Program-made: the position numbers and the translations under genes
Shown: positions 1 to 64,000 of the stretch, one piece after another
How positions within the stretch are numbered: the first letter of the stretch is position 1
Layout of the letters: each line of letters begins with the position of its first letter
The notes under the pieces: generated by a model
The model's database searches: none
Seen by the model: the letters and a program-made list of their open reading frames with translations, nothing else
What the model was told of the DNA's origin: nothing
NCBI GenBank assembly: GCA_963699835.1
Contig: CAVOVJ010000008.1
Coordinates: 73,417 to 137,416 of the forward strand
Direction: 5' to 3'
DNA length: 64,000 nucleotides
Origin: an uncultured Gammaproteobacteria bacterium
Lineage (GTDB): Bacteria; Pseudomonadota; Gammaproteobacteria; Steroidobacterales; BM003

Positions 1-1270
1 TCGAACGACGGAGCGGGTCGTTTTACCGACATCAGCGACAGCGCTCGCCGACGACCCCGGAACCTGGTCGACTTCGGCAGCAATGTTCGACTACGATCGC
101 GACGGCGATCTCGATCTCTATGTCGCCAGCTACGTCGACGAAAATCCACCGCGACAATGCCGCAGCCAGGGCGGACGCCCGGATTTCTGCGGACCATCTG
201 CTTACCCTGGCGTGGCGGACCGCTTGCTGCGCAACGACGGCGGACACCTTCATCGACGTATCGCAAGACAAGCGGTATTGCCCGAGTACGCGGCCGCGGC
301 CTCGGACTGGTCGTCCACGATTTCGACGGCAATGGCTGGCCGGATATTTTTGTGGCTAACGACGGCGAAGCCAATAACCTCTGGCTAAATTCAGGTGAAG
401 GCCTGTTCGAAGATCACGCGGTGCGTGCAGGCGTCGCCTACAACATGTTCGGCAAAGCCGAGGCCAGCATGGGGGTCGCGCTCGGCGACACCGACGGCAA
501 CGGCAGTCTGGATTTGTTTGTGACCCATCTCAGTAGCGAAACGAACACCCTGTATGGCGGCGGCGGCGCCGAAAATATGCTCGACAAGACCGCGGCTTCG
601 GGACTGGGGGCGGCCAGCCTGCCGTATACCGGTTTTGGAACTGCAATGTTCGACCTGGAACTGGATGGGGATCTCGATATTGCAGTTGCCAACGGGCGTG
701 TCTCTTTGAGTCCCGAATACGATAAGACGGCCGCCAGCGATCATATCGATACCGACGAGGTCGCCTATTACGTCGCGGGCTACGGCGAACCCGACCAGGT
801 TTTCGTCAACGATGGAACCGGACGATTCGAAGCGGGTTGCCCGGATGCCGGGCCGTTTTGCAACGAACCCAGCGTAGCTCGTGGTCTTATCGCGGTCGAC
901 ATCGATGGCGACGGTGACCTTGACCTGCTTACAACCCGCTCCAACGGCAGTGCGCGAATCTATCGCAACGATGCACCGCGCGCCGGAGACTGGCTATCGG
1001 TGCGCGCACTTGATCGAACCGGCGCCACGATGCAATCGGTGCAGTCGTCGAATTGAACGGCGCGCGGCAAGCACCCAGATTCGTCCGGTGCAGCACAGCA
1101 GCAGTTACCTGAGCAGCGCCGATGCACGTGTTCATTTCGGCGTGCCGCCGCAGTATGCAGTCACTGCACTGACGGTGACCTGGCCCGACGGCAAACGTGA
1201 GCGATTCGAGGTGGACGGACTGAATCAAGAATTGACGGTACGGCAGGGCACAGGTGCGTCGATCCAGTGA
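1..1270 (+). pseudogene. CRTAC1-family protein (FG-GAP/VCBS repeats plus C-terminal ASPIC/UnbV domain); 5' end lies outside the window and the frame is broken several times
   Basis: Repeated calcium-loop motifs (DYDRDGDLDLYVASY, HDFDGNGWPDIFVANDG, GDTDGNGSLDLFVTH, DLELDGDLDIAVANG, DIDGDGDLDLLTT) occur in ORFs 83..388 and 157..1056. A UnbV-like tail (HSSSYLSSADARVHFGV...LTVTWPDGKRERFE) occurs in ORF 881..1270. The protein-like sequence hops between frames near ~50, ~245, ~275 and ~1040. Confidence 0.75.
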
Positions 1271-1644
1271 GGTGCTCGGAATTACAGTCGGCGCAATCAA
1301 ACGGGCCAGTTGCGATACCTGAGCCGGCATTAGCGCCGACCGGCCCCGGCTCGCCACCGCGCAACAGGACGAGCGCGGCGAGTCCATGCCACGACCGGTT
1401 GCGCGGTTCAGCGCAAAAAGCGCCGATATCGGCAACTTTGCCTGCAACAAAACGGCACAGAGTATCGCGGCGGGTAAAGGTTCGCCGCGATTCGATCGCA
1501 GCGGCTGCACGCCGGTCAACCCGCGTTAATATGTTTGTGCCCGATCCATCGGGAAAACCGGTGACCTGGCGAGTCAGGGCTCGTGTAACCGCGGCTCAAA
1601 TAACGAACTAAATGCAATGTTCCGGACCGAGGAACCCGAAATAC

Positions 1645-3304
1645 ATGACTCCAGTCAAACGCCCGAACTCATTTTTAATCGCCGCTCTGCTGGTCATGGC
1701 CGCGGCAATGGCGTGGTGGCTCTTGCGGCCCGGTATTCCAGCACCGCCGCAACCGGACCTGAGCGGCAGCGAACCCCGTGTCGCGGAAAAACTGACCCGC
1801 CTGAGCCAGGCAGTCAGCGCTGACAACGACAATCCCGACGTTTGGGGCAGACTGGGTTCGATGTACCTTGCGAGCGGCTTGGACGGCGAGGCTCTGGATT
1901 GTTTCACCGTGGCGATGGAGCTGGCGCCGCGCGATTTTCGCTGGCCATATCTCAGCGGTTATGCGCTGCGCGACCGGAATCCCGATGCCGCCCTGGCAAG
2001 TTTTGAAGCGGCAGAGCGCCTGAACGACAACTATGCCGCATTGCACTTGCGCAAGGCCGATCTGTTGTTACGGCTGGATCGCAGCGACGAAGCCGCAGCT
2101 GAATACCGGCACAGCCTCGACCTCGATCCGCGATCGAGCCATGCAAGGCTGGGCCTGGCGAGGATCGCATTGCTGGAGAACCGTCCCGAGCAGGCGCTGG
2201 ACCTGTTACAGCAGGCACTGCAACGGCAACCCGGTCACTGGGAGGTCGCACGCGCGCTCGCGCAGACATATGCCGCACTGGGAAATGTCGACGAAGCGCG
2301 AAGACTCAACGCGCGGATCGGCCCGACCCAGGTAGCGACAGAGCCGGACGATCCGGTCGTGGCCGCGGTGTGGCAGGGAGCGGTTGACTCGAATACGATG
2401 CTGGTACGCGGAGCAGATGCTCTTTTCAGCGGCCAACCCGAGCAGGCGGTGGCAGAGTTTCGAAGAGGTTGTCGCGCTGCGCCCGGACTCTGCCGAGCAT
2501 CATCGCTGGCTCGCGGATGCCTATGCCGCGAGCGGACGTGGTGCGGATGCACAGGTATCCTATGAACGCGCGCTGGCCATTGATCCCGAATCGATACCGG
2601 CGCTAATGGGTCTGGGCGCTATCTCAGCTCGCGAACGGTCAGTTACCGGGAGGCCCACCGCAATCTGCAACGCGCCGTCGAACTGGACGACAGAGAGGCC
2701 ATGGCCAACTTTCTGCTCGGATCGGCGCAGGAAGTAAATGGCGAAACCGAGTCTTGCGGCAAGTCCTACCGCGCGGCAGACCAGGCTGGATTCGAGTTGA
2801 CCGCGGCCTGGGCGGGTCTTGCCCGTACCGCGAAACCAGCGACAGAGACGCGCCACTGCCGCGTGGGAACGGGTCGTCGAGCAGGCACCGCCGACCGCGC
2901 GGCTCGCCAGCGCCTCGTTAGCCTGCAGCTCTCGGGCGGTGACTATGCCGCAGCAATTGAGACCCTTGAACGAGGCCTGGAATTCTACCCCGACGACGTC
3001 GATGCCTCGCGCCAGCTCGCCTGGGAACTGGCCACCGCGCCCGACGCGGAGCCTGAGAGATGCAGTCGAAGCCCGCCGCCTTGCCGAATTCGCATTTTCG
3101 CAGAACGCCGGCAACCCGCTTGCCAACGACACGCTCGCGGCCGCGATGGCGGAGAGTGGAATCTACTCGAGGCCGTCGGCGTTGGCGGAAACCGCACTTA
3201 AGTTACTGCAGGACGAAGAAGACAAGCTACGCGGCGCAATTATCGAAAGACGCGATTTGTATCTCGCGAGCCAACCGTACAGACAGACCGCCCCGTCCGA
3301 TTGA
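1645..3304 (+). pseudogene. TPR-repeat protein with N-terminal membrane anchor; frame broken at least three times
   Basis: ATG at 1645 gives MTPVKRPNSFLIAALLVMAAAMAWWLL (hydrophobic anchor), followed by TPR-like helices (WGRLGSMYLASGLDGEALDCFTVAMELAPRD, AAAEYRHSLDLDPRSSHARLGLARI). TPR-like sequence continues in ORFs 2384..2737, 2701..3201 and 2819..3304 (AYAASGRGADAQVSYERALAIDPESIPALMGLG; GDYAAAIETLERGLEFYPDDVDASRQLAWELA). Confidence 0.7.
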
Positions 3305-3414
3305 GCCGAAAATGACAACGTTTTTCCTGGTTACACGGTCAGATGGCATCATTTACCGTCGATCACGAGTGCTCGCCTCGCGAACCCTGTCGGACACAGT
3401 CAGCCGACACCTGG

Positions 3415-4551
3415 CTACAAACCCATCGCGGTTTCCGCAATCAGCATGTCAACGACCGCATTGAGGGCGTCGCGGCGTTCGGCACCATCCGCGATATGCT
3501 TGTTGAAAACTTCCAGCTGACGATGCGCGCTGGTGCCGCGATCGAGAATTCGCAACGCGTTGTTAACGTCCTCGCTGCATCCCAGCGACGTAGCGTCTTC
3601 CTTGATCATCTCCAGCAGTTCGCTCATCAACTCCCGGACCGGCAATACCCGCTGCCGCGCCAGATCGATCATCCCTTCATCGAAGCTGTAACGCATCGCG
3701 CGCCAGCGGTTTTCCTCGATTAGCATATCGGCGTAATGACGCCATCTCTGGTTGTGCGAACGCAGCCGATACAACATGCGCAGGATACAGACGATCAGCG
3801 CGGTCAATGCAATCGCATCGTCGATACGCGTGCACACATCCATCACCCGGGTCTCGAGCGTCGGAAAGCGCGCACTCGGGCGCAGGTCCCACCACAGCTT
3901 GGTCGTGTCCGAGATCAGACCGGCGTTGATCAATACCTTCACATGACGCTCGTATTCGCCATAACTGTGAAAACGCTCGGGGAGTCCGGTGCGTGGCAGT
4001 GCGCCGAACACCGTAAGTCGATACGACTTGAGCCCGGTATCCTCGCCGCGCCAGAACGGCGACGAGCAGGACAGTGCAAGCAGATGGGGGAGGAAATAGG
4101 TCATCTGGTTCAGCAGGTCTATGCGCAACTCGTCGTCTTCGATGCCGACATGTACGTGCATTCCGCAGATCAGGAGTCTTCGCGCCGCCGCCTGCATTTC
4201 GCGCGATAGCGTTTCGTATCTCTCTTTCGGCGTGTATTTCTGATCCAGCCATTGACCGAATGGGTGGGTCGAAGCGGCAATCGGCGCGAGCCCATGGCGG
4301 CCTGCGACCTCGACTATCACCCGCCGCAGCCTGCTGAGGTCGTGCCGCACTTCCTGCACATTGCGACAGACTTTCGTGCCCACCTCGATCTGCGACCTTA
4401 AATATTCGGAGGTCACACGATCTTCGCAGAGCCGCCCCGCTTCATCCCAGATTTCGGCAGGCGGGTCCGGCGCGAGGTCGCGTGTCTCACGATCTACGAG
4501 GAGATATTCTTCCTCTACACCCAGCGTAAACGACGGCGCATTCAGGCTCAT
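3415..4551 (-). CDS. ybdK: YbdK-type carboxylate-amine ligase (glutamate-cysteine ligase family 2)
   Basis: Intact 378-aa ORF. The N-terminus FTLGVEEEYLLVD and the overall pattern (ICGMHVHVGI, LLALSCSSPFW, WWDLRP) are typical of the GCS2/YbdK family. Its ATG overlaps the stop of the upstream gene (ATGA at 4548-4551). Confidence 0.85.
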   Translation of the reverse strand: MSLNAPSFTLGVEEEYLLVDRETRDLAPDPPAEIWDEAGRLCEDRVTSEYLRSQIEVGTKVCRNVQEVRHDLSRLRRVIVEVAGRHGLAPIAASTHPFGQWLDQKYTPKERYETLSREMQAAARRLLICGMHVHVGIEDDELRIDLLNQMTYFLPHLLALSCSSPFWRGEDTGLKSYRLTVFGALPRTGLPERFHSYGEYERHVKVLINAGLISDTTKLWWDLRPSARFPTLETRVMDVCTRIDDAIALTALIVCILRMLYRLRSHNQRWRHYADMLIEENRWRAMRYSFDEGMIDLARQRVLPVRELMSELLEMIKEDATSLGCSEDVNNALRILDRGTSAHRQLEVFNKHIADGAERRDALNAVVDMLIAETAMGL

Positions 4552-5405
4552 ATCAGGTTCTCCCTATGTCGCGGACGATACAGGCCGTCGTTGGCGAGAA
4601 TATCCGCTAGCACTTTGCCAAGTAGCCGGCTCCACTGCGCGACGCCGTCCGGCGAGCGCACCAGGTCCTGTCGTATCTCAATCGAGACGCAGGGCAATCC
4701 CGCCTCCTCGCCGTGATGATCGATCGTGAAATCGGCCGGGTGTTTTCCCGAGTAAGGCTTATTGTCGCCGACCACGACACCCCTGTCGCGCAGTCCGCAA
4801 ATCAATGGAACCGGAATACGCGGATCCTTGTCCCACAACACTCCGATTTCCCACGGCCTGGCGCGGCTGTCAAAATACGGCGTGAAACTATGGACCGCTA
4901 TCAGTGCGGGAGTGCGCCCGGACAACCGGTATTTGTCAAGCTGCGCCTCGATCGCCTGGTGATATGGCCAGTAGATCTCGTGTTCGCGCAGCGCCTTAGC
5001 GGCCCCATCCAGGTCGCGGTTACCCGCCACGATGTCACCGTCGCTCACCGCCAGAAAAGCGGTGGGATCGTCCAGCGCACGATTGCAATCGACGACGAGG
5101 CGCGAGAATCCGGCAAGCACGGCCGGTGCATCCAGAATACACGCGAGGCCGCGAGTCAGTTCGGCGGCTCCGATGTCGCAGGCAATGTGGCGGTCGAGCG
5201 CAGCCTCGGGCAGGCCAAGATTGTCGAGCGCGGCGGGAATCGCGCGGCTGGCATGATCGCAAACCAGCAAAGCGGTACTGGCAGCGTCGGCATTGAGGAT
5301 TTCAAACGGGGCCGGGTCAGCGGGTCCCAGCAGCGCCGATCCGGATCGCATTGCGATCGGGTCGCTGTATTCGTCGGTCCGCGATTTCGAGGTTTTATTC
5401 TGCAA
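4548..5405 (-). CDS. N-formylglutamate amidohydrolase (FGase) family hydrolase
   Basis: Intact 285-aa ORF with FGase-family motifs (LLVCDHASRAIP, AVHSFTP, DNKPYSG, EIRQDL). Translationally coupled to ybdK. Confidence 0.8.
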   Translation of the reverse strand: MQNKTSKSRTDEYSDPIAMRSGSALLGPADPAPFEILNADAASTALLVCDHASRAIPAALDNLGLPEAALDRHIACDIGAAELTRGLACILDAPAVLAGFSRLVVDCNRALDDPTAFLAVSDGDIVAGNRDLDGAAKALREHEIYWPYHQAIEAQLDKYRLSGRTPALIAVHSFTPYFDSRARPWEIGVLWDKDPRIPVPLICGLRDRGVVVGDNKPYSGKHPADFTIDHHGEEAGLPCVSIEIRQDLVRSPDGVAQWSRLLGKVLADILANDGLYRPRHRENLI

Positions 5406-5536
5406 GACGCGACCATTGGCAGGTACGAGACCCGTCAGAGCTTAATCCGCGCCCGGGGCTGCTGCAAGCGCGACCGAACCGGGTTTGCGGCGCCAGCGGC
5501 GCACCGGTGCGCGGCGACGACGCGCCCGCGCGACAC

Positions 5537-8500
5537 TCAGGCCAGTCGTAATGTATTACGACGCAAGCGCCGGCTGAACCGGTCGAAGTCTTTTACCGGC
5601 TCGGGGCGAGCGATGTAAAACCCCTGTGCATAATCGACACCGATGTCCGACAACTCGTTCAGAATGGCCCGGGTCTCGACGCGCTCCGCAACGGTGCGAA
5701 TACCGAGCGCCTCGGCCACCTGGCCGATTGCCTCGAGCATGCGCCTGTCGACGTTGTCGTTGTGGACATTGGCAACGAAATGGCCATCGATCTTCAGGTA
5801 GTCGACCGGCAAGTTCTTCAAATATGCGAATGAAGACAGGCCGCTGCCGAAATCGTCTAGGGCAAACTGGCAACCCATGCTCTTGAGCTCATGCATGAAG
5901 CGCGCCACATTGCCGAGGTTGGCAATAGCGGCGGTCTCGGTTATCTCAAAGCACAGGGCGTGCGGCGGCAGGTGTTCGGCCGCAATCTGTCGCGCCACGT
6001 CTTCGAGAAACGACACATCGCTGAGTGAAGTACCGGACAGGTTTATCGCCAGCGTATAACCTGCCTCTCCCGTCGCATTGCGCGAGCGGTCAGCCAGGAT
6101 CAGCGCCTGCTCTATCACCCAGCGGTCCAGCGAAGGCATCAGATTGTAGCGCTCGGCTGCGGGAATGAAGGCCGACGGCTGAATAAGGTCGCCATCCTCC
6201 CCACGCATGCGCAACAACAATTCGTAATGACCGCCGAAGCTCTCTTCGGTATCGACCGGAACGATCGGTTGAAAGTAGAGTTCGAGGCGATTCTTGTTCA
6301 ACGGCACTGGTGATTTGCGACACCCACAGCATTTCGCGTTGGTGGGCATCGCTATCGCTGCTCTGGTAAACATGAACCCGGTTGCGGCCCGCTTCTTTCG
6401 CTGCATAACAGGCCACGTCCGCCGCGCTAAGCACATTCGACGTTGTCGCCGAGGTCGAGTCGATCGCCACCAGCCCGATGCTCGCACTGACATTGATTGC
6501 CCGCTCCTGCCAGTTGAAGCGCAAGGCGCGCACCGCTTCACACAATTGCTCGGCGACTCGCATCCCCTTCTCGAGCTTGCAGTGCTTGAGGAGTATTCCG
6601 AATTCGTCTCCGCCGAGGCGCGCTACCGCATCGGTGCTTTCAACGCCACCATGCAATACACCGGTAATTCTCTTCAGCAGCTGGTCGCCCGCACCGTGGC
6701 CGCACAGGTCATTGACCACCTTGAACTGATCGAGGTCCAGATAGAGCAGTACATGGCATGAATTTTGGTCACCACGACTGGCGATCAGTGCATCGTCGAT
6801 AAAACTTTCGAACTGACGCCGGTTGATCAGGCCGGTCAATTCATCATGACTGGACTGGTACGAGAGCTGGCGCCGCAGGCGCCCGTCCTGGCACAGGTCG
6901 CGGAACACCATCACCGCGCCAACGACCGCGCCATCACGATCACGTATGGGTGAGACGTTCTCATGCACAGACAATTGCTGCCCGAGACGATTGACGATGA
7001 CAGAGTTCTCGCAAAGCCCAAGACTGCGGCCCTCGCGGAGGCAACGCGATACCGGATTCTCCAGCACCTGCCCGGTCAGACGGCTGTGCATCTCGAACAC
7101 GGTTTCGACTGCGGCCCCCGCCGCCCGTCGCAACTCCCATTCGAGCAGTGTTTCAGCCGCAGGGTTCATGTAGTCCACTCTCCCCCGGGCATCACAGGTG
7201 ATGACCGCATCGGCGATGGATTGCAGCGTGACCTGCGCCCTCTCCTTTTGCTCGAACACTTCCATCTCCGCGCGTTTACGCTCGGTGATATCAGTGATCG
7301 TGCCCTCGTAGCTGCTGATTTTGCCGTTTTCGTCATACACGGCGCGGGCATTCTCGATGACTACGATTTCGCGGCCGTCCTTGCGCCGCAGGCGATACTC
7401 GAAATTGCGTACGCTGCCGTCACGGCGCAGCCGGTCGAACAATGTCAGCCGGTCCTCCGGATTTGCGTACAGGCTGGTCAGACTGACCACCGCGCCGAAT
7501 TCTTCCTCCGAGCTGTATCCGAGCATGTCGACCAGCGCGGGGTTAGCGGAAATCAGGCGCCCGTCCGCGCAGGTCTGGTAGACGCCGTCGACCACCGTTT
7601 CAAAAAGGTTGCGGTAACGAGCCTCGCTCTCGCGCATGGATTCTTCGGCGCGGCTGCGCTCTATCGCAATTGCGGCGAGGCGGGTCATGCGCTCGATAAG
7701 ATCGTGTTCGCATTTCGCCGGCGCGCGCGGTTCGCCGAGATACACTGCGAAGGAACCGAGAACCGCCTGCGAGCTGGCGTGGACCGGTGTCGAGCAACAG
7801 GCGTAGAGCCCGTGGCGCTCCGCCAAATCTCCGAGATCGCCCCATGCTGCCGAATCCTTGATATTCAGCGTATTGATCTGCCGGCCATGAAAGACCGCCC
7901 GACCACAGTCGCTGCCATCCGGGCCAATTTGCGAACCATCGATGAATTGAGTCAGGGACTGCGGCAGACTCGGGGCGGACGCCAACCGCAGACAGCGCTT
8001 CTCGTCATCGGCAAAGTACAAGGAACAACGCGCTCCCGGATAGGCCTCCTCGAAGCCCAAAATGAGGCGGTCGAGAATACGCGGCAGCGCGACATTCTCG
8101 GCAATCAGCTCGAGGATTTCCTTGTCGATTCTGGTCAGTAGTTCTGCCCGCTTACGTTCGCTGATGTCGGTCACGCTGCCACGCACGAGCCGGCGGTTAG
8201 ACGATGGCAAACAGGCAAGGCGCACCTCGCAGGGAATCTCGCGGCCATCCGCGCCAATATGGTGCCATTCGAAAACCGGAAACTCCCCGTTCAGTGCCGC
8301 TGCGATATAGCCGCGGGCCATTCCGAACGACAACGTTCCGTCTGGCTGATGACGGGGACTGATTTCGCGCGGGCCTGCCGCGAGCAACTCCTCGCGCGAC
8401 ATCCCGAACAGCCGGACCGCATTCTCGTTCACGTCGGCAAAGCGTTCGGAATCCACATCGAATACCACGATCGCCTCGGGAGCGTGGTCGACCAGGGTCT

Positions 8501-9065
8501 TGTTGCGTGCCTCGCTTTCCCGCAGTTCCAGCTCGGCGTGCTTGCGCTCGGTCACATCCCGAACGCAAACGACAAAGATGTCACGAGCGCGAAATTGCGA
8601 AGCGCTGACTGCCAGTTCGACCGGAAATTCGCTGCCGTTCCGATGCCGCGCCAGTGCTTCGTGGGCGGCGAGGTCGGCATGGGTATCCCCGAGCGGCGCC
8701 GCGAGGGTCTCCAGGTATTCGACCCATTTTCGCTGCGCGGGACTGGGAAGCAGCAGGTCGAGGCTGCGGCCGGCGACTTCCTCGCCGCGGTAGCCAAACA
8801 AGCGCTCGCAGGTCGGGTTGACGGACTCAATCAGGCCCCAGCTGTCGACGGTCAGTATCGCGTCTTTGACATGCTTCAGAATCAGGCTGGCGCGCGACGA
8901 TTCCGGGGTTGGCGCCTCGAATACACCCGATGACCCGGCGCCGGGAATCGGGTGGGACAGCTTGGCATAGGAGCGACTGACCAGCCGCAGTAACTCGGCC
9001 ACGTCCAGCCCTGCGGCTTCATTCCCGCCGGCAAGCTCCAGTTGTTTTTTTAGTAAGTCGTGCAT
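5537..9065 (-). pseudogene. Multi-sensor c-di-GMP signalling protein (PAS-PAS-GAF-PAS-PAS-GGDEF-EAL); single frame break near ~6300
   Basis: ORF 6090..9260 carries PAS-like blocks (each ending TDITERKRAE / VTERKHAE), a GAF-like block and a GGDEF domain (RLGGDEFGILL). ORF 5537..6541 carries the EAL domain (LELYFQPIV, YELLLRM, FEITE, DDFGSG, KIDG). The likely start is MHDLLKKQLE at 9065. Confidence 0.85.
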
Positions 9066-9462
9066 CGGCTGCTGTCCAGGTCCAGCGCTTTTTGTTACAG
9101 CAATACGCTTACCGACCCGCATGAACAATGCGGTTTGCCGGGTTATTGCCCTGCTTTCGCGGCCGCAGAACTCGCATGCAGCGGACGCGCTGTGCTCCCA
9201 GACTCGAATGTTAGACAGGCGTCGCCGATATCGGTGTGATGAATCTCTCGCTTTCAGCAAGAATTGGGAAAATTGTCCCGGTATATAATTTTTATTATTT
9301 TAAAACAGCTAATTAGGTAGTTTTTATAATTCTTTTTCTAGCTTTTGTTCTCTGTTTGGCAGGCTCTGTTCGGGCACCATCTTCCGGCTGGCGCGGCGGG
9401 CGAAAAAGGAAATGAACCCAGATCGTATGTGACCCACGGCAAGGCAGGCCGCGCCCGGAGTT

Positions 9463-11280
9463 TCAGTCTTTTTGCCGCGACGCGCGCTTTCGATCGCTCT
9501 CTTTCAGAAAGCGCTTACGGAGACGGATATTGCCGGGCGTCACCTCGACCAGTTCATCGTCGTTGATGAACTCCATCGCCTGTTCGAGGGAAAAGCACAC
9601 GGGCGGAGTCAGCAGGATCGAGTCGTCCTTCCCCGCCGCGCGGATGTTGGTCAGCTGTTTCGCCTTTAGCGGATTGACGGTGAGATCGTTGTCACGGCTA
9701 TGTTCGCCAATGACCTGCCCCTCGTACACGTCATCGCCAGGGTCAATGAACAGACGTCCGCGCTCCTGCAGGTTGAACAAGGCGTAGGCGAGCGCCTTAC
9801 CCGTGCCGTTTGAAATAAGTACCCCTGATTGGCGGCGCGCGGCGCGCGGGCTGGTGAGCGGGCCGTAATGGTCGAAGACATGATGCATCAGCCCGCTGCC
9901 TGAGGTCAGCGTGCGGAACAGGCTCTGGAAGCCGATCAGCCCTCTTGCCGGAATCAGGTAATCGAGCCGGACCCGACCCTTGCCATCCGGGATCATGTTC
10001 TCGAGTTGCCCGCCGCGGCTGCCAAGACCCTCCATTACCGCTCCCTGGTGATCACTCTCGACATCGACCGTCAGAACCTCATAAGGCTCTTGCTGCCCGG
10101 CATCGGTGTCGCGCAGCACCACCCGGGGACGCGAAACGGCCAGCTCGTAACCTTCACGCCGCATCGTCTCGAGCAGAATGGCCAGATGGAGTTCACCGCG
10201 TCCGGATACATTGAACTTCTCCGGATCCGATGTCTCTTCGACGCGCAGCGCGACATTGTGCATCGCCTCGCGAAACAACCGCTCCTGCACCTGGCGGCTG
10301 GTAACAAATTTGCCGTCGCGACCGACGAACGGCGACGTATTGGTTTCGAATGTCATGCTGATTGTCGGCTCGTCCACCGTCAGCGGTCGCAATGCTTCGA
10401 CTCTTTGCGGATCACACAGTGTGTCGGATATCTGCGGGTGACTGATTCCGGCTACCGCAACGATATCGCCCGCGCTGGCCTCCTCGATAACCACCCGCTC
10501 GAGCCCGAGAAAGCCCAGCAGCTGGCTGACTCGTTCCTCGCGCCGATGCCCGGCGAGATCAACCACGCTGACCGCCTGGTTGCGCCGCATCGTGCCGCGG
10601 GCGATGCGCCCGATACCGATCGCACCCAGATAACTCGAGTAGTCGAGTGAACTCAACTGCAGCTGCAACGGACCGTCGGGGTCCACCGCGGGCGGCGGAC
10701 ACTGATCGACGATCGTCTGAAACAGGGCCGTCATATCACTGCCCGGCTTATCGAGGTCAAGGCTCGCGTGCCCCTGCAGCGCGGACGCATACACTACGGC
10801 GAAGTCGAGCTGCTCATCGGTCGCGCCGAGGCGGTCGAAGAGCTCAAAAGTCTGATCCAGCACCCAGTGCGGCCGCGCTCCATCGCGGTCGATTTTGTTG
10901 ACGACTACGATCGGCTTCAGGCCATGAGAAAAAGCTTTCTGCGTCACGAAACGGGTTTGCGGCATCGGCCCATCGACCGCGTCGACCAGCAAAAGCACCG
11001 AATCGACCATCGACAGCACCCGTTCGACCTCACCGCCAAAATCGGCGTGCCCCGGTGTATCGACAATGTTGATCCGGTAGTCGCCCCAGCTAAGCGCAGT
11101 GTTTTTCGACAGAATCGTAATACCGCGCTCGCGCTCGAGATCGCCCGAGTCCATCACCCGGTCCGGCAGGACCTTGCGGGCGTCAAGCGTGCCGGATTGC
11201 CGCAGCAACTGATCCACGAGCGTCGTCTTACCGTGGTCGACATGGGCGATGATCGCAATATTGCGAAGCTCGTTAATCAT
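9463..11280 (-). CDS. typA: Translational GTPase TypA/BipA
   Basis: [40 protein letters not shown] and NKIDR GTPase motifs; about 606 aa from the ATG at 11280. The ORF-track extension to 11391 is probably non-coding. Confidence 0.95.
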
Positions 11281-11784
11281 GGAATACACCGGGGCGGGGA
11301 TAGGCGAGGCGCGGATTCTACACCAGCATTGCCCCGCATTCACTGAACTCGTGGCGGCGACAATACCGCCAGCACGGAGGCACTCCGGCAAAATGCCGAC
11401 TAGCGCTGAGCTGATGGCGTCTATTCCATAGTAAGCCGGTTAACTGCCAGCAACCCGTGGTCGCGAGCTACGGTCGATGTTCGCCACCTGCACCCGTCAC
11501 TGCTGTACTTCGCGCCCGGCGAATGCCGGGTCGATTCCGCCAGGGAATTCGCGAACTTGATTGATGAACTGATTAAAAAGGAATGCGTCGATGCCGACCT
11601 GAAACACGCTTGATGCATGCTCAGTGCGCAGGACTCTTTAAATATATTTTACATGATATATATTCGCTAATATCATGTTTTATATTAAATTATAAAGAGG
11701 CATTGAAGTGGTTATGGGTCGCAGGACGATGCTACACATCAGGCTTTTCACGGGCCAAGACGCCGCGACCGACGCCCCCGCCCC

Positions 11785-13914
11785 TCAGCGATGCGGGCGC
11801 CAGCTCAAGGTCATCACCAGATTGCGGCCCGGCTCGTTGATGCCGGAGCCGTGGATGCGGTAGTCCTCGTCCGTGACGTTCTCCAGCGCCAGCGCGATGT
11901 CGAAATGGCGCGAAAACTGATAGTGACTCCTCAGAGTCAGAACCGTGTAGTCCGGTGTACCGCCGGGCGGGATACGTTGGGTATCGCTTTTGTCCCGGGT
12001 GGATAGATCGTCCTGCTCTTCGGCATACGAAACCAGCCCCTCCAGCCACAACCGGCCACCCACTCCGACCCAGCGCAGCCCGGTATGCAACGTCAGCGGC
12101 ATTTCGCGGTCGATCGTCTCCGAGACCAGGACCGGTTCCGAAGTAGGAAAGGTGTCGACGTTACCGTCCATCCATGTACCGTTGCCGAACCAGGTGACGT
12201 TCTCGGACAGCTTGAATCCCAGCTGGAGTTCGACTCCCTGGACATCGCCGTCACCGGAGTTTTTCTTGGTGACCTCGCTGTCGCCCTCGACAAGCCGTCC
12301 GGTCGGCGTACGGATGATCATGTCCTGGATGTCAGTGTAGTAATAGCTCAACTCGCCCCACCACCGGTCCCGCGCGGCTTTGAGCCCGATCTCATAAGTC
12401 TGGAATTTTTCCGGATCGAGGTCCGCAACCGGTGTTTCTATCTCGTTTGAGCGGTTCGAATCGAATCGGGTCATGTCCGAGAGATTGGGCGCGCGAAATC
12501 CCTGCGACACGCCGCCGAACAGGCGGTAACTTCCCGCGTCATCGAGGCGATAGGTAGCGCGCGCGCTACCGGTCAGCTCGTTCCAGTCCTCATTGAAGGA
12601 AAAAACATCGCCGCTCTCGGGGTCCACAACCTTGCCCGCATCCAGCTCCGCACGGGTGTAGCGGCCGCCCAGTATCAGCGACAGGCGCTCGCCCACATCG
12701 ATCTGATCCTGCGCGAACGCAGCAATCATGTCGTATTCGGAGTCATCGGCAACCGGACCTTGCGGGCGGACCGCGCGCAACGAACCGTCAGCGTTGTAAT
12801 CGCTGCGGTAGGAATCGACGTCGTCGTGGTACCACTCTGCGCCATAGGTCCAGCGACCAATCCGGCTCGGCGTCGTCGCCTGCAGCCACAAGCCGGTCGT
12901 ATCGACCTCGAAGCCCTGCACGTCACGGCGACCGTCCGAACGGACCCGGTCACGCTCCTCCTCCTGGTCGTGATACGAAACGCTCGCGGTAATGTCCTCG
13001 AGAAACCCGAACAGCTCCCCGCCGCGCCATTGCAGGTACGTGAGTTTGCGTTCCTGGTCGAGCGAGCGGCGTAACTCGTTGCCGACGTCGGTCCCTTGCC
13101 AGCTCTCTCCAAAGATCGTCCGGTGCGTGCGCCAGGCGTCATCCTGCTCGACCCACTGGTGGGCGAGCACAAGACGGCTGCCACCGGCCAATTCGTACTC
13201 CAGCCGCGCATCGACATCATGCTCATCGTAGCCAGTGTTGGGCTGGTCGCCGAGTTCGGCAACATCGAGATTGCCGAAGTCCTTGTATGACCCCCCGGCG
13301 TAGGCGGAAAATCCATTGGCAGCACCGAATCCCGCCTCGAGCCGGTAAACGTTCGAACTTTCTGCATCGGCGAAGCGATAGTACGCATTGCCGTCGAAGC
13401 CCTCGATCGCATCGAGATCCGCATAGCCGCGGCCGAGCACCTGCACGGTCCCCCCGATCGCATCGCTGCCATACAGCACCGATGACGGTCCGCGGACAAT
13501 TTCCATGCGGCTGACGCTGAGCGGGTCGACGGTGTTCCAGTACTGGTTCGGGCCATCGCGAAACACCGAGTTGTTCAGGCGAATCCCGTCTATCAGCATC
13601 AGGTTGCGGAACCCGGTAAAGCCACGAATAAACGGTGAGCCCTGACCATGCGCCGTTTTCTGCACCATGATGCCCGGCAATTCGCGCAAGGACTCGGGAA
13701 TCGTCCTGACCTGGCGTTTCTCGCGCAGTGTCGTGTCACTCAGCGTGCTGACCGAATACGGAGCATCGCCGATCGCGAGCTCGGACCGGGTCGCCGTTAC
13801 GATTATCTCCTCGAGCTGCTGCGGCCCATCGGCCTCCAGGTCCGCAGCGGACGCTGTCGCGACCGCGAACACCAGTATTGCCGGAGCAACCCGCGATACT
13901 GCCCGATTCAACAT
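11785..13914 (-). CDS. TonB-dependent outer-membrane receptor
   Basis: Signal peptide MLNRAVSRVAPAILVFAVATASA, a plug domain (EEIIVTATR..., IEIVRGPSSVLYGSDAIGGTV) and a long beta-barrel region. Substrate cannot be told from sequence. Confidence 0.85.
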   Translation of the reverse strand: MLNRAVSRVAPAILVFAVATASAADLEADGPQQLEEIIVTATRSELAIGDAPYSVSTLSDTTLREKRQVRTIPESLRELPGIMVQKTAHGQGSPFIRGFTGFRNLMLIDGIRLNNSVFRDGPNQYWNTVDPLSVSRMEIVRGPSSVLYGSDAIGGTVQVLGRGYADLDAIEGFDGNAYYRFADAESSNVYRLEAGFGAANGFSAYAGGSYKDFGNLDVAELGDQPNTGYDEHDVDARLEYELAGGSRLVLAHQWVEQDDAWRTHRTIFGESWQGTDVGNELRRSLDQERKLTYLQWRGGELFGFLEDITASVSYHDQEEERDRVRSDGRRDVQGFEVDTTGLWLQATTPSRIGRWTYGAEWYHDDVDSYRSDYNADGSLRAVRPQGPVADDSEYDMIAAFAQDQIDVGERLSLILGGRYTRAELDAGKVVDPESGDVFSFNEDWNELTGSARATYRLDDAGSYRLFGGVSQGFRAPNLSDMTRFDSNRSNEIETPVADLDPEKFQTYEIGLKAARDRWWGELSYYYTDIQDMIIRTPTGRLVEGDSEVTKKNSGDGDVQGVELQLGFKLSENVTWFGNGTWMDGNVDTFPTSEPVLVSETIDREMPLTLHTGLRWVGVGGRLWLEGLVSYAEEQDDLSTRDKSDTQRIPPGGTPDYTVLTLRSHYQFSRHFDIALALENVTDEDYRIHGSGINEPGRNLVMTLSWRPHR

Positions 13915-14088
13915 GCGGGGCGGCCCGGATTTCGTGCGGCGGCGGCTGCCGTACCGCAACGCGCGCACCCCCCTTCACTGTGCGGTTTCGTCATGAGCGT
14001 CCTCCGGCGCATGACAGTCGTTGTTATTATTCTTTAGCTCCCGAATCCGGCTGATGACGACCGGACCTGTGGAGATACCCGTTTAGGA

Positions 14089-14104
14089 AGCAAGACTCAT
14101 GCCA
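14089..14104 (-). promoter_or_regulatory. Candidate sigma-54 (-24/-12) promoter upstream of the TonB-dependent receptor
   Basis: The minus strand reads TGGCATGAGTCTTGCT, with GG and GC at the canonical spacing (consensus TGGCACG-N4-TTGCW). It lies about 175 nt upstream of the ATG at 13914, with an AT-rich tract directly upstream. Confidence 0.6.
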
Positions 14105-14159
14105 GAACCCGGATTAGAAAAGTCTAATATATTAATTATAAAACAACAGCTTAAAGAGC

Positions 14160-15007
14160 TTATTTGAACTTTATTCTAGGCATTTCAACTGGCGTGTGCA
14201 GTTCACTGCCAGCGATCGTGTTTTTCGTACAAAATCTGTGCCGCATCATTCCGTTGGCTGACCCGCCCCGCGCTCTGCTCGAATCGGGATCAGCGCTTTC
14301 CGTGACACCTGGCAGCGCCGCAACGATGAGTGTCATCCGCGTACCGACTGGCGGCAGGATTTCGCTATTACCGAGTATCGATCCATACGCGCCGATACCG
14401 AGACCAAGCTGGTGCTCGATAATCGTCATCGGATCGTGCACCAGACCAATCAACGAGCCTGAAGAGTCAGCCAGGTAGGTCGGCGGGTCGGACGGGTACA
14501 TCGCCGAACCCGGTGTAGATCCAGCGCGTCTCGCGCGGCGGCCCGTCCGGCGCACCGACGATTCGCAGCGCATCTGCGGCATCGATTTCGACACTCCCCT
14601 GCGTCGCCCTCCCAGCGCAGCCTTGATTGCAACCTCAGGACCCTCGACCATCGTTTCGTCGAACTGGAATTCGGGGATGGACCACGCCGGTGTCATCGAG
14701 ACCGATGAGAATACAGGCGAGATTGAAATGCAGGCCTCGGGTCCTGAGTTCGAGCAGGCTTTCGTAGTCCTTTACCCCACGCCGGGCGACCGCGAGGTAC
14801 TCGAGCGGATCTTCGGTGTGGATCAGCTTTGCCTCAACGCTGAAGCTGCGTGCCGCTTTATCGACGACGATCCTGCCGACCTGGTAACGACCGCCGCCGA
14901 GGTCCTTGATCGGAACTTCCGACTCCGCCACCTGCGCCTGCGCGCTTGCGAAGGAAACTGATACCTACCAGCAACCAACCCAAAACTCCGACGCGCGCCG
15001 AGCTCAT
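14160..15007 (-). pseudogene. Secreted hypothetical protein (possibly YdjY-domain-like); frame broken about 4 times
   Basis: The ATG at 15007 overlaps the methyltransferase stop (ATGA). A signal-peptide-like start (MSSARVGVLGWLLVG..SFASAQA/QV) is split over two frames. Protein-like segments occur in three frames: LEYLAVARRGVKDYESLLELRTRGLHFNLACILIGLDD; EFQFDETMVEGPEVAIKA; VEIDAADALRIVGAPDGPPRETRWIYTGFGD; ADSSGSLIGLVHDPMTII. The family assignment is from memory only. Confidence 0.45.
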
Positions 15008-16020
15008 GGCTTCACCCCGAACACGATCCGGTGCGGCATGGGCGGCGGAAAATTGAACATCTCGACATCCACCAGTCCGCGGTCACGCATCCAAGCGGCG
15101 ACATCAGCGTCCGCATGAACCGTACCGTCCGGCGCGGTCAGGAGCATCGTCAATCCGAACAAGGCAGCGAACGCGGGGCTGGCGCCCCCGGCATCGGCAA
15201 AGACATCGCAAATGACCATGCGGCCACCGGATTCCAGCGCATCGAAACCCTTGGCGATCAGGTCGCGACATTGCTGCTCGGTTTCGCGGTGAAACATGCC
15301 GGACATCAGCACGGCCTCGACCGGCGCCGGAAACGCTGACTTCTTGTAGTCGCCCTCAACCATATTGACCCGGTCACCGGCTGGCATTGTCGCAAGAATC
15401 TCGCGGGCGAATGGAATGACGCCGGGCAATTCCAGCACCTCGGCTTTGAGGTCCGGATAGCGCGCCGCGAAAAGCGCGGAGTAAGTACCGGGACCGCCAC
15501 CCACATCCAGAAGGCTGCGACACTCGTCGAGGTCGACCAGGCTTACCAGCGCCTGCCCGATACCCAACGCGCGGTTGTGCATGCCATAGACAAAATTTCG
15601 GGTGCGCCTTTCGTCATCGCCGAGATAACTCGAAGCCGTCAACGCGGGCTCACCCGCACGCACGGAGTGTTCCAGCCGCCCCCAGGTCGCATAGAGGTCG
15701 TCGCAGTAGCGAATGGCATCGCCCATGTAGGACTGTGTTCCGGGCAGCAGATAGGCCGCCCCGAGATCGCTGCAACGGTACAAACCGTCTTGCTTTTCCA
15801 GCAGATCCAGCGAGGCGCAGGCATTCAGTAACAATTCGGTTGAGCGTCCGGCGATGCCCAGTTTCTCCGCAATCTCGTTCGCGCTGACCGCAGCATCGCC
15901 AATGGCCTCGAAAAGCCCGATTCGATTGGCGGCAAACAGCGTCTGCGACGCCCAGTAGGCCGTGGTCAGTTCGACAATCGGCGTGGGATCGGGAACCGCA
16001 GCGGCGTCGGATGTGCTCAT
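15004..16020 (-). CDS. Class I SAM-dependent O-methyltransferase (dimerisation domain plus Methyltransf_2 type)
   Basis: Intact 338-aa ORF. It has an N-terminal winged-helix dimerisation region and the SAM motif LLDVGGGPGTYS. Its ATG overlaps the stop of the radical SAM gene (ATGA at 16020). Confidence 0.8.
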   Translation of the reverse strand: MSTSDAAAVPDPTPIVELTTAYWASQTLFAANRIGLFEAIGDAAVSANEIAEKLGIAGRSTELLLNACASLDLLEKQDGLYRCSDLGAAYLLPGTQSYMGDAIRYCDDLYATWGRLEHSVRAGEPALTASSYLGDDERRTRNFVYGMHNRALGIGQALVSLVDLDECRSLLDVGGGPGTYSALFAARYPDLKAEVLELPGVIPFAREILATMPAGDRVNMVEGDYKKSAFPAPVEAVLMSGMFHRETEQQCRDLIAKGFDALESGGRMVICDVFADAGGASPAFAALFGLTMLLTAPDGTVHADADVAAWMRDRGLVDVEMFNFPPPMPHRIVFGVKP

Positions 16021-17281
16021 CAGGCAGCATCCTCATGATGGCGATCGATGTCGCACTCCAGTTGCATGTAGGCGCAACGGTGGCACATAAATGCGTCTGA
16101 GATAGCCAATCCGTGGTTTTCGCGAATACCGGCATAGGCAATGTTGAGGCGCTCGAAGAAATTTCGCAGCCGGCTCATGTAGTCGGGATGATTCTTGCCG
16201 CCGACCGGCCAGTAAAGCGAGTAGATCGGGATGATCCCGCGGCTGCACAGATCCTCGGCACCGGCAATACACAAATCCGCCGCCGGCAGCCATTCCATCT
16301 CGTGCTCGGGTTCGAGCTCGATGCCCGCGACCATCGCCGAGTAGACCCGGCCGCGGCCCCACAGGGAAACGGCAGTCTCGAGCGAGGCAATCCACTTGTC
16401 ATAGCCGACATAGCGATTCTTGCCGGGGCAGATTTTTGCGAATAGCGGCTCCGACCAGACTTCGAGATTGAAGCAGACGTTGTCGACCAGCGCGTCGTCG
16501 TAAAACTGCTGCAAAAGATCGTCAGGCAGCGCGCCGGAACCCAGCGTAACCGGCACGTTTTCGTGGTTAATTTCTTTGACCGCGCGCGCCAGTTGGAGGA
16601 ACCGCTCGCCCTCCTCGCGCCAGTCGGTCAACGATCCGCCAACGAGGTAGATATGCCTGATGGAGGTTTCGCCAAGCGCGGCCGTCACCGTCTCCTGCAT
16701 CCGGCTTGAGGGTGAGCGCGGGAATAGCCAACTGCCCCGCCACCTGGCCGAGGTGTGCGGTGCGCTCGTCGGGTGCCCCGTATGAGCAAAAGCGGCAGCG
16801 CATCGATTCGCCATCGTGCTTGTGCAGAAAATATTCGCAGCCGGGAGCGACATTGATCACCATCATATCGCTGTGCAGACTGACCCCGGCCTGGGCCATC
16901 GGGAACCCGTCGCTGGTCTCGCCCCGCATCCATTCCGGCATTGGCTCGAAGCGAATTTCGATATCGTCACCGGCGGTCGCATTACGCAGACGATAACCGG
17001 CATCGCGATCGCCCTCGACAACCCAGTCCGATTCACCATTGCCCTTTCACCCGAATCATCGTGCCGTCCGGAGTTCGAATCAGGTACGGTATCGCCACCT
17101 GCGGCTTACCCGTGGGATTGGGTTCGTCCGGCTTGAACCTGTAAGGATAGTAATTGGGCAACGCATGCTCCACTGCCTTGCCCAGCGATTCGCTGTAGCG
17201 AATGCCTTCAAACATCACATCGACTTTGAGTCGTGTCGAAGCATCGAGTCTTTCCATGATCACCGCCCCGGTCTGCTGCAA
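16020..17281 (-). pseudogene. Radical SAM-like enzyme with an unusual cysteine spacing; two frame breaks (~17035, ~16715)
   Basis: Segments in ORFs 17033..17281, 16567..16941 and 16020..16853 join into one protein of about 420 aa. The cysteine motif is APGCEYFLHKHDGESMRCRFCSYG (16786..16839). Downstream TIM-barrel-like segments follow (IRHIYLVGGS, NLEVWSEPLF). Confidence 0.6.
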
Positions 17282-17375
17282 ACGATCTTTTTATTTTATC
17301 CCGGACATATCTCAAACACTGGTGTTATAGTCGTTTCGGCCGTGAACAACAAAAAAAGAAACTCAGGCTAAGCCA

Positions 17376-18017
17376 ATGTCCGGCCCGTTGCGCACTACAG
17401 TTGTGATTATAGTCGCGCTGCTGGTGCCTATCGTGCCATATGTCATAATCGGCGAACTACCCGGCGAGCAATGGTTGTCCAATGCGGACGACGACGCTTT
17501 CGCGTTTGGCGCTACCGGCGCCGCTCTGCTCGTCGCCGATGTCCTGCTCCCTATTCCGTCGAGTATTGTCGGCACATTGCTGGCCGGTCGTCTCGGTTTT
17601 ATCAGCGGATTTCTCTGGACCTGGAGCGGGCTCTGTATCGGACACATCATTGGCTATGGCGTGGGCCGAGCGTTACTCTCTGGTGCACGCGCCCATCTTC
17701 CCGAGACACCGACACTTCTGGCGGTCCTGGTCTCGCGCTCGCTGCCGATCCTGGCTGAGGCGCTGACCCTCACCGCCGGTGCCACGCGAATGTCCTTTGC
17801 CGGTTTTACCGGCGCCTGTCTGATCGGAAATTTTGTCTATGCTTTTCTGCTTGCCGCCAACGGCGCGGCGTTGATTCCGGACGGACTGCTCGGCCCGGTT
17901 CTCGTGATTCCAGGCCTGTTGCCGGCGGCAGGTCTGTGGTTGTGGTGGCGCCATCGGACGCGACTCGCAACAACCCGCGGCAACGGCCGGAGTCAGCAAT
18001 CCGAAGAACCCGGGTAG
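17376..18017 (+). CDS. DedA / TVP38-TMEM64 (VTT domain) family membrane protein
   Basis: 213-aa polytopic ORF. The pattern LLPIPSSIVGTLLAGRLGFISGFLWTWSGLCIGHIIGYGVGR is typical of VTT/SNARE-associated proteins. Divergent from the radical SAM operon. Confidence 0.7.
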   Translation: MSGPLRTTVVIIVALLVPIVPYVIIGELPGEQWLSNADDDAFAFGATGAALLVADVLLPIPSSIVGTLLAGRLGFISGFLWTWSGLCIGHIIGYGVGRALLSGARAHLPETPTLLAVLVSRSLPILAEALTLTAGATRMSFAGFTGACLIGNFVYAFLLAANGAALIPDGLLGPVLVIPGLLPAAGLWLWWRHRTRLATTRGNGRSQQSEEPG

Positions 18018-18087
18018 CGGCCATCGCAACTACGAGCGGCCGCCAAACCATGCCGGTCAATGACTGACTGTGACTAGCGCGAGACCG

Positions 18088-18879
18088 TTAGCTACCGGGC
18101 GAATCGGGCTGGATGTAGATCCGGTTCGAGGGTGGGATTCCGTGCGTAAACAAGGTCACGGTATTGCCGACTTCGATCTGCGACTGGATGTAATTGAAGG
18201 ATTCGCTAACCGACTCGACCGTATCGGCATTGACGCGGATCACTTCCATGGTCTGAGGCAGATCAAAAACCTCCGCCAGTTTTATTCCCAACTCCTGCGG
18301 CGCTTTATTATTCGCCGTACCGCCGGAGTGGCCGTTCCCGCCCGAACTGTCACCCGCAGTTGATTCCGAACCTCCGGCTGTCGCGGAACCGCCGTCCGCG
18401 CCGCTCAGCCCAGCGAATCCGGTGCCGGTTGCGGCACTCTCAATCAATGCGCTTAGCGACTCGGCCGAGCCGCGAACCGCAACGACACGTGCCCCGGGCT
18501 TGTAACTGGTGGTAATTGCGGAGGACTCTCTGTCATCTGCTGGCGTCGACTTTGGTACCGCGACATCTGCGGCGCTCAATCGTCTCGCGCCATCGGGTGA
18601 AAATCGCTGGACACCGTATTCGAGCGACATCGTTATTCGCTCGCCGGGGCGATCGAAGATGACCGAATGACGATCGATGCAACTGACTTGGCCGAGTTCT
18701 GTGTTCTCCTCCGTGCGAACCACGACAAAAGTAGCCATCCGCATGCTCGAGAATGGCAACCGAGACGCGGTCCGGATCGTGAATGACACCAGTCAGCGTG
18801 AAGCCGTCGAGGTTTGCCGCGTTGCCACGTGTGACAAAACCACAAAAGTCGCCAGGCAAACCAAGACTCTTTTGCTCAT
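18088..18879 (-). pseudogene. Hypothetical secreted protein (N-terminal GspC-HR/PilP-like beta segment, Gly/Ser-rich linker); two frame breaks near the 5' end
   Basis: ATG at 18879 (MSKRVLVCLATFVVLSHVA), then NLDGFTLTGVIHDPDRVSVAILEHADGY in a second frame, then ORF 18088..18789. No catalytic motif recognised. Confidence 0.4.
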
Positions 18880-18891
18880 TTTATATCCCGG

Positions 18892-18928
18892 AACAAAATA
18901 AGCGGCGCGGCATTCCCTGCCGCACCGC
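18892..18928 (-). terminator. Rho-independent-type terminator after the PEP-CTERM gene
   Basis: The minus strand has an 11-bp GC-rich stem with one mismatch (18902..18912 pairing with 18918..18928) and a 5-nt loop, followed by TTATTTTGTT. Confidence 0.55.
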
Positions 18929-19019
18929 CTGCCCTGTCTATCCGCACGAGTCAAAAACTACCCCGAATATCGCTGCGATCCCTGGTAGCCTGCGTCGGGA
19001 TCAGCACCGCACCGACGGA

Positions 19020-19655
19020 CTAACCGCGCGCGCGAAGCATCGGCTTTCTTCGGGCCAGACCCAGCGCAAGGAAACCCAGACTCAACAACAGCACGGTACC
19101 GGGCTCCGGCATCGGCATATCTTGCGGAGAACAGACATAGTCGAGATCCCGCGGACTCTGCGTATCGTTACATTTCACGTCATTGATACCGCCCCAGTTG
19201 AACGCGAACGAGGCTGATTCCGCATCGGCATTGGCAGTAAAGAGCAGCGACGCGAGAATGAAATCGCCACCGCCCTGCAACCCCGACAACGTCGCCAGGT
19301 CGAGTATCGAGAACAGGTTGGGATCCGCAAACCCGGGGCCGTCCACGTTACCCGGGTCGTAAAAGGCCTCGCAGCCGGCGCTTGCATCCGTATTCTCGCA
19401 AGCCATCCCAAGACCATCGCCGTAGTCAATCGCGTCCAGCGTCAATAACGTATCGTCATACGCGATGGCCATATCGTAAGCGGTGATGACTTCGGTTCCC
19501 AGATCCGACGCCACAATATCGACTCTGATAACGTCGCCAGAGGTAATCGGCCCGGCATCAGTCGGATCCAGCGATATATTCACCGCCAGCGCGTTGCCAC
19601 CCCACATCGACGCTGCCAGCAGCAGGGCCGTGCTCAGTAAACTCGTGCGTTTCAT
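19020..19655 (-). CDS. PEP-CTERM sorting-signal protein with cohesin-like domain
   Basis: Signal peptide MKRTSLLSTALLLAASMWGGNALA. A cohesin-like pattern follows (VNISLDPTDAGPITSGDVIRVDIVASDLGTEVITAYDMAIAYDDTLLTL). The C-terminus PEPGTVLLLSLGFLALGLARRK gives the PEP motif, a TM helix and a basic tail. Confidence 0.8.
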   Translation of the reverse strand: MKRTSLLSTALLLAASMWGGNALAVNISLDPTDAGPITSGDVIRVDIVASDLGTEVITAYDMAIAYDDTLLTLDAIDYGDGLGMACENTDASAGCEAFYDPGNVDGPGFADPNLFSILDLATLSGLQGGGDFILASLLFTANADAESASFAFNWGGINDVKCNDTQSPRDLDYVCSPQDMPMPEPGTVLLLSLGFLALGLARRKPMLRARG

Positions 19656-19762
19656 GTCTGTCTCCTCATTTCCTGGAGCTGTTTCTTATTTTTCCCAAAT
19701 CCCGAATCGGTTCCGGGTGACCGGCGCCGAAAGCCCGGACCGGCCACCCGGTTTCGAACGTA

Positions 19763-21462
19763 TCACCCACCGCCCTTCTGGAATACTTGCTGCACGTCAT
19801 CTTCCGCGCAGTTCTTGCGCGTGCACTGCTGTGCACACCAGCGAGCGTCGTTGACGGTGATGGTTCCGTCGCCATCGAAGTCGGCGGCCGGATCGGCAGG
19901 CGGCACACTCTGGCCGCGCAACACACTGATCAGGCGGAGATCGGCCCGGTCGATGTCTTCGTCACCGTCCATATCGCAGCGCAGGAATCCATCCGAGCAG
20001 GCGTCACCGACGCCATCGCCGTTGGAATCTTCCTGGTCTGGATTAAACACGTCCGGGCAGTTGTCGCAAACGTCGCCGACTCCATCCTCGTCACGATCGG
20101 ACTGATCCGGGTTCGGCTCGGTCGGACAGTTGTCGTCGGCATCGCAGATACCGTCACCGTCGGAATCGACACAGCCGCCACCGGTGGAGCGGGATAGCAC
20201 GAGAATTGCATAGGCCTGCGACGCATACTGGTCCCAGCGTCCGGGCGCGCCATTAGCGTCGTACTGGCCGTCGCCCGCCTGGTAGCCGAGCAGTGAGTAG
20301 GCGTAATCGAAGTAGATTCGCGGCTGCTCGTTCGGGTCGTCGTAGTAGCCGGGACCCTGGGCACCGAACAGCGGAACTCGCGGCACGGTGGTCGGATCGC
20401 GATGAACCTCGCGTACGTTGCAGGCCGGTGCTGCGGCAGGATCCAGCGTGCCGATATCCTCAACGCTGGTGTTACCCGGGTTGGGATCAATACCGGACCC
20501 TTCAATAAACTCATAGGCCTTGGAGGAAGACCACAGGTAATAATAATAACTCTGTGCACTGAAGTCGTTGCCGGCAATATTGGTGTACCGATACCGGTTC
20601 TTCGCCCATGTCAGGTATTCCTGCACGCCAGCGGAATTGACGTTTGAGCCACCCACCAGCTGAATCCAGGTACCGGATGCGGTTTGCTGATGCGTCGCAT
20701 CATTTCCACGATTGTAGCCGTGACCCGCGTCGTCAGCGGCGATGCCGCTGCAGACGTCCGACGTGGTGACCGCGTTGGCGATGTACGCGGCCTCGGCGCG
20801 ATCCGCCAGCGCATTGAGCTGGGCAAGTCTCGCGGCATCCGAATAGGACGCATCCGAGTAAACGGAGCGTATTGAGGCCAGACCGGCCATCACCAGTTGC
20901 GTCGTCGAAGAATCCGGACAATGACGGGTTGAAATAGCACCAGTAACCGTCGTCCAGCGCCGCCAGTCTGATTCTGGTTGGCTGCGATCCGATCGAATAT
21001 CGCGTTGATCGTGCCAATCAAATCTGACGGCAATCCGCCGGGCAGATCGGGATGCTCGCCGCGATCGGGACCACCGGACAGCAGATAAACCGACAACGCC
21101 ATCGCATCGCCGCCGTCGCGGTAGGCATAGAAACTGGCCCCAAAAGCGCGGTTGATGATGTAGGCGGCGGAACGGCGCATGCGCGCTTGGTCCGCCGCGC
21201 TTGCATTCTCATAGCCCTGCGCAGCGGAATCCTGATCGGCGCTTGCGCGCTTTTCGAGCAGCGCAAGTAAAGTCAGGCCAGCGGCGTTGCCGGCGGAAGA
21301 CGGATTATTAAACGCACCGACGGTGTCCAGCCATCCCAGGCCCAGATCGATCGATGCGTTGACGTCGTTACTGAAATTTGTCACCTGCGCCTGTGCGCTA
21401 CCCACGCCCAGCGCAAGAAGTAGAGGGAGTATAAGCCGTCCCGGTCCCCACTTTTTATTCAT
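19763..21462 (-). pseudogene. Secreted alpha/alpha-toroid (prenyltransferase/squalene-oxidase-repeat-like) protein with C-terminal thrombospondin type-3 repeats and a dockerin-like module; two frame breaks (~20900-21000)
   Basis: Signal peptide MNKKWGPGRLILPLLLALGVGSAQA. TSP3 repeats [57 protein letters not shown] lie at 19997..20173. Two EF-hand dockerin-like segments, [19 protein letters not shown] and [15 protein letters not shown], lie at 19823..19978. Confidence 0.7.
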
Positions 21463-21609
21463 GTCCTGCTCCTCAGGTCTCTCGTTGCGGCGATACGTTC
21501 CTGGAGTCCACCCAGGTCGGGTCCGGTTGTTCTTGATGATTCAGACCCGCACCGTTTTTTTTGCCCCCCATGCGTTTGTTGACATTCACGCATGGTTACT
21601 GTCAAAAGA

Positions 21610-21625
21610 TGCAAAGCACATGCCA
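21610..21625 (-). promoter_or_regulatory. Candidate sigma-54 promoter for the dockerin-protein / PEP-CTERM transcription unit
   Basis: The minus strand reads TGGCATGTGCTTTGCA (canonical GG/GC spacing), about 150 nt upstream of the ATG at 21462. An AT-rich, possibly bent region lies upstream. Confidence 0.65.
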
Positions 21626-21899
21626 AGCCCAGCGAATTCTTTTTAAGGTATTGTTTTCGTTGTCTTTTAATGACAAATTTCAAACACTCGGCGAGTACTG
21701 ACTCTTCGTAAGGCAGTCTGACAATAACACCTTTTTTTGTTTAAAAGCAATATGTTATAACCTCTCGACAAAACACCTGTACAATTTCCCCCCACACGGG
21801 TTGCCGGTTCGTCTATAAATTACCCACCCCGCAGCCATTGTGGCTTTGCAACAACGATTAAAAAACATTGACTTGTCGGCAGGTTGACAATTCAGGCTA

Positions 21900-23378
21900 A
21901 TGCGCCGGTATGCTCGGGAATCGAAGTCTGCAGCGCCACAAAGACGGAAAAAGAGTGTCGGAATTATTTACACAGATGAGTTTCGGGCGGTGACTATCGG
22001 AGCCGCAACACTGCGTGAACGCATCTCGCGTCCGTTCATGCTGCTGCTCGTTGTCGCTATGACATCGGCGTGGCTGGCGGCAGTGACAATCCTGCGCAGC
22101 ACAGTGATCGACACCCTCGATCGCCGCCTCGAGTATTCGGTATCCGTACTGGCCAGTGGCACATTGCCGCTTACGCCCGAACTGCTAAATCGGGCCGGAC
22201 TGGTAACGGGTCTGGATTTCGCCCTGATCGACAAAGATGAGCACATGATAGCCAGTACGATCGCACTGGATTCGGCGGACACGTTGACCCGCAGTCCGGA
22301 GGTCCTCGAACTGATCCGGTCGAAACCGAACCTGCCGTACTCAGCCAGCACGATAGACGGGCGGCGTGTCGCCGCCAAGCAGGTTGCCGGCAGAGCAATG
22401 CCCGATGGCGTCACTCTTGTGGCGATTGCATCGCTGGACGATATACGACACTCAGTTGGCAAGGCCGCTGCATGGTTTGCGTTGACCCTGCTCGGCGCCG
22501 GGCTGATGCTGTACCTTCTCGGGCGCAGAGTCAGCCGCGCCATTTCGCGACCGATCAGTGAACTCGGCACTTTTGCCGAGCGCATCTCGTCGGGCGAGCG
22601 GAATATCGACAATCGCCTGGATGGACCGAAGGAATTGCAAAAGCTCGGTGAAATCATGGCGAGTATGGCGCAGCGAATCGATGATACCGAGGCCGAAATG
22701 ATGCGCCAGAATCGCTACAAGGCGCTCGGCGAGATGGCCGCGCGGATCGCGCATGAGATCAGAAATCCGCTCACTGCAATCAAGATGCAGTTGCAACTTA
22801 TGCAGGAATCGGCCGATGCCGCGGGTCGGGAAAAACTCCAGCGTGTGCTGAACGAAACGGCACGCCTTGAGATGATCACCGCAAATACGCTGTCACTCGG
22901 CGGGGATCTTGCGATACGGACGCAACCTGTCGAACTCGACAGTATCGCCGCCGAGGTCATCGAATTGCTGCGACCGCAGTTTCAGCACCAGCACATCACG
23001 CTCCGGTTCGAACCGGGTTGCGAAACTTCTCTACCACTCGATGCGGATCGTGTTAAACAGGCATTGCTGAATCTGCTGGTCAATGCTGCTGACGAACTGG
23101 TCAAAGGCGGCGAGGTCAGCGTGGCGACGCGTGGCGGGGACCACAATGCAGTGCTGATCGTTGAGGACGACGGCCCCGGAATTGCCGCCGACAAACGCAG
23201 TGCATTATTCGACAATCCAACCAGCGACAAGAAATTCGGTCTTGGGCTTGGCCTTGTCGTCGCCCGCCAGGTCGTCGAAGCGCATGGCGGACAACTCACC
23301 GTCATGGACAGCGAACGACTGGGAGGCGCAAAATTTCGCATGGAGTTTCCGCGTCCCGAGAAAGTTGTAACGGAGTAG
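21900..23378 (+). CDS. Sensor histidine kinase (2 TM, periplasmic domain, HAMP, HisKA, HATPase)
   Basis: H-box HEIRNPLTAIKMQLQL, N-box LLNLLVNAADE and G-boxes DDGPGI / GLGLGLVV. The true start may be downstream (for example GTG ~21990), because a TTGACA lies only 11 nt before 21900. Confidence 0.85.
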   Translation: MRRYARESKSAAPQRRKKSVGIIYTDEFRAVTIGAATLRERISRPFMLLLVVAMTSAWLAAVTILRSTVIDTLDRRLEYSVSVLASGTLPLTPELLNRAGLVTGLDFALIDKDEHMIASTIALDSADTLTRSPEVLELIRSKPNLPYSASTIDGRRVAAKQVAGRAMPDGVTLVAIASLDDIRHSVGKAAAWFALTLLGAGLMLYLLGRRVSRAISRPISELGTFAERISSGERNIDNRLDGPKELQKLGEIMASMAQRIDDTEAEMMRQNRYKALGEMAARIAHEIRNPLTAIKMQLQLMQESADAAGREKLQRVLNETARLEMITANTLSLGGDLAIRTQPVELDSIAAEVIELLRPQFQHQHITLRFEPGCETSLPLDADRVKQALLNLLVNAADELVKGGEVSVATRGGDHNAVLIVEDDGPGIAADKRSALFDNPTSDKKFGLGLGLVVARQVVEAHGGQLTVMDSERLGGAKFRMEFPRPEKVVTE

Positions 23379-23384
23379 ACAGGC

Positions 23385-24823
23385 ATGGCAAAAGTTCTTG
23401 TTGCCGACGACGAACAATCGATCTGCGATGCGTTCAGCGCGTTTCTGACCCATGAGGGGCACACGGCGCTGACCGCATCGACCGGACCCGAGGCGATATC
23501 GCTGGTAACCGATGAACGTCCCGACGCGATGTTTCTCGATGTGCGCATGCCGGGCAATGAAAATCTCGAAGCATTGCGCGAAATCAAGTCGCTCAACCCG
23601 GAACTGCCGGTCATAGTAATGACGGCGCATGGAACGCTCGATACCGCGCTCGAGGCGATGCGATTGCAGGCATTCGACTATATCGGCAAGCCGGTCGAAC
23701 TGGCGCAGGCTCGAGAACTGCTATCCCGTGCGCTGCATTACAGCCTGCTCGAAACCCGCAACCGACGATATCGCCGCACTGCCCGCTGGCGACGGCCTGC
23801 CGCGACTGGTCGGCCAGAGCCCCGCGATGCAGGAGGTCTACAAAATGATGGGGCTGCTCACCGCAAACGATTTGTCTGTGCTGATTACCGGTGAGAGCGG
23901 CGTCGGCAAGGAACTCGTCGCGCACGGCATCCACGACAACAGCGCGCGCGCCGACCAGCCGTTTGTCGCGGTGAACTGCGCGGCTATTCCGGAGGGGCTG
24001 ATCGAAAGCGAGTTATTCGGTCACGAGAAAGGCGCTTTCACCAGCGCCCACGAGAAACGCGTCGGCCGGTTCGAGGCGGCGGGCCAGGGCACGCTGTTCC
24101 TCGATGAAGTATCGGAGTTACCGGTGCACTTGCAGAGCAAGCTGCTGCGGGTGTTGCAGGAACGCAGTTTCGAGAGAGTCGGCAGCGGCGAATCGCGCCC
24201 GTTCCGTGCGCGGCTGATCGCTGCGTGCAACAGCAACCTGGAGGAAGAGATGCGAGGCCGGCCGGTTCCGCGAGGATCTCTATCACCGGCTGAATCTTGC
24301 GACGCTGACAATTCCGCCGTTGCGCGAGAGGAAAACCGATGTTGCGATTCTCGCCGGGCACTTTTTGCGCGTTGCCAACGAGGAAGTCGGTAAACAGATA
24401 TCAGGGATAGACGACGCAGCGCTCAGACTGCTGGAGGCGTATCCGTGGCCGGGCAACGTACGCGAACTCGAGCACACGATAAAACGCGCCGCGCTGGTCG
24501 CACGCGGCAACGCGATTACGATCCATGACATCGATGGTGAGTTGCTGCGGCAGGATTCGGCTTCGACGGCCGGTTCCCGTGAGGAACTCAGGTCGCTGGT
24601 CAGCGCCTGGGCCGAGCGCGCATTCGCCTCCTCCATAGACGGGCCCGACGACCCAGACGGTCCGGACGACGAGAACCGATACCAGGACATTGTCCGGTGC
24701 GTCGAGGAAGAAATCGTTGCCGCTGCCTTGGCGAGGACCGGCGGCAACCAGGTGGCCGCGTCCCGCTTTCTCGGGCTGAACCGCACAACCCTTCGCAGCA
24801 AGATCCGCAAATCCGGCGACTGA
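23385..24823 (+). pseudogene. NtrC-family sigma-54-dependent response regulator (REC, AAA+, Fis-type HTH); two frame breaks (~23740, ~24255)
   Basis: REC domain in ORF 23385..23894 (VLVADDE...DVRMPG...). AAA+ domain in ORF 23629..24393 ([31 protein letters not shown]). C-terminus in ORF 24320..24823 (WPGNVRELEH, ...GGNQVAASRFLGLNRTTLRSKI). Confidence 0.85.
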
Positions 24824-24965
24824 GCAAATTCTGCACACGCGCGCGGCACAACTGCCGACAATCCATTCACAACCGAGCCGCAGCGCGGCAGTGGCTTTGT
24901 AGTGGGACCACGTAAGTGCTTGTTTCCGTAGCTGCAAAAGCCCTATCTAAACGATTTTCAGGAAC

Positions 24966-24981
24966 TGGCATGATCGTTGCT
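24966..24981 (+). promoter_or_regulatory. Candidate sigma-54 promoter heading the MoxR/vWA operon
   Basis: The plus strand reads TGGCATGATCGTTGCT (canonical spacing). It lies 143 nt after the regulator stop and about 235 nt before the first operon ATG (25215). Confidence 0.7.
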
Positions 24982-25214
24982 TAAAAGTATCTGGTGTGGA
25001 ATCCACAAGGATTTCGCGGCGCGCCCGGGTCCCCCACAATTACCCGGGCTCGCCAGCCAGCCCGATCACATCGCCCCAGTGGCCGGGCTGGCCGAAACAA
25101 TCGGCAGCGTGCTGTCGGGTGACAAACGAGCGGCAGGCGCGTCTGCAAAGATGCGTCTGCCGTATCGTACTGGTAGCCAATAACAATAACAGTCTCCTCA
25201 AGGGGGTCGGCAGA

Positions 25215-25925
25215 ATGGCACCGATCAGAGGGCATAAGGGCCGGGCAACCGGAGCGGCCCTGCTACAGGGAAATGTGTCCGGCACACTGCTGGGCGCAGC
25301 CACGGCTGTATTGGCGCTGACTGCCTTCGAAGTCCCGGCTGCCGCCGAGGGAATGCTGGTCGCGGCCATCGCACTGTTCAGCGGAATCTGGTTCTGCCCG
25401 GTTTTCATCGCTGGCGCGGTTACGCGGGTCACCGCGACCATTGCCTGGTCCGTCACTCTGCCACTTGCAATAGCCGCGGCAACAGCCGCCACCACCGCCA
25501 TCCCCTTGTCGCGAATTGCCTACCCGGGTGGGGCCGCGATCCTGATTCTGATCGCCGCATCACTTGCCATCGCGTGGGCGGATACGCGCGGTTGGCGCGA
25601 GGCACGAACCGGACTCGTGCTGTTATTCGCAATCAGCATTACAAGCTGTGTATGGCTCGGTCCCGCTGCCGAGCTGGCAGCGGCAAGACCCTGGATGGCG
25701 AGCCTGATCGTCAATCTCAACCCGGCCTCGTTTCTGGCGGTTGCGGCCGGGCACGACTACCTGCTCGATACCTGGCTCTACCAGCACACGGCTTTCGGCA
25801 GTCTGCGCTACCAATACTGGCCACTGAGTCTGTTCGTCGGCCTGAGCCTCGTGGTCGCGGCGACTTTCGCGGCATGCCTGCTTTTACCAGTCAACAAGAA
25901 CGCCGGATCCACGGCGACAACGTAA
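25215..25925 (+). CDS. Polytopic membrane protein, unknown function
   Basis: ATG at 25215 preceded by AAGGGGG. About 6 hydrophobic segments rich in Ala/Ile/Leu. No motif recognised. Confidence 0.5.
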   Translation: MAPIRGHKGRATGAALLQGNVSGTLLGAATAVLALTAFEVPAAAEGMLVAAIALFSGIWFCPVFIAGAVTRVTATIAWSVTLPLAIAAATAATTAIPLSRIAYPGGAAILILIAASLAIAWADTRGWREARTGLVLLFAISITSCVWLGPAAELAAARPWMASLIVNLNPASFLAVAAGHDYLLDTWLYQHTAFGSLRYQYWPLSLFVGLSLVVAATFAACLLLPVNKNAGSTATT

Positions 25926-25941
25926 TTTGAAGGAGCAATCT

Positions 25942-27018
25942 ATGAGACAGGGGATTTTCCAGGCCTGGTTAGCGATGACCCTACTTGTATGCGGCGGTGT
26001 AAATGCCGAGCCCGTGATGGATCCGGCGCTGCGCGAGAAAGCCGGCCGCGCGGCGGATGCCGGCCTGCATTATCTGCGCGAGCACCAGGCGGAAGACGGT
26101 TCATGGTCGGAGTCGGTCGGAGTCACTGCGCTCGCGCTACGGGCGTTTCTCGAGAGTCATCGCGGCTATAACGAAGGCGATGGCGCGTTTATCACTCGGC
26201 CGATCAGTTTCATCATGGCTAATGTCCGCGACGACGGATCGATAAGCGAGACAGCGCAGAAGAAAAACTACAACACCGCCGTGTCACTCACCGCACTGGC
26301 GGCAACCAACAACAGCGACTACGCAACGACGATCAGCAACGGACAGAAATTTCTCAAGGGCCTGCAGCTCGACGGGCCCGACGGCTACGAGCCCGATCAC
26401 AAGTACTACGGCGGCATTGGCTACGGCGGTGACGAACGCCCCGATCTTTCCAACCAGTACATGGCGCTGGAAGCGCTGAAAGCAACCGCCACGGATGAGA
26501 ACGACCCGGTCTGGGACAAGGCACTCACTTTTGTCAGCCGCGCGCAAAACTACAGTGAAACCAACGACCAGGAATGGGCCGGCAACGACGGCGGCTTCGT
26601 GTACATGCCGGGTTACAGCCCGCATGAAGGACTGAACTCCTATGGCGGCATGACGTCTGCCGGACTGCTGAGCCTGTTGTTCGCGGGCGCCGACAAATCG
26701 GACCCGCGGGTAAAAGCCGCCTACGACTGGATTCGCGCCAACTACACGCTCGAGGAAAATCCGGGTGCCGGGAACCAGGGTCTTTACTACTACTACAACG
26801 TGTTCGCCAAATGCATGTATGTCTATGGCGAAACCGAGATTGTCGACACCAACGGCGTCGCGCACAACTGGCGTAACGATCTCGCGCGGAAACTGATCAG
26901 CCTGCAACAGAAAGACGGCTCATGGTTCAACCCCGATTCACCCCGCTGGTGGGAGGGGAACAAGGACCTCGTCACCGCCTGGAGCGTGATCGCGCTGAAC
27001 TCCGTGTTGCGCGACTAG
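25942..27018 (+). CDS. Secreted prenyltransferase/squalene-oxidase-repeat (alpha/alpha toroid) protein
   Basis: AGGAG RBS then ATG at 25942. Signal peptide (MRQGIFQAWLAMTLLVCGGVNA). Repeats of the type HQAEDGSWSE...VTALALRAF, DGSISE, YGGIGY, QQKDGSWFN...VTAWSVIAL. Confidence 0.7.
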   Translation: MRQGIFQAWLAMTLLVCGGVNAEPVMDPALREKAGRAADAGLHYLREHQAEDGSWSESVGVTALALRAFLESHRGYNEGDGAFITRPISFIMANVRDDGSISETAQKKNYNTAVSLTALAATNNSDYATTISNGQKFLKGLQLDGPDGYEPDHKYYGGIGYGGDERPDLSNQYMALEALKATATDENDPVWDKALTFVSRAQNYSETNDQEWAGNDGGFVYMPGYSPHEGLNSYGGMTSAGLLSLLFAGADKSDPRVKAAYDWIRANYTLEENPGAGNQGLYYYYNVFAKCMYVYGETEIVDTNGVAHNWRNDLARKLISLQQKDGSWFNPDSPRWWEGNKDLVTAWSVIALNSVLRD

Positions 27019-27028
27019 GGAGAACGGC

Positions 27029-28513
27029 TTGGCGCTGCAAAGGCATGCACTTGCAGGTATCACCGCAACGGCGTTTCTCGCGCTGGCCGGCAACGATGCT
27101 GCGGCTGCCGTCTCAACCCATGCGGCGTGGGGCGGCAATGTTCATCCGGGACGGCCAACCGGGGTATTTGTCGAGGTGCAGCCAACATCGGGCGGGGATG
27201 CGCAGATCACGGTTACCAGTGGCGGACAGCGCTACACCAGCCTTGCCCGCCTCGAACCCGGAACCCTGCATCGCCAGTGGCTGACAGTCGTTCCTTCCGC
27301 CGGGCGCTCGCTCGAGGTGCTGGTACAAACCCCCGGCGCTGCCGACCACCACGAACAATTGTCGCTGCGGGTGGCGCGCCAGCCGATCGTCGCCTATGTC
27401 TCAATGGGAGAACTGCGCCTCCCGCAAGACGCAAAACACACAGTGGTTGCAGTGGACCCTGCCTTGCTTCCAGACAGTACCGATGCATTTGCCACGCTTG
27501 ATGCGCTGGTCCTTGCACGCTCCGGCTTCGAACGTCTGTCCGAGGCGCAAATCGCGACATTGCTCGCCTTTCTCGGCACATGCGGCCGTCTGCTCGCTGT
27601 CGATATGCCAGATGCGACGTTTCGCCTGCTGCGGGCACAGGCCGGATGCGGCGGTCTCTTCGTCGCGTCCGCCAACCTGCCCGGAACGCATGCAGCCGTA
27701 AACCGGTTGCTCGCGGCCGAGCACGATACGCTGCCGTCCGCCGCGCGACTGGCAGCGATGCAGCCGGAAGCCCAACGTATGCAGCTATGGTGGCGCGTCA
27801 CGATCTTCGTGCTCGGCTATGTGATCGTCATGGCGCTGCTTGCCGCTTCGGGTCGCGCCCGCCCCGTACTGGCAGCGACACCGTTGCTGGCGGCGGTCAT
27901 CGCGTTGCTGGTGTGGACGGCGGATGCTCGCGAGGAGTTGCTGGTATGGTCGGAAACCTACCAGGGTACCCAGTTTGCCCGCTACAGGGGGCTGATCCGC
28001 GTCACCGGCACCGGTCGCGGGATGCGCCGGCTGATCGCGCCACCGGGCGGCGGCCAGCCGCGCCCGGTCAGCGACCGCGTCGTTGCCACGTTCACCGCGA
28101 CGGCGGGACAGGCCAATCAGCACAGCATCGAGATTCCCGTCTCGCTGATGTCGCGGTCACTGTTCCTGCTGGAGGGCACATTTCCTGTCAATCCCGCCCT
28201 CGCGCTCGCTGGACCGGAGCATTCTCCCGCCGTCGTTCATCGCGGCGGTCAGCCGACACCACAGGGGTTGTTGAGCCTGGACGGTGACATTTTCCCGGTG
28301 CCGGCAATGCAACCGGGACAGACCGTGCATATCGACACGGATTCGCCGTTACCCCGCGATCACAGGATCGGAAGCCTGTTGCGCCTGCGCGCCGGCTCGC
28401 GCGGCTCGCTGTTGTTGCCACTCGAACGGATCGATCGGCTCGCTGCGGAACGCGCGAGCAGCATGGGCTGGTTAATGGTCACTCCGCGAACAGCGCAGGA
28501 CGAGGCGGGATGA
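27029..28513 (+). CDS. Hypothetical exported/membrane protein (possible GATase1-like DUF1355-type fold, central TM pair)
   Basis: TTG start after GGGAGA. Signal-like N-terminus. The segment VVAVDPALLPDSTDAFATLDALVLARSGFERLSEAQIATLLAFLGTCGRLLAV is followed by two TM helices. Fold assignment is tentative. Confidence 0.5.
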   Translation: MALQRHALAGITATAFLALAGNDAAAAVSTHAAWGGNVHPGRPTGVFVEVQPTSGGDAQITVTSGGQRYTSLARLEPGTLHRQWLTVVPSAGRSLEVLVQTPGAADHHEQLSLRVARQPIVAYVSMGELRLPQDAKHTVVAVDPALLPDSTDAFATLDALVLARSGFERLSEAQIATLLAFLGTCGRLLAVDMPDATFRLLRAQAGCGGLFVASANLPGTHAAVNRLLAAEHDTLPSAARLAAMQPEAQRMQLWWRVTIFVLGYVIVMALLAASGRARPVLAATPLLAAVIALLVWTADAREELLVWSETYQGTQFARYRGLIRVTGTGRGMRRLIAPPGGGQPRPVSDRVVATFTATAGQANQHSIEIPVSLMSRSLFLLEGTFPVNPALALAGPEHSPAVVHRGGQPTPQGLLSLDGDIFPVPAMQPGQTVHIDTDSPLPRDHRIGSLLRLRAGSRGSLLLPLERIDRLAAERASSMGWLMVTPRTAQDEAG

Positions 28514-28988
28514 TTCTCCGCTATCCGAACAATGCCACCCTGGTCTGGAGTCTGGCTGCGCTTCTCCCTGTTGCTGCGTGGTTCCTGTTGACTGCGCGCC
28601 TCGCAATTCTTCGCGGTGTGGACCTCAGCGCCAGCGCCGACATCGCGTTTGCCGTGCTGGCAACGGCACAGGCGTTCGTCATTCCGCTGTTTGCAGCCGG
28701 ACACCGACCCGTAATGCGGCCGATTTCGCGGTTGCCGCCGCCTGCCCGATCTATACCGGGCTGCCGTTCGCCGCGCTGTTCTGGCTCGCCGGCACGCTCG
28801 ATGCAACGGTTGCGATTGCGACCCAGGCATTGCTTGCCAGTTTCGCGGTGGGCTGCATGCTGCTGACCAGGTCAATACAGGCAGTACTGCCGGCGCGTGT
28901 GGCCGGGCCAATGATCCGGATCGTACTTGGCCTGACAGCGGCGGCGGCAGTCGTCTTCAGCCGCGACTGGCTCGGTTGGATATCCTGA
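28510..28988 (+). pseudogene. Small polytopic membrane protein; one frame break (~28700)
   Basis: ATGA overlap with the preceding gene. Hydrophobic segments continue from ORF 28510..28866 into ORF 28578..28988. Confidence 0.4.
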
Positions 28989-29911
28989 TGGCCAACCGCG
29001 CCACCGAGTTCTCCGATCTCGTTCGCGCGTATCGCCGCCGGGCCCTGAGGCAGTCGCTGGCACGCGCGCTGCTAAGCGCATTCAAACTGGGCGCCGTCGT
29101 TCTGGTCACCGCGGCCTGCCTGCGCCTGGTCTGGCCTGCGATTCCGCCGATGTTGCCTGCCGTAGCCGGACTGCTGGCGTTTGCCGCCGTATTCCTGACC
29201 GGCCTGTACACGGAGTTGCTTCAACGCATCGCACCGATTGTTGCAGACACTGCACTGCACGCGGGTTCGTTGCTTGTCAGCGCGTTGGAACTGGAAGCCC
29301 AGCCGCGGCGACACGACCGTCGCGCTACAGTATTCACGATGCAGCGGGCACGCGCCGAACTACCCGCATGGCGTGCGGCAATTCGCGAAGTACTACGCCT
29401 GCCGTCGCCGCGCGCATTTCTACTGCCGCTCGCATTGCTCGTCGCCGGCCTCGCATTGCTGGCGTTACGTCCCGCGACGACAGCCCATGGTCCGCCCGAT
29501 TCGCGGGCAGAAAAATCGGACGCCACGGCAATTACATCGCGAAGGATCGCCGAGTTGCGCAGCTCACTGCAACCTGCAGGCTCCGGACAGCATGCAGCAG
29601 CGACGACACAAGACGCTCCGGGTCCGCCCGTTGCACGTAGCGATCGGGTCCGAAGCGCGCGCGACTCAGCTGCAACAGTTGACGAGATTACTGGGCAACG
29701 CGCCGTATCCGCCCCCACCATCGGTGACAGAGCAAATACGCGTGCGGTATCAGGACAAGGATCACGCGCCGGGTATGCCGCGGCAACGGACGACAGCGTC
29801 AGTTCTCGCGCTGACGATCTCGAGCTCGAGGTCACCGCGGTAGACATTGAGCGCAGTGGCAATGCAGGCGTCAGCATGAACGCGACTGCTGGCGCGTGGT
29901 TTTGCGGATAA
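28988..29911 (+). CDS. Hypothetical membrane protein with low-complexity C-terminal half
   Basis: TGATG overlap with the preceding gene (MANRATEFSDLVRAYRRRAL...). Three to four TM helices, then an Ala/Ser/Arg-rich tail. Confidence 0.45.
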   Translation: MANRATEFSDLVRAYRRRALRQSLARALLSAFKLGAVVLVTAACLRLVWPAIPPMLPAVAGLLAFAAVFLTGLYTELLQRIAPIVADTALHAGSLLVSALELEAQPRRHDRRATVFTMQRARAELPAWRAAIREVLRLPSPRAFLLPLALLVAGLALLALRPATTAHGPPDSRAEKSDATAITSRRIAELRSSLQPAGSGQHAAATTQDAPGPPVARSDRVRSARDSAATVDEITGQRAVSAPTIGDRANTRAVSGQGSRAGYAAATDDSVSSRADDLELEVTAVDIERSGNAGVSMNATAGAWFCG

Positions 29912-30053
29912 TCGCGCACGCGCAACTGAGGGCGCCGGTATGACGATGCCACCGGCCCTGCTTGCCACCGGCGCCCATGATTACGAACTGACGCCGGCCG
30001 AGCGCGGCTACTTCGAACGCTACCGCCGCCAGCGGGAGACAAGCCAATGAACG

Positions 30054-31047
30054 ATGCCAGCCAGGGTGAGTGCTTCGCCGCAAGCGGTCCGCGACCAGCT
30101 ACTGCAACTGCAGACTGCGTTGGAGGGTGTGCTGCTGGGGCAACAGCAACTGGTGCGCCAACTGCTGACAGCGCATTGTGGCCGGTGGCCACGTCTTGCT
30201 CGAGGGCCTGCCCGGTCTCGGCAAAACCAATCTCGCAAAAGGCCTTGCGAACGCGTTGGGTGTTTCACTCGGGCGGGTGCAATGTACACCGGATCTGATG
30301 CCGTCGGACATCACCGGCAGCGAAGTATTGCAGCGTGCCGCTGACGGACAAATGCAGATGGTCTTCCTGCGTGGGCCGATTTTCGCGTCGTTGGTCCTCG
30401 TTGACGAAATCAATCGTGCAACGCCGCGCACGCAAGCCGCTTTGCTGGAAGCGATGCAGGAAAGCCAGGTCACAGCCGGGGGCCACAAACACGTGCTGCC
30501 GCAACCGTTCTGGGTGCTGGCTACGCAGAACCCGATAGAGCTCGAAGGTACCTATCCACTACCAGAAGCGCAGCTCGACCGGTTCCTGTTCAAGTGTCAT
30601 GTCCCCTACCCCGACGCCGACGCCATGGCATCCATTCTCGATCAGGCCCTCGATAGCGAACCTTCGGACCGGCTGGGCAGGATCGTCACTGAATCGCAAT
30701 TGTCCGGACTGCATGACTGGGGAACGCGAGTCATCGTCGCGGAACCGGTAAAACGAGCGGCTGTCGAGCTTGTTCTTGCGACCCAGCCAGCGCGCGGCAA
30801 AGACACGATTGCCGCCCGTCATTTGCGTTACGGCGCGAGTCCGCGCGGCCTGCAGGCGATAGTCAAAGCCGCACGGATCAACGCGTTGTTTGACGGCCGT
30901 GCCCACGTTGCCATCGAGGATCTTCGCAGTGTCGCATTGCCGGCGCTGCGCCATCGCGTGTTGCTCAAAGTAGAGAGCGAGCTCGAGGGAGTCGATGCGG
31001 ATACGGTGCTGCAGGAGATAGTCCGGACATGGCTGAACGCGCATTGA
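30054..31047 (+). pseudogene. MoxR-family AAA+ ATPase; one frame break (~30175)
   Basis: The N-terminus in ORF 30054..30344 (LQLQTALEGVLLGQQQLVRQLLTAH) joins ORF 30178..31047 (GGHVLLEGLPGLGKT, LVDEINRATPRTQAALLEAMQE, ATQNPIELEGTYPLPEAQLDRF). Confidence 0.9.
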
Positions 31048-31934
31048 ACGATCCGCTGGCGGCTGTCGATCAGACCGAACTCAAACGCCTCGCGGGTGTA
31101 GCGGGAAAACTCCTGGCGGGACGCAGCTCGACAATGGGCGGCGGCCGCCCGCACCGGCGCCAGGCCGGGCGCGGACTCGAGTTTTTCGACCATCGCCCTT
31201 ACATTGCCGGCGACGAAGTCCGCCATGTTGACTGGCGCCAGAGCGCGCGACGCGAGACGCCGATGGTCCGGCGCTTTGTCCATGAGGCATCGACCGACTG
31301 GCTGGTGTGTCTCGACTGCAGCGCGTCGATGCAAAGCGCAGCTCGACGCAAGTGGGCACTCGGACTGCAGATCGCCGCCGCGGTCAGCTACCTGTTGCTG
31401 TACCTGGGTGATCGTGTCGCACTCGCCGGCTTCAGTGAAGATCTGGATGCCATCTGCAAATCCGGCCGCGGTGCGGCCCACTACACGCGTTTGCTGATGG
31501 TGCTGCGAGAACTGGTGCAACGCAGCGGCGGCAAGGCTTCGCAGCCCGGCGCGTGCGCGGGTCTGGCGCGTCGCGGCGATGCCGCAATCCTCATCACCGA
31601 CGGTCTCCGCGCAGACGGCATGAAACCCGATATTGCCTTGCTCGCGGCACAGTGCGCGCATGTTCGGGTGCTACAACTCGAGGACGTCCGCGATTTCAGC
31701 CTGCCGGGCGCGCCCGACCTGCGTCTCGTCGATGTCGAGAGCGGCATGGCACGCAGCGTCGCCAACTCCGATGCACTCATGCGAGCCGCGCGCACGGTAC
31801 GGGACAACATCGCGCAAAGCCTGCGCAACAACTGCCTGACACACGCCATTCCATACACTCGCGTCGATGCCGATTCACACTGGCGCGACGCATTGCTGAG
31901 CCACCTGGTTCCGGTGGCGTCGCGGCGTGATTGA
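31029..31934 (+). CDS. DUF58 (vWA-like) protein, MoxR partner
   Basis: GRGLEFFDHRPYIAGDEVRHVDWRQSAR is the DUF58 signature. 19-nt overlap with the moxR-like gene. Confidence 0.85.
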   Translation: MAERALNDPLAAVDQTELKRLAGVAGKLLAGRSSTMGGGRPHRRQAGRGLEFFDHRPYIAGDEVRHVDWRQSARRETPMVRRFVHEASTDWLVCLDCSASMQSAARRKWALGLQIAAAVSYLLLYLGDRVALAGFSEDLDAICKSGRGAAHYTRLLMVLRELVQRSGGKASQPGACAGLARRGDAAILITDGLRADGMKPDIALLAAQCAHVRVLQLEDVRDFSLPGAPDLRLVDVESGMARSVANSDALMRAARTVRDNIAQSLRNNCLTHAIPYTRVDADSHWRDALLSHLVPVASRRD

Positions 31935-33510
31935 GCTTCAGCATCCAGTATGGCTTGCATTGCTCGGCCTCGTACCCGCGTTATGGTGGTTGCATCGGCT
32001 ACGGGATCGGGGATTCGATTTTCCGGTCGCCGCATTGTTTCTGTGGCAGCCGTCCCAGGTCGCGGTTTCCCCGGGTATGCGTATCGATACGGCGGACCCC
32101 GCATGGCGCCGCCGTGCACTGCTCGCTGCAGTCGCCGCACTGGCGCTAGCGGGTCCGTTGCTGCATTCCGGGCAGGCACCGCTCACCGTCTGGGTAGATG
32201 ACTCGCCCAGCATGTTCGCAATCGAATCCGGTACAACCCGGATTGAGTTGGCCGCGGCTGAAGTCGTGCGCCGGGCCCAAGCTGATGCGGTCAGCGAGTT
32301 TACCCTGCGCTCGCTCGGTGACCCGGCCTTGGCGATTCATGTCGATTCCGTGCGCGAGTTGGCCGAGAAGCTGACATCATGGCCGGTCGCCCGGCAGAAT
32401 CTCCGGCCTCCCCCGCCGGTGTTGATGGATAAATCGCAGCGGCACTGGCTGGTCAGCGACGGCGCTGATCGCGACCTCGCGGATTGGTCGGCCAACGCGC
32501 CTCTCGCGGAGATTATCGAGGTGGGTTCGAAGCGGAACAACGCTGTCATCGAAGCAATTGCGGCCCGTGCGAATCCGGACAATGCGCGGATGATGGACCT
32601 GCAGTTTCACATCGGTTATTCGGGATCGACACCGGGCAGCCGCACGCTTGTTATCGGCGGAACCAAAAGCCCGGGCAAGCAGATCGTCGAGCTCGCGCCG
32701 GGCTTGTCTCAGGTCGTCACGGCTTCCGCGGCGATAGGGCAGAAAATCATGGCGCGGCTTGAACCGCCCGATGCAATGGCGCTGGACGACTCGCTGGTAT
32801 TGACGGGCGATGCAAGCGCCGCCATCGCGGTACGAATCGGCGCCGACTGCCCGGCGGCGCTGACCGACGCGCTTAACGCAATCCCAGGTCTCGAGCCGAG
32901 CGCAGCGCCGGCCCGGCGCGTCGGCCTGATCGTCGCTTGCGCAAGCATGAGTGATCTTCCACCCACCGATAGCCCGGCTGTGTATTTTGTCGCACCGGAC
33001 ACAGGCATGCAGCGGTTGCCGGCACCGCAATGGACGGCGCACGCGGGGTCGCTGCGGAATATCCCCGTTGACAACGTTAGCGGGGCGGAAATCGCGTTCG
33101 GCCCCGGCGTATCCGTTACGCCGCTGCTATCCGCGGACGGACGGACAGTCATCTCACTGAACCAGTCGCCCGGACAACCACGCGCTATATATGTGGGACT
33201 CGCCATCGACAATACTGCATGGACGCGGCAGACGTCATTTGCGTTGCTGGTGGCGCGACTTGCCGAGTTAGTCACGGAACGTCAACTACTCGACCCGGTC
33301 ATCGAGATTCGTCAGGAGGTCACTGACGAGGCGATTTCTCCACGCTACCGGATGAGGCCGAACGTGGTTGCCATTCCCGCTGCGGAGTCGGATCGGGAGA
33401 TCGCGCCGTGGCTGATCTGCGTCGCTCTGCTTCTCGTGTTGTGGGATCTCGTTGCGTTGATCGCCGATGCCCGCGGGACCGCGGCACGGGCCGGCGGGGC
33501 GGCCAAATGA
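31927..33510 (+). CDS. BatA-N (aerotolerance-regulator N-terminal double-TM) domain membrane protein
   Basis: GTG start overlapping the DUF58 stop. The N-terminus IELQHPVWLALLGLVPALWWLHRLR is typical of the TIGR02226/BatA_N family. C-terminal TM helix. Confidence 0.7.
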   Translation: MIELQHPVWLALLGLVPALWWLHRLRDRGFDFPVAALFLWQPSQVAVSPGMRIDTADPAWRRRALLAAVAALALAGPLLHSGQAPLTVWVDDSPSMFAIESGTTRIELAAAEVVRRAQADAVSEFTLRSLGDPALAIHVDSVRELAEKLTSWPVARQNLRPPPPVLMDKSQRHWLVSDGADRDLADWSANAPLAEIIEVGSKRNNAVIEAIAARANPDNARMMDLQFHIGYSGSTPGSRTLVIGGTKSPGKQIVELAPGLSQVVTASAAIGQKIMARLEPPDAMALDDSLVLTGDASAAIAVRIGADCPAALTDALNAIPGLEPSAAPARRVGLIVACASMSDLPPTDSPAVYFVAPDTGMQRLPAPQWTAHAGSLRNIPVDNVSGAEIAFGPGVSVTPLLSADGRTVISLNQSPGQPRAIYVGLAIDNTAWTRQTSFALLVARLAELVTERQLLDPVIEIRQEVTDEAISPRYRMRPNVVAIPAAESDREIAPWLICVALLLVLWDLVALIADARGTAARAGGAAK

Positions 33511-36008
33511 GCACGGCAAAACGGCAGTTGCTGCTCCGTGCCGGTTTGCGTGTTCTCGCGCTGGTCCTGCTGCTTGTCGCGCTGCTCGACCCCGGGCTGC
33601 CGATCGGCGGAACGGCGATGGATGTGGTCGTGTTGGTGGACGATTCGGCGAGCGTGCAGCGTGACACGCTTGACACCCGCTGGCCGGGCATCGCGGAAAC
33701 GCTACGGCAGCTGCCGGACGGGCACAGAGATATCCTGAGATTCGCCGGCACACCGGTACTCGAGCATTCCTTTACGACCCCGGCGCAGGCCCCGCCCGGC
33801 GGCATACCGCGGACTCGGATGCTTGATCGCCGCGGCACCGATATCGCCGCCGCACTGGTTGCCGGTTTGCACAGGCTGCACCCGCAGCGAGCGGGCACCC
33901 TGATACTTGCAACAGATGGTGGCGAAAACCGCGGCGATGCGACCCGGATACTAAACGATGCGCGTCGCGCCGGGGTCACGGTGCTGGCGCTCGATATGCG
34001 TGAACCGGCGCTGCAACCCCGGCTCGGCGGATGGCAGATACCCGACCGTGCCAGAATCGGTCAGAGCGTCCAGGCAACGGCGATCGTGCGTGGCGGCGCG
34101 GCAAGCCGCGTCGGCATCGAAATCCTCGTCGATGATGTCGTCGCCCAACGCCAGTCTCTGCAGTTGGCAGACGGCGCCGATGCAGCTGCGCATTTCGTCG
34201 TCACTCCCACGCAGAGCGGCACCGTGCGAATCGGATTCCGGGTAAGCGATCCGGCGGGTAAGGAAATCGACTATCAGCCCGTTGCCGCGGTCATCGATGT
34301 TCATGGCCCGCCCTCGATACTGTTTGTCGCGGAAAAAGCGACTGCAGTATTGGCGAGCAGTCTCCGCGCGGGAGGTTTCGACGTCGAGATTATCACCCCC
34401 GCGCAGCTCGACGGACGCGCACAACACCTTGCCCGCTACCACGCAATTGTACTGGACGATGTCCGCGCCGCGGGACTCGGCGTTGCCGCGCAACGTGCTC
34501 TGGCGGATGTCGTCCAGCGGCATGGGACGGGCCTGGTTGTACTCGGCGGCAGAGCGAGTTTTGGCGCCGGCGCATACCGCCACTCGGAGCTGGAACAACT
34601 GCTGCCAGTGACCGCGGAACCACCCGAACCACAACGCGAGGCGAACGTGATGTTCCTCGTCGACAATTCCGGCAGCATGGGGCAGGCGCCCCAGGGCGTG
34701 TCGCGCCTCGACATAGCGCGCGAGGCCGTGCTCGAAACCGCCCGATCACTATCGGATGCCGATCGCGTGTCGCTTGCATCCTTCAGCGTCGAACCGGTTG
34801 TGCATCTCGCTGCTGGTAATTACCCGGATCCGCAGGCACGGCTGGATGCGGCCTGGCATTTCTCTGCCCAGGGCGGAACGACGCTTGCTCCAGCGCTAAG
34901 GCTGGCGGCGTCGACCCTCAGCGGCGAAGACAACGCGCAAAACCTGCTGGTCCTCGTGACAGACGGCTTTCTCGCGGGCACGGATCTCGCATTCGCCCGG
35001 CAAATCCTCGCCGCCAGTCGCGTCGAACTGATTGCATTGGCCATCGGTGAGGAATCGGATCTCGGTGCACTGGAATCGCTGGCGAGCGCGCACGAGGGCC
35101 GTGTCCTGAAAGTCGATCGGGTTGCGGAGTTACCGCGCCTGATGCGCCAGGCGGTCGAGGCAAGCAAACAACCGACGTTTGAGGGACCCAGCGAATTGCA
35201 GGTCCACGACGTACTTCCCGAGGAGTTTCCACAAACGCATACCTGGCCGGCAGTAAGCGGCTTCGCGGTAACGCGGCCGCGCGACGATGCAACCGTATTT
35301 GTCCGTGCAAAGAGTGGCGAAGCCGTGCTGGTCGAGCATATGAGCGGTGCCGGGCGGGTCGTGGTTTTCACTCCGGGGATTGGCGAATTTACGTCAGACT
35401 GGGGCAACTGGAGCGAGTGGCCGGCATTTGCCGGCGGGCTGCTCGAACGTGTCAGTCCATTGTTGCCCTCTGCCCGAGTCGGAATGAACGTCATCGACGA
35501 ACCAGACTATCTCTCAATCGAGGTCGACCTGCGCGACGCGTCGGGTGGCTGGCAATCCGACGCGCGCCCTGTCGTCACACTGGCGCGGCCCGACGGAACA
35601 ACGGTGACCAGTGCAGCGCTACCGGGCGCGCCGGGAAGATACATAGCGCGGGTTGCAGCGGCGAGCACAGGCACTTACACCATCGCGGTAAGCAGCGGCG
35701 ATGCGACTGTTCGCAAGAGGCATGTCCGTCATACAGCAGACGATCCGCCGCTGGCCGCGGACGGGGGCCAGCTGAATGAATGGATCGCGAGCGGACTGCT
35801 CGAGCCATTGACCGGGACCAGCATCGAAATACTCGAGCGCAAAGCGACAGCATCGGTCAGGGCGTTGCTGACCGGGCTGGCACTGGCGACCCTGGTTTTG
35901 ATTTGGGCGGGCGAACGGTTGTGGGCGCCACTGGATGCGCGCCTCGCAGTTCTCACCCGTCAGCTCGGGCGGCGCCTGACGCTTGTGTGGCGAGGCGCAC
36001 CCGCATGA
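33507..36008 (+). CDS. Large membrane-anchored vWA-domain protein (vWA-like, GATase1-like, vWA, C-terminal TM)
   Basis: ATGA overlap with the preceding gene. MIDAS-like VVVLVDDSASV and VMFLVDNSGSMG...GGTTLAPAL...VLVTDG. GATase1-like segment ILFVAEKATAVL...YHAIVLDDV...GLVVLGG. Confidence 0.75.
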   Translation: MSTAKRQLLLRAGLRVLALVLLLVALLDPGLPIGGTAMDVVVLVDDSASVQRDTLDTRWPGIAETLRQLPDGHRDILRFAGTPVLEHSFTTPAQAPPGGIPRTRMLDRRGTDIAAALVAGLHRLHPQRAGTLILATDGGENRGDATRILNDARRAGVTVLALDMREPALQPRLGGWQIPDRARIGQSVQATAIVRGGAASRVGIEILVDDVVAQRQSLQLADGADAAAHFVVTPTQSGTVRIGFRVSDPAGKEIDYQPVAAVIDVHGPPSILFVAEKATAVLASSLRAGGFDVEIITPAQLDGRAQHLARYHAIVLDDVRAAGLGVAAQRALADVVQRHGTGLVVLGGRASFGAGAYRHSELEQLLPVTAEPPEPQREANVMFLVDNSGSMGQAPQGVSRLDIAREAVLETARSLSDADRVSLASFSVEPVVHLAAGNYPDPQARLDAAWHFSAQGGTTLAPALRLAASTLSGEDNAQNLLVLVTDGFLAGTDLAFARQILAASRVELIALAIGEESDLGALESLASAHEGRVLKVDRVAELPRLMRQAVEASKQPTFEGPSELQVHDVLPEEFPQTHTWPAVSGFAVTRPRDDATVFVRAKSGEAVLVEHMSGAGRVVVFTPGIGEFTSDWGNWSEWPAFAGGLLERVSPLLPSARVGMNVIDEPDYLSIEVDLRDASGGWQSDARPVVTLARPDGTTVTSAALPGAPGRYIARVAAASTGTYTIAVSSGDATVRKRHVRHTADDPPLAADGGQLNEWIASGLLEPLTGTSIEILERKATASVRALLTGLALATLVLIWAGERLWAPLDARLAVLTRQLGRRLTLVWRGAPA

Positions 36009-36598
36009 ACAAATCACCGCGCCGCAATGGCGACAGCGTCTCGGTCTGGGACCCGTTGGTGCGGCTCGCTCACTGGTCACTGGCGCTAGCCACCGGGGTA
36101 GCGTGGTGGACCCGTGAGTACAACTACGAACTTCATCTCGATGCCGGCTACGCGGTACTGACGATCGTGGTGATTCGCCTGCTGTGGGGTTTCATCGGAA
36201 CGCAGCACGCCCGCTTTCACACCTTCAGCTACGCTCCCAGGGTCGCATTGGGTTACCTGCGGGATCTGCCGCGCGGCCGCGCCCCGCGGTTTATCGGACA
36301 CAGCCCCGCCGGCGCGTGGATGATCTTCATGTTGCTGGCCGCACTGATCGCCTGTTGCCTGAGCGGCATCGCGCTGGATGCGGCGGAGAATCGCGCCGGC
36401 CCGCTCGCGTCTACCCGGCTGTTCATCTACACCGAGCAGATCGAGGCATTCCACGCCTGGTCTACTCACGCGCTGGAGGTGCTGGTGCCGCTGCACATTG
36501 GCGGCGTCGCTGCCGCATCGCTGGCGCACCGCGAAAACCTGGTGACGGCGATGCTTACAGGGCGCAAACGCGCGCCCGGCGAGAGCGACAAGCGCTGA
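36005..36598 (+). CDS. Cytochrome b561 / Ni-Fe-hydrogenase b-type cytochrome family membrane protein
   Basis: ATGA overlap with the vWA gene. VWDPLVRLAHWSLAL..., four TM helices with conserved His positions (HW, HLDAGY, HSPAG, HIGGV), matching the PF01292-type pattern. Confidence 0.75.
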   Translation: MNKSPRRNGDSVSVWDPLVRLAHWSLALATGVAWWTREYNYELHLDAGYAVLTIVVIRLLWGFIGTQHARFHTFSYAPRVALGYLRDLPRGRAPRFIGHSPAGAWMIFMLLAALIACCLSGIALDAAENRAGPLASTRLFIYTEQIEAFHAWSTHALEVLVPLHIGGVAAASLAHRENLVTAMLTGRKRAPGESDKR

Positions 36599-36712
36599 AA
36601 ACACAGCCATGGATCACGCCTGGTCATGCTGTTAGAGCGCGCGCTGCACGCCGGCCCGCACAGCGCACCGTTCGCAGCCGGTTGTTAAACCGGACGCAGC
36701 GCCATCGTCGCG

Positions 36713-38617
36713 CTAGAAACGGTAACGAACGCCGACTCGCGGACGAATATCCGGCGCCGGAAAGCCAACGGCTTCCTCGTAACTCTCGTCCAGAAGATTG
36801 TCGACCGCGAATGTCAGGCTCAGCCTTTGCGTCGCATCCCATGTGACGGCTACATCGACGCGGTTGTAGCTATCGAGCATGATGCCACCGGTTGGAACCG
36901 AGGTGTCGTAACTTTCGTCAACGTATAACCAGTCGACGTTGACCAGCCAGTCGCGATGAGGCAGCCAGGTTGCCGTTACGCCACCGCGCCAGTCCGGTCT
37001 TTGCCGCAACTGCACGCCCGGCTCTTTCGCATCGATATCCAGATATGTCGCATGTGCCCTGAACGACAACACATCGAGTGGACGATAATCGAATTCCAGT
37101 TCGTATCCCGACGTATCGACTCGCGACCGGTTTACATTGGTAAAAAGTTCAAAATCGAAATCGATCAGATCCTTGAATTCGTTGTCGTAGTAGCTGACCG
37201 TGAAACTCAGCTGGCCCTCGATCAACTCCTGGCCCCAACCGATATCCCAGCCCTCGCTTTTCTCGGGTTTGAGTTCCGGATTACCGACAAGCGGATGACC
37301 CAACGCGAAAAAACTGGGCAACTTGAAACCCTCTCCCCAGTTGGCAAACAGCCGGCTGAATCCGTTCTCGAAACGATATACGGCCCCGAACTTGGTACTG
37401 GTTTCATCGTCTTCATCGTCAGGATCGTCGCGCCGGACACTGGCCTGCAAGGTAATCGCCGCAGTTTCGTATTTGAGTTCGCCGAACAATCCGACGATAT
37501 CGCGGTCGAGGTTGAAGTCGGTCGGTATCGGGAAACCGAAATCCACGAAGCCCTTCGAATCACCTTCCTCGTTCCAGTAGTCAGCCCCGACCGTGGAAGA
37601 AAAACCAGAGCCCATTGACCACACCAGGTAGCTTGCAGCCTCGTATCTTTCGAGCTCCGTATCCGCACCGTTGGGTGGCACGGGATCGCGCACGCCGGGC
37701 GCGATGCCGGGCGAGTCGGTATTTTCCTGATGATCGTAGTAACTACCCAATGCATGCAGGGTAAAACGCCCGGACAGGTCCCAGGCCATGTCGGCGCCGA
37801 TCGCAAAATCTTCCGAGTCGCGATCGTCTGTATCGCGAATTACCGCGTAGTCCGGTCCGCCGCTGTCTTCCGGAAACGACTCGGCATCGGAGTCGGTGTA
37901 GCGGCCACTGAGACGAATGGTCATGTCTTCTAGCGGATTTACGAATAGTTTCCCGGTTACCGACGTGCTCGTGAAATCATTGCCCTCTACCGGATCGCCA
38001 TCATCAACATAACCGGCACGCAACGAGAAATCGCCAGACGCTCCCACCGGGCCGGACAGTCCCACGCCGCCGCGATAGTACTCGTCACGACCGGCCTCGG
38101 CGTCGACGGTCACCTCGAAATCCCGGGTACCTCGTTTGGTAAAGATATTGATCACGCCAGCCAGCGCATCGGAGCCGTAGATCGATGACTGCGGTCCGCG
38201 CACGATTTCGATGCGCTCTATATCGTTGACGTGCAGCGTCGAAAAATCGAACGAACCGCCACGCGTGTTGTTCGGATCGTTGACCTTGATGCCATCGATC
38301 ATGACCACCGTAAAATTCGGCTCACTGCCGCGAACAAACAAGGAAGTAAGACCACCGCGGCCGCCGTACTGGGTAATCTGCACTCCCGGCACCGCCCGCA
38401 ACAGATCCACGACACTGGCGTCGCGGCGCGCCTCGATTGTCTCGAGATCAATCACCGTGGTCGAGTTCGGAACCCGCGAAAGGTCGTCGCGAAGACGCGT
38501 CCCTGTCACGACAAGCGTATCCAGATCACGCGCGGACACATCTGTGGTCTGCGCCGAAACGGATGGAGCAACGGCAAGAAAAAGAAAGTACGGAATCAGG
38601 GGAATTATTCTTATCAT
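36713..38617 (-). CDS. TonB-dependent receptor (BtuB-like plug sequence)
   Basis: Signal peptide MIRIIPLIPYFLFLAVAPSVSAQT. Plug motifs DTLVVTGTR, LFVRGSEPNFTVVMIDGIKVNDP, IEIVRGPQSSIYGSDALAGVINI. C-terminal GVRYRF. Confidence 0.85.
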   Translation of the reverse strand: MIRIIPLIPYFLFLAVAPSVSAQTTDVSARDLDTLVVTGTRLRDDLSRVPNSTTVIDLETIEARRDASVVDLLRAVPGVQITQYGGRGGLTSLFVRGSEPNFTVVMIDGIKVNDPNNTRGGSFDFSTLHVNDIERIEIVRGPQSSIYGSDALAGVINIFTKRGTRDFEVTVDAEAGRDEYYRGGVGLSGPVGASGDFSLRAGYVDDGDPVEGNDFTSTSVTGKLFVNPLEDMTIRLSGRYTDSDAESFPEDSGGPDYAVIRDTDDRDSEDFAIGADMAWDLSGRFTLHALGSYYDHQENTDSPGIAPGVRDPVPPNGADTELERYEAASYLVWSMGSGFSSTVGADYWNEEGDSKGFVDFGFPIPTDFNLDRDIVGLFGELKYETAAITLQASVRRDDPDDEDDETSTKFGAVYRFENGFSRLFANWGEGFKLPSFFALGHPLVGNPELKPEKSEGWDIGWGQELIEGQLSFTVSYYDNEFKDLIDFDFELFTNVNRSRVDTSGYELEFDYRPLDVLSFRAHATYLDIDAKEPGVQLRQRPDWRGGVTATWLPHRDWLVNVDWLYVDESYDTSVPTGGIMLDSYNRVDVAVTWDATQRLSLTFAVDNLLDESYEEAVGFPAPDIRPRVGVRYRF

Positions 38618-38986
38618 TATCTTCTCTCCCTGAGAAGGACGCGGTTTCAACTCGGTGACCACGCGCATCACCGTCCCGCCCCATGCCGACACCTGATCCC
38701 CCAACCCTGCGCCGACTCGCTTAGTTTATCCTCAAATCACACCAAAATCAGCAAAAAACCCGATAAAAGGCCGCTTTTTTTGCGGCGGCAGCGGTGAATT
38801 CCATCGTCGCCGTCTTGCCTCAGACGAGCGCTGAATTTGCATACGACCCATGGATTTTTTCAGTTTCATCGCGGGCACATTAAGGCCCGCGCAGATGCCG
38901 CCGGAGCATTATCTTTGCAGTGGGCCACATTGCAGACGACGGCGGTTAACCGGCCCTCAAACAGTTCTTAAGCGTGACCCGGAGAT

Positions 38987-41863
38987 CTATGGGGTCGCGG
39001 AAATCGTCGCATCCTGACAATACCTTCCCGGCACCAGGCTGCCCGGAGCCGCGGAGAAAGATATGTTGTTGTCGTCCCAGATTTCCAGCACGTAATTTCC
39101 GGGCGAAAGAACTACGTCGCTCTGCTCGAATTCGTTGGCCGCGCCGGTATCGGAGAATACGAAGCCGTTGCGGCCGTAAATTGCGAAATCCGGATCGACC
39201 GTCGCGCCAGCAGGCCGTGTCGGGGTTGCATCGACCCGGATACGATAAGAGGCGGGCGCCGCAACAGTGAAACGCAGGTAACGCCGGTTACTGAGTTTGT
39301 TGTAGTCACCCTGATCGGCGTTACTGCAGAGATCTGTCACGCTGGCGCCACCGATCTGAATCTCCGAATAAAGTGGCAGCACGTCGCCGGTTTCCGTGAC
39401 ACCATCGGCTGCGCCATCGTTGGTTTCGGCATCGCCATAAAGATCGATGCCGTCATTGCCTCCGGAGATGTTCTCGGCCTGCAACAGCGCATTAATCGCC
39501 GCGACATCGGCCGGGTTTTCGTCCCTGAGATATGACGCAAACGTGAAAATACTGGTTAGCCCGTCGGTGGTCGCCTGCGCCCCGGTCAGAACGTCATATA
39601 TCGGCCCGAAGCCCATAGAGATGGTATCGGCGCCGTCGTCGACGTCATCGTACAGGTCGTAGAGGATTTCCCCGATACTGCATTCGCCATACCAGCCCTG
39701 CGGCACGCCGGCTCCGGCGCACAGACCGGACCCGTCCTCGAGACTGAACGAGAAACCGGACGCCTGCGTGGCGCCACTCGAATCGCGATATACCGGGTCG
39801 CCGATCGCCATTGCCGAGTATGCATTGCCCCATCCCTCGCCAAAGGCCACGCGGATATCCACGAGATCGCCGGCAAAATGCGGTCCGCCGATACTATCGG
39901 TACGCGACAGGCGATCCTCGAAGTAATGCGAGAATTCATGCGCCACAACATGGACATCGTATTCGTCAGTATCGACGTCCTCCTCGCCGAGTACGAAGAT
40001 CTGTTTCGCCGAAGGCGTTACGCCGATGTCGTTGGGATCGTAAAACGTCGTACCGATACTGGTCTGGAAATCCGTGCTATTAAGCGGACTCCAGTTGATC
40101 AACAACTCCGGTGAGTCCGCGTCGGGGGACGCGGAGGCAATGAGCGTACGGCTGTCGTAGACCGCGTCGAGAATGGCGAACGGGGCTGCTGCCCGCGGCG
40201 CCGAGTATGCCGCACCATCCCAGCCGGAACTGGCATTCAGGTTAACGATCCAGTCCTGTACTCCACTGTCGAAGGCATCGCCATCGAGTACGTACATCGG
40301 TTTCGGGTCGTTGCTGATCACACCACCGTTGTCGACGACGGCGAAATTCCACGTTGGCGATGCGTCGTCCTTGAGTAAATGCGCGCGCACCCGGATCCTG
40401 ACGGGCGTTTGCGACGGAACCGTCAATGAGTAGTTGCCGTCGCTATCCGTGCTGGCTTCGACGCCGGCAATCGGACTGTCATCGCTCGCATCCAGTGCCT
40501 CCACCAACGCACCGCGCACGGGCCGTTGTTCTGTCGCTGCATAATCGAGGCCCGACGTTATCGCGTCATGCGGGACAAAATCGTAGGTCACCCGGCCACT
40601 CACCGTCACCTCGGTCGGCGTGTCATTGACGGTTATTGTCACCAGCGCCGGCGCTGACTCCGCGCCGGTGTCATCTGTCACGATCAACTGGAAAACCAGG
40701 TCGGTCGGGGTATCGACCTCCGGTGCCACAAACCCGGGCGTTGCCGTATCCGCATCGTTGAGCGTGACATCCGGACCTTCGGTCTGGGTCCATGCAAAAG
40801 AACTGATGGAACCGTCGGGGTCATTGCTGGCAGAGCCGTCGAGCGCAACGTCGGTCAGTTCGATCACCGACTGATCCGGACCGGCATCAGCCACTGGCAA
40901 CTGGTTAATCGTCACGGCAACACCATCGGAAGCGGTCGCGCCGTTTTCATCGGTCACCGTCAACTCGAACACGAGAGGCTCGGCGACTGCGCCAAGTGGC
41001 GCGGTAAACGTCGCCGTATTGGTGTCAGCCCCGTCGAGCACCACATCAGGGCCGCTGACCTGCAGCCATTGATAGGTATTTATGCTGCCATCAGGGTCAA
41101 AACTTGCGCTGCCATCGAGAATTACCACGGAACCCTCGTCGGCGATCAGATCGGCGCCGGCGTCGGCGACAGGCAGAAGGTTGACCGTTACCGCGACCGA
41201 ATCGGTAGCCGTGGCGCCGGCGTCGTCCGTGACGATGAGTTGGAACACCAGCGGCTCGGCCGCGCCAAGCGGTGCGGTGAAGCTCGCCATGTCCGTGTCG
41301 GCACCGCCAAGAACCACGGCTGGACCCGCGGTCTGTGTCCACGCGTAAGCGGTTATGCTCCCGTCCGGATCGCTGCTCCCACTGCCGTCCAGCGTCACGA
41401 GCGTCCCTTCGTCGGCAACGCTGTCAGCGCCTGCATCTGCCACCGGTGGCTGGTTGGGCGCGGCGACCGGATTGACGGTTACGGACACGATGTCCGAACC
41501 GGTAGCGCCATCGTCGTCGGTAACTGTGAGCTGGAATTCGAGCACTTCCGCCGCGTTCACCGCGGGCGCGGTAAAGGTAGCGGTAGCGCTATCGGCTCCG
41601 GACAACGTTACCGCGGTGCCGCCTGTCTGGGTCCACGCGTAGGCGCTGATAACGCCGTCAGGATCGCTACTACCGCTGCCGTCGAGCGTGACCGCCGCGC
41701 CCTCGTCGACGTCGGCATCGGCCCCGGCATCGGCAACGGGGGCCTGGTTTACCGGTGGCGGGACCGTGCCGGAGTTGTTGTTATTGTTATTGCCGCTACA
41801 GGCTGCAATCCCAAGCAACACAAAAACACAAAGTCCACGGGCGAACGCATTGGCAATGGTCAT
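38987..41863 (-). CDS. Lipoprotein with 4 PKD-like domains, a CarboxypepD_reg-like domain, an HExxH metalloprotease-like domain and a C-terminal pre-peptidase (PPC) domain
   Basis: Lipobox LLGIAAC then an Asn6 linker. Four repeats of about 93 aa (PVADAGAD...LDGSGSSDPDG.I..Y.WTQT.G...). HEFSH at 39926..39940, followed by FGEGWGN. PPC-like tail (RYLRFTVAAPASYRIRV...NYVLEIWDDNN). Confidence 0.75.
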   Translation of the reverse strand: MTIANAFARGLCVFVLLGIAACSGNNNNNNSGTVPPPVNQAPVADAGADADVDEGAAVTLDGSGSSDPDGVISAYAWTQTGGTAVTLSGADSATATFTAPAVNAAEVLEFQLTVTDDDGATGSDIVSVTVNPVAAPNQPPVADAGADSVADEGTLVTLDGSGSSDPDGSITAYAWTQTAGPAVVLGGADTDMASFTAPLGAAEPLVFQLIVTDDAGATATDSVAVTVNLLPVADAGADLIADEGSVVILDGSASFDPDGSINTYQWLQVSGPDVVLDGADTNTATFTAPLGAVAEPLVFELTVTDENGATASDGVAVTINQLPVADAGPDQSVIELTDVALDGSASNDPDGSISSFAWTQTEGPDVTLNDADTATPGFVAPEVDTPTDLVFQLIVTDDTGAESAPALVTITVNDTPTEVTVSGRVTYDFVPHDAITSGLDYAATEQRPVRGALVEALDASDDSPIAGVEASTDSDGNYSLTVPSQTPVRIRVRAHLLKDDASPTWNFAVVDNGGVISNDPKPMYVLDGDAFDSGVQDWIVNLNASSGWDGAAYSAPRAAAPFAILDAVYDSRTLIASASPDADSPELLINWSPLNSTDFQTSIGTTFYDPNDIGVTPSAKQIFVLGEEDVDTDEYDVHVVAHEFSHYFEDRLSRTDSIGGPHFAGDLVDIRVAFGEGWGNAYSAMAIGDPVYRDSSGATQASGFSFSLEDGSGLCAGAGVPQGWYGECSIGEILYDLYDDVDDGADTISMGFGPIYDVLTGAQATTDGLTSIFTFASYLRDENPADVAAINALLQAENISGGNDGIDLYGDAETNDGAADGVTETGDVLPLYSEIQIGGASVTDLCSNADQGDYNKLSNRRYLRFTVAAPASYRIRVDATPTRPAGATVDPDFAIYGRNGFVFSDTGAANEFEQSDVVLSPGNYVLEIWDDNNISFSAAPGSLVPGRYCQDATISATP
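40633..41758 (-). repeat. Intragenic tandem array of four PKD-like domain repeats (~280 bp each)
   Basis: Repeated protein blocks are also visible as look-alike antisense ORFs (41082..41348, 41355..41642). Confidence 0.7.
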
Positions 41864-41994
41864 ATTTTTCCCGCACGCATCGGCCTCGCGACGCGCCTCC
41901 CCTGTAGATTTGTAATTATTCGGTCGTGCCTGTCAGTGATCCGTTCCCCAACTCGACCGGACCTGATCCATCGTGGAATTCGCCTGCGCGCGGG

Positions 41995-42561
41995 TCATTC
42001 CGATTCGACCGGGATAATCTCGGTCTGCGCGGGCATGGAGACTACGGCCTCACCGGCCCCATCGAGCGACACTTTCCCCGAGTAAGTCGCAACCGGCTTA
42101 AAGTCCGCACCTCCAAGACCAAGCGGAATCGACATTACCCGGCTCTGCAGGGTGCCTACAATCTGAATCGTCGCCATGACCTGCACCACTGCCGGCCCTT
42201 CCGAACCGGGTGTCACCTCAAGCGTGTAGATCAGGCTGTCGCGTCCGAGTTCATCGACGCCCCATGTGCTACCGCTACGACTCAGACCAATGTCGCCTTT
42301 CGCGCGGTACTCGGCGGACAGCGCCTCGTTGTCGGTCAATGGCGTGACATAAACCGTGACCGTCGTCGTCTGCCCCACGGCCGGCTTGCCGTCGAATCGG
42401 TAGCGGATATCGACCGGCGCCTGCGGCTTGCCCGGTATCTGTTTTGTCGCCTCCGTGTGCGCAGCAGACGAACCGGCATATACGCCAACCGGTGCAAGCG
42501 ACAAACTCATGACGATCAGACTCCCGGCCAGCGCCGGGGTAAGGAATTTACTTGAACTCAT
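41995..42561 (-). CDS. Small secreted hypothetical protein between the two protease paralogs
   Basis: AGGAG lies 9 nt before the ATG at 42561 and overlaps the upstream stop. Signal peptide MSSSKFLTPALAGSLIVMSLSLAPVGVYA. Beta-rich, no motif recognised. Confidence 0.55.
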   Translation of the reverse strand: MSSSKFLTPALAGSLIVMSLSLAPVGVYAGSSAAHTEATKQIPGKPQAPVDIRYRFDGKPAVGQTTTVTVYVTPLTDNEALSAEYRAKGDIGLSRSGSTWGVDELGRDSLIYTLEVTPGSEGPAVVQVMATIQIVGTLQSRVMSIPLGLGGADFKPVATYSGKVSLDGAGEAVVSMPAQTEIIPVESE

Positions 42562-42573
42562 GTTTACCAACTC

Positions 42574-44940
42574 CTACGGCGCGAGTCTGAATCTCGCGTC
42601 CTGACAATACCGGCCAAGGACCAGATTATTTGGGGAAAATTCGAAGGAAATATTGTTGTCGTCCCAGATCACCAGGACATACTCGCCCGGATCCAGCGCG
42701 ATATCCTGCTGCTCGAAGTCGGCCGGACCATCGAAGCCGCCGGTTACAAAACCGTCAGTTCCGTAAATCGCAAAATCCGGATCCACATTCGCGCCAGCCG
42801 GCGGCGTACCGGAGGATTCCAGCAGGAACTGATAAGTATCCGCCGCATCGATCGTGAACTTCAGGTAGCGGCGGTTACTGAGCTTGTTGAAATCGCCCTG
42901 ATCCGCATTGCTGCAAAGACCTCGCCTGAAATTATTGATTAGGAGGTTGGAGTAAAGCGGCAGCACATCGTCGGGCTCGGTGACACCATCCGCCACACCG
43001 TCGTTGGTCTCGTCTTCGCCATACAGATCGATCCCGCCGTTACCGCCGGAAATGTTACCGCCGCCCAGCAGGGCATTGATCGCCGCGACATCCGCCGGAT
43101 TCTCATCACGCAGGTACGAGGCAAACGTGAAAACGCTGGTGAGGCCCGGAGTGGTTTGCTGTGCCCCGGCGAGGACATCGTAAATCGGGCCGAATCCCAT
43201 GGTAATCGTATCGTCGCCGTCATCGGCCGCATCGTAGAGATCGTAAAGAATCTCGCCAATCGTGCATTCGCCGTACCAGCCGGTCGGCACTCCCGCACCC
43301 GCGCACAGGCCGGAGCCGTCTTCGAGGTTGAAAAAGAATCCTGAAGACTGACCAAAGCCGCCTGCGTCCTGGTAAAGCGGATCGCCTATCGCCATCGCCG
43401 AGAACGCGTTACCCCATCCCTCACCGAATGCCACACGCATATCGAGCAGATCGCCGCCGAAATGCGGTCCGCCGACACTGTCCGAACGCGAGAACCGGTC
43501 CTCGAAATAATGACCCCATTCATGCGCCACGACATGGATATCGTATTCGTCGGTATCGACGTCCTCCTCACCGAGGATAAATATCTGTTTGGCTGACGGG
43601 CTTGCGCCCGGATCGCTGGGGTCGTAGAAAGTTGTACCGATGCTGGTATCGGGATCGGTCGTGTTGAGTGGACTCCAGTTCAGCGTCAACTGCGGAAAAT
43701 CGGCCTGTGCGTCAGCGCCCAGAACCAGCAATACCGTTTCATACACGGCATCGAGTATCGCAAACGGCGCGGACGCGCGTGGGCCACTGTAGCCGGCGCC
43801 GCCCCAGCCCGAATTGGCATTCAGGTTGACGGTCCAGTCCTGTACTCCGCTGTCGAATGCATCTCCATCCAGAACGTAACGCGGCTTGGCATTGTCGATA
43901 ATAACACCGCCGTTATCGACCACATCAAAGTCCCAGGTCGGCGAGGCGTCGGTTTTCAACAACCTTGCAACGACGCGGATCCTGACCGAGGCCAGCGACG
44001 GTACCGTCAACGCGTAGTTGCCATTGGCATCGGTGAGCGTCTCGGATCCCGCTATCGGCTGATTGTTCGTGGCATCGAGCCCCTGGACCACCGCGCCTCG
44101 GACGGGACGCTGTTGGATCGAAGAATAATCGAGACCGGACGTCGCGTCGTTATGCGGCACGAAATCGTAGGTAATCCGGCCGCTGACCGCCACGGACGGT
44201 GGTGGATCTATAACCGTAATCGTGACCGAATCTGGAGTCGAGGTCGCGCCCTCGTTGTCGGTTACGATCAACTGGAACACAAAGTCGGTCGGCACGTCGA
44301 CGTCGGGAGCCGAAAAGCCCGGTGCAACGGTGTCGGCATCAACAAGCGTGACAGCCGGACCCGCAGTCTGCGTCCAGGCATAGCCTGAGATGACGCCATC
44401 CGGGTCGAAACTGCCGCTGCCATCAAGCACCACGCCGGTCAGTTCCGCCACGGTCCTGTCAGGCCCGGCGTTGGCGGTCGGGGGCTGGTTCGCCCCAGCG
44501 ATCGGGTTGACGGTAACCGACACGCTGTCCGAACCGGACGAGCCACCGTTATCCGTTACGGTAAGCCGAAAAACCAGCGTCTCCGCGACGCTAACGCCCG
44601 GCGCGGTGAATGTCGCGGTGACTGTATTCGCCCCGGTCAGCGCGACGTTGGTGCCGCTGGTCTGCGTCCATTGATACCCGGTGATGTTGCCGTCGGGATC
44701 CCTGCTGCCGCTACCATCAAGCGTAGCCTGGCTGCCTTCGTCGACGCTGAAGTCGGCGCCGGCGTTCGCGATCGGCGCCTGGTTGCCGCCGCCGCCACCG
44801 CCACCGCCACCGCCGCCGCAGGCAACCAGTGTCATGGTCGCGAGCAGGCTCGCCAACCTGGTAATTTTTCTGATTTGAGAATTCGATTTTTCCGCCAAGA
44901 CGGCTCTCCCTAATTTGCCTGGCCTGATGCTCTTCGACAT
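42574..44940 (-). CDS. Paralogous lipoprotein: 2 PKD-like domains, CarboxypepD_reg-like domain, HExxH metalloprotease-like domain, PPC domain
   Basis: Lipobox MTLVAC then a Gly11 linker. HEWGH at 43510..43524. Long stretches of roughly 80% nucleotide identity (by eye) with 38987..41863, for example ~39400-39760 versus ~42990-43340. Confidence 0.75.
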   Translation of the reverse strand: MSKSIRPGKLGRAVLAEKSNSQIRKITRLASLLATMTLVACGGGGGGGGGGGNQAPIANAGADFSVDEGSQATLDGSGSRDPDGNITGYQWTQTSGTNVALTGANTVTATFTAPGVSVAETLVFRLTVTDNGGSSGSDSVSVTVNPIAGANQPPTANAGPDRTVAELTGVVLDGSGSFDPDGVISGYAWTQTAGPAVTLVDADTVAPGFSAPDVDVPTDFVFQLIVTDNEGATSTPDSVTITVIDPPPSVAVSGRITYDFVPHNDATSGLDYSSIQQRPVRGAVVQGLDATNNQPIAGSETLTDANGNYALTVPSLASVRIRVVARLLKTDASPTWDFDVVDNGGVIIDNAKPRYVLDGDAFDSGVQDWTVNLNANSGWGGAGYSGPRASAPFAILDAVYETVLLVLGADAQADFPQLTLNWSPLNTTDPDTSIGTTFYDPSDPGASPSAKQIFILGEEDVDTDEYDIHVVAHEWGHYFEDRFSRSDSVGGPHFGGDLLDMRVAFGEGWGNAFSAMAIGDPLYQDAGGFGQSSGFFFNLEDGSGLCAGAGVPTGWYGECTIGEILYDLYDAADDGDDTITMGFGPIYDVLAGAQQTTPGLTSVFTFASYLRDENPADVAAINALLGGGNISGGNGGIDLYGEDETNDGVADGVTEPDDVLPLYSNLLINNFRRGLCSNADQGDFNKLSNRRYLKFTIDAADTYQFLLESSGTPPAGANVDPDFAIYGTDGFVTGGFDGPADFEQQDIALDPGEYVLVIWDDNNISFEFSPNNLVLGRYCQDARFRLAP

Positions 44941-45162
44941 GTCGGCTCAAAGTATCTGCTATTTGTTGCACAATCAAGCATATGACATGCAAACGATTGA
45001 ATTTCCTTTATCTATTTCACTTAATCCACTCAAGTTAACCTTTCCGCTTAACGTCGGCGTTTGGCGGCGGCGATCGGTAGAGCGCAACCGGGCCTGCGAT
45101 ATTGCCATCGCCTGCGAGCGCGCTGAAGCGACGACCGGGACAGGCTGTTGCCAGTGCGCAGG

Positions 45163-46155
45163 TCAATCGATTTGCAATGGCATTTCGTCGATCAGCGCTA
45201 CCTGTTCCTTCAGGGTCAGCAGATGCTCCTCCCAGTGGCGGTTCTCCTCGAACCATGGGAATGCCCGCGGAAACGCCGGATCGGCCCAGCGCCGCGCAAT
45301 CCACGCCTCGTAATGCATGATTCTCAGGGTGCGAAGGACTTCCAGAAGCCTCAGCTCGCGAAAATCGAACTCGTTGAATTCGCTGTAACCGCGCAGGATA
45401 TCCGCCAGTTGCGCCGCCATCTCATGGCGCTCGCCCGATAGCAACATCCACAGATCCTGCACTGCCGGTCCCATCCGGGTGTCATCGAGGTCAACGAAAT
45501 GCGGGCCATCATCGGTCCACAATATGTTGCCGGGATGACAATCGCCATGCAGGCGGAGCAATTCCAGTTCGCCGACCTCTCCCAGCACCTCTTCGATTCG
45601 CTCCAGTATGTCGCGGCTGAGACTCTCATAAGGCTTCAGGATGTGGCCTGGCAGCCAGTCATTTTCGAGCAGATAGTTGCGCGCCTGCCAGCCGAACTCA
45701 TCCACTGTCAGCAGCGGACGCGCGGCAAATGAGCGAGCGTTGCCGACGCGGTGTATCCGGCCGAGAAAGCGGCCGAGCCAAAGGCGAACGTCCGCATTCT
45801 CGAGGTCCGGCCAGCGGCCGCCGCGGCGCTGGTAGATTGAATAACGAAAACCCTGATAACGAAGCAGAGTCTGTCCGTCGATCCGTATCGGCGGAACGAT
45901 CGGAATCTCCTGCTCTGCGAGCTCCCACGCAAATACGTGTTCTTCGTGGATCTGTTCGTCGCTCCAGCGACCGGGGCGATAAAATTTGGCGACCACCGGG
46001 GCGTCGTCTTCAATGCCAATCTGGTAGACGCGGTTCTCGTACGAGTTCAACGCCAGCTCGCGCCCGTCACAACGAAACCCCGCCGCCTCCACTGCGGCAA
46101 TCATGACTTCCGGGCTCAGTCCGTCATAGGGACGGCCCGTTGCTTGGTCTTTCAT
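45163..46155 (-). CDS. srkA: Stress response Ser/Thr kinase SrkA (YihE/RdoA family)
   Basis: LNSYENRVYQIG, VAKFYRPGRWS, LHGDCHPGNILW and FVDLDD motifs. Likely start MKDQATGRPYDGL at 46155. Confidence 0.85.
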   Translation of the reverse strand: MKDQATGRPYDGLSPEVMIAAVEAAGFRCDGRELALNSYENRVYQIGIEDDAPVVAKFYRPGRWSDEQIHEEHVFAWELAEQEIPIVPPIRIDGQTLLRYQGFRYSIYQRRGGRWPDLENADVRLWLGRFLGRIHRVGNARSFAARPLLTVDEFGWQARNYLLENDWLPGHILKPYESLSRDILERIEEVLGEVGELELLRLHGDCHPGNILWTDDGPHFVDLDDTRMGPAVQDLWMLLSGERHEMAAQLADILRGYSEFNEFDFRELRLLEVLRTLRIMHYEAWIARRWADPAFPRAFPWFEENRHWEEHLLTLKEQVALIDEMPLQID

Positions 46156-46310
46156 GGTCGCGGACGGTAGCACAACCGTCGCCGCCGCGTGCCCGGGTCG
46201 ACGGGCAGACCGCTGCGCTCGCCATTGTTCCATGGAAATCAGATCTGGCTTTCCTTTGCGCCTTGAACGCCGTTTGGCCGCCAGGTGGGCGCGCCATGCG
46301 TGAGCTCAGC

Positions 46311-47116
46311 CTACGGGCCGCTCGGATCCCCGGTGCAGGACAGACGCACCTCAGGCACGGCTGGCCACCGCGGATCGAACGCCATGCCGAGCAGTCCACC
46401 CTCGGACGCGGTGTTGACCTTGTGACTGATATCGAGCCAAAGACGATGATCACTGGCCTGGCTGTTGTTGTCGAACACGCGTGCGCGGCCACTTTTTTCC
46501 AACGCGAACCAACGGCTATCGTCACCTGGCGCCATGAGTGTTTTCGTCGGCTGATTCAACGCGGGGAGTTGTGGGATAGCAACCGCGGCGCTAACGCCAT
46601 TTACTGCCGAACCGCGTACCGGCGCGACACAGGTCGTGTTGGCGGGCCGGGTGTCGAGCCCGACCGGGGGACCATAGGCGGCAGATCATCGTTGACAATA
46701 AGACCGCTGGCCACGCCTTGTGCGATCACGGCATTCTGCGGGTTCGCCAACACGATGCCGAGAGACTCATCCGTTTCGACATTTGCGTCACCGAACACCT
46801 GAACGGAAATTTCAGCAGTGATTTCTCCTGGCGCGAAACCCAGGATGCCGGAAACCGGGGAATAGTCGTCACCCGCGGTCGCTGACTCGTCGACTGTCGA
46901 ATAACCAACCGTCACCGCCTCCCCCGATACCTGAGAAAGACTGAGCGCGAAGACCATGCTCGCGGTACCCGTATCGCCTTCCGCGCGGCTCGAGTCGGAC
47001 ACACTGATACCAGGCAAGTCAGGCGCGGCTTTAGCGCTTTGCGACGAACTGCCGCCGGCGCCACCGCCGCAACCGCTGGCCAGGGATGCCGCCACCAGGT
47101 AAGCAATCTGAGACAT
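46311..47116 (-). pseudogene. Remnant of a Calx-beta plus PQQ-dependent sugar (sorbosone/glucose) dehydrogenase lipoprotein: frameshifted and 3'-truncated
   Basis: Lipobox LASGCGGG. Calx-beta pattern (TVGYSTVDESATAGDDYSPVSGILGFAPGEITAEISVQVFGD). After a frame change near 46690: GLDTRPANTTCVAP...APGDDSRWFALEKSGRARVF...GGLLGMAFDP. The ORF then stops at 46311, with about 300 aa of beta-propeller missing before srkA. Confidence 0.65.
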
Positions 47117-47425
47117 CGCGCTAAAGCGCAATGGCGCCCCGGCCGCGGGTTCCCGCCGGCGATAGCCGCACTTGCCGTCTGCCTTTGCACCCATATTCAC
47201 GCTTCCGTCGAGGCTGTCACACCCGCCCCGAACCAATCCGTGCAGCCCGAAATATCTGTCCGTAGTTACTACAGACTGGCGCCCGGGCGAGCAAATCGTC
47301 GCCAGACACCGACACATAAACCGGCACGGCTGACAATGCGACCTGTTTCACCAGCTTTCTCCATGCGGCTTGGTAAACTAGACGGCTGAAAACAAACCGA
47401 TAAGACGGACTCAGGGAGATTTCGA

Positions 47426-48424
47426 GTGGCCCAGAAAAAAACCATCCTGGTGACCGGCGGAGCCGGTTACATCGGCAGTCACGTCGTCGCGATGCTTGGG
47501 GAAGCCGGCGAACGCGTCGTGACACTGGACAATCTGTCGACCGGTTTTGCCGAATCGGTGCTGTTCGGCGATCTCGTGGTCGGCGATACTGGAGACAGGG
47601 AACTCGTCAGTAACCTTTTGCGCGAACACGATGTCGACACGGTGATGCATTTCGCCGCCAAAACCATCGTCCCGGAATCGGTCGCAAAACCGCTCCTCTA
47701 CTACGACAACAACACCGTCGCCACTCGCAACCTGTTGCAATGTTGCGATGAGGCTGGCGTAAGCCACTTTGTTTTCTCCTCGACTGCCGCGGTTTATGGC
47801 GAAGCCCCGGATGGCGTATGCGATGAAAACTCGCCCCTTGCTCCGATCAATCCCTATGGCACCAGCAAGCTGATGTCGGAGTGGATGCTGCGCGACCTTG
47901 CCGCGGCAAGCGCGCTGCGCTATGTGAGCCTGCGCTATTTCAACGTTGCGGGATCCGATCCGGCCGGCCGGATCGGCCAGTCCACTGAGAAGGCGACATT
48001 GCTGATCAAGGTGGCAGCCGAAACCGCGGTGGGAAAACGGCCTTCAATCTCGATTTTCGGCACCGACTATCCGACGCCGGACGGCACCGGTGTGCGCGAC
48101 TACATCCACGTGACCGATCTTGCCAAAGCGCACATCGATGCACTCGCTTATCTACGCGCAGACGGTAAGAGTACGGTTTTGAACTGTGGCTACGGACATG
48201 GGTTCAGTGTGCGCGAGGTCCTGGAGGCAGTCCGGCGAATCAGCGGCGAGCATTTTCCCATTGAGGAAAAACCGCGCCGGGCCGGCGACCCGCCGATGCT
48301 GATCGCTCGTGCCGAACGGGTCCGCGACAAACTCGGCTGGACTCCCCGTTACGACGATCTCGACACCATCGTGAAAACGTCGCTCGAATGGGAGAGAAAA
48401 CTCCTGGCCAGGGGGACATCTTGA
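47426..48424 (+). CDS. galE: UDP-glucose 4-epimerase
   Basis: GTG start. ILVTGGAGYIGSH, SSTAAVYG and YGTSK motifs; 332 aa. Confidence 0.9.
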   Translation: MAQKKTILVTGGAGYIGSHVVAMLGEAGERVVTLDNLSTGFAESVLFGDLVVGDTGDRELVSNLLREHDVDTVMHFAAKTIVPESVAKPLLYYDNNTVATRNLLQCCDEAGVSHFVFSSTAAVYGEAPDGVCDENSPLAPINPYGTSKLMSEWMLRDLAAASALRYVSLRYFNVAGSDPAGRIGQSTEKATLLIKVAAETAVGKRPSISIFGTDYPTPDGTGVRDYIHVTDLAKAHIDALAYLRADGKSTVLNCGYGHGFSVREVLEAVRRISGEHFPIEEKPRRAGDPPMLIARAERVRDKLGWTPRYDDLDTIVKTSLEWERKLLARGTS

Positions 48425-48831
48425 GGCAAGCAGTGACCCCGACTGTCGTGGGCAGCTTCGCCGCCGTCTTTGCGTGGATGATTATGCTGTATGCGTTATC
48501 CTCGCTGCCGGGCGATGTCGACAGTACCGTCGCGACGCCTTCGGCGATTGCATGGGTGCCGCCAGCCCTGCAGAACGCGCTTCATTTACCTGCCTACGGC
48601 GTGCTTGCCTGGCTCTGGTTTCGCGCTCTCGATGCATATGGCTGGAAACCCGTGGCCGCGTTGTTCGCGGCATTCCTGTTTTCGTCCATCTTTGGCGGAT
48701 TCGACGAATTGCACCAGATGCGTGTACCAGGACGCTACGCGTCGCTCACTGATCTCGCGGCCAACGTTCTCGGCAGCGCGGCGGGGGCAGCGCTCGCGTG
48801 GCGTCGAAAACGCAACGCCGCGGTCGCCTGA
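48421..48831 (+). CDS. VanZ-family membrane protein
   Basis: FDELHQMRVPGRYASLTDLAANVLGSAAGAALAW is a VanZ-like C-terminal motif. The start is uncertain: either TTG at 48421 overlapping the galE stop, or ATG at 48388. Confidence 0.65.
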   Translation: MRQAVTPTVVGSFAAVFAWMIMLYALSSLPGDVDSTVATPSAIAWVPPALQNALHLPAYGVLAWLWFRALDAYGWKPVAALFAAFLFSSIFGGFDELHQMRVPGRYASLTDLAANVLGSAAGAALAWRRKRNAAVA

Positions 48832-49377
48832 CCGCTATCGCATTTCGCCGCGACTCCTCATCTTGCGATGCATACGTATCAGACCGAGCCACCAAACCGT
48901 TCGCCAGCGCGCGCACGGCGCTGCGGCAGCCGGGAAACCCTCGCAAAACCGGTGACCGGCGACCAGCCCGGAATGCGGTGGCCACAGTCCGGGTAGGTGC
49001 GCACACCGGACGCTGGACAAAGCCGCAGTGACTCGCACGGCAATTCGTACCACTATGGCCAAACTTAAAAGTGCGATATTTTTCCCCTCTGAGCCGGAAT
49101 GCGCTGCGCCTGTGCCAGCGGATATCGGGACCGGTCCCGAGAAACCACCCTTTTATTATGCAAAATGAGACACAATGCCGTGCCCGCGCGCCTCTCAGAG
49201 ATTAATATCTGAGGTACGCCGGGATTACAAATACATATTTATTTCAGTGAGTTATAGAGCATTTACATCATGTAACCTCATGCGGCTTCTGAACCCCGCA
49301 CCGAGGATTTCACACCGTCGTCGGCGTTTATCGCGACCGGTGTTTGCGCCAGGCCACCAGGTCCCGAATACGATCCC

Positions 49378-50823
49378 ATGAGACCGACACGCCCCCGCAC
49401 ACTGACAGGACTGCTGATCCTCGGTTTCGCACTGGTCGCGCTGCCGCTGATCATTGCCGTCGTGCGCGCGGCGTTCGCAATGAACCAGCTGGCGCGGGAA
49501 AGCGAGACACTGGTCGTCGTGGGTGTGGAAGCCACGCGGCTCAGCCAATCGTTGCTCGAGCAACTGCGGGATCTCGAACGCGGTGCGCGGCTCTACCAGG
49601 TGTTGGGCAATCCCGACCTGCTAAGCCTGTACGAAAGCAATCAGAAGGCCTTCCTCGCCGAACTCGGACGCCTGAAATTCCTTACGCCGGACGAAGAATC
49701 GTTGCAGCAGCTTGCCGCCATGCGTGCCGACAGTATCGCTATCGAGGGCGCGCTGAACGCCCTGGCGCCGGAATCGGCTGCGCTAACCGAAGCGCTGGAG
49801 GGTTTTGACCGGCTGCGCGACGCAGCGAACTCGGTGGCTCAATCGAGCCGGCAATACATTTCCCGCGGGCTTGGCGACCTGCGCGAGGAAAGTAGTCGCG
49901 CCCGCCAGACCCTGGCGTGGCAGACTGCGGCGCTGGTACCTGGCACTTTGGGGCTCATCGGCCTGTTTGTTTTTCTCGTTGCCAAACCGCTGCGCCAGAT
50001 CGACCGGGTGATTCGCGATCTCGGCAAGGGCGCATTTTCGCGCGAGATCAAAGTTGCGGGTCCTGCTGACCTTCAGGCTCTGGGCGAACAGCTCGAATGG
50101 CTGCGCAAGCGTCTTCTCGAAATCGCAAATGAACGTAATCGGTTCCTCCGGCATATGTCGCACGAGCTCAAAACACCGCTGGCAAACATCCGCGAGGGCA
50201 CAGACCTGTTGATTGACGGTTCCGTGGGGGATCTCAGTGACGGGCAGCGCGAGGTCGCGGAAATCCTGCGTGGAAGCGGCTTGCGTCTCCAGCAGGATAT
50301 CGAGAACCTGTTGTCATACAGCGCGTGGCAATCGCGGACCGCGACGCTCGAACTCTCCGCCGTGGAATTAAAGCCGCTGGTACTGAGCGTGATCCAGCAA
50401 CACCAACTGAGTCTCGCGGCACGCCGGGTCAAAGTGAAATACCGGATCGAGGAAATAAATCTGACCGCGGACCGCCACAAGTTGCGCATGGTCGCCGACA
50501 ACCTGATGTCAAATGCCGCCAAATTCGCGCCGGCCGACAGCCGGATATATGTACGTGCACGTCGCGAGGGCGACTCCCTGGTGCTGGAAGTGGCCGATTG
50601 CGGGCCCGGAATCAGTGCCCCCGACGAAAGTCGCGTCTTCGACGCGTTCTACCAGGGCGAGTCACCGCAGGGCGGCCCCGTCAAGGGAACCGGGATCGGG
50701 CTTTCCGTCGTCCGCGAATGCGTGCATGCCCATGGCGGACGAGTGGAAATCGTAACGGGCGAGTTTCCGGGAGCGCATTTACGCGTCTACTTCCCGCTGC
50801 AACAGGTATCCGATCATGCGTGA
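49378..50823 (+). CDS. glrK: GlrK/QseE-type sensor histidine kinase
   Basis: 2 TM plus HAMP. The H-box FLRHMSHELKTPLANIREGTDLL closely resembles my recollection of E. coli GlrK. The gene order kinase, lipoprotein, sigma-54 regulator matches glrK-qseG-glrR. Confidence 0.7.
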   Translation: MRPTRPRTLTGLLILGFALVALPLIIAVVRAAFAMNQLARESETLVVVGVEATRLSQSLLEQLRDLERGARLYQVLGNPDLLSLYESNQKAFLAELGRLKFLTPDEESLQQLAAMRADSIAIEGALNALAPESAALTEALEGFDRLRDAANSVAQSSRQYISRGLGDLREESSRARQTLAWQTAALVPGTLGLIGLFVFLVAKPLRQIDRVIRDLGKGAFSREIKVAGPADLQALGEQLEWLRKRLLEIANERNRFLRHMSHELKTPLANIREGTDLLIDGSVGDLSDGQREVAEILRGSGLRLQQDIENLLSYSAWQSRTATLELSAVELKPLVLSVIQQHQLSLAARRVKVKYRIEEINLTADRHKLRMVADNLMSNAAKFAPADSRIYVRARREGDSLVLEVADCGPGISAPDESRVFDAFYQGESPQGGPVKGTGIGLSVVRECVHAHGGRVEIVTGEFPGAHLRVYFPLQQVSDHA

Positions 50824-51409
50824 ACGCGCAGCATTGATGGCGCTGTGTATTGCGCTTGCGGGTCTCGGCGGATGCGTGAGCGATGCCCCGTGGCAGACGC
50901 GCAAAATAACCGAGCCTTCGCAGCCGAGCCACGCCAGCCAATATCTCGAGTTGATCGGCAATATCGCATCCGGTGACCCGACTCTGCAGGCAGACGCTTA
51001 CTACGATGCGGAGCAGGCGTACGTGAGCAATCCCAACGTCTCCAATACGCTGGCTTATGGGCTCGTGCTGGCGACGCCCTCGCATCCGTCGAGCAATGCG
51101 GCCGAGGCGCGCAGCCTGCTGGTACAGGTTCTGGCCGAGCCGGCGCTGCTGACACCCGATGAACGAAATCTCGCTCGTATCGGCCTGAATGTAGTCCAGG
51201 CGCAACTGTTGCTGGAGACAGGCCGCGCCCAGACTCAGGAGCAGCTCAGTGGGGTGCTGGCACAGGAACGGCGCAATCATGCGCAACAGGTCGCGGCGCA
51301 ACAGGCTGAAATAGCGACGCTGCAAAAAGCGCTCGCCGAAGCCGAGTCAAAGCTTGACGCGGTGGCCACCATCGAGCGCAGCCTCGAAGAAGCCGAAAGG
51401 GGTAACTGA
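50816..51409 (+). CDS. Lipoprotein in the QseG/YfhG position (positional analogue)
   Basis: The ATG overlaps the kinase stop. Lipobox LAGLGGC. Coiled-coil-like C-terminus. The assignment rests on position, not on sequence similarity that I could recognise. Confidence 0.45.
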   Translation: MRERAALMALCIALAGLGGCVSDAPWQTRKITEPSQPSHASQYLELIGNIASGDPTLQADAYYDAEQAYVSNPNVSNTLAYGLVLATPSHPSSNAAEARSLLVQVLAEPALLTPDERNLARIGLNVVQAQLLLETGRAQTQEQLSGVLAQERRNHAQQVAAQQAEIATLQKALAEAESKLDAVATIERSLEEAERGN

Positions 51410-51497
51410 TGAACTCTTTATCGAACAAGCGCCATTCCAACACGTGCCGGCCGCCATGCTACCGATAGGCACTCAGGAGCGGAGTAACTCCTCGACG

Positions 51498-52832
51498 ATG
51501 AGCAAGAGAAAGATACTGCTTGTTGATGATGATCCAGGACTGCTCAAGCTCCTGACGATCCGGCTCAAGACCGAGGGTTACGAAGTCGAGGCCGTGGGAA
51601 GCGGCATGGCGGCGCTGAACGCCGCGACGCGGAACCATCCCGACCTTGTCATCTCCGACCTTAAAATGGATGGCATGGACGGAATCGGCCTGCTCGGCGA
51701 ACTGCAGCGGCGGTGGCCCGGATTGCGGGTTATCATCATGACCGCGCACGGCACGATTCCGGATGCGGTGAAAGCGACACAGACTGGCGCATTCGGGTTC
51801 ATCACCAAACCGATCGACAAGGAACAGCTGCTCGATCACATCAGCCGGGCGTTGCAGGTCTCGGGCGCAGCGGCAGGCACAGAGGACTGGCATCAGGAGA
51901 TCATTACCCGTTCGGCGCTAATGGAAGAGCGCCTATCGCAGGCACGAATGGTTGCCGCCACCGATACCCGCGTAATGATCACCGGCGAATCCGGCACCGG
52001 TAAAGAACTCCTGGCCCGCGCGATCCACCGCGCCAGCGCCCGTGCAGATCACCCGTTCGTCGCGATCAATTGTTCGGCGATGGCGGAGACGCTGCTCGAA
52101 TCCGAGTTATTCGGGCATGAAAAAGGCGCATTCACCGGCGCGACCAGGCGTCATGACGGTCTCTTTCAGGCGGCCCACGGCGGGACCCTCCTGCTCGATG
52201 AGATCGGCGACATGCCCGTCACGCTGCAAGCCAAGTTACTGCGCGTCCTGCAGGAGGATCAGGTCAGACCCGTCGGCAGCTCCACGTCTGTGCCTGTCGA
52301 CGTCCGAATCATGTCGGCCACCCACCGCGACCTGAAGTCAATGATGACGCAAGGCGAGTTTCGCGAGGATCTTTTTTATCGCCTCAACGTCGTCAATATC
52401 GAGCTGCCTTCACTCGGCGAGAGACGCGAAGACATTCCGTTGCTGACCGAGCACTTTCTGCGCGAGATTGCTTCCGACACCGGCCTTGAGCGACGCGTCT
52501 ACGCCCCGGAGGCGGTCGAGATGCTTGTGTCGGCGGATTGGCCCGGCAATATTCGTCAGCTTTACAACGTCGTTCGCCAGAACGCGACGCTGTCGTCCAG
52601 CCCGGTGATCAGTGCGGAAGCGGTGAAGTCGGCGTTGGGTGACGATGGCGACTCACTGGCTTCGTTCGCCGAGGCACGCGATGAGTTCATCCGCAATTAC
52701 CTGACGCAGATTCTGCAGATAACGGGCGGTAACGTGACGCGTGCGGCAAAACTCGCGCAACGCAATCGCACTGATTTCTACAAGCTGCTAAACCGCCATG
52801 GGCTCGAGCCCGAGGCATTCAAACGCAACTAG
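51498..52832 (+). CDS. glrR: GlrR/QseF-type sigma-54-dependent response regulator
   Basis: [75 protein letters not shown] and [27 protein letters not shown]. Near-colinear with E. coli GlrR as I recall it. Confidence 0.85.
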
Positions 52833-52956
52833 CCGGCCCTGCATGCCGGTGCGAACCGGTGTTCTCCGGTAGCGCAGCGCATGAGAAGCCGGGCAACGCC
52901 CGCAAGCAACAATCGCGGTTTGGGATGTTTCCCGGCGCTGTCGTGAGCGGTGCGTC

Positions 52957-53829
52957 TCACGCTCGCAAAATTACCGTCCGCGGCCCGCTCTGAAACACCC
53001 GACGTTCTGCGTGCCATCGGATCGCGCGCAGCAATACGACACTTTCGAGGTCGTGCCCGATTTCCATCAGTTTGTCCGGACCCATAGCGTGATCGACACG
53101 CTCAACCGCTTGCTCGATGATCGGGCCCTCGTCGAGATCCTCTGTCACATAGTGCGCAGTAGCACCGATAATTTTCACACCTCGTGCATACGCCTGGTGA
53201 TAGGGGCGCGCGCCTTTAAAGCCGGGCAGGAACGAATGGTGAATATTGATGCATTGGCCGCGCAGTCTTTTGCATACTGATGACGACAGAACCTGCATAT
53301 AGCGGGCGAGAACAAGCAAGTCACAATTTGCTTCCTCGAAAATCTCCAGCAATCGATCTTCCTGGTCCGCTTTACTTTCCGGCGTGACCGGAAGATGGTG
53401 ATACGGGACCTCATACCATCCCGCCATTTTCTCCTGCGTTCTGTGGTTGGAAACAATACCGACAATATCGATCGGCAGGACGCCCATACTCCATCGATGC
53501 AGGATACTGTTGAGGCAATGCCCCTGCTTCGATACCGCGATCAGCACCCTCGGCCGCTGCCGGGACGGAAAGAATTTCCAGTGCATCTGAAACTGTCGCG
53601 CGACATCGGCAAAGTTTCTCTCAAGTTCTTTTAGCGGTGGCAAACCACCACCACGGAACTCTGTTCGCATCAACGACCTGTCCTGATAGGGATCGCGAAA
53701 ATGCGCCGACTCGGTAATCAGTCCGTTTTGACCGGCGATAAAGCTGGTCACGGCCGCAACGATACCGGTCGCATCCGGACACTCTGTGGTCAGCACATAG
53801 GAAGGCCCCGTTTCGTTGTTCGCTTGCAT
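52957..53829 (-). CDS. purU: Formyltetrahydrofolate deformylase
   Basis: N-terminal ACT domain plus formyltransferase motifs (INIHHSFLPGFKGARPY, GATAHYVTEDLDEGPII). Confidence 0.9.
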   Translation of the reverse strand: MQANNETGPSYVLTTECPDATGIVAAVTSFIAGQNGLITESAHFRDPYQDRSLMRTEFRGGGLPPLKELERNFADVARQFQMHWKFFPSRQRPRVLIAVSKQGHCLNSILHRWSMGVLPIDIVGIVSNHRTQEKMAGWYEVPYHHLPVTPESKADQEDRLLEIFEEANCDLLVLARYMQVLSSSVCKRLRGQCINIHHSFLPGFKGARPYHQAYARGVKIIGATAHYVTEDLDEGPIIEQAVERVDHAMGPDKLMEIGHDLESVVLLRAIRWHAERRVFQSGPRTVILRA

Positions 53830-53923
53830 GGTTTCTCCCGTCCCGCTGCGGCAGTTTTTGGCTCGATCTTGTTTGATTCAGCCTACGCCAGGCTCACGAG
53901 CCAAGCGAAACTCCGATCACAAA

Positions 53924-54832
53924 CTACCCAACGAACTCCGAAATAGCATCGATAGCACTGGCGAGATCACTAAACCTCAATAACCGGATGTCGCTGCTGT
54001 CGATTATGTCCCTGACGGTGCTGAATCCGCCCTCACCCTGCTCGGCATAATTAAACGCATTGCCGGCGAGCTTCATGAATGCGGCAGACTTCTCGAGCGG
54101 CTGTGAACGAAGCTCCGCGCCCGCCACGTATTTCGGAAATACAACGAGCACGGGGCGAGCGGGGGTGCGGTCGACAGCACTGGCAGCAGACGCCGCCAGA
54201 TGGGCCACTGTCCCTTTTCGTGTCTTCGGAAACTCAGGACCCATTACTGCATGTTCCGAATAGCGACGGATCACCTCGATCGACTCGTTTTTCAGGGCTA
54301 CCGTGCGCGGGACCGGAATAAATTCGCAACTGTGCGGGCGCATCAAACCGAACTCATCGGAAAACAGCCGCCAGCCTGACAGCATCAATGCGGCCGCCAG
54401 CGTACTCTTACCACTCCCCGGTTCTGCGGCGAGAACAATGGCCTTGCCATTTTTCTCGAGCACGGCCGAGTGCAGCACCAGATACTGCTGAGCACGACTA
54501 CCGATACACCAGTTGATTCCCCACTCGAGCAGCGGAAAGGCGCTTTCGAGTGGAAACGGATCGAACGGACAGCTCCCGTCGATGACAAATCGCGCTTGCG
54601 GTCGCCAGAGTCTGCGAACGCCGGGAACGGGCAACATGTTCACATGAAAATCGCTGACGTCGGCGGGGTCGCCCTGCTCAAAATCGCCGTAGAGACGGTA
54701 GACGAGCGAGGACACCTCAACCAGCGGCGTGGTCAGATGCACCTGAAACGGACCCACACGATAAAAAACCCCGGGTCCGGCGGCGGCGTCGACAAAGTCC
54801 TGCTGGGTTTGCGCGGCCGAAATCAGCGCCAT
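53924..54832 (-). CDS. HprK-related kinase A family protein (P-loop)
   Basis: Walker A AAEPGSGKSTLAAAL within an HPr-kinase-like C-terminal fold pattern. About 300 aa. The start overlaps the PqqD-like gene by 10 nt. Family assignment (TIGR04352-like) is from memory. Confidence 0.65.
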   Translation of the reverse strand: MALISAAQTQQDFVDAAAGPGVFYRVGPFQVHLTTPLVEVSSLVYRLYGDFEQGDPADVSDFHVNMLPVPGVRRLWRPQARFVIDGSCPFDPFPLESAFPLLEWGINWCIGSRAQQYLVLHSAVLEKNGKAIVLAAEPGSGKSTLAAALMLSGWRLFSDEFGLMRPHSCEFIPVPRTVALKNESIEVIRRYSEHAVMGPEFPKTRKGTVAHLAASAASAVDRTPARPVLVVFPKYVAGAELRSQPLEKSAAFMKLAGNAFNYAEQGEGGFSTVRDIIDSSDIRLLRFSDLASAIDAISEFVG

Positions 54833-55146
54833 TGATCTGCCAGCCCGGCCGCTTCGAGCCGAAGCACGACATCGGCAAGCTGTTCGCGCAGGATTTCGAG
54901 CTGATTACTCTCTACCTCGACGGACAACGCATCAAACACGGCTTCGCCAGTCAGCGGTCGATCCGACAGCAGTTCCAGGACGGCACCCGCCAGCGGCGCG
55001 AGATAATGAGTCTGGCCAGACCTGCAATCGAATAACACAAACTCTTCCGCGCCCGGCCAGTTACCGAGACGCCACTGCGAGGCACCGGGACTGTACCAGC
55101 TGGAAGTGAACACATTGAATCCGACGTCGGCCACGGCAACGCCCAA
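54823..55146 (-). CDS. PqqD-family (RRE-type) peptide-binding protein
   Basis: 107-aa ORF. The pattern FVLFDCRSGQTHYLAPLAGAVLELLSDRPLTGEAVFDAL is typical of PqqD-like proteins. The start codon is uncertain (TTG at 55146). Confidence 0.6.
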   Translation of the reverse strand: MGVAVADVGFNVFTSSWYSPGASQWRLGNWPGAEEFVLFDCRSGQTHYLAPLAGAVLELLSDRPLTGEAVFDALSVEVESNQLEILREQLADVVLRLEAAGLADQWR

Positions 55147-55167
55147 GATACCGACTAGAGGAGTGGC

Positions 55168-55815
55168 TTACCAGACTTGCTTTGCAGCTGCCTCGGCGAC
55201 CGAACTCCAGCAAGACAACATAACCGCCCTACCGGAATCGGCGTGTTCCGGACCGATGCCCAGAATCCGGCCGTCGTCCGTCACATAGATGATTGCAAAG
55301 CGCTTCTCTTCGACCCAGGTGCGGGTGTAGGTATCGCCCAGCGGGCTCACAAAGGAGTCGCGAAACCCCTTGGACCAGCGATTTCCGTCCAGATCCGATG
55401 CATACCGATCGAAATCGATCAAAAGATGGGCATCGTCCGCGTCGACCCCGCCGACCATGTCACCTCCCTTCATTGGAACGGTGCGCTCGAAGGCTTCAGC
55501 CTTGACGCCATCAGGCTTGAGCTGGGCCGCCCGCTGGTCGCCCTTCAAACCGCTGTCGCGCTGAACCCAAAAAGCCTTGACTTCCTGCCGCGCCCACTTG
55601 TCCGTCCACTTGGAGAACATGGTCTTCGGCTGTTCCTGCTGGTTGGCTACGCACTCGGTAAAACTGCCCGCTGCCGCCGACACCGGTGTAAGAGTCAACA
55701 CCGCTGGTGCCGCGGCGCCAGCCGCAAGCAGGCTGCGCCGCCTCTTGTCGACGGTCTGGTCAAAAAGTTTTGCGCCCGGCTTAACCGGTTGATCTGAGGC
55801 TATTTTTTTATTCAT
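55168..55815 (-). CDS. Hypothetical exported protein with twin-arginine-like signal
   Basis: ATG at 55815. KRRRSLLAAGAAAPAVLTLTPVSAAAG. No domain recognised. First gene of the PqqD/kinase transcription unit. Confidence 0.5.
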   Translation of the reverse strand: MNKKIASDQPVKPGAKLFDQTVDKRRRSLLAAGAAAPAVLTLTPVSAAAGSFTECVANQQEQPKTMFSKWTDKWARQEVKAFWVQRDSGLKGDQRAAQLKPDGVKAEAFERTVPMKGGDMVGGVDADDAHLLIDFDRYASDLDGNRWSKGFRDSFVSPLGDTYTRTWVEEKRFAIIYVTDDGRILGIGPEHADSGRAVMLSCWSSVAEAAAKQVW

Positions 55816-56041
55816 CCCTGTTCTTCTTCTGCCCGGTCGGATTTCCAAAAGGTGCCGAGCTCTAAGTATAGACCGCAAATTATTACCAACATAAGGCCAT
55901 TTAACTTAATCCGGAAAATGGTTTTTCCCGTTTTTCTCAGCGGCTTATGCCAGTGGCTTAGAGTACACTCTCACCAGTTCGATATCCAGCCTCGTCGCAA
56001 ACGCGGGGTTTCACACGCCACTCGAGGCACGCCGAAAACCG

Positions 56042-57142
56042 ATGCCCCTTTCTTTTTCGCTACCCAGCTGGCTTCAGATGCAAATCGACCCCGGTGGCGC
56101 TGGCGATCGCTCAGCCGCCGAATGGGACCGTTTCCTCCGCGCTTCCCGCCGCGAAGGGCTTCTCGGACGCTTCGCAATGCAGCTCGATCAGCTCGATATT
56201 ACCGCGTCTCTGCCGGCAAAAATCCAGGACATGCTAACCGCCGGTAAGACGACAGCCGCACAGCATCGGCGCATGATCCGCTGGGAAACCGACAGAATCG
56301 GATATGCGTTGAGGCGATGCAGCTTTCCTGTGGTTCTGTTGAAAGGGGCAGCCTACCTCGGCGCGGACCTGCCCTTGTCGCTGGGACGACTCGTGTCCGA
56401 CATCGATATACTCGTCGCGCAGGAACACCTCCGCGCAGTCGAAGCCGCGCTGTTGTCGGAAGGCTGGCAGCATGTCAAACCCGACCCTTACGATCAGCGC
56501 TACTACCGGCGCTGGATGCATGAATTGCCGCCAATGCGCCATCAGATGCGACGTACCGAGATCGACGTGCACCACAACATCCTGCCGCTGACTGGCAAAC
56601 TTAAAGTCGACGCGTCCGCTTTGCTGGAGGGAGCGGTGCCGATCGGGGACCAGCGATTCATGGTCCTTGGCCCCGCCGATATGACGCTGCATTCCGCGGT
56701 GCACCTGTTCCACGATGGCGCGTTCGAACACGGTTTACGCGATTTGCTCGACCTCGATGCGCTGTTCACCGATTTCGGCCGCGACAGCCGGTACTGGCAA
56801 TCACTCGCCGACCGCGCCGAGCAATTGGGCCTGACGCACCCTCTTTATTATGCGCTGGACACTTGCCATCGCGCCCTCGCAACCGCCATCCCGGAATCGA
56901 TGCTGGACCGGGCACAGACATGGAGACCGGGCGGGCTGAAACGCCGAATGATGGAATACCTCGTCCAGCACCAGGTTCTGCGGTCGCGAATCGATGACAT
57001 CGGGCGCGAGAATGCTATTGCTGACACCCTTGCAGAGACCCGCGCCCACCTGCTTCGCATGCCACTCCGGCTTTTGCTACCGCATCTTGCGCACAAGACC
57101 ATGTTGCGCATGGCCGAGCCAAAAAAGAGTTACGATGGCTGA
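56042..57142 (+). CDS. Uncharacterised nucleotidyltransferase family protein (NTP_transf_5-like)
   Basis: VVLLKGAAYLGADLPLSLGRLVSDIDILVAQEHL...GW is the family signature. Divergent from the PqqD/kinase unit. Confidence 0.7.
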   Translation: MPLSFSLPSWLQMQIDPGGAGDRSAAEWDRFLRASRREGLLGRFAMQLDQLDITASLPAKIQDMLTAGKTTAAQHRRMIRWETDRIGYALRRCSFPVVLLKGAAYLGADLPLSLGRLVSDIDILVAQEHLRAVEAALLSEGWQHVKPDPYDQRYYRRWMHELPPMRHQMRRTEIDVHHNILPLTGKLKVDASALLEGAVPIGDQRFMVLGPADMTLHSAVHLFHDGAFEHGLRDLLDLDALFTDFGRDSRYWQSLADRAEQLGLTHPLYYALDTCHRALATAIPESMLDRAQTWRPGGLKRRMMEYLVQHQVLRSRIDDIGRENAIADTLAETRAHLLRMPLRLLLPHLAHKTMLRMAEPKKSYDG

Positions 57143-57146
57143 ATCG

Positions 57147-58328
57147 TCAGCTTCCGCCGCGATACTCGAACGCACCGATATCGATCGGGCCGATTGTCGC
57201 GCGCGGCGCCGTGCCCCGCACTTTCTGGACTTCCAGCGTTGGCGTAAGCGATACACCCTCGAAATCTTCGACCTGCAGGCCGGCGTCGATGGCTTTGGCA
57301 CCCGCAGCAGAGTGAGAAATCGCGCTCTTTCCATGCGACAAACGGGGAATCAGCCGGTGACGTCACGAGCAAATTATTCGGTGTACCTCGATCGCCGCCG
57401 AGACCGAATTCCCCGCCTCCTGCAAAAATATTGTTGACGACCGACACGCTGGACGGCGAGTGCCGGATCTTCAGGAAAACGGTGTTTGCACGATCCGTGA
57501 CGAAAGTATTGTTGACCACAAACAATACGCTGTCGGCATGCGGGTTTTTCTCAGCACCAAAGGAGACCATGCCATTATTGCGCGCATTCGGACCCTGATG
57601 CAGCACGTTGCCGACCAGGAAGGCCCTGCCTCCCTGCGGAAAATCGACCAGGTAGCTCGAATCACCGGTCTCGCCGTCGTCGATGCGGTTGAACATATGA
57701 GGCTCTCGCGCGCCCGCGACTTTATATGGTGACCCGTGTGCGTCTGACTAAACACGCTACCGCGAATGGTCAGTCGGTAATGTTACCGACATAGATGCCG
57801 TGGGCCCGGCCGCTGCTGTGGCCGTTTCTCTCGAACAGCGAATCTTCAATGACGATCTCGCTCTCGCCTTTGTTTTTCTTGGTCCGGCCGGCAAGAATGC
57901 CGTTTTCGTTGTCGATGAAGCGGCAATTCCTGACAGTCAGGTTGGCCCCAAGCAGGCGTATACCCGCGCCATTCTTGTCGCGAACGCGCGCTCCCGAAAA
58001 GGCAATGTTCTCGACCCTGACGTTATTGCCGGAAATAACCCAGATCCCCATCCCCCGCGCGTTCCTGCCCGCAGCCTTGATTTCCACATTGCCAATACCG
58101 CGGAGGGTAAGATTGTTGCGCTTCCAAACCGCGACATCGCCTCAGTAGGTCCCGGCCATGATCTCGATCGTGTCCCCGTCTTTTGCCGCCTTCGCATGCG
58201 GCGCCAGGATCCGGGTAGGCCTCGCCCGGACCCACTCGCAGGGTGCTCGCCATGGATGTGACCGGCACGACCGCGGCAACCAGCAAAAGACTGCATACCG
58301 CAAACACTGAAATGGCTCGATTTTTCAT
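57147..58328 (-). pseudogene. Secreted right-handed parallel beta-helix repeat protein (polysaccharide lyase/epimerase-like); at least 4 frame breaks
   Basis: Signal peptide MKNRAISVFAVCSLLLVAAVVPVTSMA. Beta-helix repeats (GIWVISGNNVRVENIAFSG, GAGIRLLGANLTVRNCRFIDNENGIL, HGIYVGNI, FVVNNTFV) are spread over ORFs 58023..58328, 57770..58087, 57471..57755, 57130..57696 and 57147..57341. Confidence 0.6.
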
Positions 58329-58506
58329 AATTCCGATGACACTCGTTTCCCCGTCAACCTATAGCTTTCGCCTATTTAGCATGGATCGCAAATCTGTGCG
58401 CTGCGCCATACTTCTGTTAGATTCCGCATTGTATGCTTCGGCTCATCAACAAAAAATTCCATTTCTTCTTTAAATTACACCAACTTAGCGGGATGCAGGC
58501 GGCTCA

Positions 58507-60092
58507 ATGCTGGTTCATGAATTACTGATAGACAGCGCCCATCACAATCCCGATGGGCAGGCGCTGACACTCAGGTCCGACATGCTGTCCTACGGCGATC
58601 TCGCGTCACGGGTCGGCGCGTTTGCGAGACGCTGTCCTCGGTGCCGACCTCAGACCCACGGACCGGGTCGCGGTCTATTTGCCAAAGACGTTCGAAACGG
58701 TGATTTCCTTTTTCGGCACCGCGCATGCCGGCGGCGTTTTCGTTCCGGTCAACCCGTTGCTGAAACCCGCCCAGGTTGCCTATATTCTGCAGGACTGCAA
58801 TGTCCGGATTCTCGTCACCAGCGGCGACCGCCTGGCGCAACTCGGCGATGATTTGCGCCACTGCACCGATCTTCATACTGTCGTGGTCACCGGAAATGAT
58901 GGTAGCGCAACGCCAGACCTCGGTCACGTTCACGTTGTCAACTGGGGCGAGTTCATCAGTGCCGAAAGTCAACAGCTGGTGCGTCGCCGTATCGACACAG
59001 ATATGGCCGCGATTCTTTATACATCGGGAAGCACCGGCAGTCCGAAAGGCGTCGTGCTGTCTCACCGAAATATCGTGGCTGGAGCGCAAAGCGTCGCTAC
59101 CTATCTCGAGAACACATCAAGAGACCGACTTGCTCGCGGTACTTCCTTTCAGTTTCGATTACGGCTTCAGCCAGCTTACGACTGCTTTTCTGAAAGGCGC
59201 CATGGTCGTAATGATGGACTACCTGCTACCGCGTGACGTCATTCGTGCCATCGACAAACACGCCATCACCGGGCTGGCCGGGGTGCCGCCGCTGTGGAAC
59301 CAGCTATGCAAGCTGGACTGGCCGGAGAGCGCGCGTGAGACGCTGCGCTATATCACGAACTCAGGTGGTGCGATGCCAACGGCAACATTGGCCTCGTTAC
59401 GCGAACGCCTGCCGAAGACCCGGCCCTACCTGATGTACGGGCTCACCGAGGCCTTCCGCTCGACCTATTTGCCGCCTGAAGAAATAGACCGGCGTCCCAC
59501 CTCCATGGGCAAGGCTATTCCCAATGCAGAGATTCTGGTGGTCCGCGAGGACGGCGCAGCGTGTTCGCCGGGCGAACCCGGAGAACTCGTGCACCGCGGC
59601 GCGCTGGTGTCGCTCGGGTACTGGAACGACGAGGAGCGCACGAAGCAAAGGTTTAGACCGGCACCTGGTCAGCCCGACGGCATCGTGTTGCGGGAAATCG
59701 CGGTCTGGTCCGGTGATACCGTCAAAAAGGACGAGGCTGGATTCCTCTACTTTATCGGCCGCAAGGACGACATGATCAAGACTTCGGGCTATCGGATCAG
59801 TCCCACCGAGATCGAGGAAGTCGTGTACGCATCCGGCCATGTCAGCGAAGTCGCAGCGCTGGGGATTTCTCACCCTGATCTCGGTCAGGCAATCGTCCTG
59901 GTCGCCGTGCCCGCACCTGGAGCCGACCCAAGCGATGACCGCGTTCTGTCTTTTTGCCGCGAGCAGTTGCCCAATTTCATGGTCCCTTCGCGAATCGTCT
60001 GGCGCGACAAGCTGCCGCGTAATCCCAACGGCAAGATCGACCGCAAGTCACTAACCGCTGGACTGGATTCAATGTTCGAGGTAGGCGAATGA
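58507..60092 (+). pseudogene. AMP-forming acyl-CoA ligase of the exosortase-A-associated type; two frame breaks (~58625, ~59125)
   Basis: AMP-binding motifs ILYTSGSTGSPKGVVLSH, YGLTEA, SGDTVKKDEAGFLYFIGRKDDMIKTSGYRISPTEIE and PRNPNGKIDRK lie in three frames. Adjacent to the PLP decarboxylase, as in TIGR03098/TIGR03099 pairs (from memory). Confidence 0.8.
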
Positions 60093-61332
60093 GTCGCGAA
60101 AGCAAACATCGTCATGTGGCCCTCGAGAGCGTCGACACTGTCGACAACGTGCTTATATGGGCGGGACGGAAAATCTCGGACATTGCAGAAGAAGTCGGGC
60201 AAACGCCGTTCTACTGCTACGACCGCGACAGACTGGACCGGCGCGTCGCGGAACTTCGATCGGCACTGCCGGACGACATATCCATTCACTACGCGATGAA
60301 GGCAAATCCGATGCCCGCGGTTGTCGCGCACATGGTGACACTCGTCGACGGCCTTGACGTTGCCAGCGGCGGTGAGTTGCGGGTGGCTCTCGACACGGGT
60401 ATCGACCCCCAACTCGTATCGTTTGCCGGGCCAGGCAAACGAATTGAAGAAATCGCCCAGGCTATTGCCGCCGGCATCACTTTAAACGTCGAGTCCGAGC
60501 TCGAACTCGAACGGATCGTCCGGATCGCCGGCGAACAGAATCGACGCGCGAGTGTTGCGATTCGCGTCAACCCGGATTTCGAACTGAAAACGTCGGGCAT
60601 GAAGATGGGCGGCCGGCCCGCGCAGTTCGGCATTGACGCCGAACGCGTTCCCGGCATTCTCCGGGAAATCAATCTGGACGAGATTGATTTCGCCGGCTTT
60701 CATGTGTACTCGGGCAGCCAGAATCTGAGTCACGACGCAATTATCGAAAGTCAGACCAAGACGCTCGATCTGTGTATCACGGCTAGCGGAAGATGCGCCC
60801 TGCCCACCGCGGCTGCTCAACATCGGTGGCGGTTTCGGCATTCCGTATTTTCCGGCTGACCGACATCTCGATCTCGCACCGATTGGCGAGAATCTCGAGC
60901 AACTCGTGCCCAAAGCACAAGGGCCAGCCTCGGCGATGTCGAGATCGTTATCGAACTCGGCCGCTACCTGGCAGGCGAAGCGGGCATCTACGTCAGCCGC
61001 GTCCTGGACAAGAAAATCTCGCGCGGCGAGACCTTCCTGGTTGTCGACGGGGGGCTTCATCATCACCTCGCCGCATCGGGTAACTTTCGGCCAGATTTTG
61101 CGTAAGAATTACCCGACCGTGGTCGGCACATCGGTCGTGGACGAATCGATGTCCGCTGCCACGGTGGTCGGACCGCTTTGCACGCCGCTCGATCTGCTCG
61201 CCGACACCATGCCGCTGGGCCATGCCGAGGTCGGGAGATCTGATCGTTGTGTTCCAGTCCGGCGCATATGGACTCTCTGCCAGTCCGACCCGTTTCCTGA
61301 GTCATCCGGAGCCGGGCGAGTTGCTTGTCTGA
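60089..61332 (+). pseudogene. PLP-dependent (Orn/DAP/Arg-type) decarboxylase of the exosortase-A-associated type; about 4 frame breaks
   Basis: The ATGA start overlaps the ligase stop. HYAMKANP (Lys for PLP), DVASGGEL, LLNIGGGFGIPY, IELGRYLAGEAG, VVGPLCTP and FQSGAYG are distributed over alternating frames. Confidence 0.8.
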
Positions 61333-61415
61333 TCCCGCCGCCCCGGCCTTCACCTGACATCGAATCCACAGCCGATATCTGGCAGCAGTATCCAGACACA
61401 TTTGACCGAAACCAC

Positions 61416-62368
61416 ATGAGTGAAAGACTCTCCCCATCGGGAGCACACAGCGATGCATCATGGAACGGTGAGGAGCCGCTGGTGTCCGTCATCGTGCCGG
61501 CTTATAACGCCGAGAGTCACATCGCACGCGCTTTGCAGAGCATAAGTGGGCAAACCTATCCGAAGCGTAGAAATTATCGTCGTCGACGATGGCTCAACAG
61601 ATGCGACGAAGAAGGTCGTTCGCCGTTGCGGCTCCTGACGCCAGGTACATCCGCATAAAGAATTCGGGGCCGGCCGCGGCGCGCAATGAGGGCAATCGTC
61701 ATGCAAAGGGCAAGTACATTGCGTTTCTCGATGCAGACGATTTATGGCATCCGCGCAAGCTTGAACTGCAGGTTGCATACCTCGAACGGAACGCAGGAAT
61801 CGGAGCCGTGTTCTGTACGTGGTGTGAGACCTTTCCCACCGAGACAAATATTGACTGGAGAACAAAAGCAGGAATCCGACGCACCGCTGGCCTGGAGATC
61901 GTGCCGCAGAATTCTGGCTGGCTCTATCCCGAATTGTTGCTAGACACCATAATCCACACATCCTCGGTGATCTTGCGCAAGGATTTGTTCGACGGACTTA
62001 CGGATTCAATCAATCGCTCACCATTGGCGAGGATTATGATCTCTGGATCCGGCTTTCACGGATCACCGAAATACACAAATTGCGCGCTACGCTCTCGGGT
62101 ACGAGCAACGCCTGGACAGTATCACGCGGACGCCCCAGGCGAGCCCGTTCGGCGCGACCGTGATTCGCAGAAATCTGAAACAAATGGGGACGGCGGGTCC
62201 GGACGGCCGCCGCGCAAACTGGTTCGCCGTGCGGCGGCGAATTGCACAGTCCTTTCGCAATTATGGCGCGACTCACCTGAGGCTTGGTGCTCGCGCCACC
62301 GCGATCCGTTCCTGCGCTGCACGCGTCGTTCTATGATCCGATTTCCTCAAGCAACTGGCGCAGCCTGA
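61416..62368 (+). pseudogene. Family 2 glycosyltransferase; about 3 frame breaks, 3' end uncertain (62345 or 62368)
   Basis: VSVIVPAYNAE...GQTYP, (VE)IIVVDDGSTD in a second frame, YIAFLDADDLWHPRKLE, then GEDYDLWIRL in another frame. Confidence 0.75.
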
Positions 62369-62522
62369 TAAAGGCACGTGATTAATTACAAAACGTCAAG
62401 GGGCCTGCAAAAAACCGACGGAGCCGCCGATCCATGAATCAGTCGGCAACATGTCAGTGTGAATATGTCGCCACGAAGAAGGGCATCGGATCATCCGCGC
62501 TGCGCTATTCGAAGAGTCACCA

Positions 62523-63978
62523 ATGACAATGCGACAACGCGTACTGCACGGTCTCGGCCTGGCTGGTTGCCGGACGCGGAATCGCCCAGACCATTCAGCT
62601 GGGTCGCGACGATCTATGTCATTCGCCTGCTCGCGCCGGAAGACTATGGCATCGTCGCGATCGCAACCGTGCTTTTCGGCTTGTTGATAAGACTGTGCGA
62701 TGCGGGATTTGGTAATGCGGTCGTCGTCAGCGAGGATACGGACAAGCGAACCCTGCAGGAATTTTTCGGCTTCCTGCTGATCATCAGCATCGGACTCGCT
62801 CTCTTGCACTTGCTTGCGCACCGCTGCTGGCTGCGTTTTTCAAAGAGCCGCGAATCGTTCCGGTCATCCAGGTTTTGTCTCTGGGTTTCGTTTTTACCGC
62901 TCTCTCGATCATCCCTTCGGCGCTTTTGACAAAGAAGATGCATTTCAAGCGCTTTGCCATCGCGTCTTCGATTGCGACGCTCAGCGGGACCGACGGTTAC
63001 CGTCACCCTAGCATTCAAGGGTTACGCATTCTGGTCGCTGATCATTGGCCAACTGCCACGCAGTTTGCGATCGCCATCGTTTTCATGGTTGCCGCGAAAA
63101 CATGGCTTACTACCGCGATTCCCCGCAAGCAAACGATGTCTCTGATTTCCGTTGGCAGCTCCATTACAGCGGCGAGCCTGCTGTGGTATTTCTACACGAA
63201 ACTCGACGTATTCATTGCCGGACGACTATGGAACTCGACCGTACTCGGGATATTACACCGTGCCAGTTCATCTGGCGCGTCTGCCTGCGGGCAAAGTCAT
63301 GCCGTTGCTGCGCAAGATTGCAATGCCGTTCTTTGCGGAACTCCGCGCCAACCCGTCCGCCGTCGCGTATTATTTCCGCCGCATATTCAGCGTTGGCGCA
63401 CTTGTCTCTTTGGCGTATTTTTCGGCATTGCGAGCGTCGCGCCCGACCGCTGTACCGCTAATTGCTCGGCGACAGATGGGCACCGAGCACTTGGCTTGTT
63501 GTTTACCGTATGTCTCGGAATGCCATTCTCCAGCCTTATCGGTCTTTATAGCCCGATTCTTCAGGCCACCGGCCATCACGCTTTGGCTCTTTCCAACACG
63601 ACGCTGGCATTGGTCCTGTTTTCCGTGACATTTACCGTGGGAGCGCTGCAGGGTCCGTTGGGCCTTGCGTCCGCGTGGGCCATCTCATTCCCAATATTGT
63701 TTCTGATCATCACCTTGCGGTCCGCACCACGCTTGGGTGTGCGACCCACCGATGTCTTCATGAACATCATTGCGCCGCTCTCTGCCGCAGCTTTGATGCT
63801 GGCGGCAAACCTGATTTATTGGCACTTTTCACCCTTCAACATGCAGCCTGCTGTGATGCTCGCTACTCAAATTGTGCTGGGTGCCGCGACCTACATCTTT
63901 TCGCTATTGCTACTGGATGGCAAGGCGCTCAAATCGGCCATCGCGATGGTCGCAGGCAAAAGAACTAAGGCCGCCTGA
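62523..63978 (+). pseudogene. Wzx-like polysaccharide flippase (MOP superfamily); at least 4 frame breaks
   Basis: IYVIRLLAPEDYGIVAIATVLFGLL..., VLSLGFVFTALSIIPSALLTKKMHFKRFA and many further TM segments in ORFs 62459..62929, 62875..63978, 63152..63628 and others. Confidence 0.6.
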
Positions 63979-64000
63979 AATGGGAAAACACATGACCACT

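Follow-up and report, generated by a model that had tools for sequence, protein, structure and literature searches.

The kinase–regulator locus examined here raises the question of whether one enhancer-binding protein governs the gene units on both sides of it. The window, that is, the whole 64-kb stretch of DNA that was analysed, contains a sensor histidine kinase gene and an NtrC-type regulator gene between two divergent sigma-54 promoters, P1 and P2. The original prediction placed both flanking units under this regulator as one regulon, which would be locked off if two frame breaks in the regulator gene were real. The two 16-mers on which the prediction was built were found at their expected positions and strands. 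A third sigma-54 promoter, P3, which had been overlooked, is listed with them.

21610..21625, minus strand: P1, sigma-54 (−24/−12) promoter TGGCATGTGCTTTGCA, predicted start at about 21599
24966..24981, plus strand: P2, sigma-54 promoter TGGCATGATCGTTGCT, predicted start at about 24992
14089..14104, minus strand: P3, third sigma-54 promoter TGGCATGAGTCTTGCT, predicted start at about 14078
11785..13968, minus strand: TonB-dependent receptor downstream of P3 (Pfam Plug and TonB_dep_Rec_b-barrel)
21990..23378, plus strand: sensor histidine kinase (Pfam, alignment, family of kinases of about 460 aa)
23385..24823, plus strand: NtrC-type sigma-54 activator (REC, AAA+ with GAFTSA, lid and HTH_8)

The pattern TGGCA-N6-TTGCW occurred three times in the 64-kb window, with 0.31 occurrences expected, and 2 of 100 shuffles reached three. 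The GG and GC elements of P1, P2 and P3 were 10 nt apart, and all three promoters fell within the extended consensus YTGGCAYG-N4-TTGCW. Because only 9% of the window was non-coding, the location of all three in intergenic DNA was improbable by chance (about 7e-4). Moreover, each was oriented to a gene start 110–235 nt downstream. P1 was directed at the dockerin-like toroid protein gene and the cohesin/PEP-CTERM gene, and P2 at a leader followed by the operon reaching MoxR/DUF58/vWA, both as predicted; P3 was directed at the TonB-dependent receptor gene. In about 151 kb of the window and its close relatives, all 15 matches to the strict pattern TGGCAY-N5-TTGCW were orthologous promoters, and the background of equally good matches in coding DNA was zero. 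P1–P3 were kept at the same places in relatives in which kinase identity to the window was 68–85% (85% for L001; 68–69% for L002, L005 and L007) and the flanking DNA had diverged. P1 was conserved in L001, L002 and L004–L007, and P3 in L001 and L007. A GG-N10-GC promoter equivalent to P2 followed the regulator gene in L012–L015, L017 and L019–L021. P1 and P2 had been called near-identical; both fit the general sigma-54 consensus, but the TGGCATG that they share was not fixed, because the orthologous promoters read TGGCACG. The rpoN gene was absent from the 64-kb window.

The promoter positions were also compared with metatranscriptome contigs, the ends of which give approximate 5′ limits and not exact 5′ ends. 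These contigs ended 14–38 nt downstream of the predicted starts of P1, P2 and P3, and none crossed a promoter. For P1, RNA contigs ended at 21562 in the window and at +14 to +18 on L007; for P2, a 177-nt contig began at about 25007–25009 and extended to 25183; and for P3, a contig on L007 reached +22. As judged from motif enrichment, orientation and conservation, which agree, P1 and P2 are genuine, conserved sigma-54 promoters of the canonical −24/−12 type. That the matches are chance look-alikes without promoter function has next to no probability, being contradicted by the enrichment, intergenic position, orientation and RNA boundaries and by conservation over three to ten lineages.

The kinase and NtrC-type regulator were present between P1 and P2 as predicted. 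The kinase had two transmembrane segments, a periplasmic domain and HAMP, HisKA and HATPase domains; its likely start was GTG 21990, in a reading frame open from ATG 21900. The regulator matched PF00072, PF00158, PF25601 and PF02954, carried a Fis-type C-terminal HTH and was a sigma-54 activator by its domains. Its orthologues were intact (475–477 aa), and the HTH was kept across them (52–60% identity overall), unlike the HTH of the second sigma-54 activator in the window, a GlrR-like protein encoded at 51354-52832, 26 kb away. The sigma-54-contact loop read GAFTSA in the window clade and L012 and GAFTGA in the other orthologues; S at position 5 of GAFTGA has been listed as a putatively functional substitution (PMC3162934). 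According to NCBIfam, the regulator was neither NtrC proper (TIGR01818; 481.8 bits for the intact L001 orthologue vs. a cut-off of 558.6), nor AtoC (426 vs. 714), nor PrsR (TIGR02915; 374 bits vs. 502.6). The second activator was likewise rejected as PrsR (370 bits vs. 502.6).

The two frame breaks of the regulator gene were present as sequenced. The gene read in three frames through two 1-nt insertions, at about 23758–23760 and about 24253–24255, each being one extra base relative to both L001 and L002. The extra bases were absent from five independent runs, namely X1, X3, X4 and X5 (both breaks) and X27 (at 23758), with one or two of the five covering one break only. Seven further indels in neighbouring genes and spacers were likewise missing from other runs, and indels of this kind occurred every 1–2 kb in the window. 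The breaks were attributed to assembly errors because they were absent from the independent runs and similar indels recurred at this density. By the run comparison, the organism itself most probably carries an intact regulator gene, both breaks being 1-nt insertion errors of the assembly. A true pseudogene in this strain, with its regulon locked off, would account for the two breaks as sequenced but is extremely unlikely. The insertions were specific to the window, and some contigs without them were about 99% identical to it; furthermore, nine frame breaks in 17 kb, spread over unrelated genes whose fragments kept 94–98% protein identity to L001, are the signature of assembly indels and not of decay.

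The unit downstream of P2 was arranged as follows.

24992..25214, plus strand: 5′ leader of the P2 operon, about 220 nt, structured and conserved, covered by the 177-nt RNA contig
25215..36008, plus strand: P2 operon, with the same gene order in L012–L015, L017 and L019–L021
25215-25925, plus strand: gene A
25927-27018, plus strand: toroid paralogue B, with weak SQHop_cyclase matches
27029-28513, plus strand: gene C
28578-30047, plus strand: gene D, frame-broken
about 30050-31047, plus strand: MoxR, frame-broken
31029-31934, plus strand: DUF58
31927-33510, plus strand: 527-aa protein
to 36008, plus strand: vWA protein

The leader hairpin adjoining the ribosome-binding site paired with AAGGGGG, and the leader had no match in Rfam. 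The order MoxR AAA+ (AAA_3), DUF58 and vWA/BatA-like proteins was that of the 'Bat' (aerotolerance-type) operons. In contrast to these, four to five extra conserved genes, including that of a secreted toroid protein, preceded MoxR here, and the operon had a sigma-54 promoter, a long structured leader and a dedicated kinase/activator pair. A search of the available papers turned up none that connects MoxR/DUF58 operons with sigma-54 control.

The upstream regions of P2 and P3 each carried a 17-bp element, the class-1 dyad, with the consensus TGTACA-N5-TGTACA.

24821..24837: class-1 dyad at P2, TGAGCAAATTCTGCACA, centre at about −163, overlapping the TGA stop codon of the regulator
14226..14242: class-1 dyad at P3, GGCACAGATTTTGTACG on the minus strand, centre at about −156

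Both dyads of the window departed from the consensus at three positions, and about seven matches of this quality per window arise by chance; their putative function is supported only by position and conservation. A class-1 dyad lay directly after the regulator stop codon in the related kinase/regulator loci examined, with kinase identity down to about 35%; the exceptions were L018, which ends inside the regulator gene, and L013, which has a single TGTACA core only. In loci with a MoxR-type cluster, the dyad was located 97–129 nt before the GG-N10-GC promoter. Perfect copies were found in L012 (TGTACAGTTCATGTACA) and L015 (TGTACAGAACATGTACA), and in 174 kb of related loci, 11 of the 13 matches with at most two mismatches were inside these regulatory gaps. 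Moreover, a composite of dyad and promoter like that of P3 followed the YdjY operon in L014, L019 and L020. NtrC sites read GCAC-N7-GTGC; the GTAC-N7-GTAC dyad here had the same half-site spacing and, like them, lay at about −130 to −190, upstream of a −24/−12 promoter.

The class-1 dyad is a candidate binding site of the local regulator, and comparative support for the proposed link from this regulator to P2 and its MoxR/vWA operon is strong. A different activator, either the GlrR-like protein or one encoded elsewhere in the genome, could instead drive P2 and P3, in which case the adjacent pair would have other targets. Such a second activator does lie within the window, and sediment proteobacteria usually carry many of them (PMC3162934). 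This explanation was nevertheless considered improbable: in the related loci compared, the dyad stayed with the 3′ end of the local regulator gene, and the GlrR-like protein has a different HTH and is encoded outside the conserved module.

On the other side of the kinase gene, the P1 unit and its upstream region contained the following features.

19763..21462, minus strand: first gene of the P1 unit, a secreted 565-aa protein with a toroid, Ca-binding repeats and a dockerin-like end
19020..19655, minus strand: second gene of the P1 unit, encoding a cohesin-like domain and a PEP-CTERM anchor (MPEPGTVLLLSLGFLALGLARRK), from Pfam and PDB matches
18900..18930, minus strand: terminator-like hairpin closing the P1 unit, 13 pairs then a T-run, where RNA coverage falls
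21707..21723, minus strand: proximal class-2 box TGTCAGACTGCCTTACG of the PEP-CTERM-box type, 81 nt upstream of P1
21956..21972, plus strand: distal class-2 box TGTCGGAATTATTTACA, an exact match, ending 17 nt before the kinase start codon
21778..21794: TGTACA half-site (21778-21783) with an A/T-rich spacer upstream of P1, conserved, centre at about −187

The first gene, whose reading frame in the window is interrupted by additional bases near 20925 and 20954, encoded an N-terminal (alpha/alpha)6-toroid, followed by Ca-binding repeats of the thrombospondin type-3 kind and a C-terminus resembling a dockerin. The AF2 model of an intact homologue (P0121, 92% identical) had a pLDDT of 84, and Foldseek matched the N-terminal domain to (alpha/alpha)6 toroids, with GH76, squalene-hopene cyclase, farnesyltransferase beta and the alpha-2-macroglobulin thioester domain at the top (target-normalised TM 0.5–0.65, E about 1e-3). 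The dockerin-like tail matched the PDB dockerin 2y3n_B weakly (E 0.0099), and PF00404 was recorded for several family members. The second gene product scored 22.2 bits for Pfam Cohesin (cut-off 24.1) and 21.0 bits for Pfam PEP-CTERM (cut-off 20.7), and matched scaffoldin C in the PDB (E 0.004). As in cellulosomes, a dockerin-like Ca-binding C-terminus was combined with a cohesin-like domain on a neighbouring anchored protein, with all domain matches weak and at or just below cut-offs. The host here, in contrast, is Gram-negative, the anchor is of the PEP-CTERM/exosortase type and not sortase or SLH, and the cargo is an alpha/alpha-toroid domain.

The original prediction of an alpha/alpha-toroid protein on each side was borne out, the toroid proteins of the P1 unit and gene B being remote paralogues (hhalign 96%, E 4e-9). 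The dockerin/cohesin-PEP-CTERM unit and the MoxR-vWA cluster were conserved neighbours, even in a betaproteobacterium. The functional tie that had been proposed between them holds in terms of gene neighbourhood, but probably not as one shared regulator. Radical SAM, O-methyltransferase, YdjY and DedA genes travelled with the kinase/activator pair and the P2 operon, a set that was spread over sediment and symbiotic Gammaproteobacteria.

The control region of P1 was of a different type. The class-2 box is a 17-bp element, TGTCRG-N5-YTTACA; the proximal copy had two mismatches and was conserved in L001 and L002. In the loci compared, class-2 boxes were confined to the P1 side, with a box-to-promoter spacer of 64–81 nt (81 nt in the window and 64–79 nt in relatives). 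Upstream of PEP-CTERM genes, a motif of 17 nt has been described that has TTTACA at its end, is repeated in some cases and lies 62.8 ± 10.6 nt (range 32–92) before a sigma-54 motif; this PEP-CTERM box was tied to PrsR/PrsK/PrsT (Haft et al., 2006; PMC1569441). P1 agreed with this description of motif and spacer, the match being to the text and not base by base to the logo. As at PrsK-PrsR-PrsT promoters, the box was repeated, ended in TTTACA or CTTACG, lay in a large intergenic region at 81 nt from a −24/−12 promoter, and preceded a unit encoding a PEP-CTERM protein. The differences were that the first gene encodes the dockerin-like toroid protein, with the PEP-CTERM gene second, and that the activator adjoining P1 is not PrsR. 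No PrsK, PrsR, PrsT or exosortase gene was found in the 64-kb window. The pepA gene of Aquincola is RpoN-dependent (PMC9850573). The same box was present at the orthologous gene of Accumulibacter, 75 nt from its sigma-54 promoter, and at a paralogue, and no such kinase/regulator pair occurred within 9 kb on either side.

Because the upstream control sites of the two promoters differ, one regulator probably does not run both P1 and P2. Of the proposal that one enhancer-binding protein controls both units, the part concerning P2 was retained, whereas control of P1 by the local regulator was not upheld. Site-to-protein assignments of this kind are drawn from co-occurrence. The strongest alternative is a single local activator that drives P1 and P2, and P3 as well, making the dockerin/cohesin unit and the MoxR-vWA operon one regulon with one signal. 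The pair adjoined, and was divergent to, a P1-type unit in five lineages (the window clade, L012, L013, L019 and L021). The TGTACA half-site, about 150 nt upstream of P1, was conserved in the window clade, and no other element on the P1 side of the window was class-1-like; L013 had a two-mismatch dyad at the same position. Moreover, one protein could read both site classes because they share the frame TGT-N11-ACA, with the right half TNTACA. Against this explanation, the sites near P1 were of class 2 and not class 1 in all lineages, L012, L019 and L021 had no class-1 site on the P1 side, five loci carried the pair together with P2 but lacked a P1 unit, and the Accumulibacter box and promoter occurred apart from the pair. 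P1 RNA was also uncoupled from P2 and P3 RNA. The dockerin/cohesin-PEP-CTERM unit was well transcribed in salt-marsh and sediment metatranscriptomes, and its depth was 14–26 where that of the P2 unit was at most 3.5 and that of the P3 unit and the kinase/regulator genes about zero, contig depth being a poor measure of expression. Control by a single activator is rather unlikely on this evidence.

The preferred reading, held with somewhat better than even confidence, is a multi-operon envelope module with three sigma-54 promoters, two activators and frame breaks that are assembly errors. A signal from the periplasm or envelope would be picked up by the membrane kinase, which would then phosphorylate the neighbouring activator on its REC domain. 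This activator would bind the dyads at 24821-24837 and 14226-14242 and loop from about −160 to the sigma-54 RNA polymerase at P2 and P3, with ATP used for opening. Expression of the TonB-dependent receptor and of the operon that begins with gene A and toroid protein B and reaches MoxR, DUF58 and vWA would follow. P1, as a PEP-CTERM-box promoter, would most likely answer to an activator of the PrsR type whose gene lies in another part of the genome; it would express the secreted toroid protein with the dockerin-like tail and the cohesin/PEP-CTERM protein that anchors it at the surface. The half-site at 21778-21783 may give the local regulator some input to P1. The promoter motifs and their conservation, the site classes and their distribution, the gene order, the missing extra bases and the RNA limits come directly from the tools; we infer the assignment of proteins to sites, what the kinase senses and what the gene products do biochemically. 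The pair shares with NtrB/NtrC, AtoS/AtoC and ZraS/ZraR a membrane/HAMP kinase and a REC-AAA+-Fis-HTH activator. It differs in that the regulator falls below every NCBIfam equivalog cut-off and has GAFTSA, not GAFTGA, in this clade, and its proposed targets, unlike those of NtrB/NtrC, are envelope and surface genes and not nitrogen assimilation genes.

A wider and more doubtful proposal takes the pair, its TGTACA-N5-TGTACA enhancer, the structured C-rich-loop leader and the A-B-C-D-MoxR-DUF58-vWA operon together as one envelope system not described before, in which secreted alpha/alpha-toroid proteins would be matured or loaded. One paralogue might be displayed on the surface through a Gram-negative cohesin-dockerin pair with a PEP-CTERM/exosortase anchor, and PEP-CTERM and local regulators might be wired together through boxes at the kinase gene start.

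Any annotation of this genome should take into account that the apparent pseudogenes of the window are to be read as assembly errors. The PEP-CTERM-box regulon would be extended to a first gene that is not itself a PEP-CTERM gene. The module is kept in abundant marine-sediment Gammaproteobacteria, a tubeworm endosymbiont and Accumulibacter, and the analysis provides a testable regulatory map for it, in which three promoters and two classes of enhancer are placed and a candidate binding site is named.

Three sigma-54 -24/-12 sequences were located in the window, and the distance from promoter to gene start was 110-235 nt for each of them.

21610-21625, minus strand: P1, TGCAAAGCACATGCCA on the plus strand and TGGCATGTGCTTTGCA on the minus strand, pointing at the gene starting at 21462
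24966-24981, plus strand: P2, TGGCATGATCGTTGCT, pointing at the ATG at 25215
14089-14104, minus strand: P3, TGGCATGAGTCTTGCT, pointing at a TonB-dependent receptor gene starting at 13968; unreported in the original prediction

The pattern TGGCA-N6-TTGCW was matched three times in the 64-kb window against 0.31 expected, and all three copies were located in non-coding DNA, which made up 9% of the window. Relatives of the kinase encoded between P1 and P2 were searched with one genome per species, which gave L001 (an uncultured gammaproteobacterial MAG, kinase 85% identical) and L002 (a Chromatiales MAG, 69%). A metagenome scan gave the further loci L004 and L006 (96-97%) and L005 and L007 (68-69%). 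The -24/-12 motifs were kept at orthologous positions in all six of these loci, and the surrounding DNA had diverged. Moreover, the 15 matches to the stricter pattern TGGCAY-N5-TTGCW in the available DNA (about 151 kb, the window and close relatives) were all copies of these promoters; none was found in coding DNA, where a similar density of promoter-like matches would have spoken against the assignment. The ends of the RNA contigs were also examined. P1-unit contigs ended at 21562 in three runs (predicted start 21599), a contig matched to L007 reached +14 to +18 of the predicted P1 start, another reached about +22 of the P3 start, and a 177-nt contig began about +16 after P2. No contig in the salt-marsh and sediment metatranscriptomes crossed P1, P2 or P3. 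From enrichment, conservation and these RNA limits, P1, P2 and P3 are judged to be genuine promoters, which confirms the two flanking promoters of the original prediction and extends the set to three.

Other shared elements were discarded. CTGCCGACAA, common to the P1 and P2 upstream regions in an unbiased shared-k-mer search of the three window upstream regions, occurred at chance level and was not kept in L001 or L002, and GTGGCTTTG, common to both intergenic regions, was not kept in L002. The motif RWWWHTGYACR preceded all 15 promoter copies, but it was defined post hoc and was not enriched in the window (5 versus 3.4 expected); it was dropped and replaced by a dyad derived from distant loci. 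A simple sigma-70 scan called no promoter for the kinase operon, for which the conserved TTGACA (21884)-N19-TATGCT (21909) is only a suggestion.

The kinase between P1 and P2 (likely start GTG 21990) contained HAMP, HisKA and HATPase domains, and its NtrC-type activator contained REC, sigma-54 AAA+, lid and HTH_8 domains. By NCBIfam the activator was neither PrsR (374 bits, cut-off 502.6) nor NtrC (481.8 bits, cut-off 558.6). Its helix-turn-helix was conserved among orthologues and was unlike that of the second activator in the window. As sequenced, the gene reads in three frames, with single extra bases at about 23759 and about 24254 relative to both L001 and L002, whose orthologues were intact (475 and 477 aa). 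Exactly one base was left out at each break in the contigs of four independent sediment runs, some about 99% identical to the window, and a fifth run omitted the extra base at the first break. Furthermore, nine frame breaks over six unrelated genes were counted in 17 kb against L001, with a fragment protein identity of 94-98%. The single-base indels of the window (18971, 19728, 20925, 20954, 23759, 24254, 24929, 28700 and 29897) amounted to about one per 1-2 kb and broke at least six genes; they were absent from independent metagenome and metatranscriptome runs, the extra or missing bases outside the regulator at 18971, 19728, 20925, 20954, 28700 and 29897 likewise. The regulator frame breaks are thus read as assembly errors, and the idea of a regulon locked off by them falls. 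The source assembly carries uncorrected indel errors, and hence apparent pseudogenes in the window are not to be trusted.

The kinase belonged to a large family (about 460 aa, 33-39% full-length identity) in Gammaproteobacteria, including a tubeworm endosymbiont, and ten loci of this family (L012-L021) shared a conserved module.

Upstream: YdjY, O-methyltransferase, radical SAM protein and DedA/VTT
Centre: kinase and activator, then an optional inositol-1-phosphate synthase
Downstream: gene A; toroid-like protein B, then three proteins (about 495, 160 and 370 aa), with MoxR and DUF58 last

The radical SAM, O-methyltransferase, YdjY-like and divergent DedA/VTT genes, often with DUF3303, accompanied the kinase/activator pair and MoxR cluster in all distant loci (window 14277-18017; L012-L023); the YdjY-like gene of the window was frame-broken. 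The Accumulibacter loci, which have no such pair, had YdjY, DedA/VTT, DUF3303 and a protein of radical SAM size without a Pfam match.

In L012-L021, the dyad TGTACA-N5-TGTACA (class 1) was located directly after the activator stop codon and, a second time, some 100-130 nt ahead of a GG-N10-GC promoter. The copies were perfect in L012 and L015, and copies with one or two mismatches occurred elsewhere; in L013, the gap after the stop codon had a single TGTACA core only, and L018, which ends inside the activator gene, was left out of this check. Two copies were found in the window.

24821-24837: class-1 copy at P2, TGAGCAAATTCTGCACA, overlapping the activator TGA stop
14226-14242: class-1 copy at P3

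The composite of dyad and sigma-54 promoter was also observed after the YdjY operon in L014, L019 and L020, indicating that P3 is a conserved member of the set. At 3228-3367 (minus) of L014, a class-1 dyad with TGGCATCATCGTTGCA faced the 3' end of a TonB receptor gene called on the plus strand, which reflects either an uncalled or miscalled gene or an antisense promoter.

The conserved elements on the P1 side were distinct from class 1 and had the form TGTCRG-N5-YTTACA (class 2).

21707-21723: proximal class-2 box, with a copy 64-81 nt before the promoter across loci
21956-21972: distal class-2 box near the kinase start, an exact match

Class-2 boxes were never found at P2 or P3 in the window or related loci. 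The PEP-CTERM box is 17 nt long, ends in TTTACA and is repeated in some cases; upstream of PEP-CTERM genes it precedes a sigma-54 motif by 62.8 ± 10.6 nt, and it was tied to PrsR, PrsK and PrsT by phylogenetic profile (PMC1569441); RpoN dependence of a PEP-CTERM gene was demonstrated experimentally (PMC9850573). Compared by its published text description, this box agrees with class 2 at P1. The same box was located 75 nt before the sigma-54 promoter of the orthologous toroid/TSP3 gene in Accumulibacter and before the sigma-54 motif of its paralogue, and no kinase/activator pair of the window's family was found within 9 kb on either side of these genes. The P1 unit was well covered in six salt-marsh or sediment metatranscriptomes (contig depths 14-26 in three), whereas in runs with abundant P1 RNA the kinase/regulator genes and the P3 unit had zero coverage and the P2 operon had a depth of at most 3.5. 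The non-PrsR score, the Accumulibacter box without the pair and this uncoupling in RNA separate P1 from the local activator. The proposal that one activator ties both units is partly supported, by the genuine promoters and the neighbourhood but not by the candidate enhancers, which are class 2 at P1 and class 1 at P2 and P3. The local activator may still have some input at P1, since the window clade has a conserved TGTACA half-site about 150 nt before this promoter and L013 has a two-mismatch dyad at the same position. In the sediment run X4, a contig otherwise matching the window had 201 unrelated letters in place of 202 nt at 21633-21836. Both the TGTACA element of P1 and its proximal PEP-CTERM box fall within the replaced stretch, which suggests that populations differ in the P1 enhancer region.

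The P1 unit, closed by a strong terminator-like hairpin (18930-18900), encoded two proteins. The first, a secreted protein of 565 aa, carried thrombospondin type-3 repeats and had a dockerin-like tail at about residues 495-560; the second, of 211 aa, combined a cohesin-like domain at residues 35-150 with a PEP-CTERM anchor. Over its N-terminal 415 residues, the 565-aa protein showed homology to operon protein B (hhalign 96%, E 4e-9); BLASTP of the two toroid proteins against each other was not significant (E 0.075), and the kinship appeared only in profile-profile comparison. For structure prediction, the intact homologue P0121, which shares 92% identity with the window fragment, was used; the best matches of the model (pLDDT 84) were (alpha/alpha)6 toroids. 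The homology and the model match indicate that the predicted toroid protein on each side was right. The toroid/PEP-CTERM genes adjoined MoxR-DUF58-BatA even in Accumulibacter, which supports a functional tie between them, though not shared regulation.

The P2 leader (24992-25214, about 220 nt) exceeded the neighbouring proteins in conservation, and its predicted fold had long stems and a hairpin over the ribosome-binding site. Orthologous leaders were located in six loci.

L012: 11063-11371
L013: 11046-11389
L015: 11001-11149
L017: 11048-11266
L019: 11063-11221
L021: 11036-11332

These distant leaders shared hairpins with C/U-rich, anti-Shine-Dalgarno-like loops of the CUCCCCUCC type, and two such hairpins often stood in tandem. 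Rfam gave no match, whether the window was scanned in full at gathering thresholds or the P2 leader at permissive ones. The 177-nt metatranscriptome contig covered the leader only, which may be a cis-regulatory leader or the source of a leader-derived small RNA.

A second sigma-54 two-component operon (49378-52832), within an exopolysaccharide gene cluster (47-64 kb), encoded a CHASE3 kinase, a 197-aa protein and a GlrR-like activator (51354-52832; best NCBIfam match GlrR, 621 bits, cut-off 763), in the same order as E. coli glrK-yfhG-glrR. No sigma-54 promoter or GlmY-like RNA adjoining this operon was found, and the region upstream of its kinase had nothing notable. The GlrR-type pattern TGTC-N10-GACA occurred at chance level in the window. 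Other large genes were as follows.

6090-9260: large PAS/GAF diguanylate cyclase
9463-11391: BipA/TypA
36713-38704: second TonB-dependent receptor
38987-41863 and 42574-44940: two large PKD-repeat proteins

Literature searches gave nothing specific on sigma-54 control of MoxR/DUF58 operons or on TGTACA enhancers. The novelty is modest: an apparently undescribed NtrC-family kinase/activator pair with TGTACA-N5-TGTACA as a definable candidate enhancer. From gene order and motif placement, this pair would control a conserved, uncharacterised MoxR-vWA envelope operon, and it adjoins what appears to be a classical PEP-CTERM-box promoter.

Follow-up and report, generated by a model that had tools for sequence, protein, structure and literature searches.

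What does a kinase related to HPr kinase modify when it is encoded next to a RiPP recognition element (RRE) but no lasso cyclase? This question is raised by a locus in a 64,000-nucleotide stretch of DNA from an uncultured gammaproteobacterium (the whole stretch is referred to below as the window). On balance, we consider it somewhat probable that the four genes of the locus, for a precursor, an RRE, a kinase and a nucleotidyltransferase, form a protein-modification cassette similar to the linear polyphosphorylated peptide (LPP) gene clusters of Bacillota (Popov et al., Nat Commun 2026, PMC13381572), with a 215-aa exported protein as its substrate and the twin-arginine (Tat) signal of that protein as the leader.

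Predicted modification enzymes encoded by the locus

All four open reading frames were found at the coordinates given in the original prediction. The kinase gene (53924..54832, minus strand) codes for a 302-aa protein that matched the NCBIfam model TIGR04352 (HprK_rel_A, HprK-related kinase A) with 347.2 bits (cutoff, 200). No match to the genuine HprK/P equivalog was obtained: TIGR04352, ScmC and HprK_rel_B were the only NCBIfam models reported for the protein, and the match to ScmC (TIGR04249) was weak (26 bits; cutoff, 125) and covered the P-loop alone. Relatives of the window kinase carry the database annotation PF27840, whose Pfam name is ScmC. The Walker A loop G139-S-G-K-S-T144 (54401..54418, minus strand) and residues D159-E160 are invariant in alignment A1. 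The AF2 model (pLDDT 94.5) was matched by Foldseek to ATP-PEPCK (E=2e-7) and to HprK/P (E=2e-4), the latter with a TMq of just 0.2-0.3, and a search of PDB sequences with the kinase profile returned P-loop-level matches only, with HprK at E=0.27.

The PqqD-like protein (54823..55146, minus strand, 107 aa), whose gene overlaps the start of the kinase gene, matched TIGR04353 (HPr-rel-A system peptide chaperone) with 49.4 bits (cutoff, 35). Its score against the Pfam PqqD family, 21.9 bits, is slightly below the gathering score of 23.4, and none of pqqA, pqqB, pqqC or pqqE is found near the cassette in the window, a combination that does not fit a PqqD of PQQ biosynthesis. The family profile (alignment A5) matched the lasso RRE TfuB1 (6jx3_B, E=0.0034) over the whole domain, profile positions 25-94 aligning with residues 29-96. 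The protein is thus related in sequence to a structurally defined leader-binding RRE, and leader binding is predicted for it as well.

The divergent gene (56042..57142, plus strand) codes for an NTP_transf_5 nucleotidyltransferase (PF14907, 192.6 bits against a threshold of 31.2) that had no match among PDB sequences. Its nucleotidyltransferase motif G115-R116-x3-D120-x-D122 (56384..56407, plus strand) is kept in at least 72 of 74 homologues, as are D175 and H177 outside the motif, and D120/D122 are analogous to D134/D136 of PsmN (PMC6993621). The family assignments of the original prediction therefore stand for all three genes, while the alternative of a genuine HprK/P fails. Judging from the P-loop, D159-E160 and modeled PEPCK/HprK fold of the kinase, the nucleotidyltransferase motif and the likeness of the PqqD-like protein to TfuB1, the cassette enzymes look competent.

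Conservation of the four-gene cassette

The suggestion that the genes belong together was examined in a set of 81 loci (the window and 80 genome loci). The kinase gene was present in every locus, the PqqD gene in 79, and the NTP_transf_5 gene was adjacent in 77, lying downstream in the same orientation at some loci and upstream in divergent orientation at others. An HMM of the family to which the exported protein belongs found a match in 79/81 loci, a single copy in each, directly upstream of the PqqD gene. Identical gene order was obtained with a substrate-side starting point and independent gene calls. This grouping far exceeds chance expectation, and the expected co-conservation was borne out. 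The hosts are Gammaproteobacteria, Betaproteobacteria and Magnetococcales. When all ORFs of the 81 loci were clustered by BLAST, no further partner was shared by more than 19 of them, a trypsin-like protease being present in 19. An enzyme-substrate relation is, in general, more than adjacency alone can prove.

In the window, the PqqD and kinase genes overlap by 10 nt (ATGGCGCTGA), exactly as predicted. This is a minority form of an overlap that measures 1-14 nt in most loci and is typically 4 nt long (ATGA, 50/79 loci). The gap between the substrate and PqqD genes has a median of 31 nt across loci. As had been reported for the intervals 55816..56041 and 53830..53923, our gap search found no ORF of note; the sole small-ORF candidate, which codes for 26 aa and lies in the 5′ leader, is kept only in locus L001 and thus falls outside the conserved system. 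Together, the short median gap, the PqqD/kinase overlap and the window gaps without a small ORF leave no room for another precursor.

The lack of a lasso cyclase and leader protease was also confirmed: neither a cyclase nor a B2 protease is present near the cassette in the window or among the conserved neighbors of the 81 loci, and no conserved transporter adjoins the cassette in these loci or in substrate-side neighborhoods. Since lasso clusters have the same three enzyme types, one could think of a decayed paeninodin-type cluster that lost its cyclase, protease and precursor. The data already contradict this idea, which we regard as practically untenable: the four genes, with no cyclase or B2 among them, are found together and intact in 80 genomes from several orders, with kinases 43-54% identical, and four other metagenomes contain intact, 99% identical copies of all four window genes.

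The exported protein might also be a co-functioning partner, with the RRE and the kinase acting on a peptide encoded elsewhere or on something other than a protein, for instance an EPS intermediate. In the window, the cassette adjoins exosortase-A-associated genes (fragments of the ligase TIGR03098 and the decarboxylase TIGR03099 were detected), so that its predicted location next to EPS genes holds there, and LppN of the LPP clusters may depend on partners encoded outside its own cluster (PMC13381572). At other loci, however, the EPS surroundings are not conserved (Accumulibacter loci adjoin glnD-map-rpsB-tsf); the EPS link is local to the lineage of the window and no property of the cassette system. 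Moreover, peptides are what PqqD-type RREs bind, no other gene is common to more than 19/81 loci, and the family-specific leader invariants described below are hard to account for otherwise. We thus consider a target other than the exported protein improbable. As for the two-component system upstream in the window, its identification with the PEP-CTERM regulators PrsK/PrsT/PrsR was rejected (PEP_resp_reg, 370 bits against a cutoff of 502); it is GlrK/GlrR-like (GlrR, 621 bits in NCBIfam).

The exported protein as a candidate precursor

The ORF listed at 55168..55878 (minus strand) begins at TTG; the ATG at 55815 gives a 215-aa product (55168..55815), whose length agrees with that of close homologues P0123-P0128. 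The protein carries a KRRRSLL sequence followed by a hydrophobic stretch and AAA. Pfam and NCBIfam contain no family for it, even at E<=1 (44 members scanned), and a search with its own family profile retrieved 1641 cluster representatives at E<=1e-3. The original prediction of no recognizable precursor needs revision, the Tat-signal protein being a member of a conserved precursor-like family that lacks annotation. The suggestion, also part of that prediction, that this co-transcribed protein might be the substrate is favored by comparative genomics, given the homologue upstream of PqqD in 79/81 loci. Between loci, leader identity is 47%, equal to that of the kinase (47%), and that of the remainder is 19%. 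By alignment, a conserved leader with a hypervariable body is a precursor-like pattern of evolution. At one locus (L068), the family member is an ORF of just 82 aa, of which 18 residues form the mature part.

The leader (residues 1-49; 55669..55815, minus strand) comprises an n-region, K24-R25-R26-R27, an h-region with P37 and T41-L42, and an AxA-type site at A47-A48-A49; R26, R27, P37, T41, L42 and A49 are invariant in alignments A3 and A4. The pattern across the 75 family members examined is RR-x9-P-x3-TL-x-SG-AAxA-xxS, with Pro in 75/75 members, T at P+4 in 74, L at P+5 in 72, G at P+8 in 71 and A at P+12 in 71. The twin-arginine consensus is RRRxL[IVL][KR]G, with the RR pair invariant and A at -1 in 71/75; Tat-signal HMMs matched 3-7 of 44 members, and weakly. 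Lasso and LPP RREs bind a [Y/W]xxP motif, whose Tyr/Trp is absent from this leader. The invariants nevertheless go beyond the requirements of a generic Tat signal and reproduce the spacing of Pro at -13, cleavage and Ser at +3 seen in LPP precursors.

Because the conserved residues fall within the h-region of the signal peptide and the PqqD and kinase genes are translationally coupled, one may ask whether there is covalent modification at all, or whether the PqqD-like and P-loop proteins act in the manner of TorD/DmsD, as a dedicated device that binds the Tat signal of one exported protein for proofreading or targeting. Such a device would leave unexplained both the conserved nucleotidyltransferase with its intact catalytic motif and the kinase-type invariants beyond the P-loop, and the nearest characterized relatives are true kinases (PMC6993621, PMC13381572), which makes it very unlikely. 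Comparative genomics instead supports the 55168..55815 product as the candidate substrate of a modification cassette; we infer its phosphorylation, the phosphosite and any glycosylation by analogy.

Candidate phospho-acceptor serines

The favored phospho-acceptor is Ser51 (55663..55665, minus strand), which lies 14 residues past the invariant Pro, with the spacing of LPP Ser3, and would be residue +2 or +3 after the predicted cleavage. Of the 75 members, 72 have a Ser at P+14 or P+15. The conserved Ser-Cys of the Accumulibacter-type subfamily (LAAASC) fits a lipobox too, which may be why the Ser is conserved there.

The second conserved site is S201-C202-W203-S204-S205 (S-C-Φ-x-S; 55201..55215, minus strand), near the C-terminus, an alternative acceptor or a structural element. 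With the same cassette and substrate, the kinase could act here, on Ser205, and the leader Ser would be kept for signal-peptidase or lipobox reasons. The motif is present in almost all of the 75 members, S205 being invariant and S201 nearly so in alignment A4, and the lasso kinases PadeK and PsmK modify a C-terminal Ser (PMC6993621). However, no member ends with the conserved Ser, after which come another 1-20 residues; members of the Accumulibacter type have a degenerate version of the motif (AILSSASASSL); and the leader Ser matches LPP precursors exactly in its distance from the RRE-motif Pro. Modification at Ser205 therefore appears rather doubtful. An AF2 model of the substrate built on alignment A4 (pLDDT 42) was too poor to use.

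Proposed pathway and its implications

In the pathway that we favor, the N-terminus of the 215-aa product would combine the roles of twin-arginine export signal and RiPP-type leader. The cytoplasmic PqqD-like RRE would bind the leader near invariant P37/T41-L42 and hand it to the HprK-related kinase, which would phosphorylate a conserved Ser (Ser51 at +2/+3 preferably, Ser205 of S-C-W-S-S alternatively). The phosphate would then be decorated by the NTP_transf_5 enzyme, as with the PsmN hexose in pseudomycoidin, and the modified protein exported via Tat and cut after AxA by the general signal peptidase. We propose that the cassette has no dedicated peptidase or exporter because Tat export and the general signal peptidase suffice. 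We tentatively regard it as possible that the secretion signal doubles as the RiPP leader in a stricter sense, with the RRE serving as a Tat-signal chaperone that retains the whole protein until a phospho-(glycosyl) Ser has been built beside the signal-peptidase site and Tat export can follow.

The HPr-rel-A pair has been in family catalogues for years without a substrate; there is now a conserved candidate with two candidate serines. If the cassette functions as proposed, phosphorylated RiPP-like products reach from Bacillota into Proteobacteria, RRE-guided modification acts on full-size exported proteins, and RiPP leader recognition is tied to Tat export. Should the Tat signal indeed be the leader, this would be a RiPP-like pathway without its own peptidase or exporter, through which Accumulibacter, Competibacter, methanotrophs and purple sulfur bacteria would secrete phosphoglycoproteins whose bodies are hypervariable; the products might be matrix or surface components or primers for polysaccharide attachment. 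The hosts include organisms key to wastewater phosphorus removal, methane oxidation and sulfur cycling, in which surface and matrix proteins matter for aggregation.

Transcription of the locus

The precursor gene is the part of the locus mainly represented in metatranscriptomes: it was found in at least five runs from two studies and the kinase gene in one, these counts being contig-based, unstranded and not quantitative. Precursor RNA contigs extend into the divergent control region (55816..56041), and those from three runs end at 55926-55928. This region is 90% identical to that of L001, compared with ~86% for the surrounding DNA. A promoter scan of 53800..56200 gave no sigma-70-like site, and no properly spaced sigma-54 -24/-12 element was seen by eye upstream of the RNA ends. 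The terminator scan of the same interval found one terminator-like hairpin, inside the kinase gene, which is fewer than in shuffled sequences, and Rfam and tRNA scans of the window gave no matches.

Comparison with known systems

TorD, DmsD and NapD are chaperones that bind Tat signals. The cassette resembles them, in appearance only, in that a cytoplasmic protein would bind a twin-arginine signal until maturation is done; the fold is unrelated, and an RRE and a kinase with covalent modification would take the place of cofactor insertion. The window genes are members of the HPr-rel-A system (TIGR04352 and TIGR04353), adjacent and above the curated cutoffs. The catalogue entry covers the kinase and the PqqD protein only, and the precursor family has no NCBIfam or Pfam model. 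In the literature searched, no paper names "HprK-related kinase A", TIGR04352, TIGR04353 or PF27840, in agreement with the prediction that the pairing is catalogued yet uncharacterized. ScmC of the SynChlorMet cassette (TIGR04249) belongs to the same kinase-like superfamily and also has a peptide-maturation context, but the cassette described here lacks radical-SAM maturases.

In the paeninodin and pseudomycoidin clusters, an HprK-like kinase phosphorylates a precursor Ser, an NTP_transf-type enzyme adds a hexose (PsmK and PsmN thus place a phospho-hexose on Ser) and a PqqD-type B1 protein is encoded alongside (PMC6993621). The present cassette differs in having no cyclase (C), B2 protease or ABC exporter, in its substrate of 130-260 aa instead of a ~40-aa peptide, and in a conserved Ser that is not the C-terminal residue.

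The original prediction treated the module as an orphan; a close functional analogue has since been characterized in the LPP clusters, where the HprK-like kinase LppK polyphosphorylates Ser3 of precursors bearing the leader motif YxxPxVLxHQxIxFETxxS (PMC13381572). LPP precursors, too, are up to 200 aa long, conserved at the N-terminus and variable beyond it, and LPP clusters are frequently embedded in polysaccharide loci (PMC13381572), as the window cassette lies near EPS genes. Both systems have Pro at -13, a signal-peptidase-I-type cleavage site and Ser at +3, here as predicted from sequence; the two leaders agree only in the Pro, the -1/+3 spacing and the Ser, the one described here being a twin-arginine signal without the YxxP aromatic. 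Further differences are the lack of an SpI-like LppS (none is shared by the 81 loci) and of an MsbA-like exporter, the additional conserved C-terminal S-C-Φ-x-S motif, and a kinase in a separate NCBIfam equivalog, TIGR04352. LPPs were described as restricted to Bacillota (PMC13381572), whereas the hosts here are Gamma- and Betaproteobacteria and Magnetococcales. With the exported protein as its substrate, which is very probable, the cassette would be a proteobacterial relative of these recently described phosphorylated peptides.

Gene Content of the Cassette

The ORF listing of the window contains all four genes of which the original prediction had composed the cassette. The kinase-like protein (53924..54832, minus strand, 302 aa) matched TIGR04352, "HprK-related kinase A", with 347.2 bits (cutoff 200), and the PqqD-like protein (54823..55146, minus strand, 107 aa) matched TIGR04353, "HPr-rel-A system PqqD family peptide chaperone", with 49.4 bits (cutoff 35); on the Pfam PqqD model the latter scored 21.9 bits, slightly below the gathering score. 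The 10-nt overlap noted between these two ORFs is present and reads ATGGCGCTGA. The divergent gene at 56042..57142 (plus strand) matched NTP_transf_5 (PF14907) with 192.6 bits. Judged by family models, the cassette is a member of the catalogued HPr-rel-A system, the NCBIfam pair TIGR04352 and TIGR04353. The remaining ORF, on the minus strand, was listed from a TTG at 55878; from the ATG at 55815 it encodes a protein of 215 aa (55168..55815), which is the length of its close homologues, and this product matched no Pfam or NCBIfam family. Since contigs of four other metagenomes cover positions 52800..57200 with at least 99% identity and zero indels, the cassette is intact and well supported.

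A Precursor-Like Family Is Linked to the Kinase across Genomes

The kinase family is large, with no fewer than 3998 clusters when grouped at 90% identity. A genome scan with one genome per species revealed kinase relatives in 466 species, and the best 80 loci were taken with 10-kb flanks. Their hosts are Gammaproteobacteria (Sedimenticolaceae, Chromatiaceae, Methylococcales and Competibacteraceae), Betaproteobacteria (Accumulibacter and Dechloromonas) and Magnetococcales. Cultured hosts among them include Plasticicumulans lactativorans DSM 25287 (L049), Lamprocystis purpurea DSM 4197 (L050) and Thiohalocapsa sp. ML1 (L034). The nearest locus, L001, comes from a MAG of an uncultured gammaproteobacterium (kinase identity 94%, DNA identity ca. 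86%). We clustered every ORF of the 80 loci and the window all-against-all and found the kinase in 81/81 loci, the PqqD-like protein in 79/81 and NTP_transf_5 in 77/81. The NTP_transf_5 gene lies on the same strand immediately 3′ of the kinase in 56 cluster members and is divergent and upstream, as in the window, in 23. Among 79 loci, the overlap between PqqD stop and kinase start is the 4-nt ATGA in 50 and is 10 nt long in six.

In almost every locus an ORF of 130–260 aa is located directly upstream of the PqqD gene, on the same strand. As their bodies cannot be aligned, these ORFs fall into several BLAST clusters, yet their ends are alike. An HMM built from an alignment of 44 of them (A2) matched one ORF in 79 of the 81 loci, always directly upstream of PqqD, and one of the two loci lacking a match, L012, has merely 140 bases available there. 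In the whole window, the sole match was 55168..55878. Independent gene calls gave the same kind of arrangement from the substrate side: precursor, an ORF of ca. 107 aa, a PF27840 kinase and NTP_transf_5. The gene found to travel with the trio is the homologue of the putatively exported 215-aa protein, and the view that the module has no recognisable precursor does not hold, since this protein belongs to the conserved precursor-like family.

The clustering retrieved no further common gene in more than 19 of the 81 loci. One accessory gene alone recurs, encoding a secreted trypsin-like serine protease; it occurs in 19 loci from several orders, 1.6–3.9 kb from the kinase start (L005, L007, L009, L021, L022, L038, L044, L045, L049, L051, L055, L058, L059, L063, L064, L065, L071, L073 and L074). 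The protease might process the exported product; the window does not contain it.

Features of the Precursor-Like Family

Searched exhaustively, the profile of the precursor family matched 1641 cluster representatives with E ≤ 1e-3, 410 of them with E ≤ 1e-10. Source names are all "hypothetical protein", with no Pfam domain, and no curated model matched even at E ≤ 1. Leader positions were counted in 75 members relative to an invariant Pro (75/75). The twin-arginine pair occupies P-12 and P-11 (63 and 71 of 75, respectively), followed by Thr at P+4 (74/75), Leu at P+5 (72/75), Gly at P+8 (71/75) and Ala at P+12 (71/75), the -1 residue of an AxA site. Ser is found at P+15 in 53 members and at either P+14 or P+15 in 72; with the Ala as -1, this conserved Ser becomes residue +3 or +2 of the predicted mature protein. 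The first Cys stands at P+19 in 39 members and at P+15 in 15. The window equivalents are R26-R27, P37, T41-L42, A47-A49, S51 and C55. Tat-signal HMMs matched few members, and weakly.

Near the C-terminus there is a motif S-C-Φ-x-S-Φ (S201-C-W-S-S205 in the window), whose last Ser is invariant in a further family alignment, A4, and is followed by 1–20 residues to the end. An Accumulibacter-type subfamily carries "AILSSASASSL" in its place. A miniature member, an 82-aa ORF in locus L068 (7020..7268, plus strand) with a mature part of just "STQCDTATASCLDSFNGL", marks the minimal conserved elements of the family.

Between loci, the precursor leader is as conserved as the kinase (both 47% identity), compared with 42% for NTP_transf_5, 26% for PqqD and 19% for the rest of the precursor. 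Ribosomal precursors typically combine a conserved leader with a hypervariable remainder in this way. The 215-aa protein is most likely the substrate of the cassette; the original prediction had put this forward tentatively, and it is the reading that the evidence favours. The predicted structure model of the substrate was unusable.

In loci L017, L023, L030, L032, L037 and other Accumulibacter and Methylococcaceae loci the leader ends in "TLRSGALAAASC". Such leaders (the "LAAASC" subtype) also fit a lipobox, and these members may be Tat-exported lipoproteins.

Enzymes of the Cassette

The AF2 model of the kinase (pLDDT 94.5) matched ATP-dependent PEP carboxykinases (E = 2e-7, TMq ca. 0.5), then HprK/P (E = 2e-4 to 1e-3). 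The modelled PEP carboxykinase/HprK-like fold is that of the superfamily expected for the kinase; a genuine HprK/P is ruled out by sequence. Conservation is complete in the Walker A loop, at D159-E160 and at several other residues. The protein database labels relatives of the kinase PF27840, shown as "ScmC"; with the local Pfam copy, the window kinase gave no PF27840 match and only a sub-threshold match to the P-loop family nSTAND3. The profile of the PqqD-like family matched the lasso-peptide RiPP recognition element (RRE) TfuB1 (6jx3_B) over the whole domain (E = 0.0034). For NTP_transf_5, at least 72 of 74 homologues retain G115-R116-x3-D120-x-D122, D175 and H177.

Transcription of the Putative Precursor Gene

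Logan contigs from four metatranscriptome runs cover 55128..55829 (ca. 99% identity) and 55800..55928, a span limited to the precursor gene with its 5′ leader, with nearly no cover of the PqqD, kinase and NTP_transf_5 genes. Contigs end at ca. 55926–55928 in three runs and at 55128, 40 nt beyond the precursor stop codon and within the PqqD start region, in two. In a gene-by-gene search, two studies contributed at least five RNA runs containing the precursor gene (word share 0.37–0.89), and one run contained the kinase gene (0.22). This pattern, drawn from non-quantitative and strandless RNA contigs, is consistent with a precursor transcript that is abundant and enzyme transcripts that are rare. 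The transcribed 5′ leader also contains a 26-aa ORF (55812..55892, minus strand; MLVIICGLYLELGTFWKSDRAEEEQG), which is 92% identical in L001 and is not kept in more distant loci.

Genomic Surroundings

The module had been described as lying next to EPS genes. Across genomes this link is not general: a homologue of the exosortase-A ligase lies near the cassette in L001, L010 and L071 only, with a weak match in L039, and in Accumulibacter loci the cassette adjoins glnD, map, rpsB and tsf.

In the window, single-base indels interrupt the genes that follow the cassette on its right (57150..64000), namely those for a beta-helix protein, an exosortase-A-associated ligase (TIGR03098), a decarboxylase (TIGR03099), a glycosyltransferase and a flippase; in L001 all five are intact (425, 527, 412, 339 and 483 aa, respectively). 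Relative to the window, contigs of three other metagenomes carry 1-base indels at 11 positions, the majority coinciding with indels of the L001 comparison or lying a few bases from them. Either the assembly is in error here or the strain carries an EPS locus in decay. Similarity to other metagenomes breaks at ca. 57200, from at least 99% without indels on the left (52800..57200) to 95–99% with indels on the right, which suggests a strain mosaic or a lower-quality consensus on the right side.

On the other side, 49378..52832 (plus strand) encodes a sensor kinase, a 197-aa protein that matched no family, and a sigma-54 response regulator, whose best match was GlrR (621 bits, under the cutoff of 763) and which did not reach the PEP-CTERM-box regulator threshold. 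Two large proteins of 958 and 788 aa (38987..41863 and 42574..44940, minus strand) match myxosortase-/rhombosortase-dependent M36 metallopeptidase models in the C-terminal repeat part only, the peptidase domain being unmatched.

Proposed Pathway and Comparison with Known Systems

We propose a double role for the leader of the 215-aa protein, which would be recognised both by the RRE, in the cytoplasm, and by the Tat machinery. A conserved Ser would then receive a phosphate from the kinase, and the nucleotidyltransferase would decorate this phosphate. Tat carries finished proteins; it would export the product, and general signal peptidase would take off the leader, which would account for the missing dedicated peptidase and exporter. 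Ser51 is favoured as the phosphorylation site because of its spacing, which resembles that of linear polyphosphorylated peptides (LPPs), with Ser205 as the alternative.

In pseudomycoidin biosynthesis, the HprK-like PsmK phosphorylates Ser, and the NTP transferase PsmN, which requires D134/D136, puts a hexose on the phosphate (PMC6993621). LPPs, described in 2026 and stated to be restricted to Bacillota, are made without a cyclase, often inside polysaccharide loci, from precursors of 35–200 aa whose N-terminus is conserved (YxxPxVLxHQxIxFETxxS) and whose C-termini vary; the residue polyphosphorylated by LppK is core Ser3, immediately after the cleavage site (PMC13381572). Given cleavage after the Ala at P+12, Pro -13 and Ser +3 of the LPP motif are the positions of the precursor family. 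Unlike LPP systems, however, the cassette has neither an SpI-like peptidase nor an exporter, its leader is a predicted twin-arginine signal lacking the aromatic residue of the LPP motif, and its hosts are Proteobacteria rather than Bacillota. By this analogy, the function of the cassette would be of the LPP/phospho-lasso kind, as a variant with a newly recognised precursor family.
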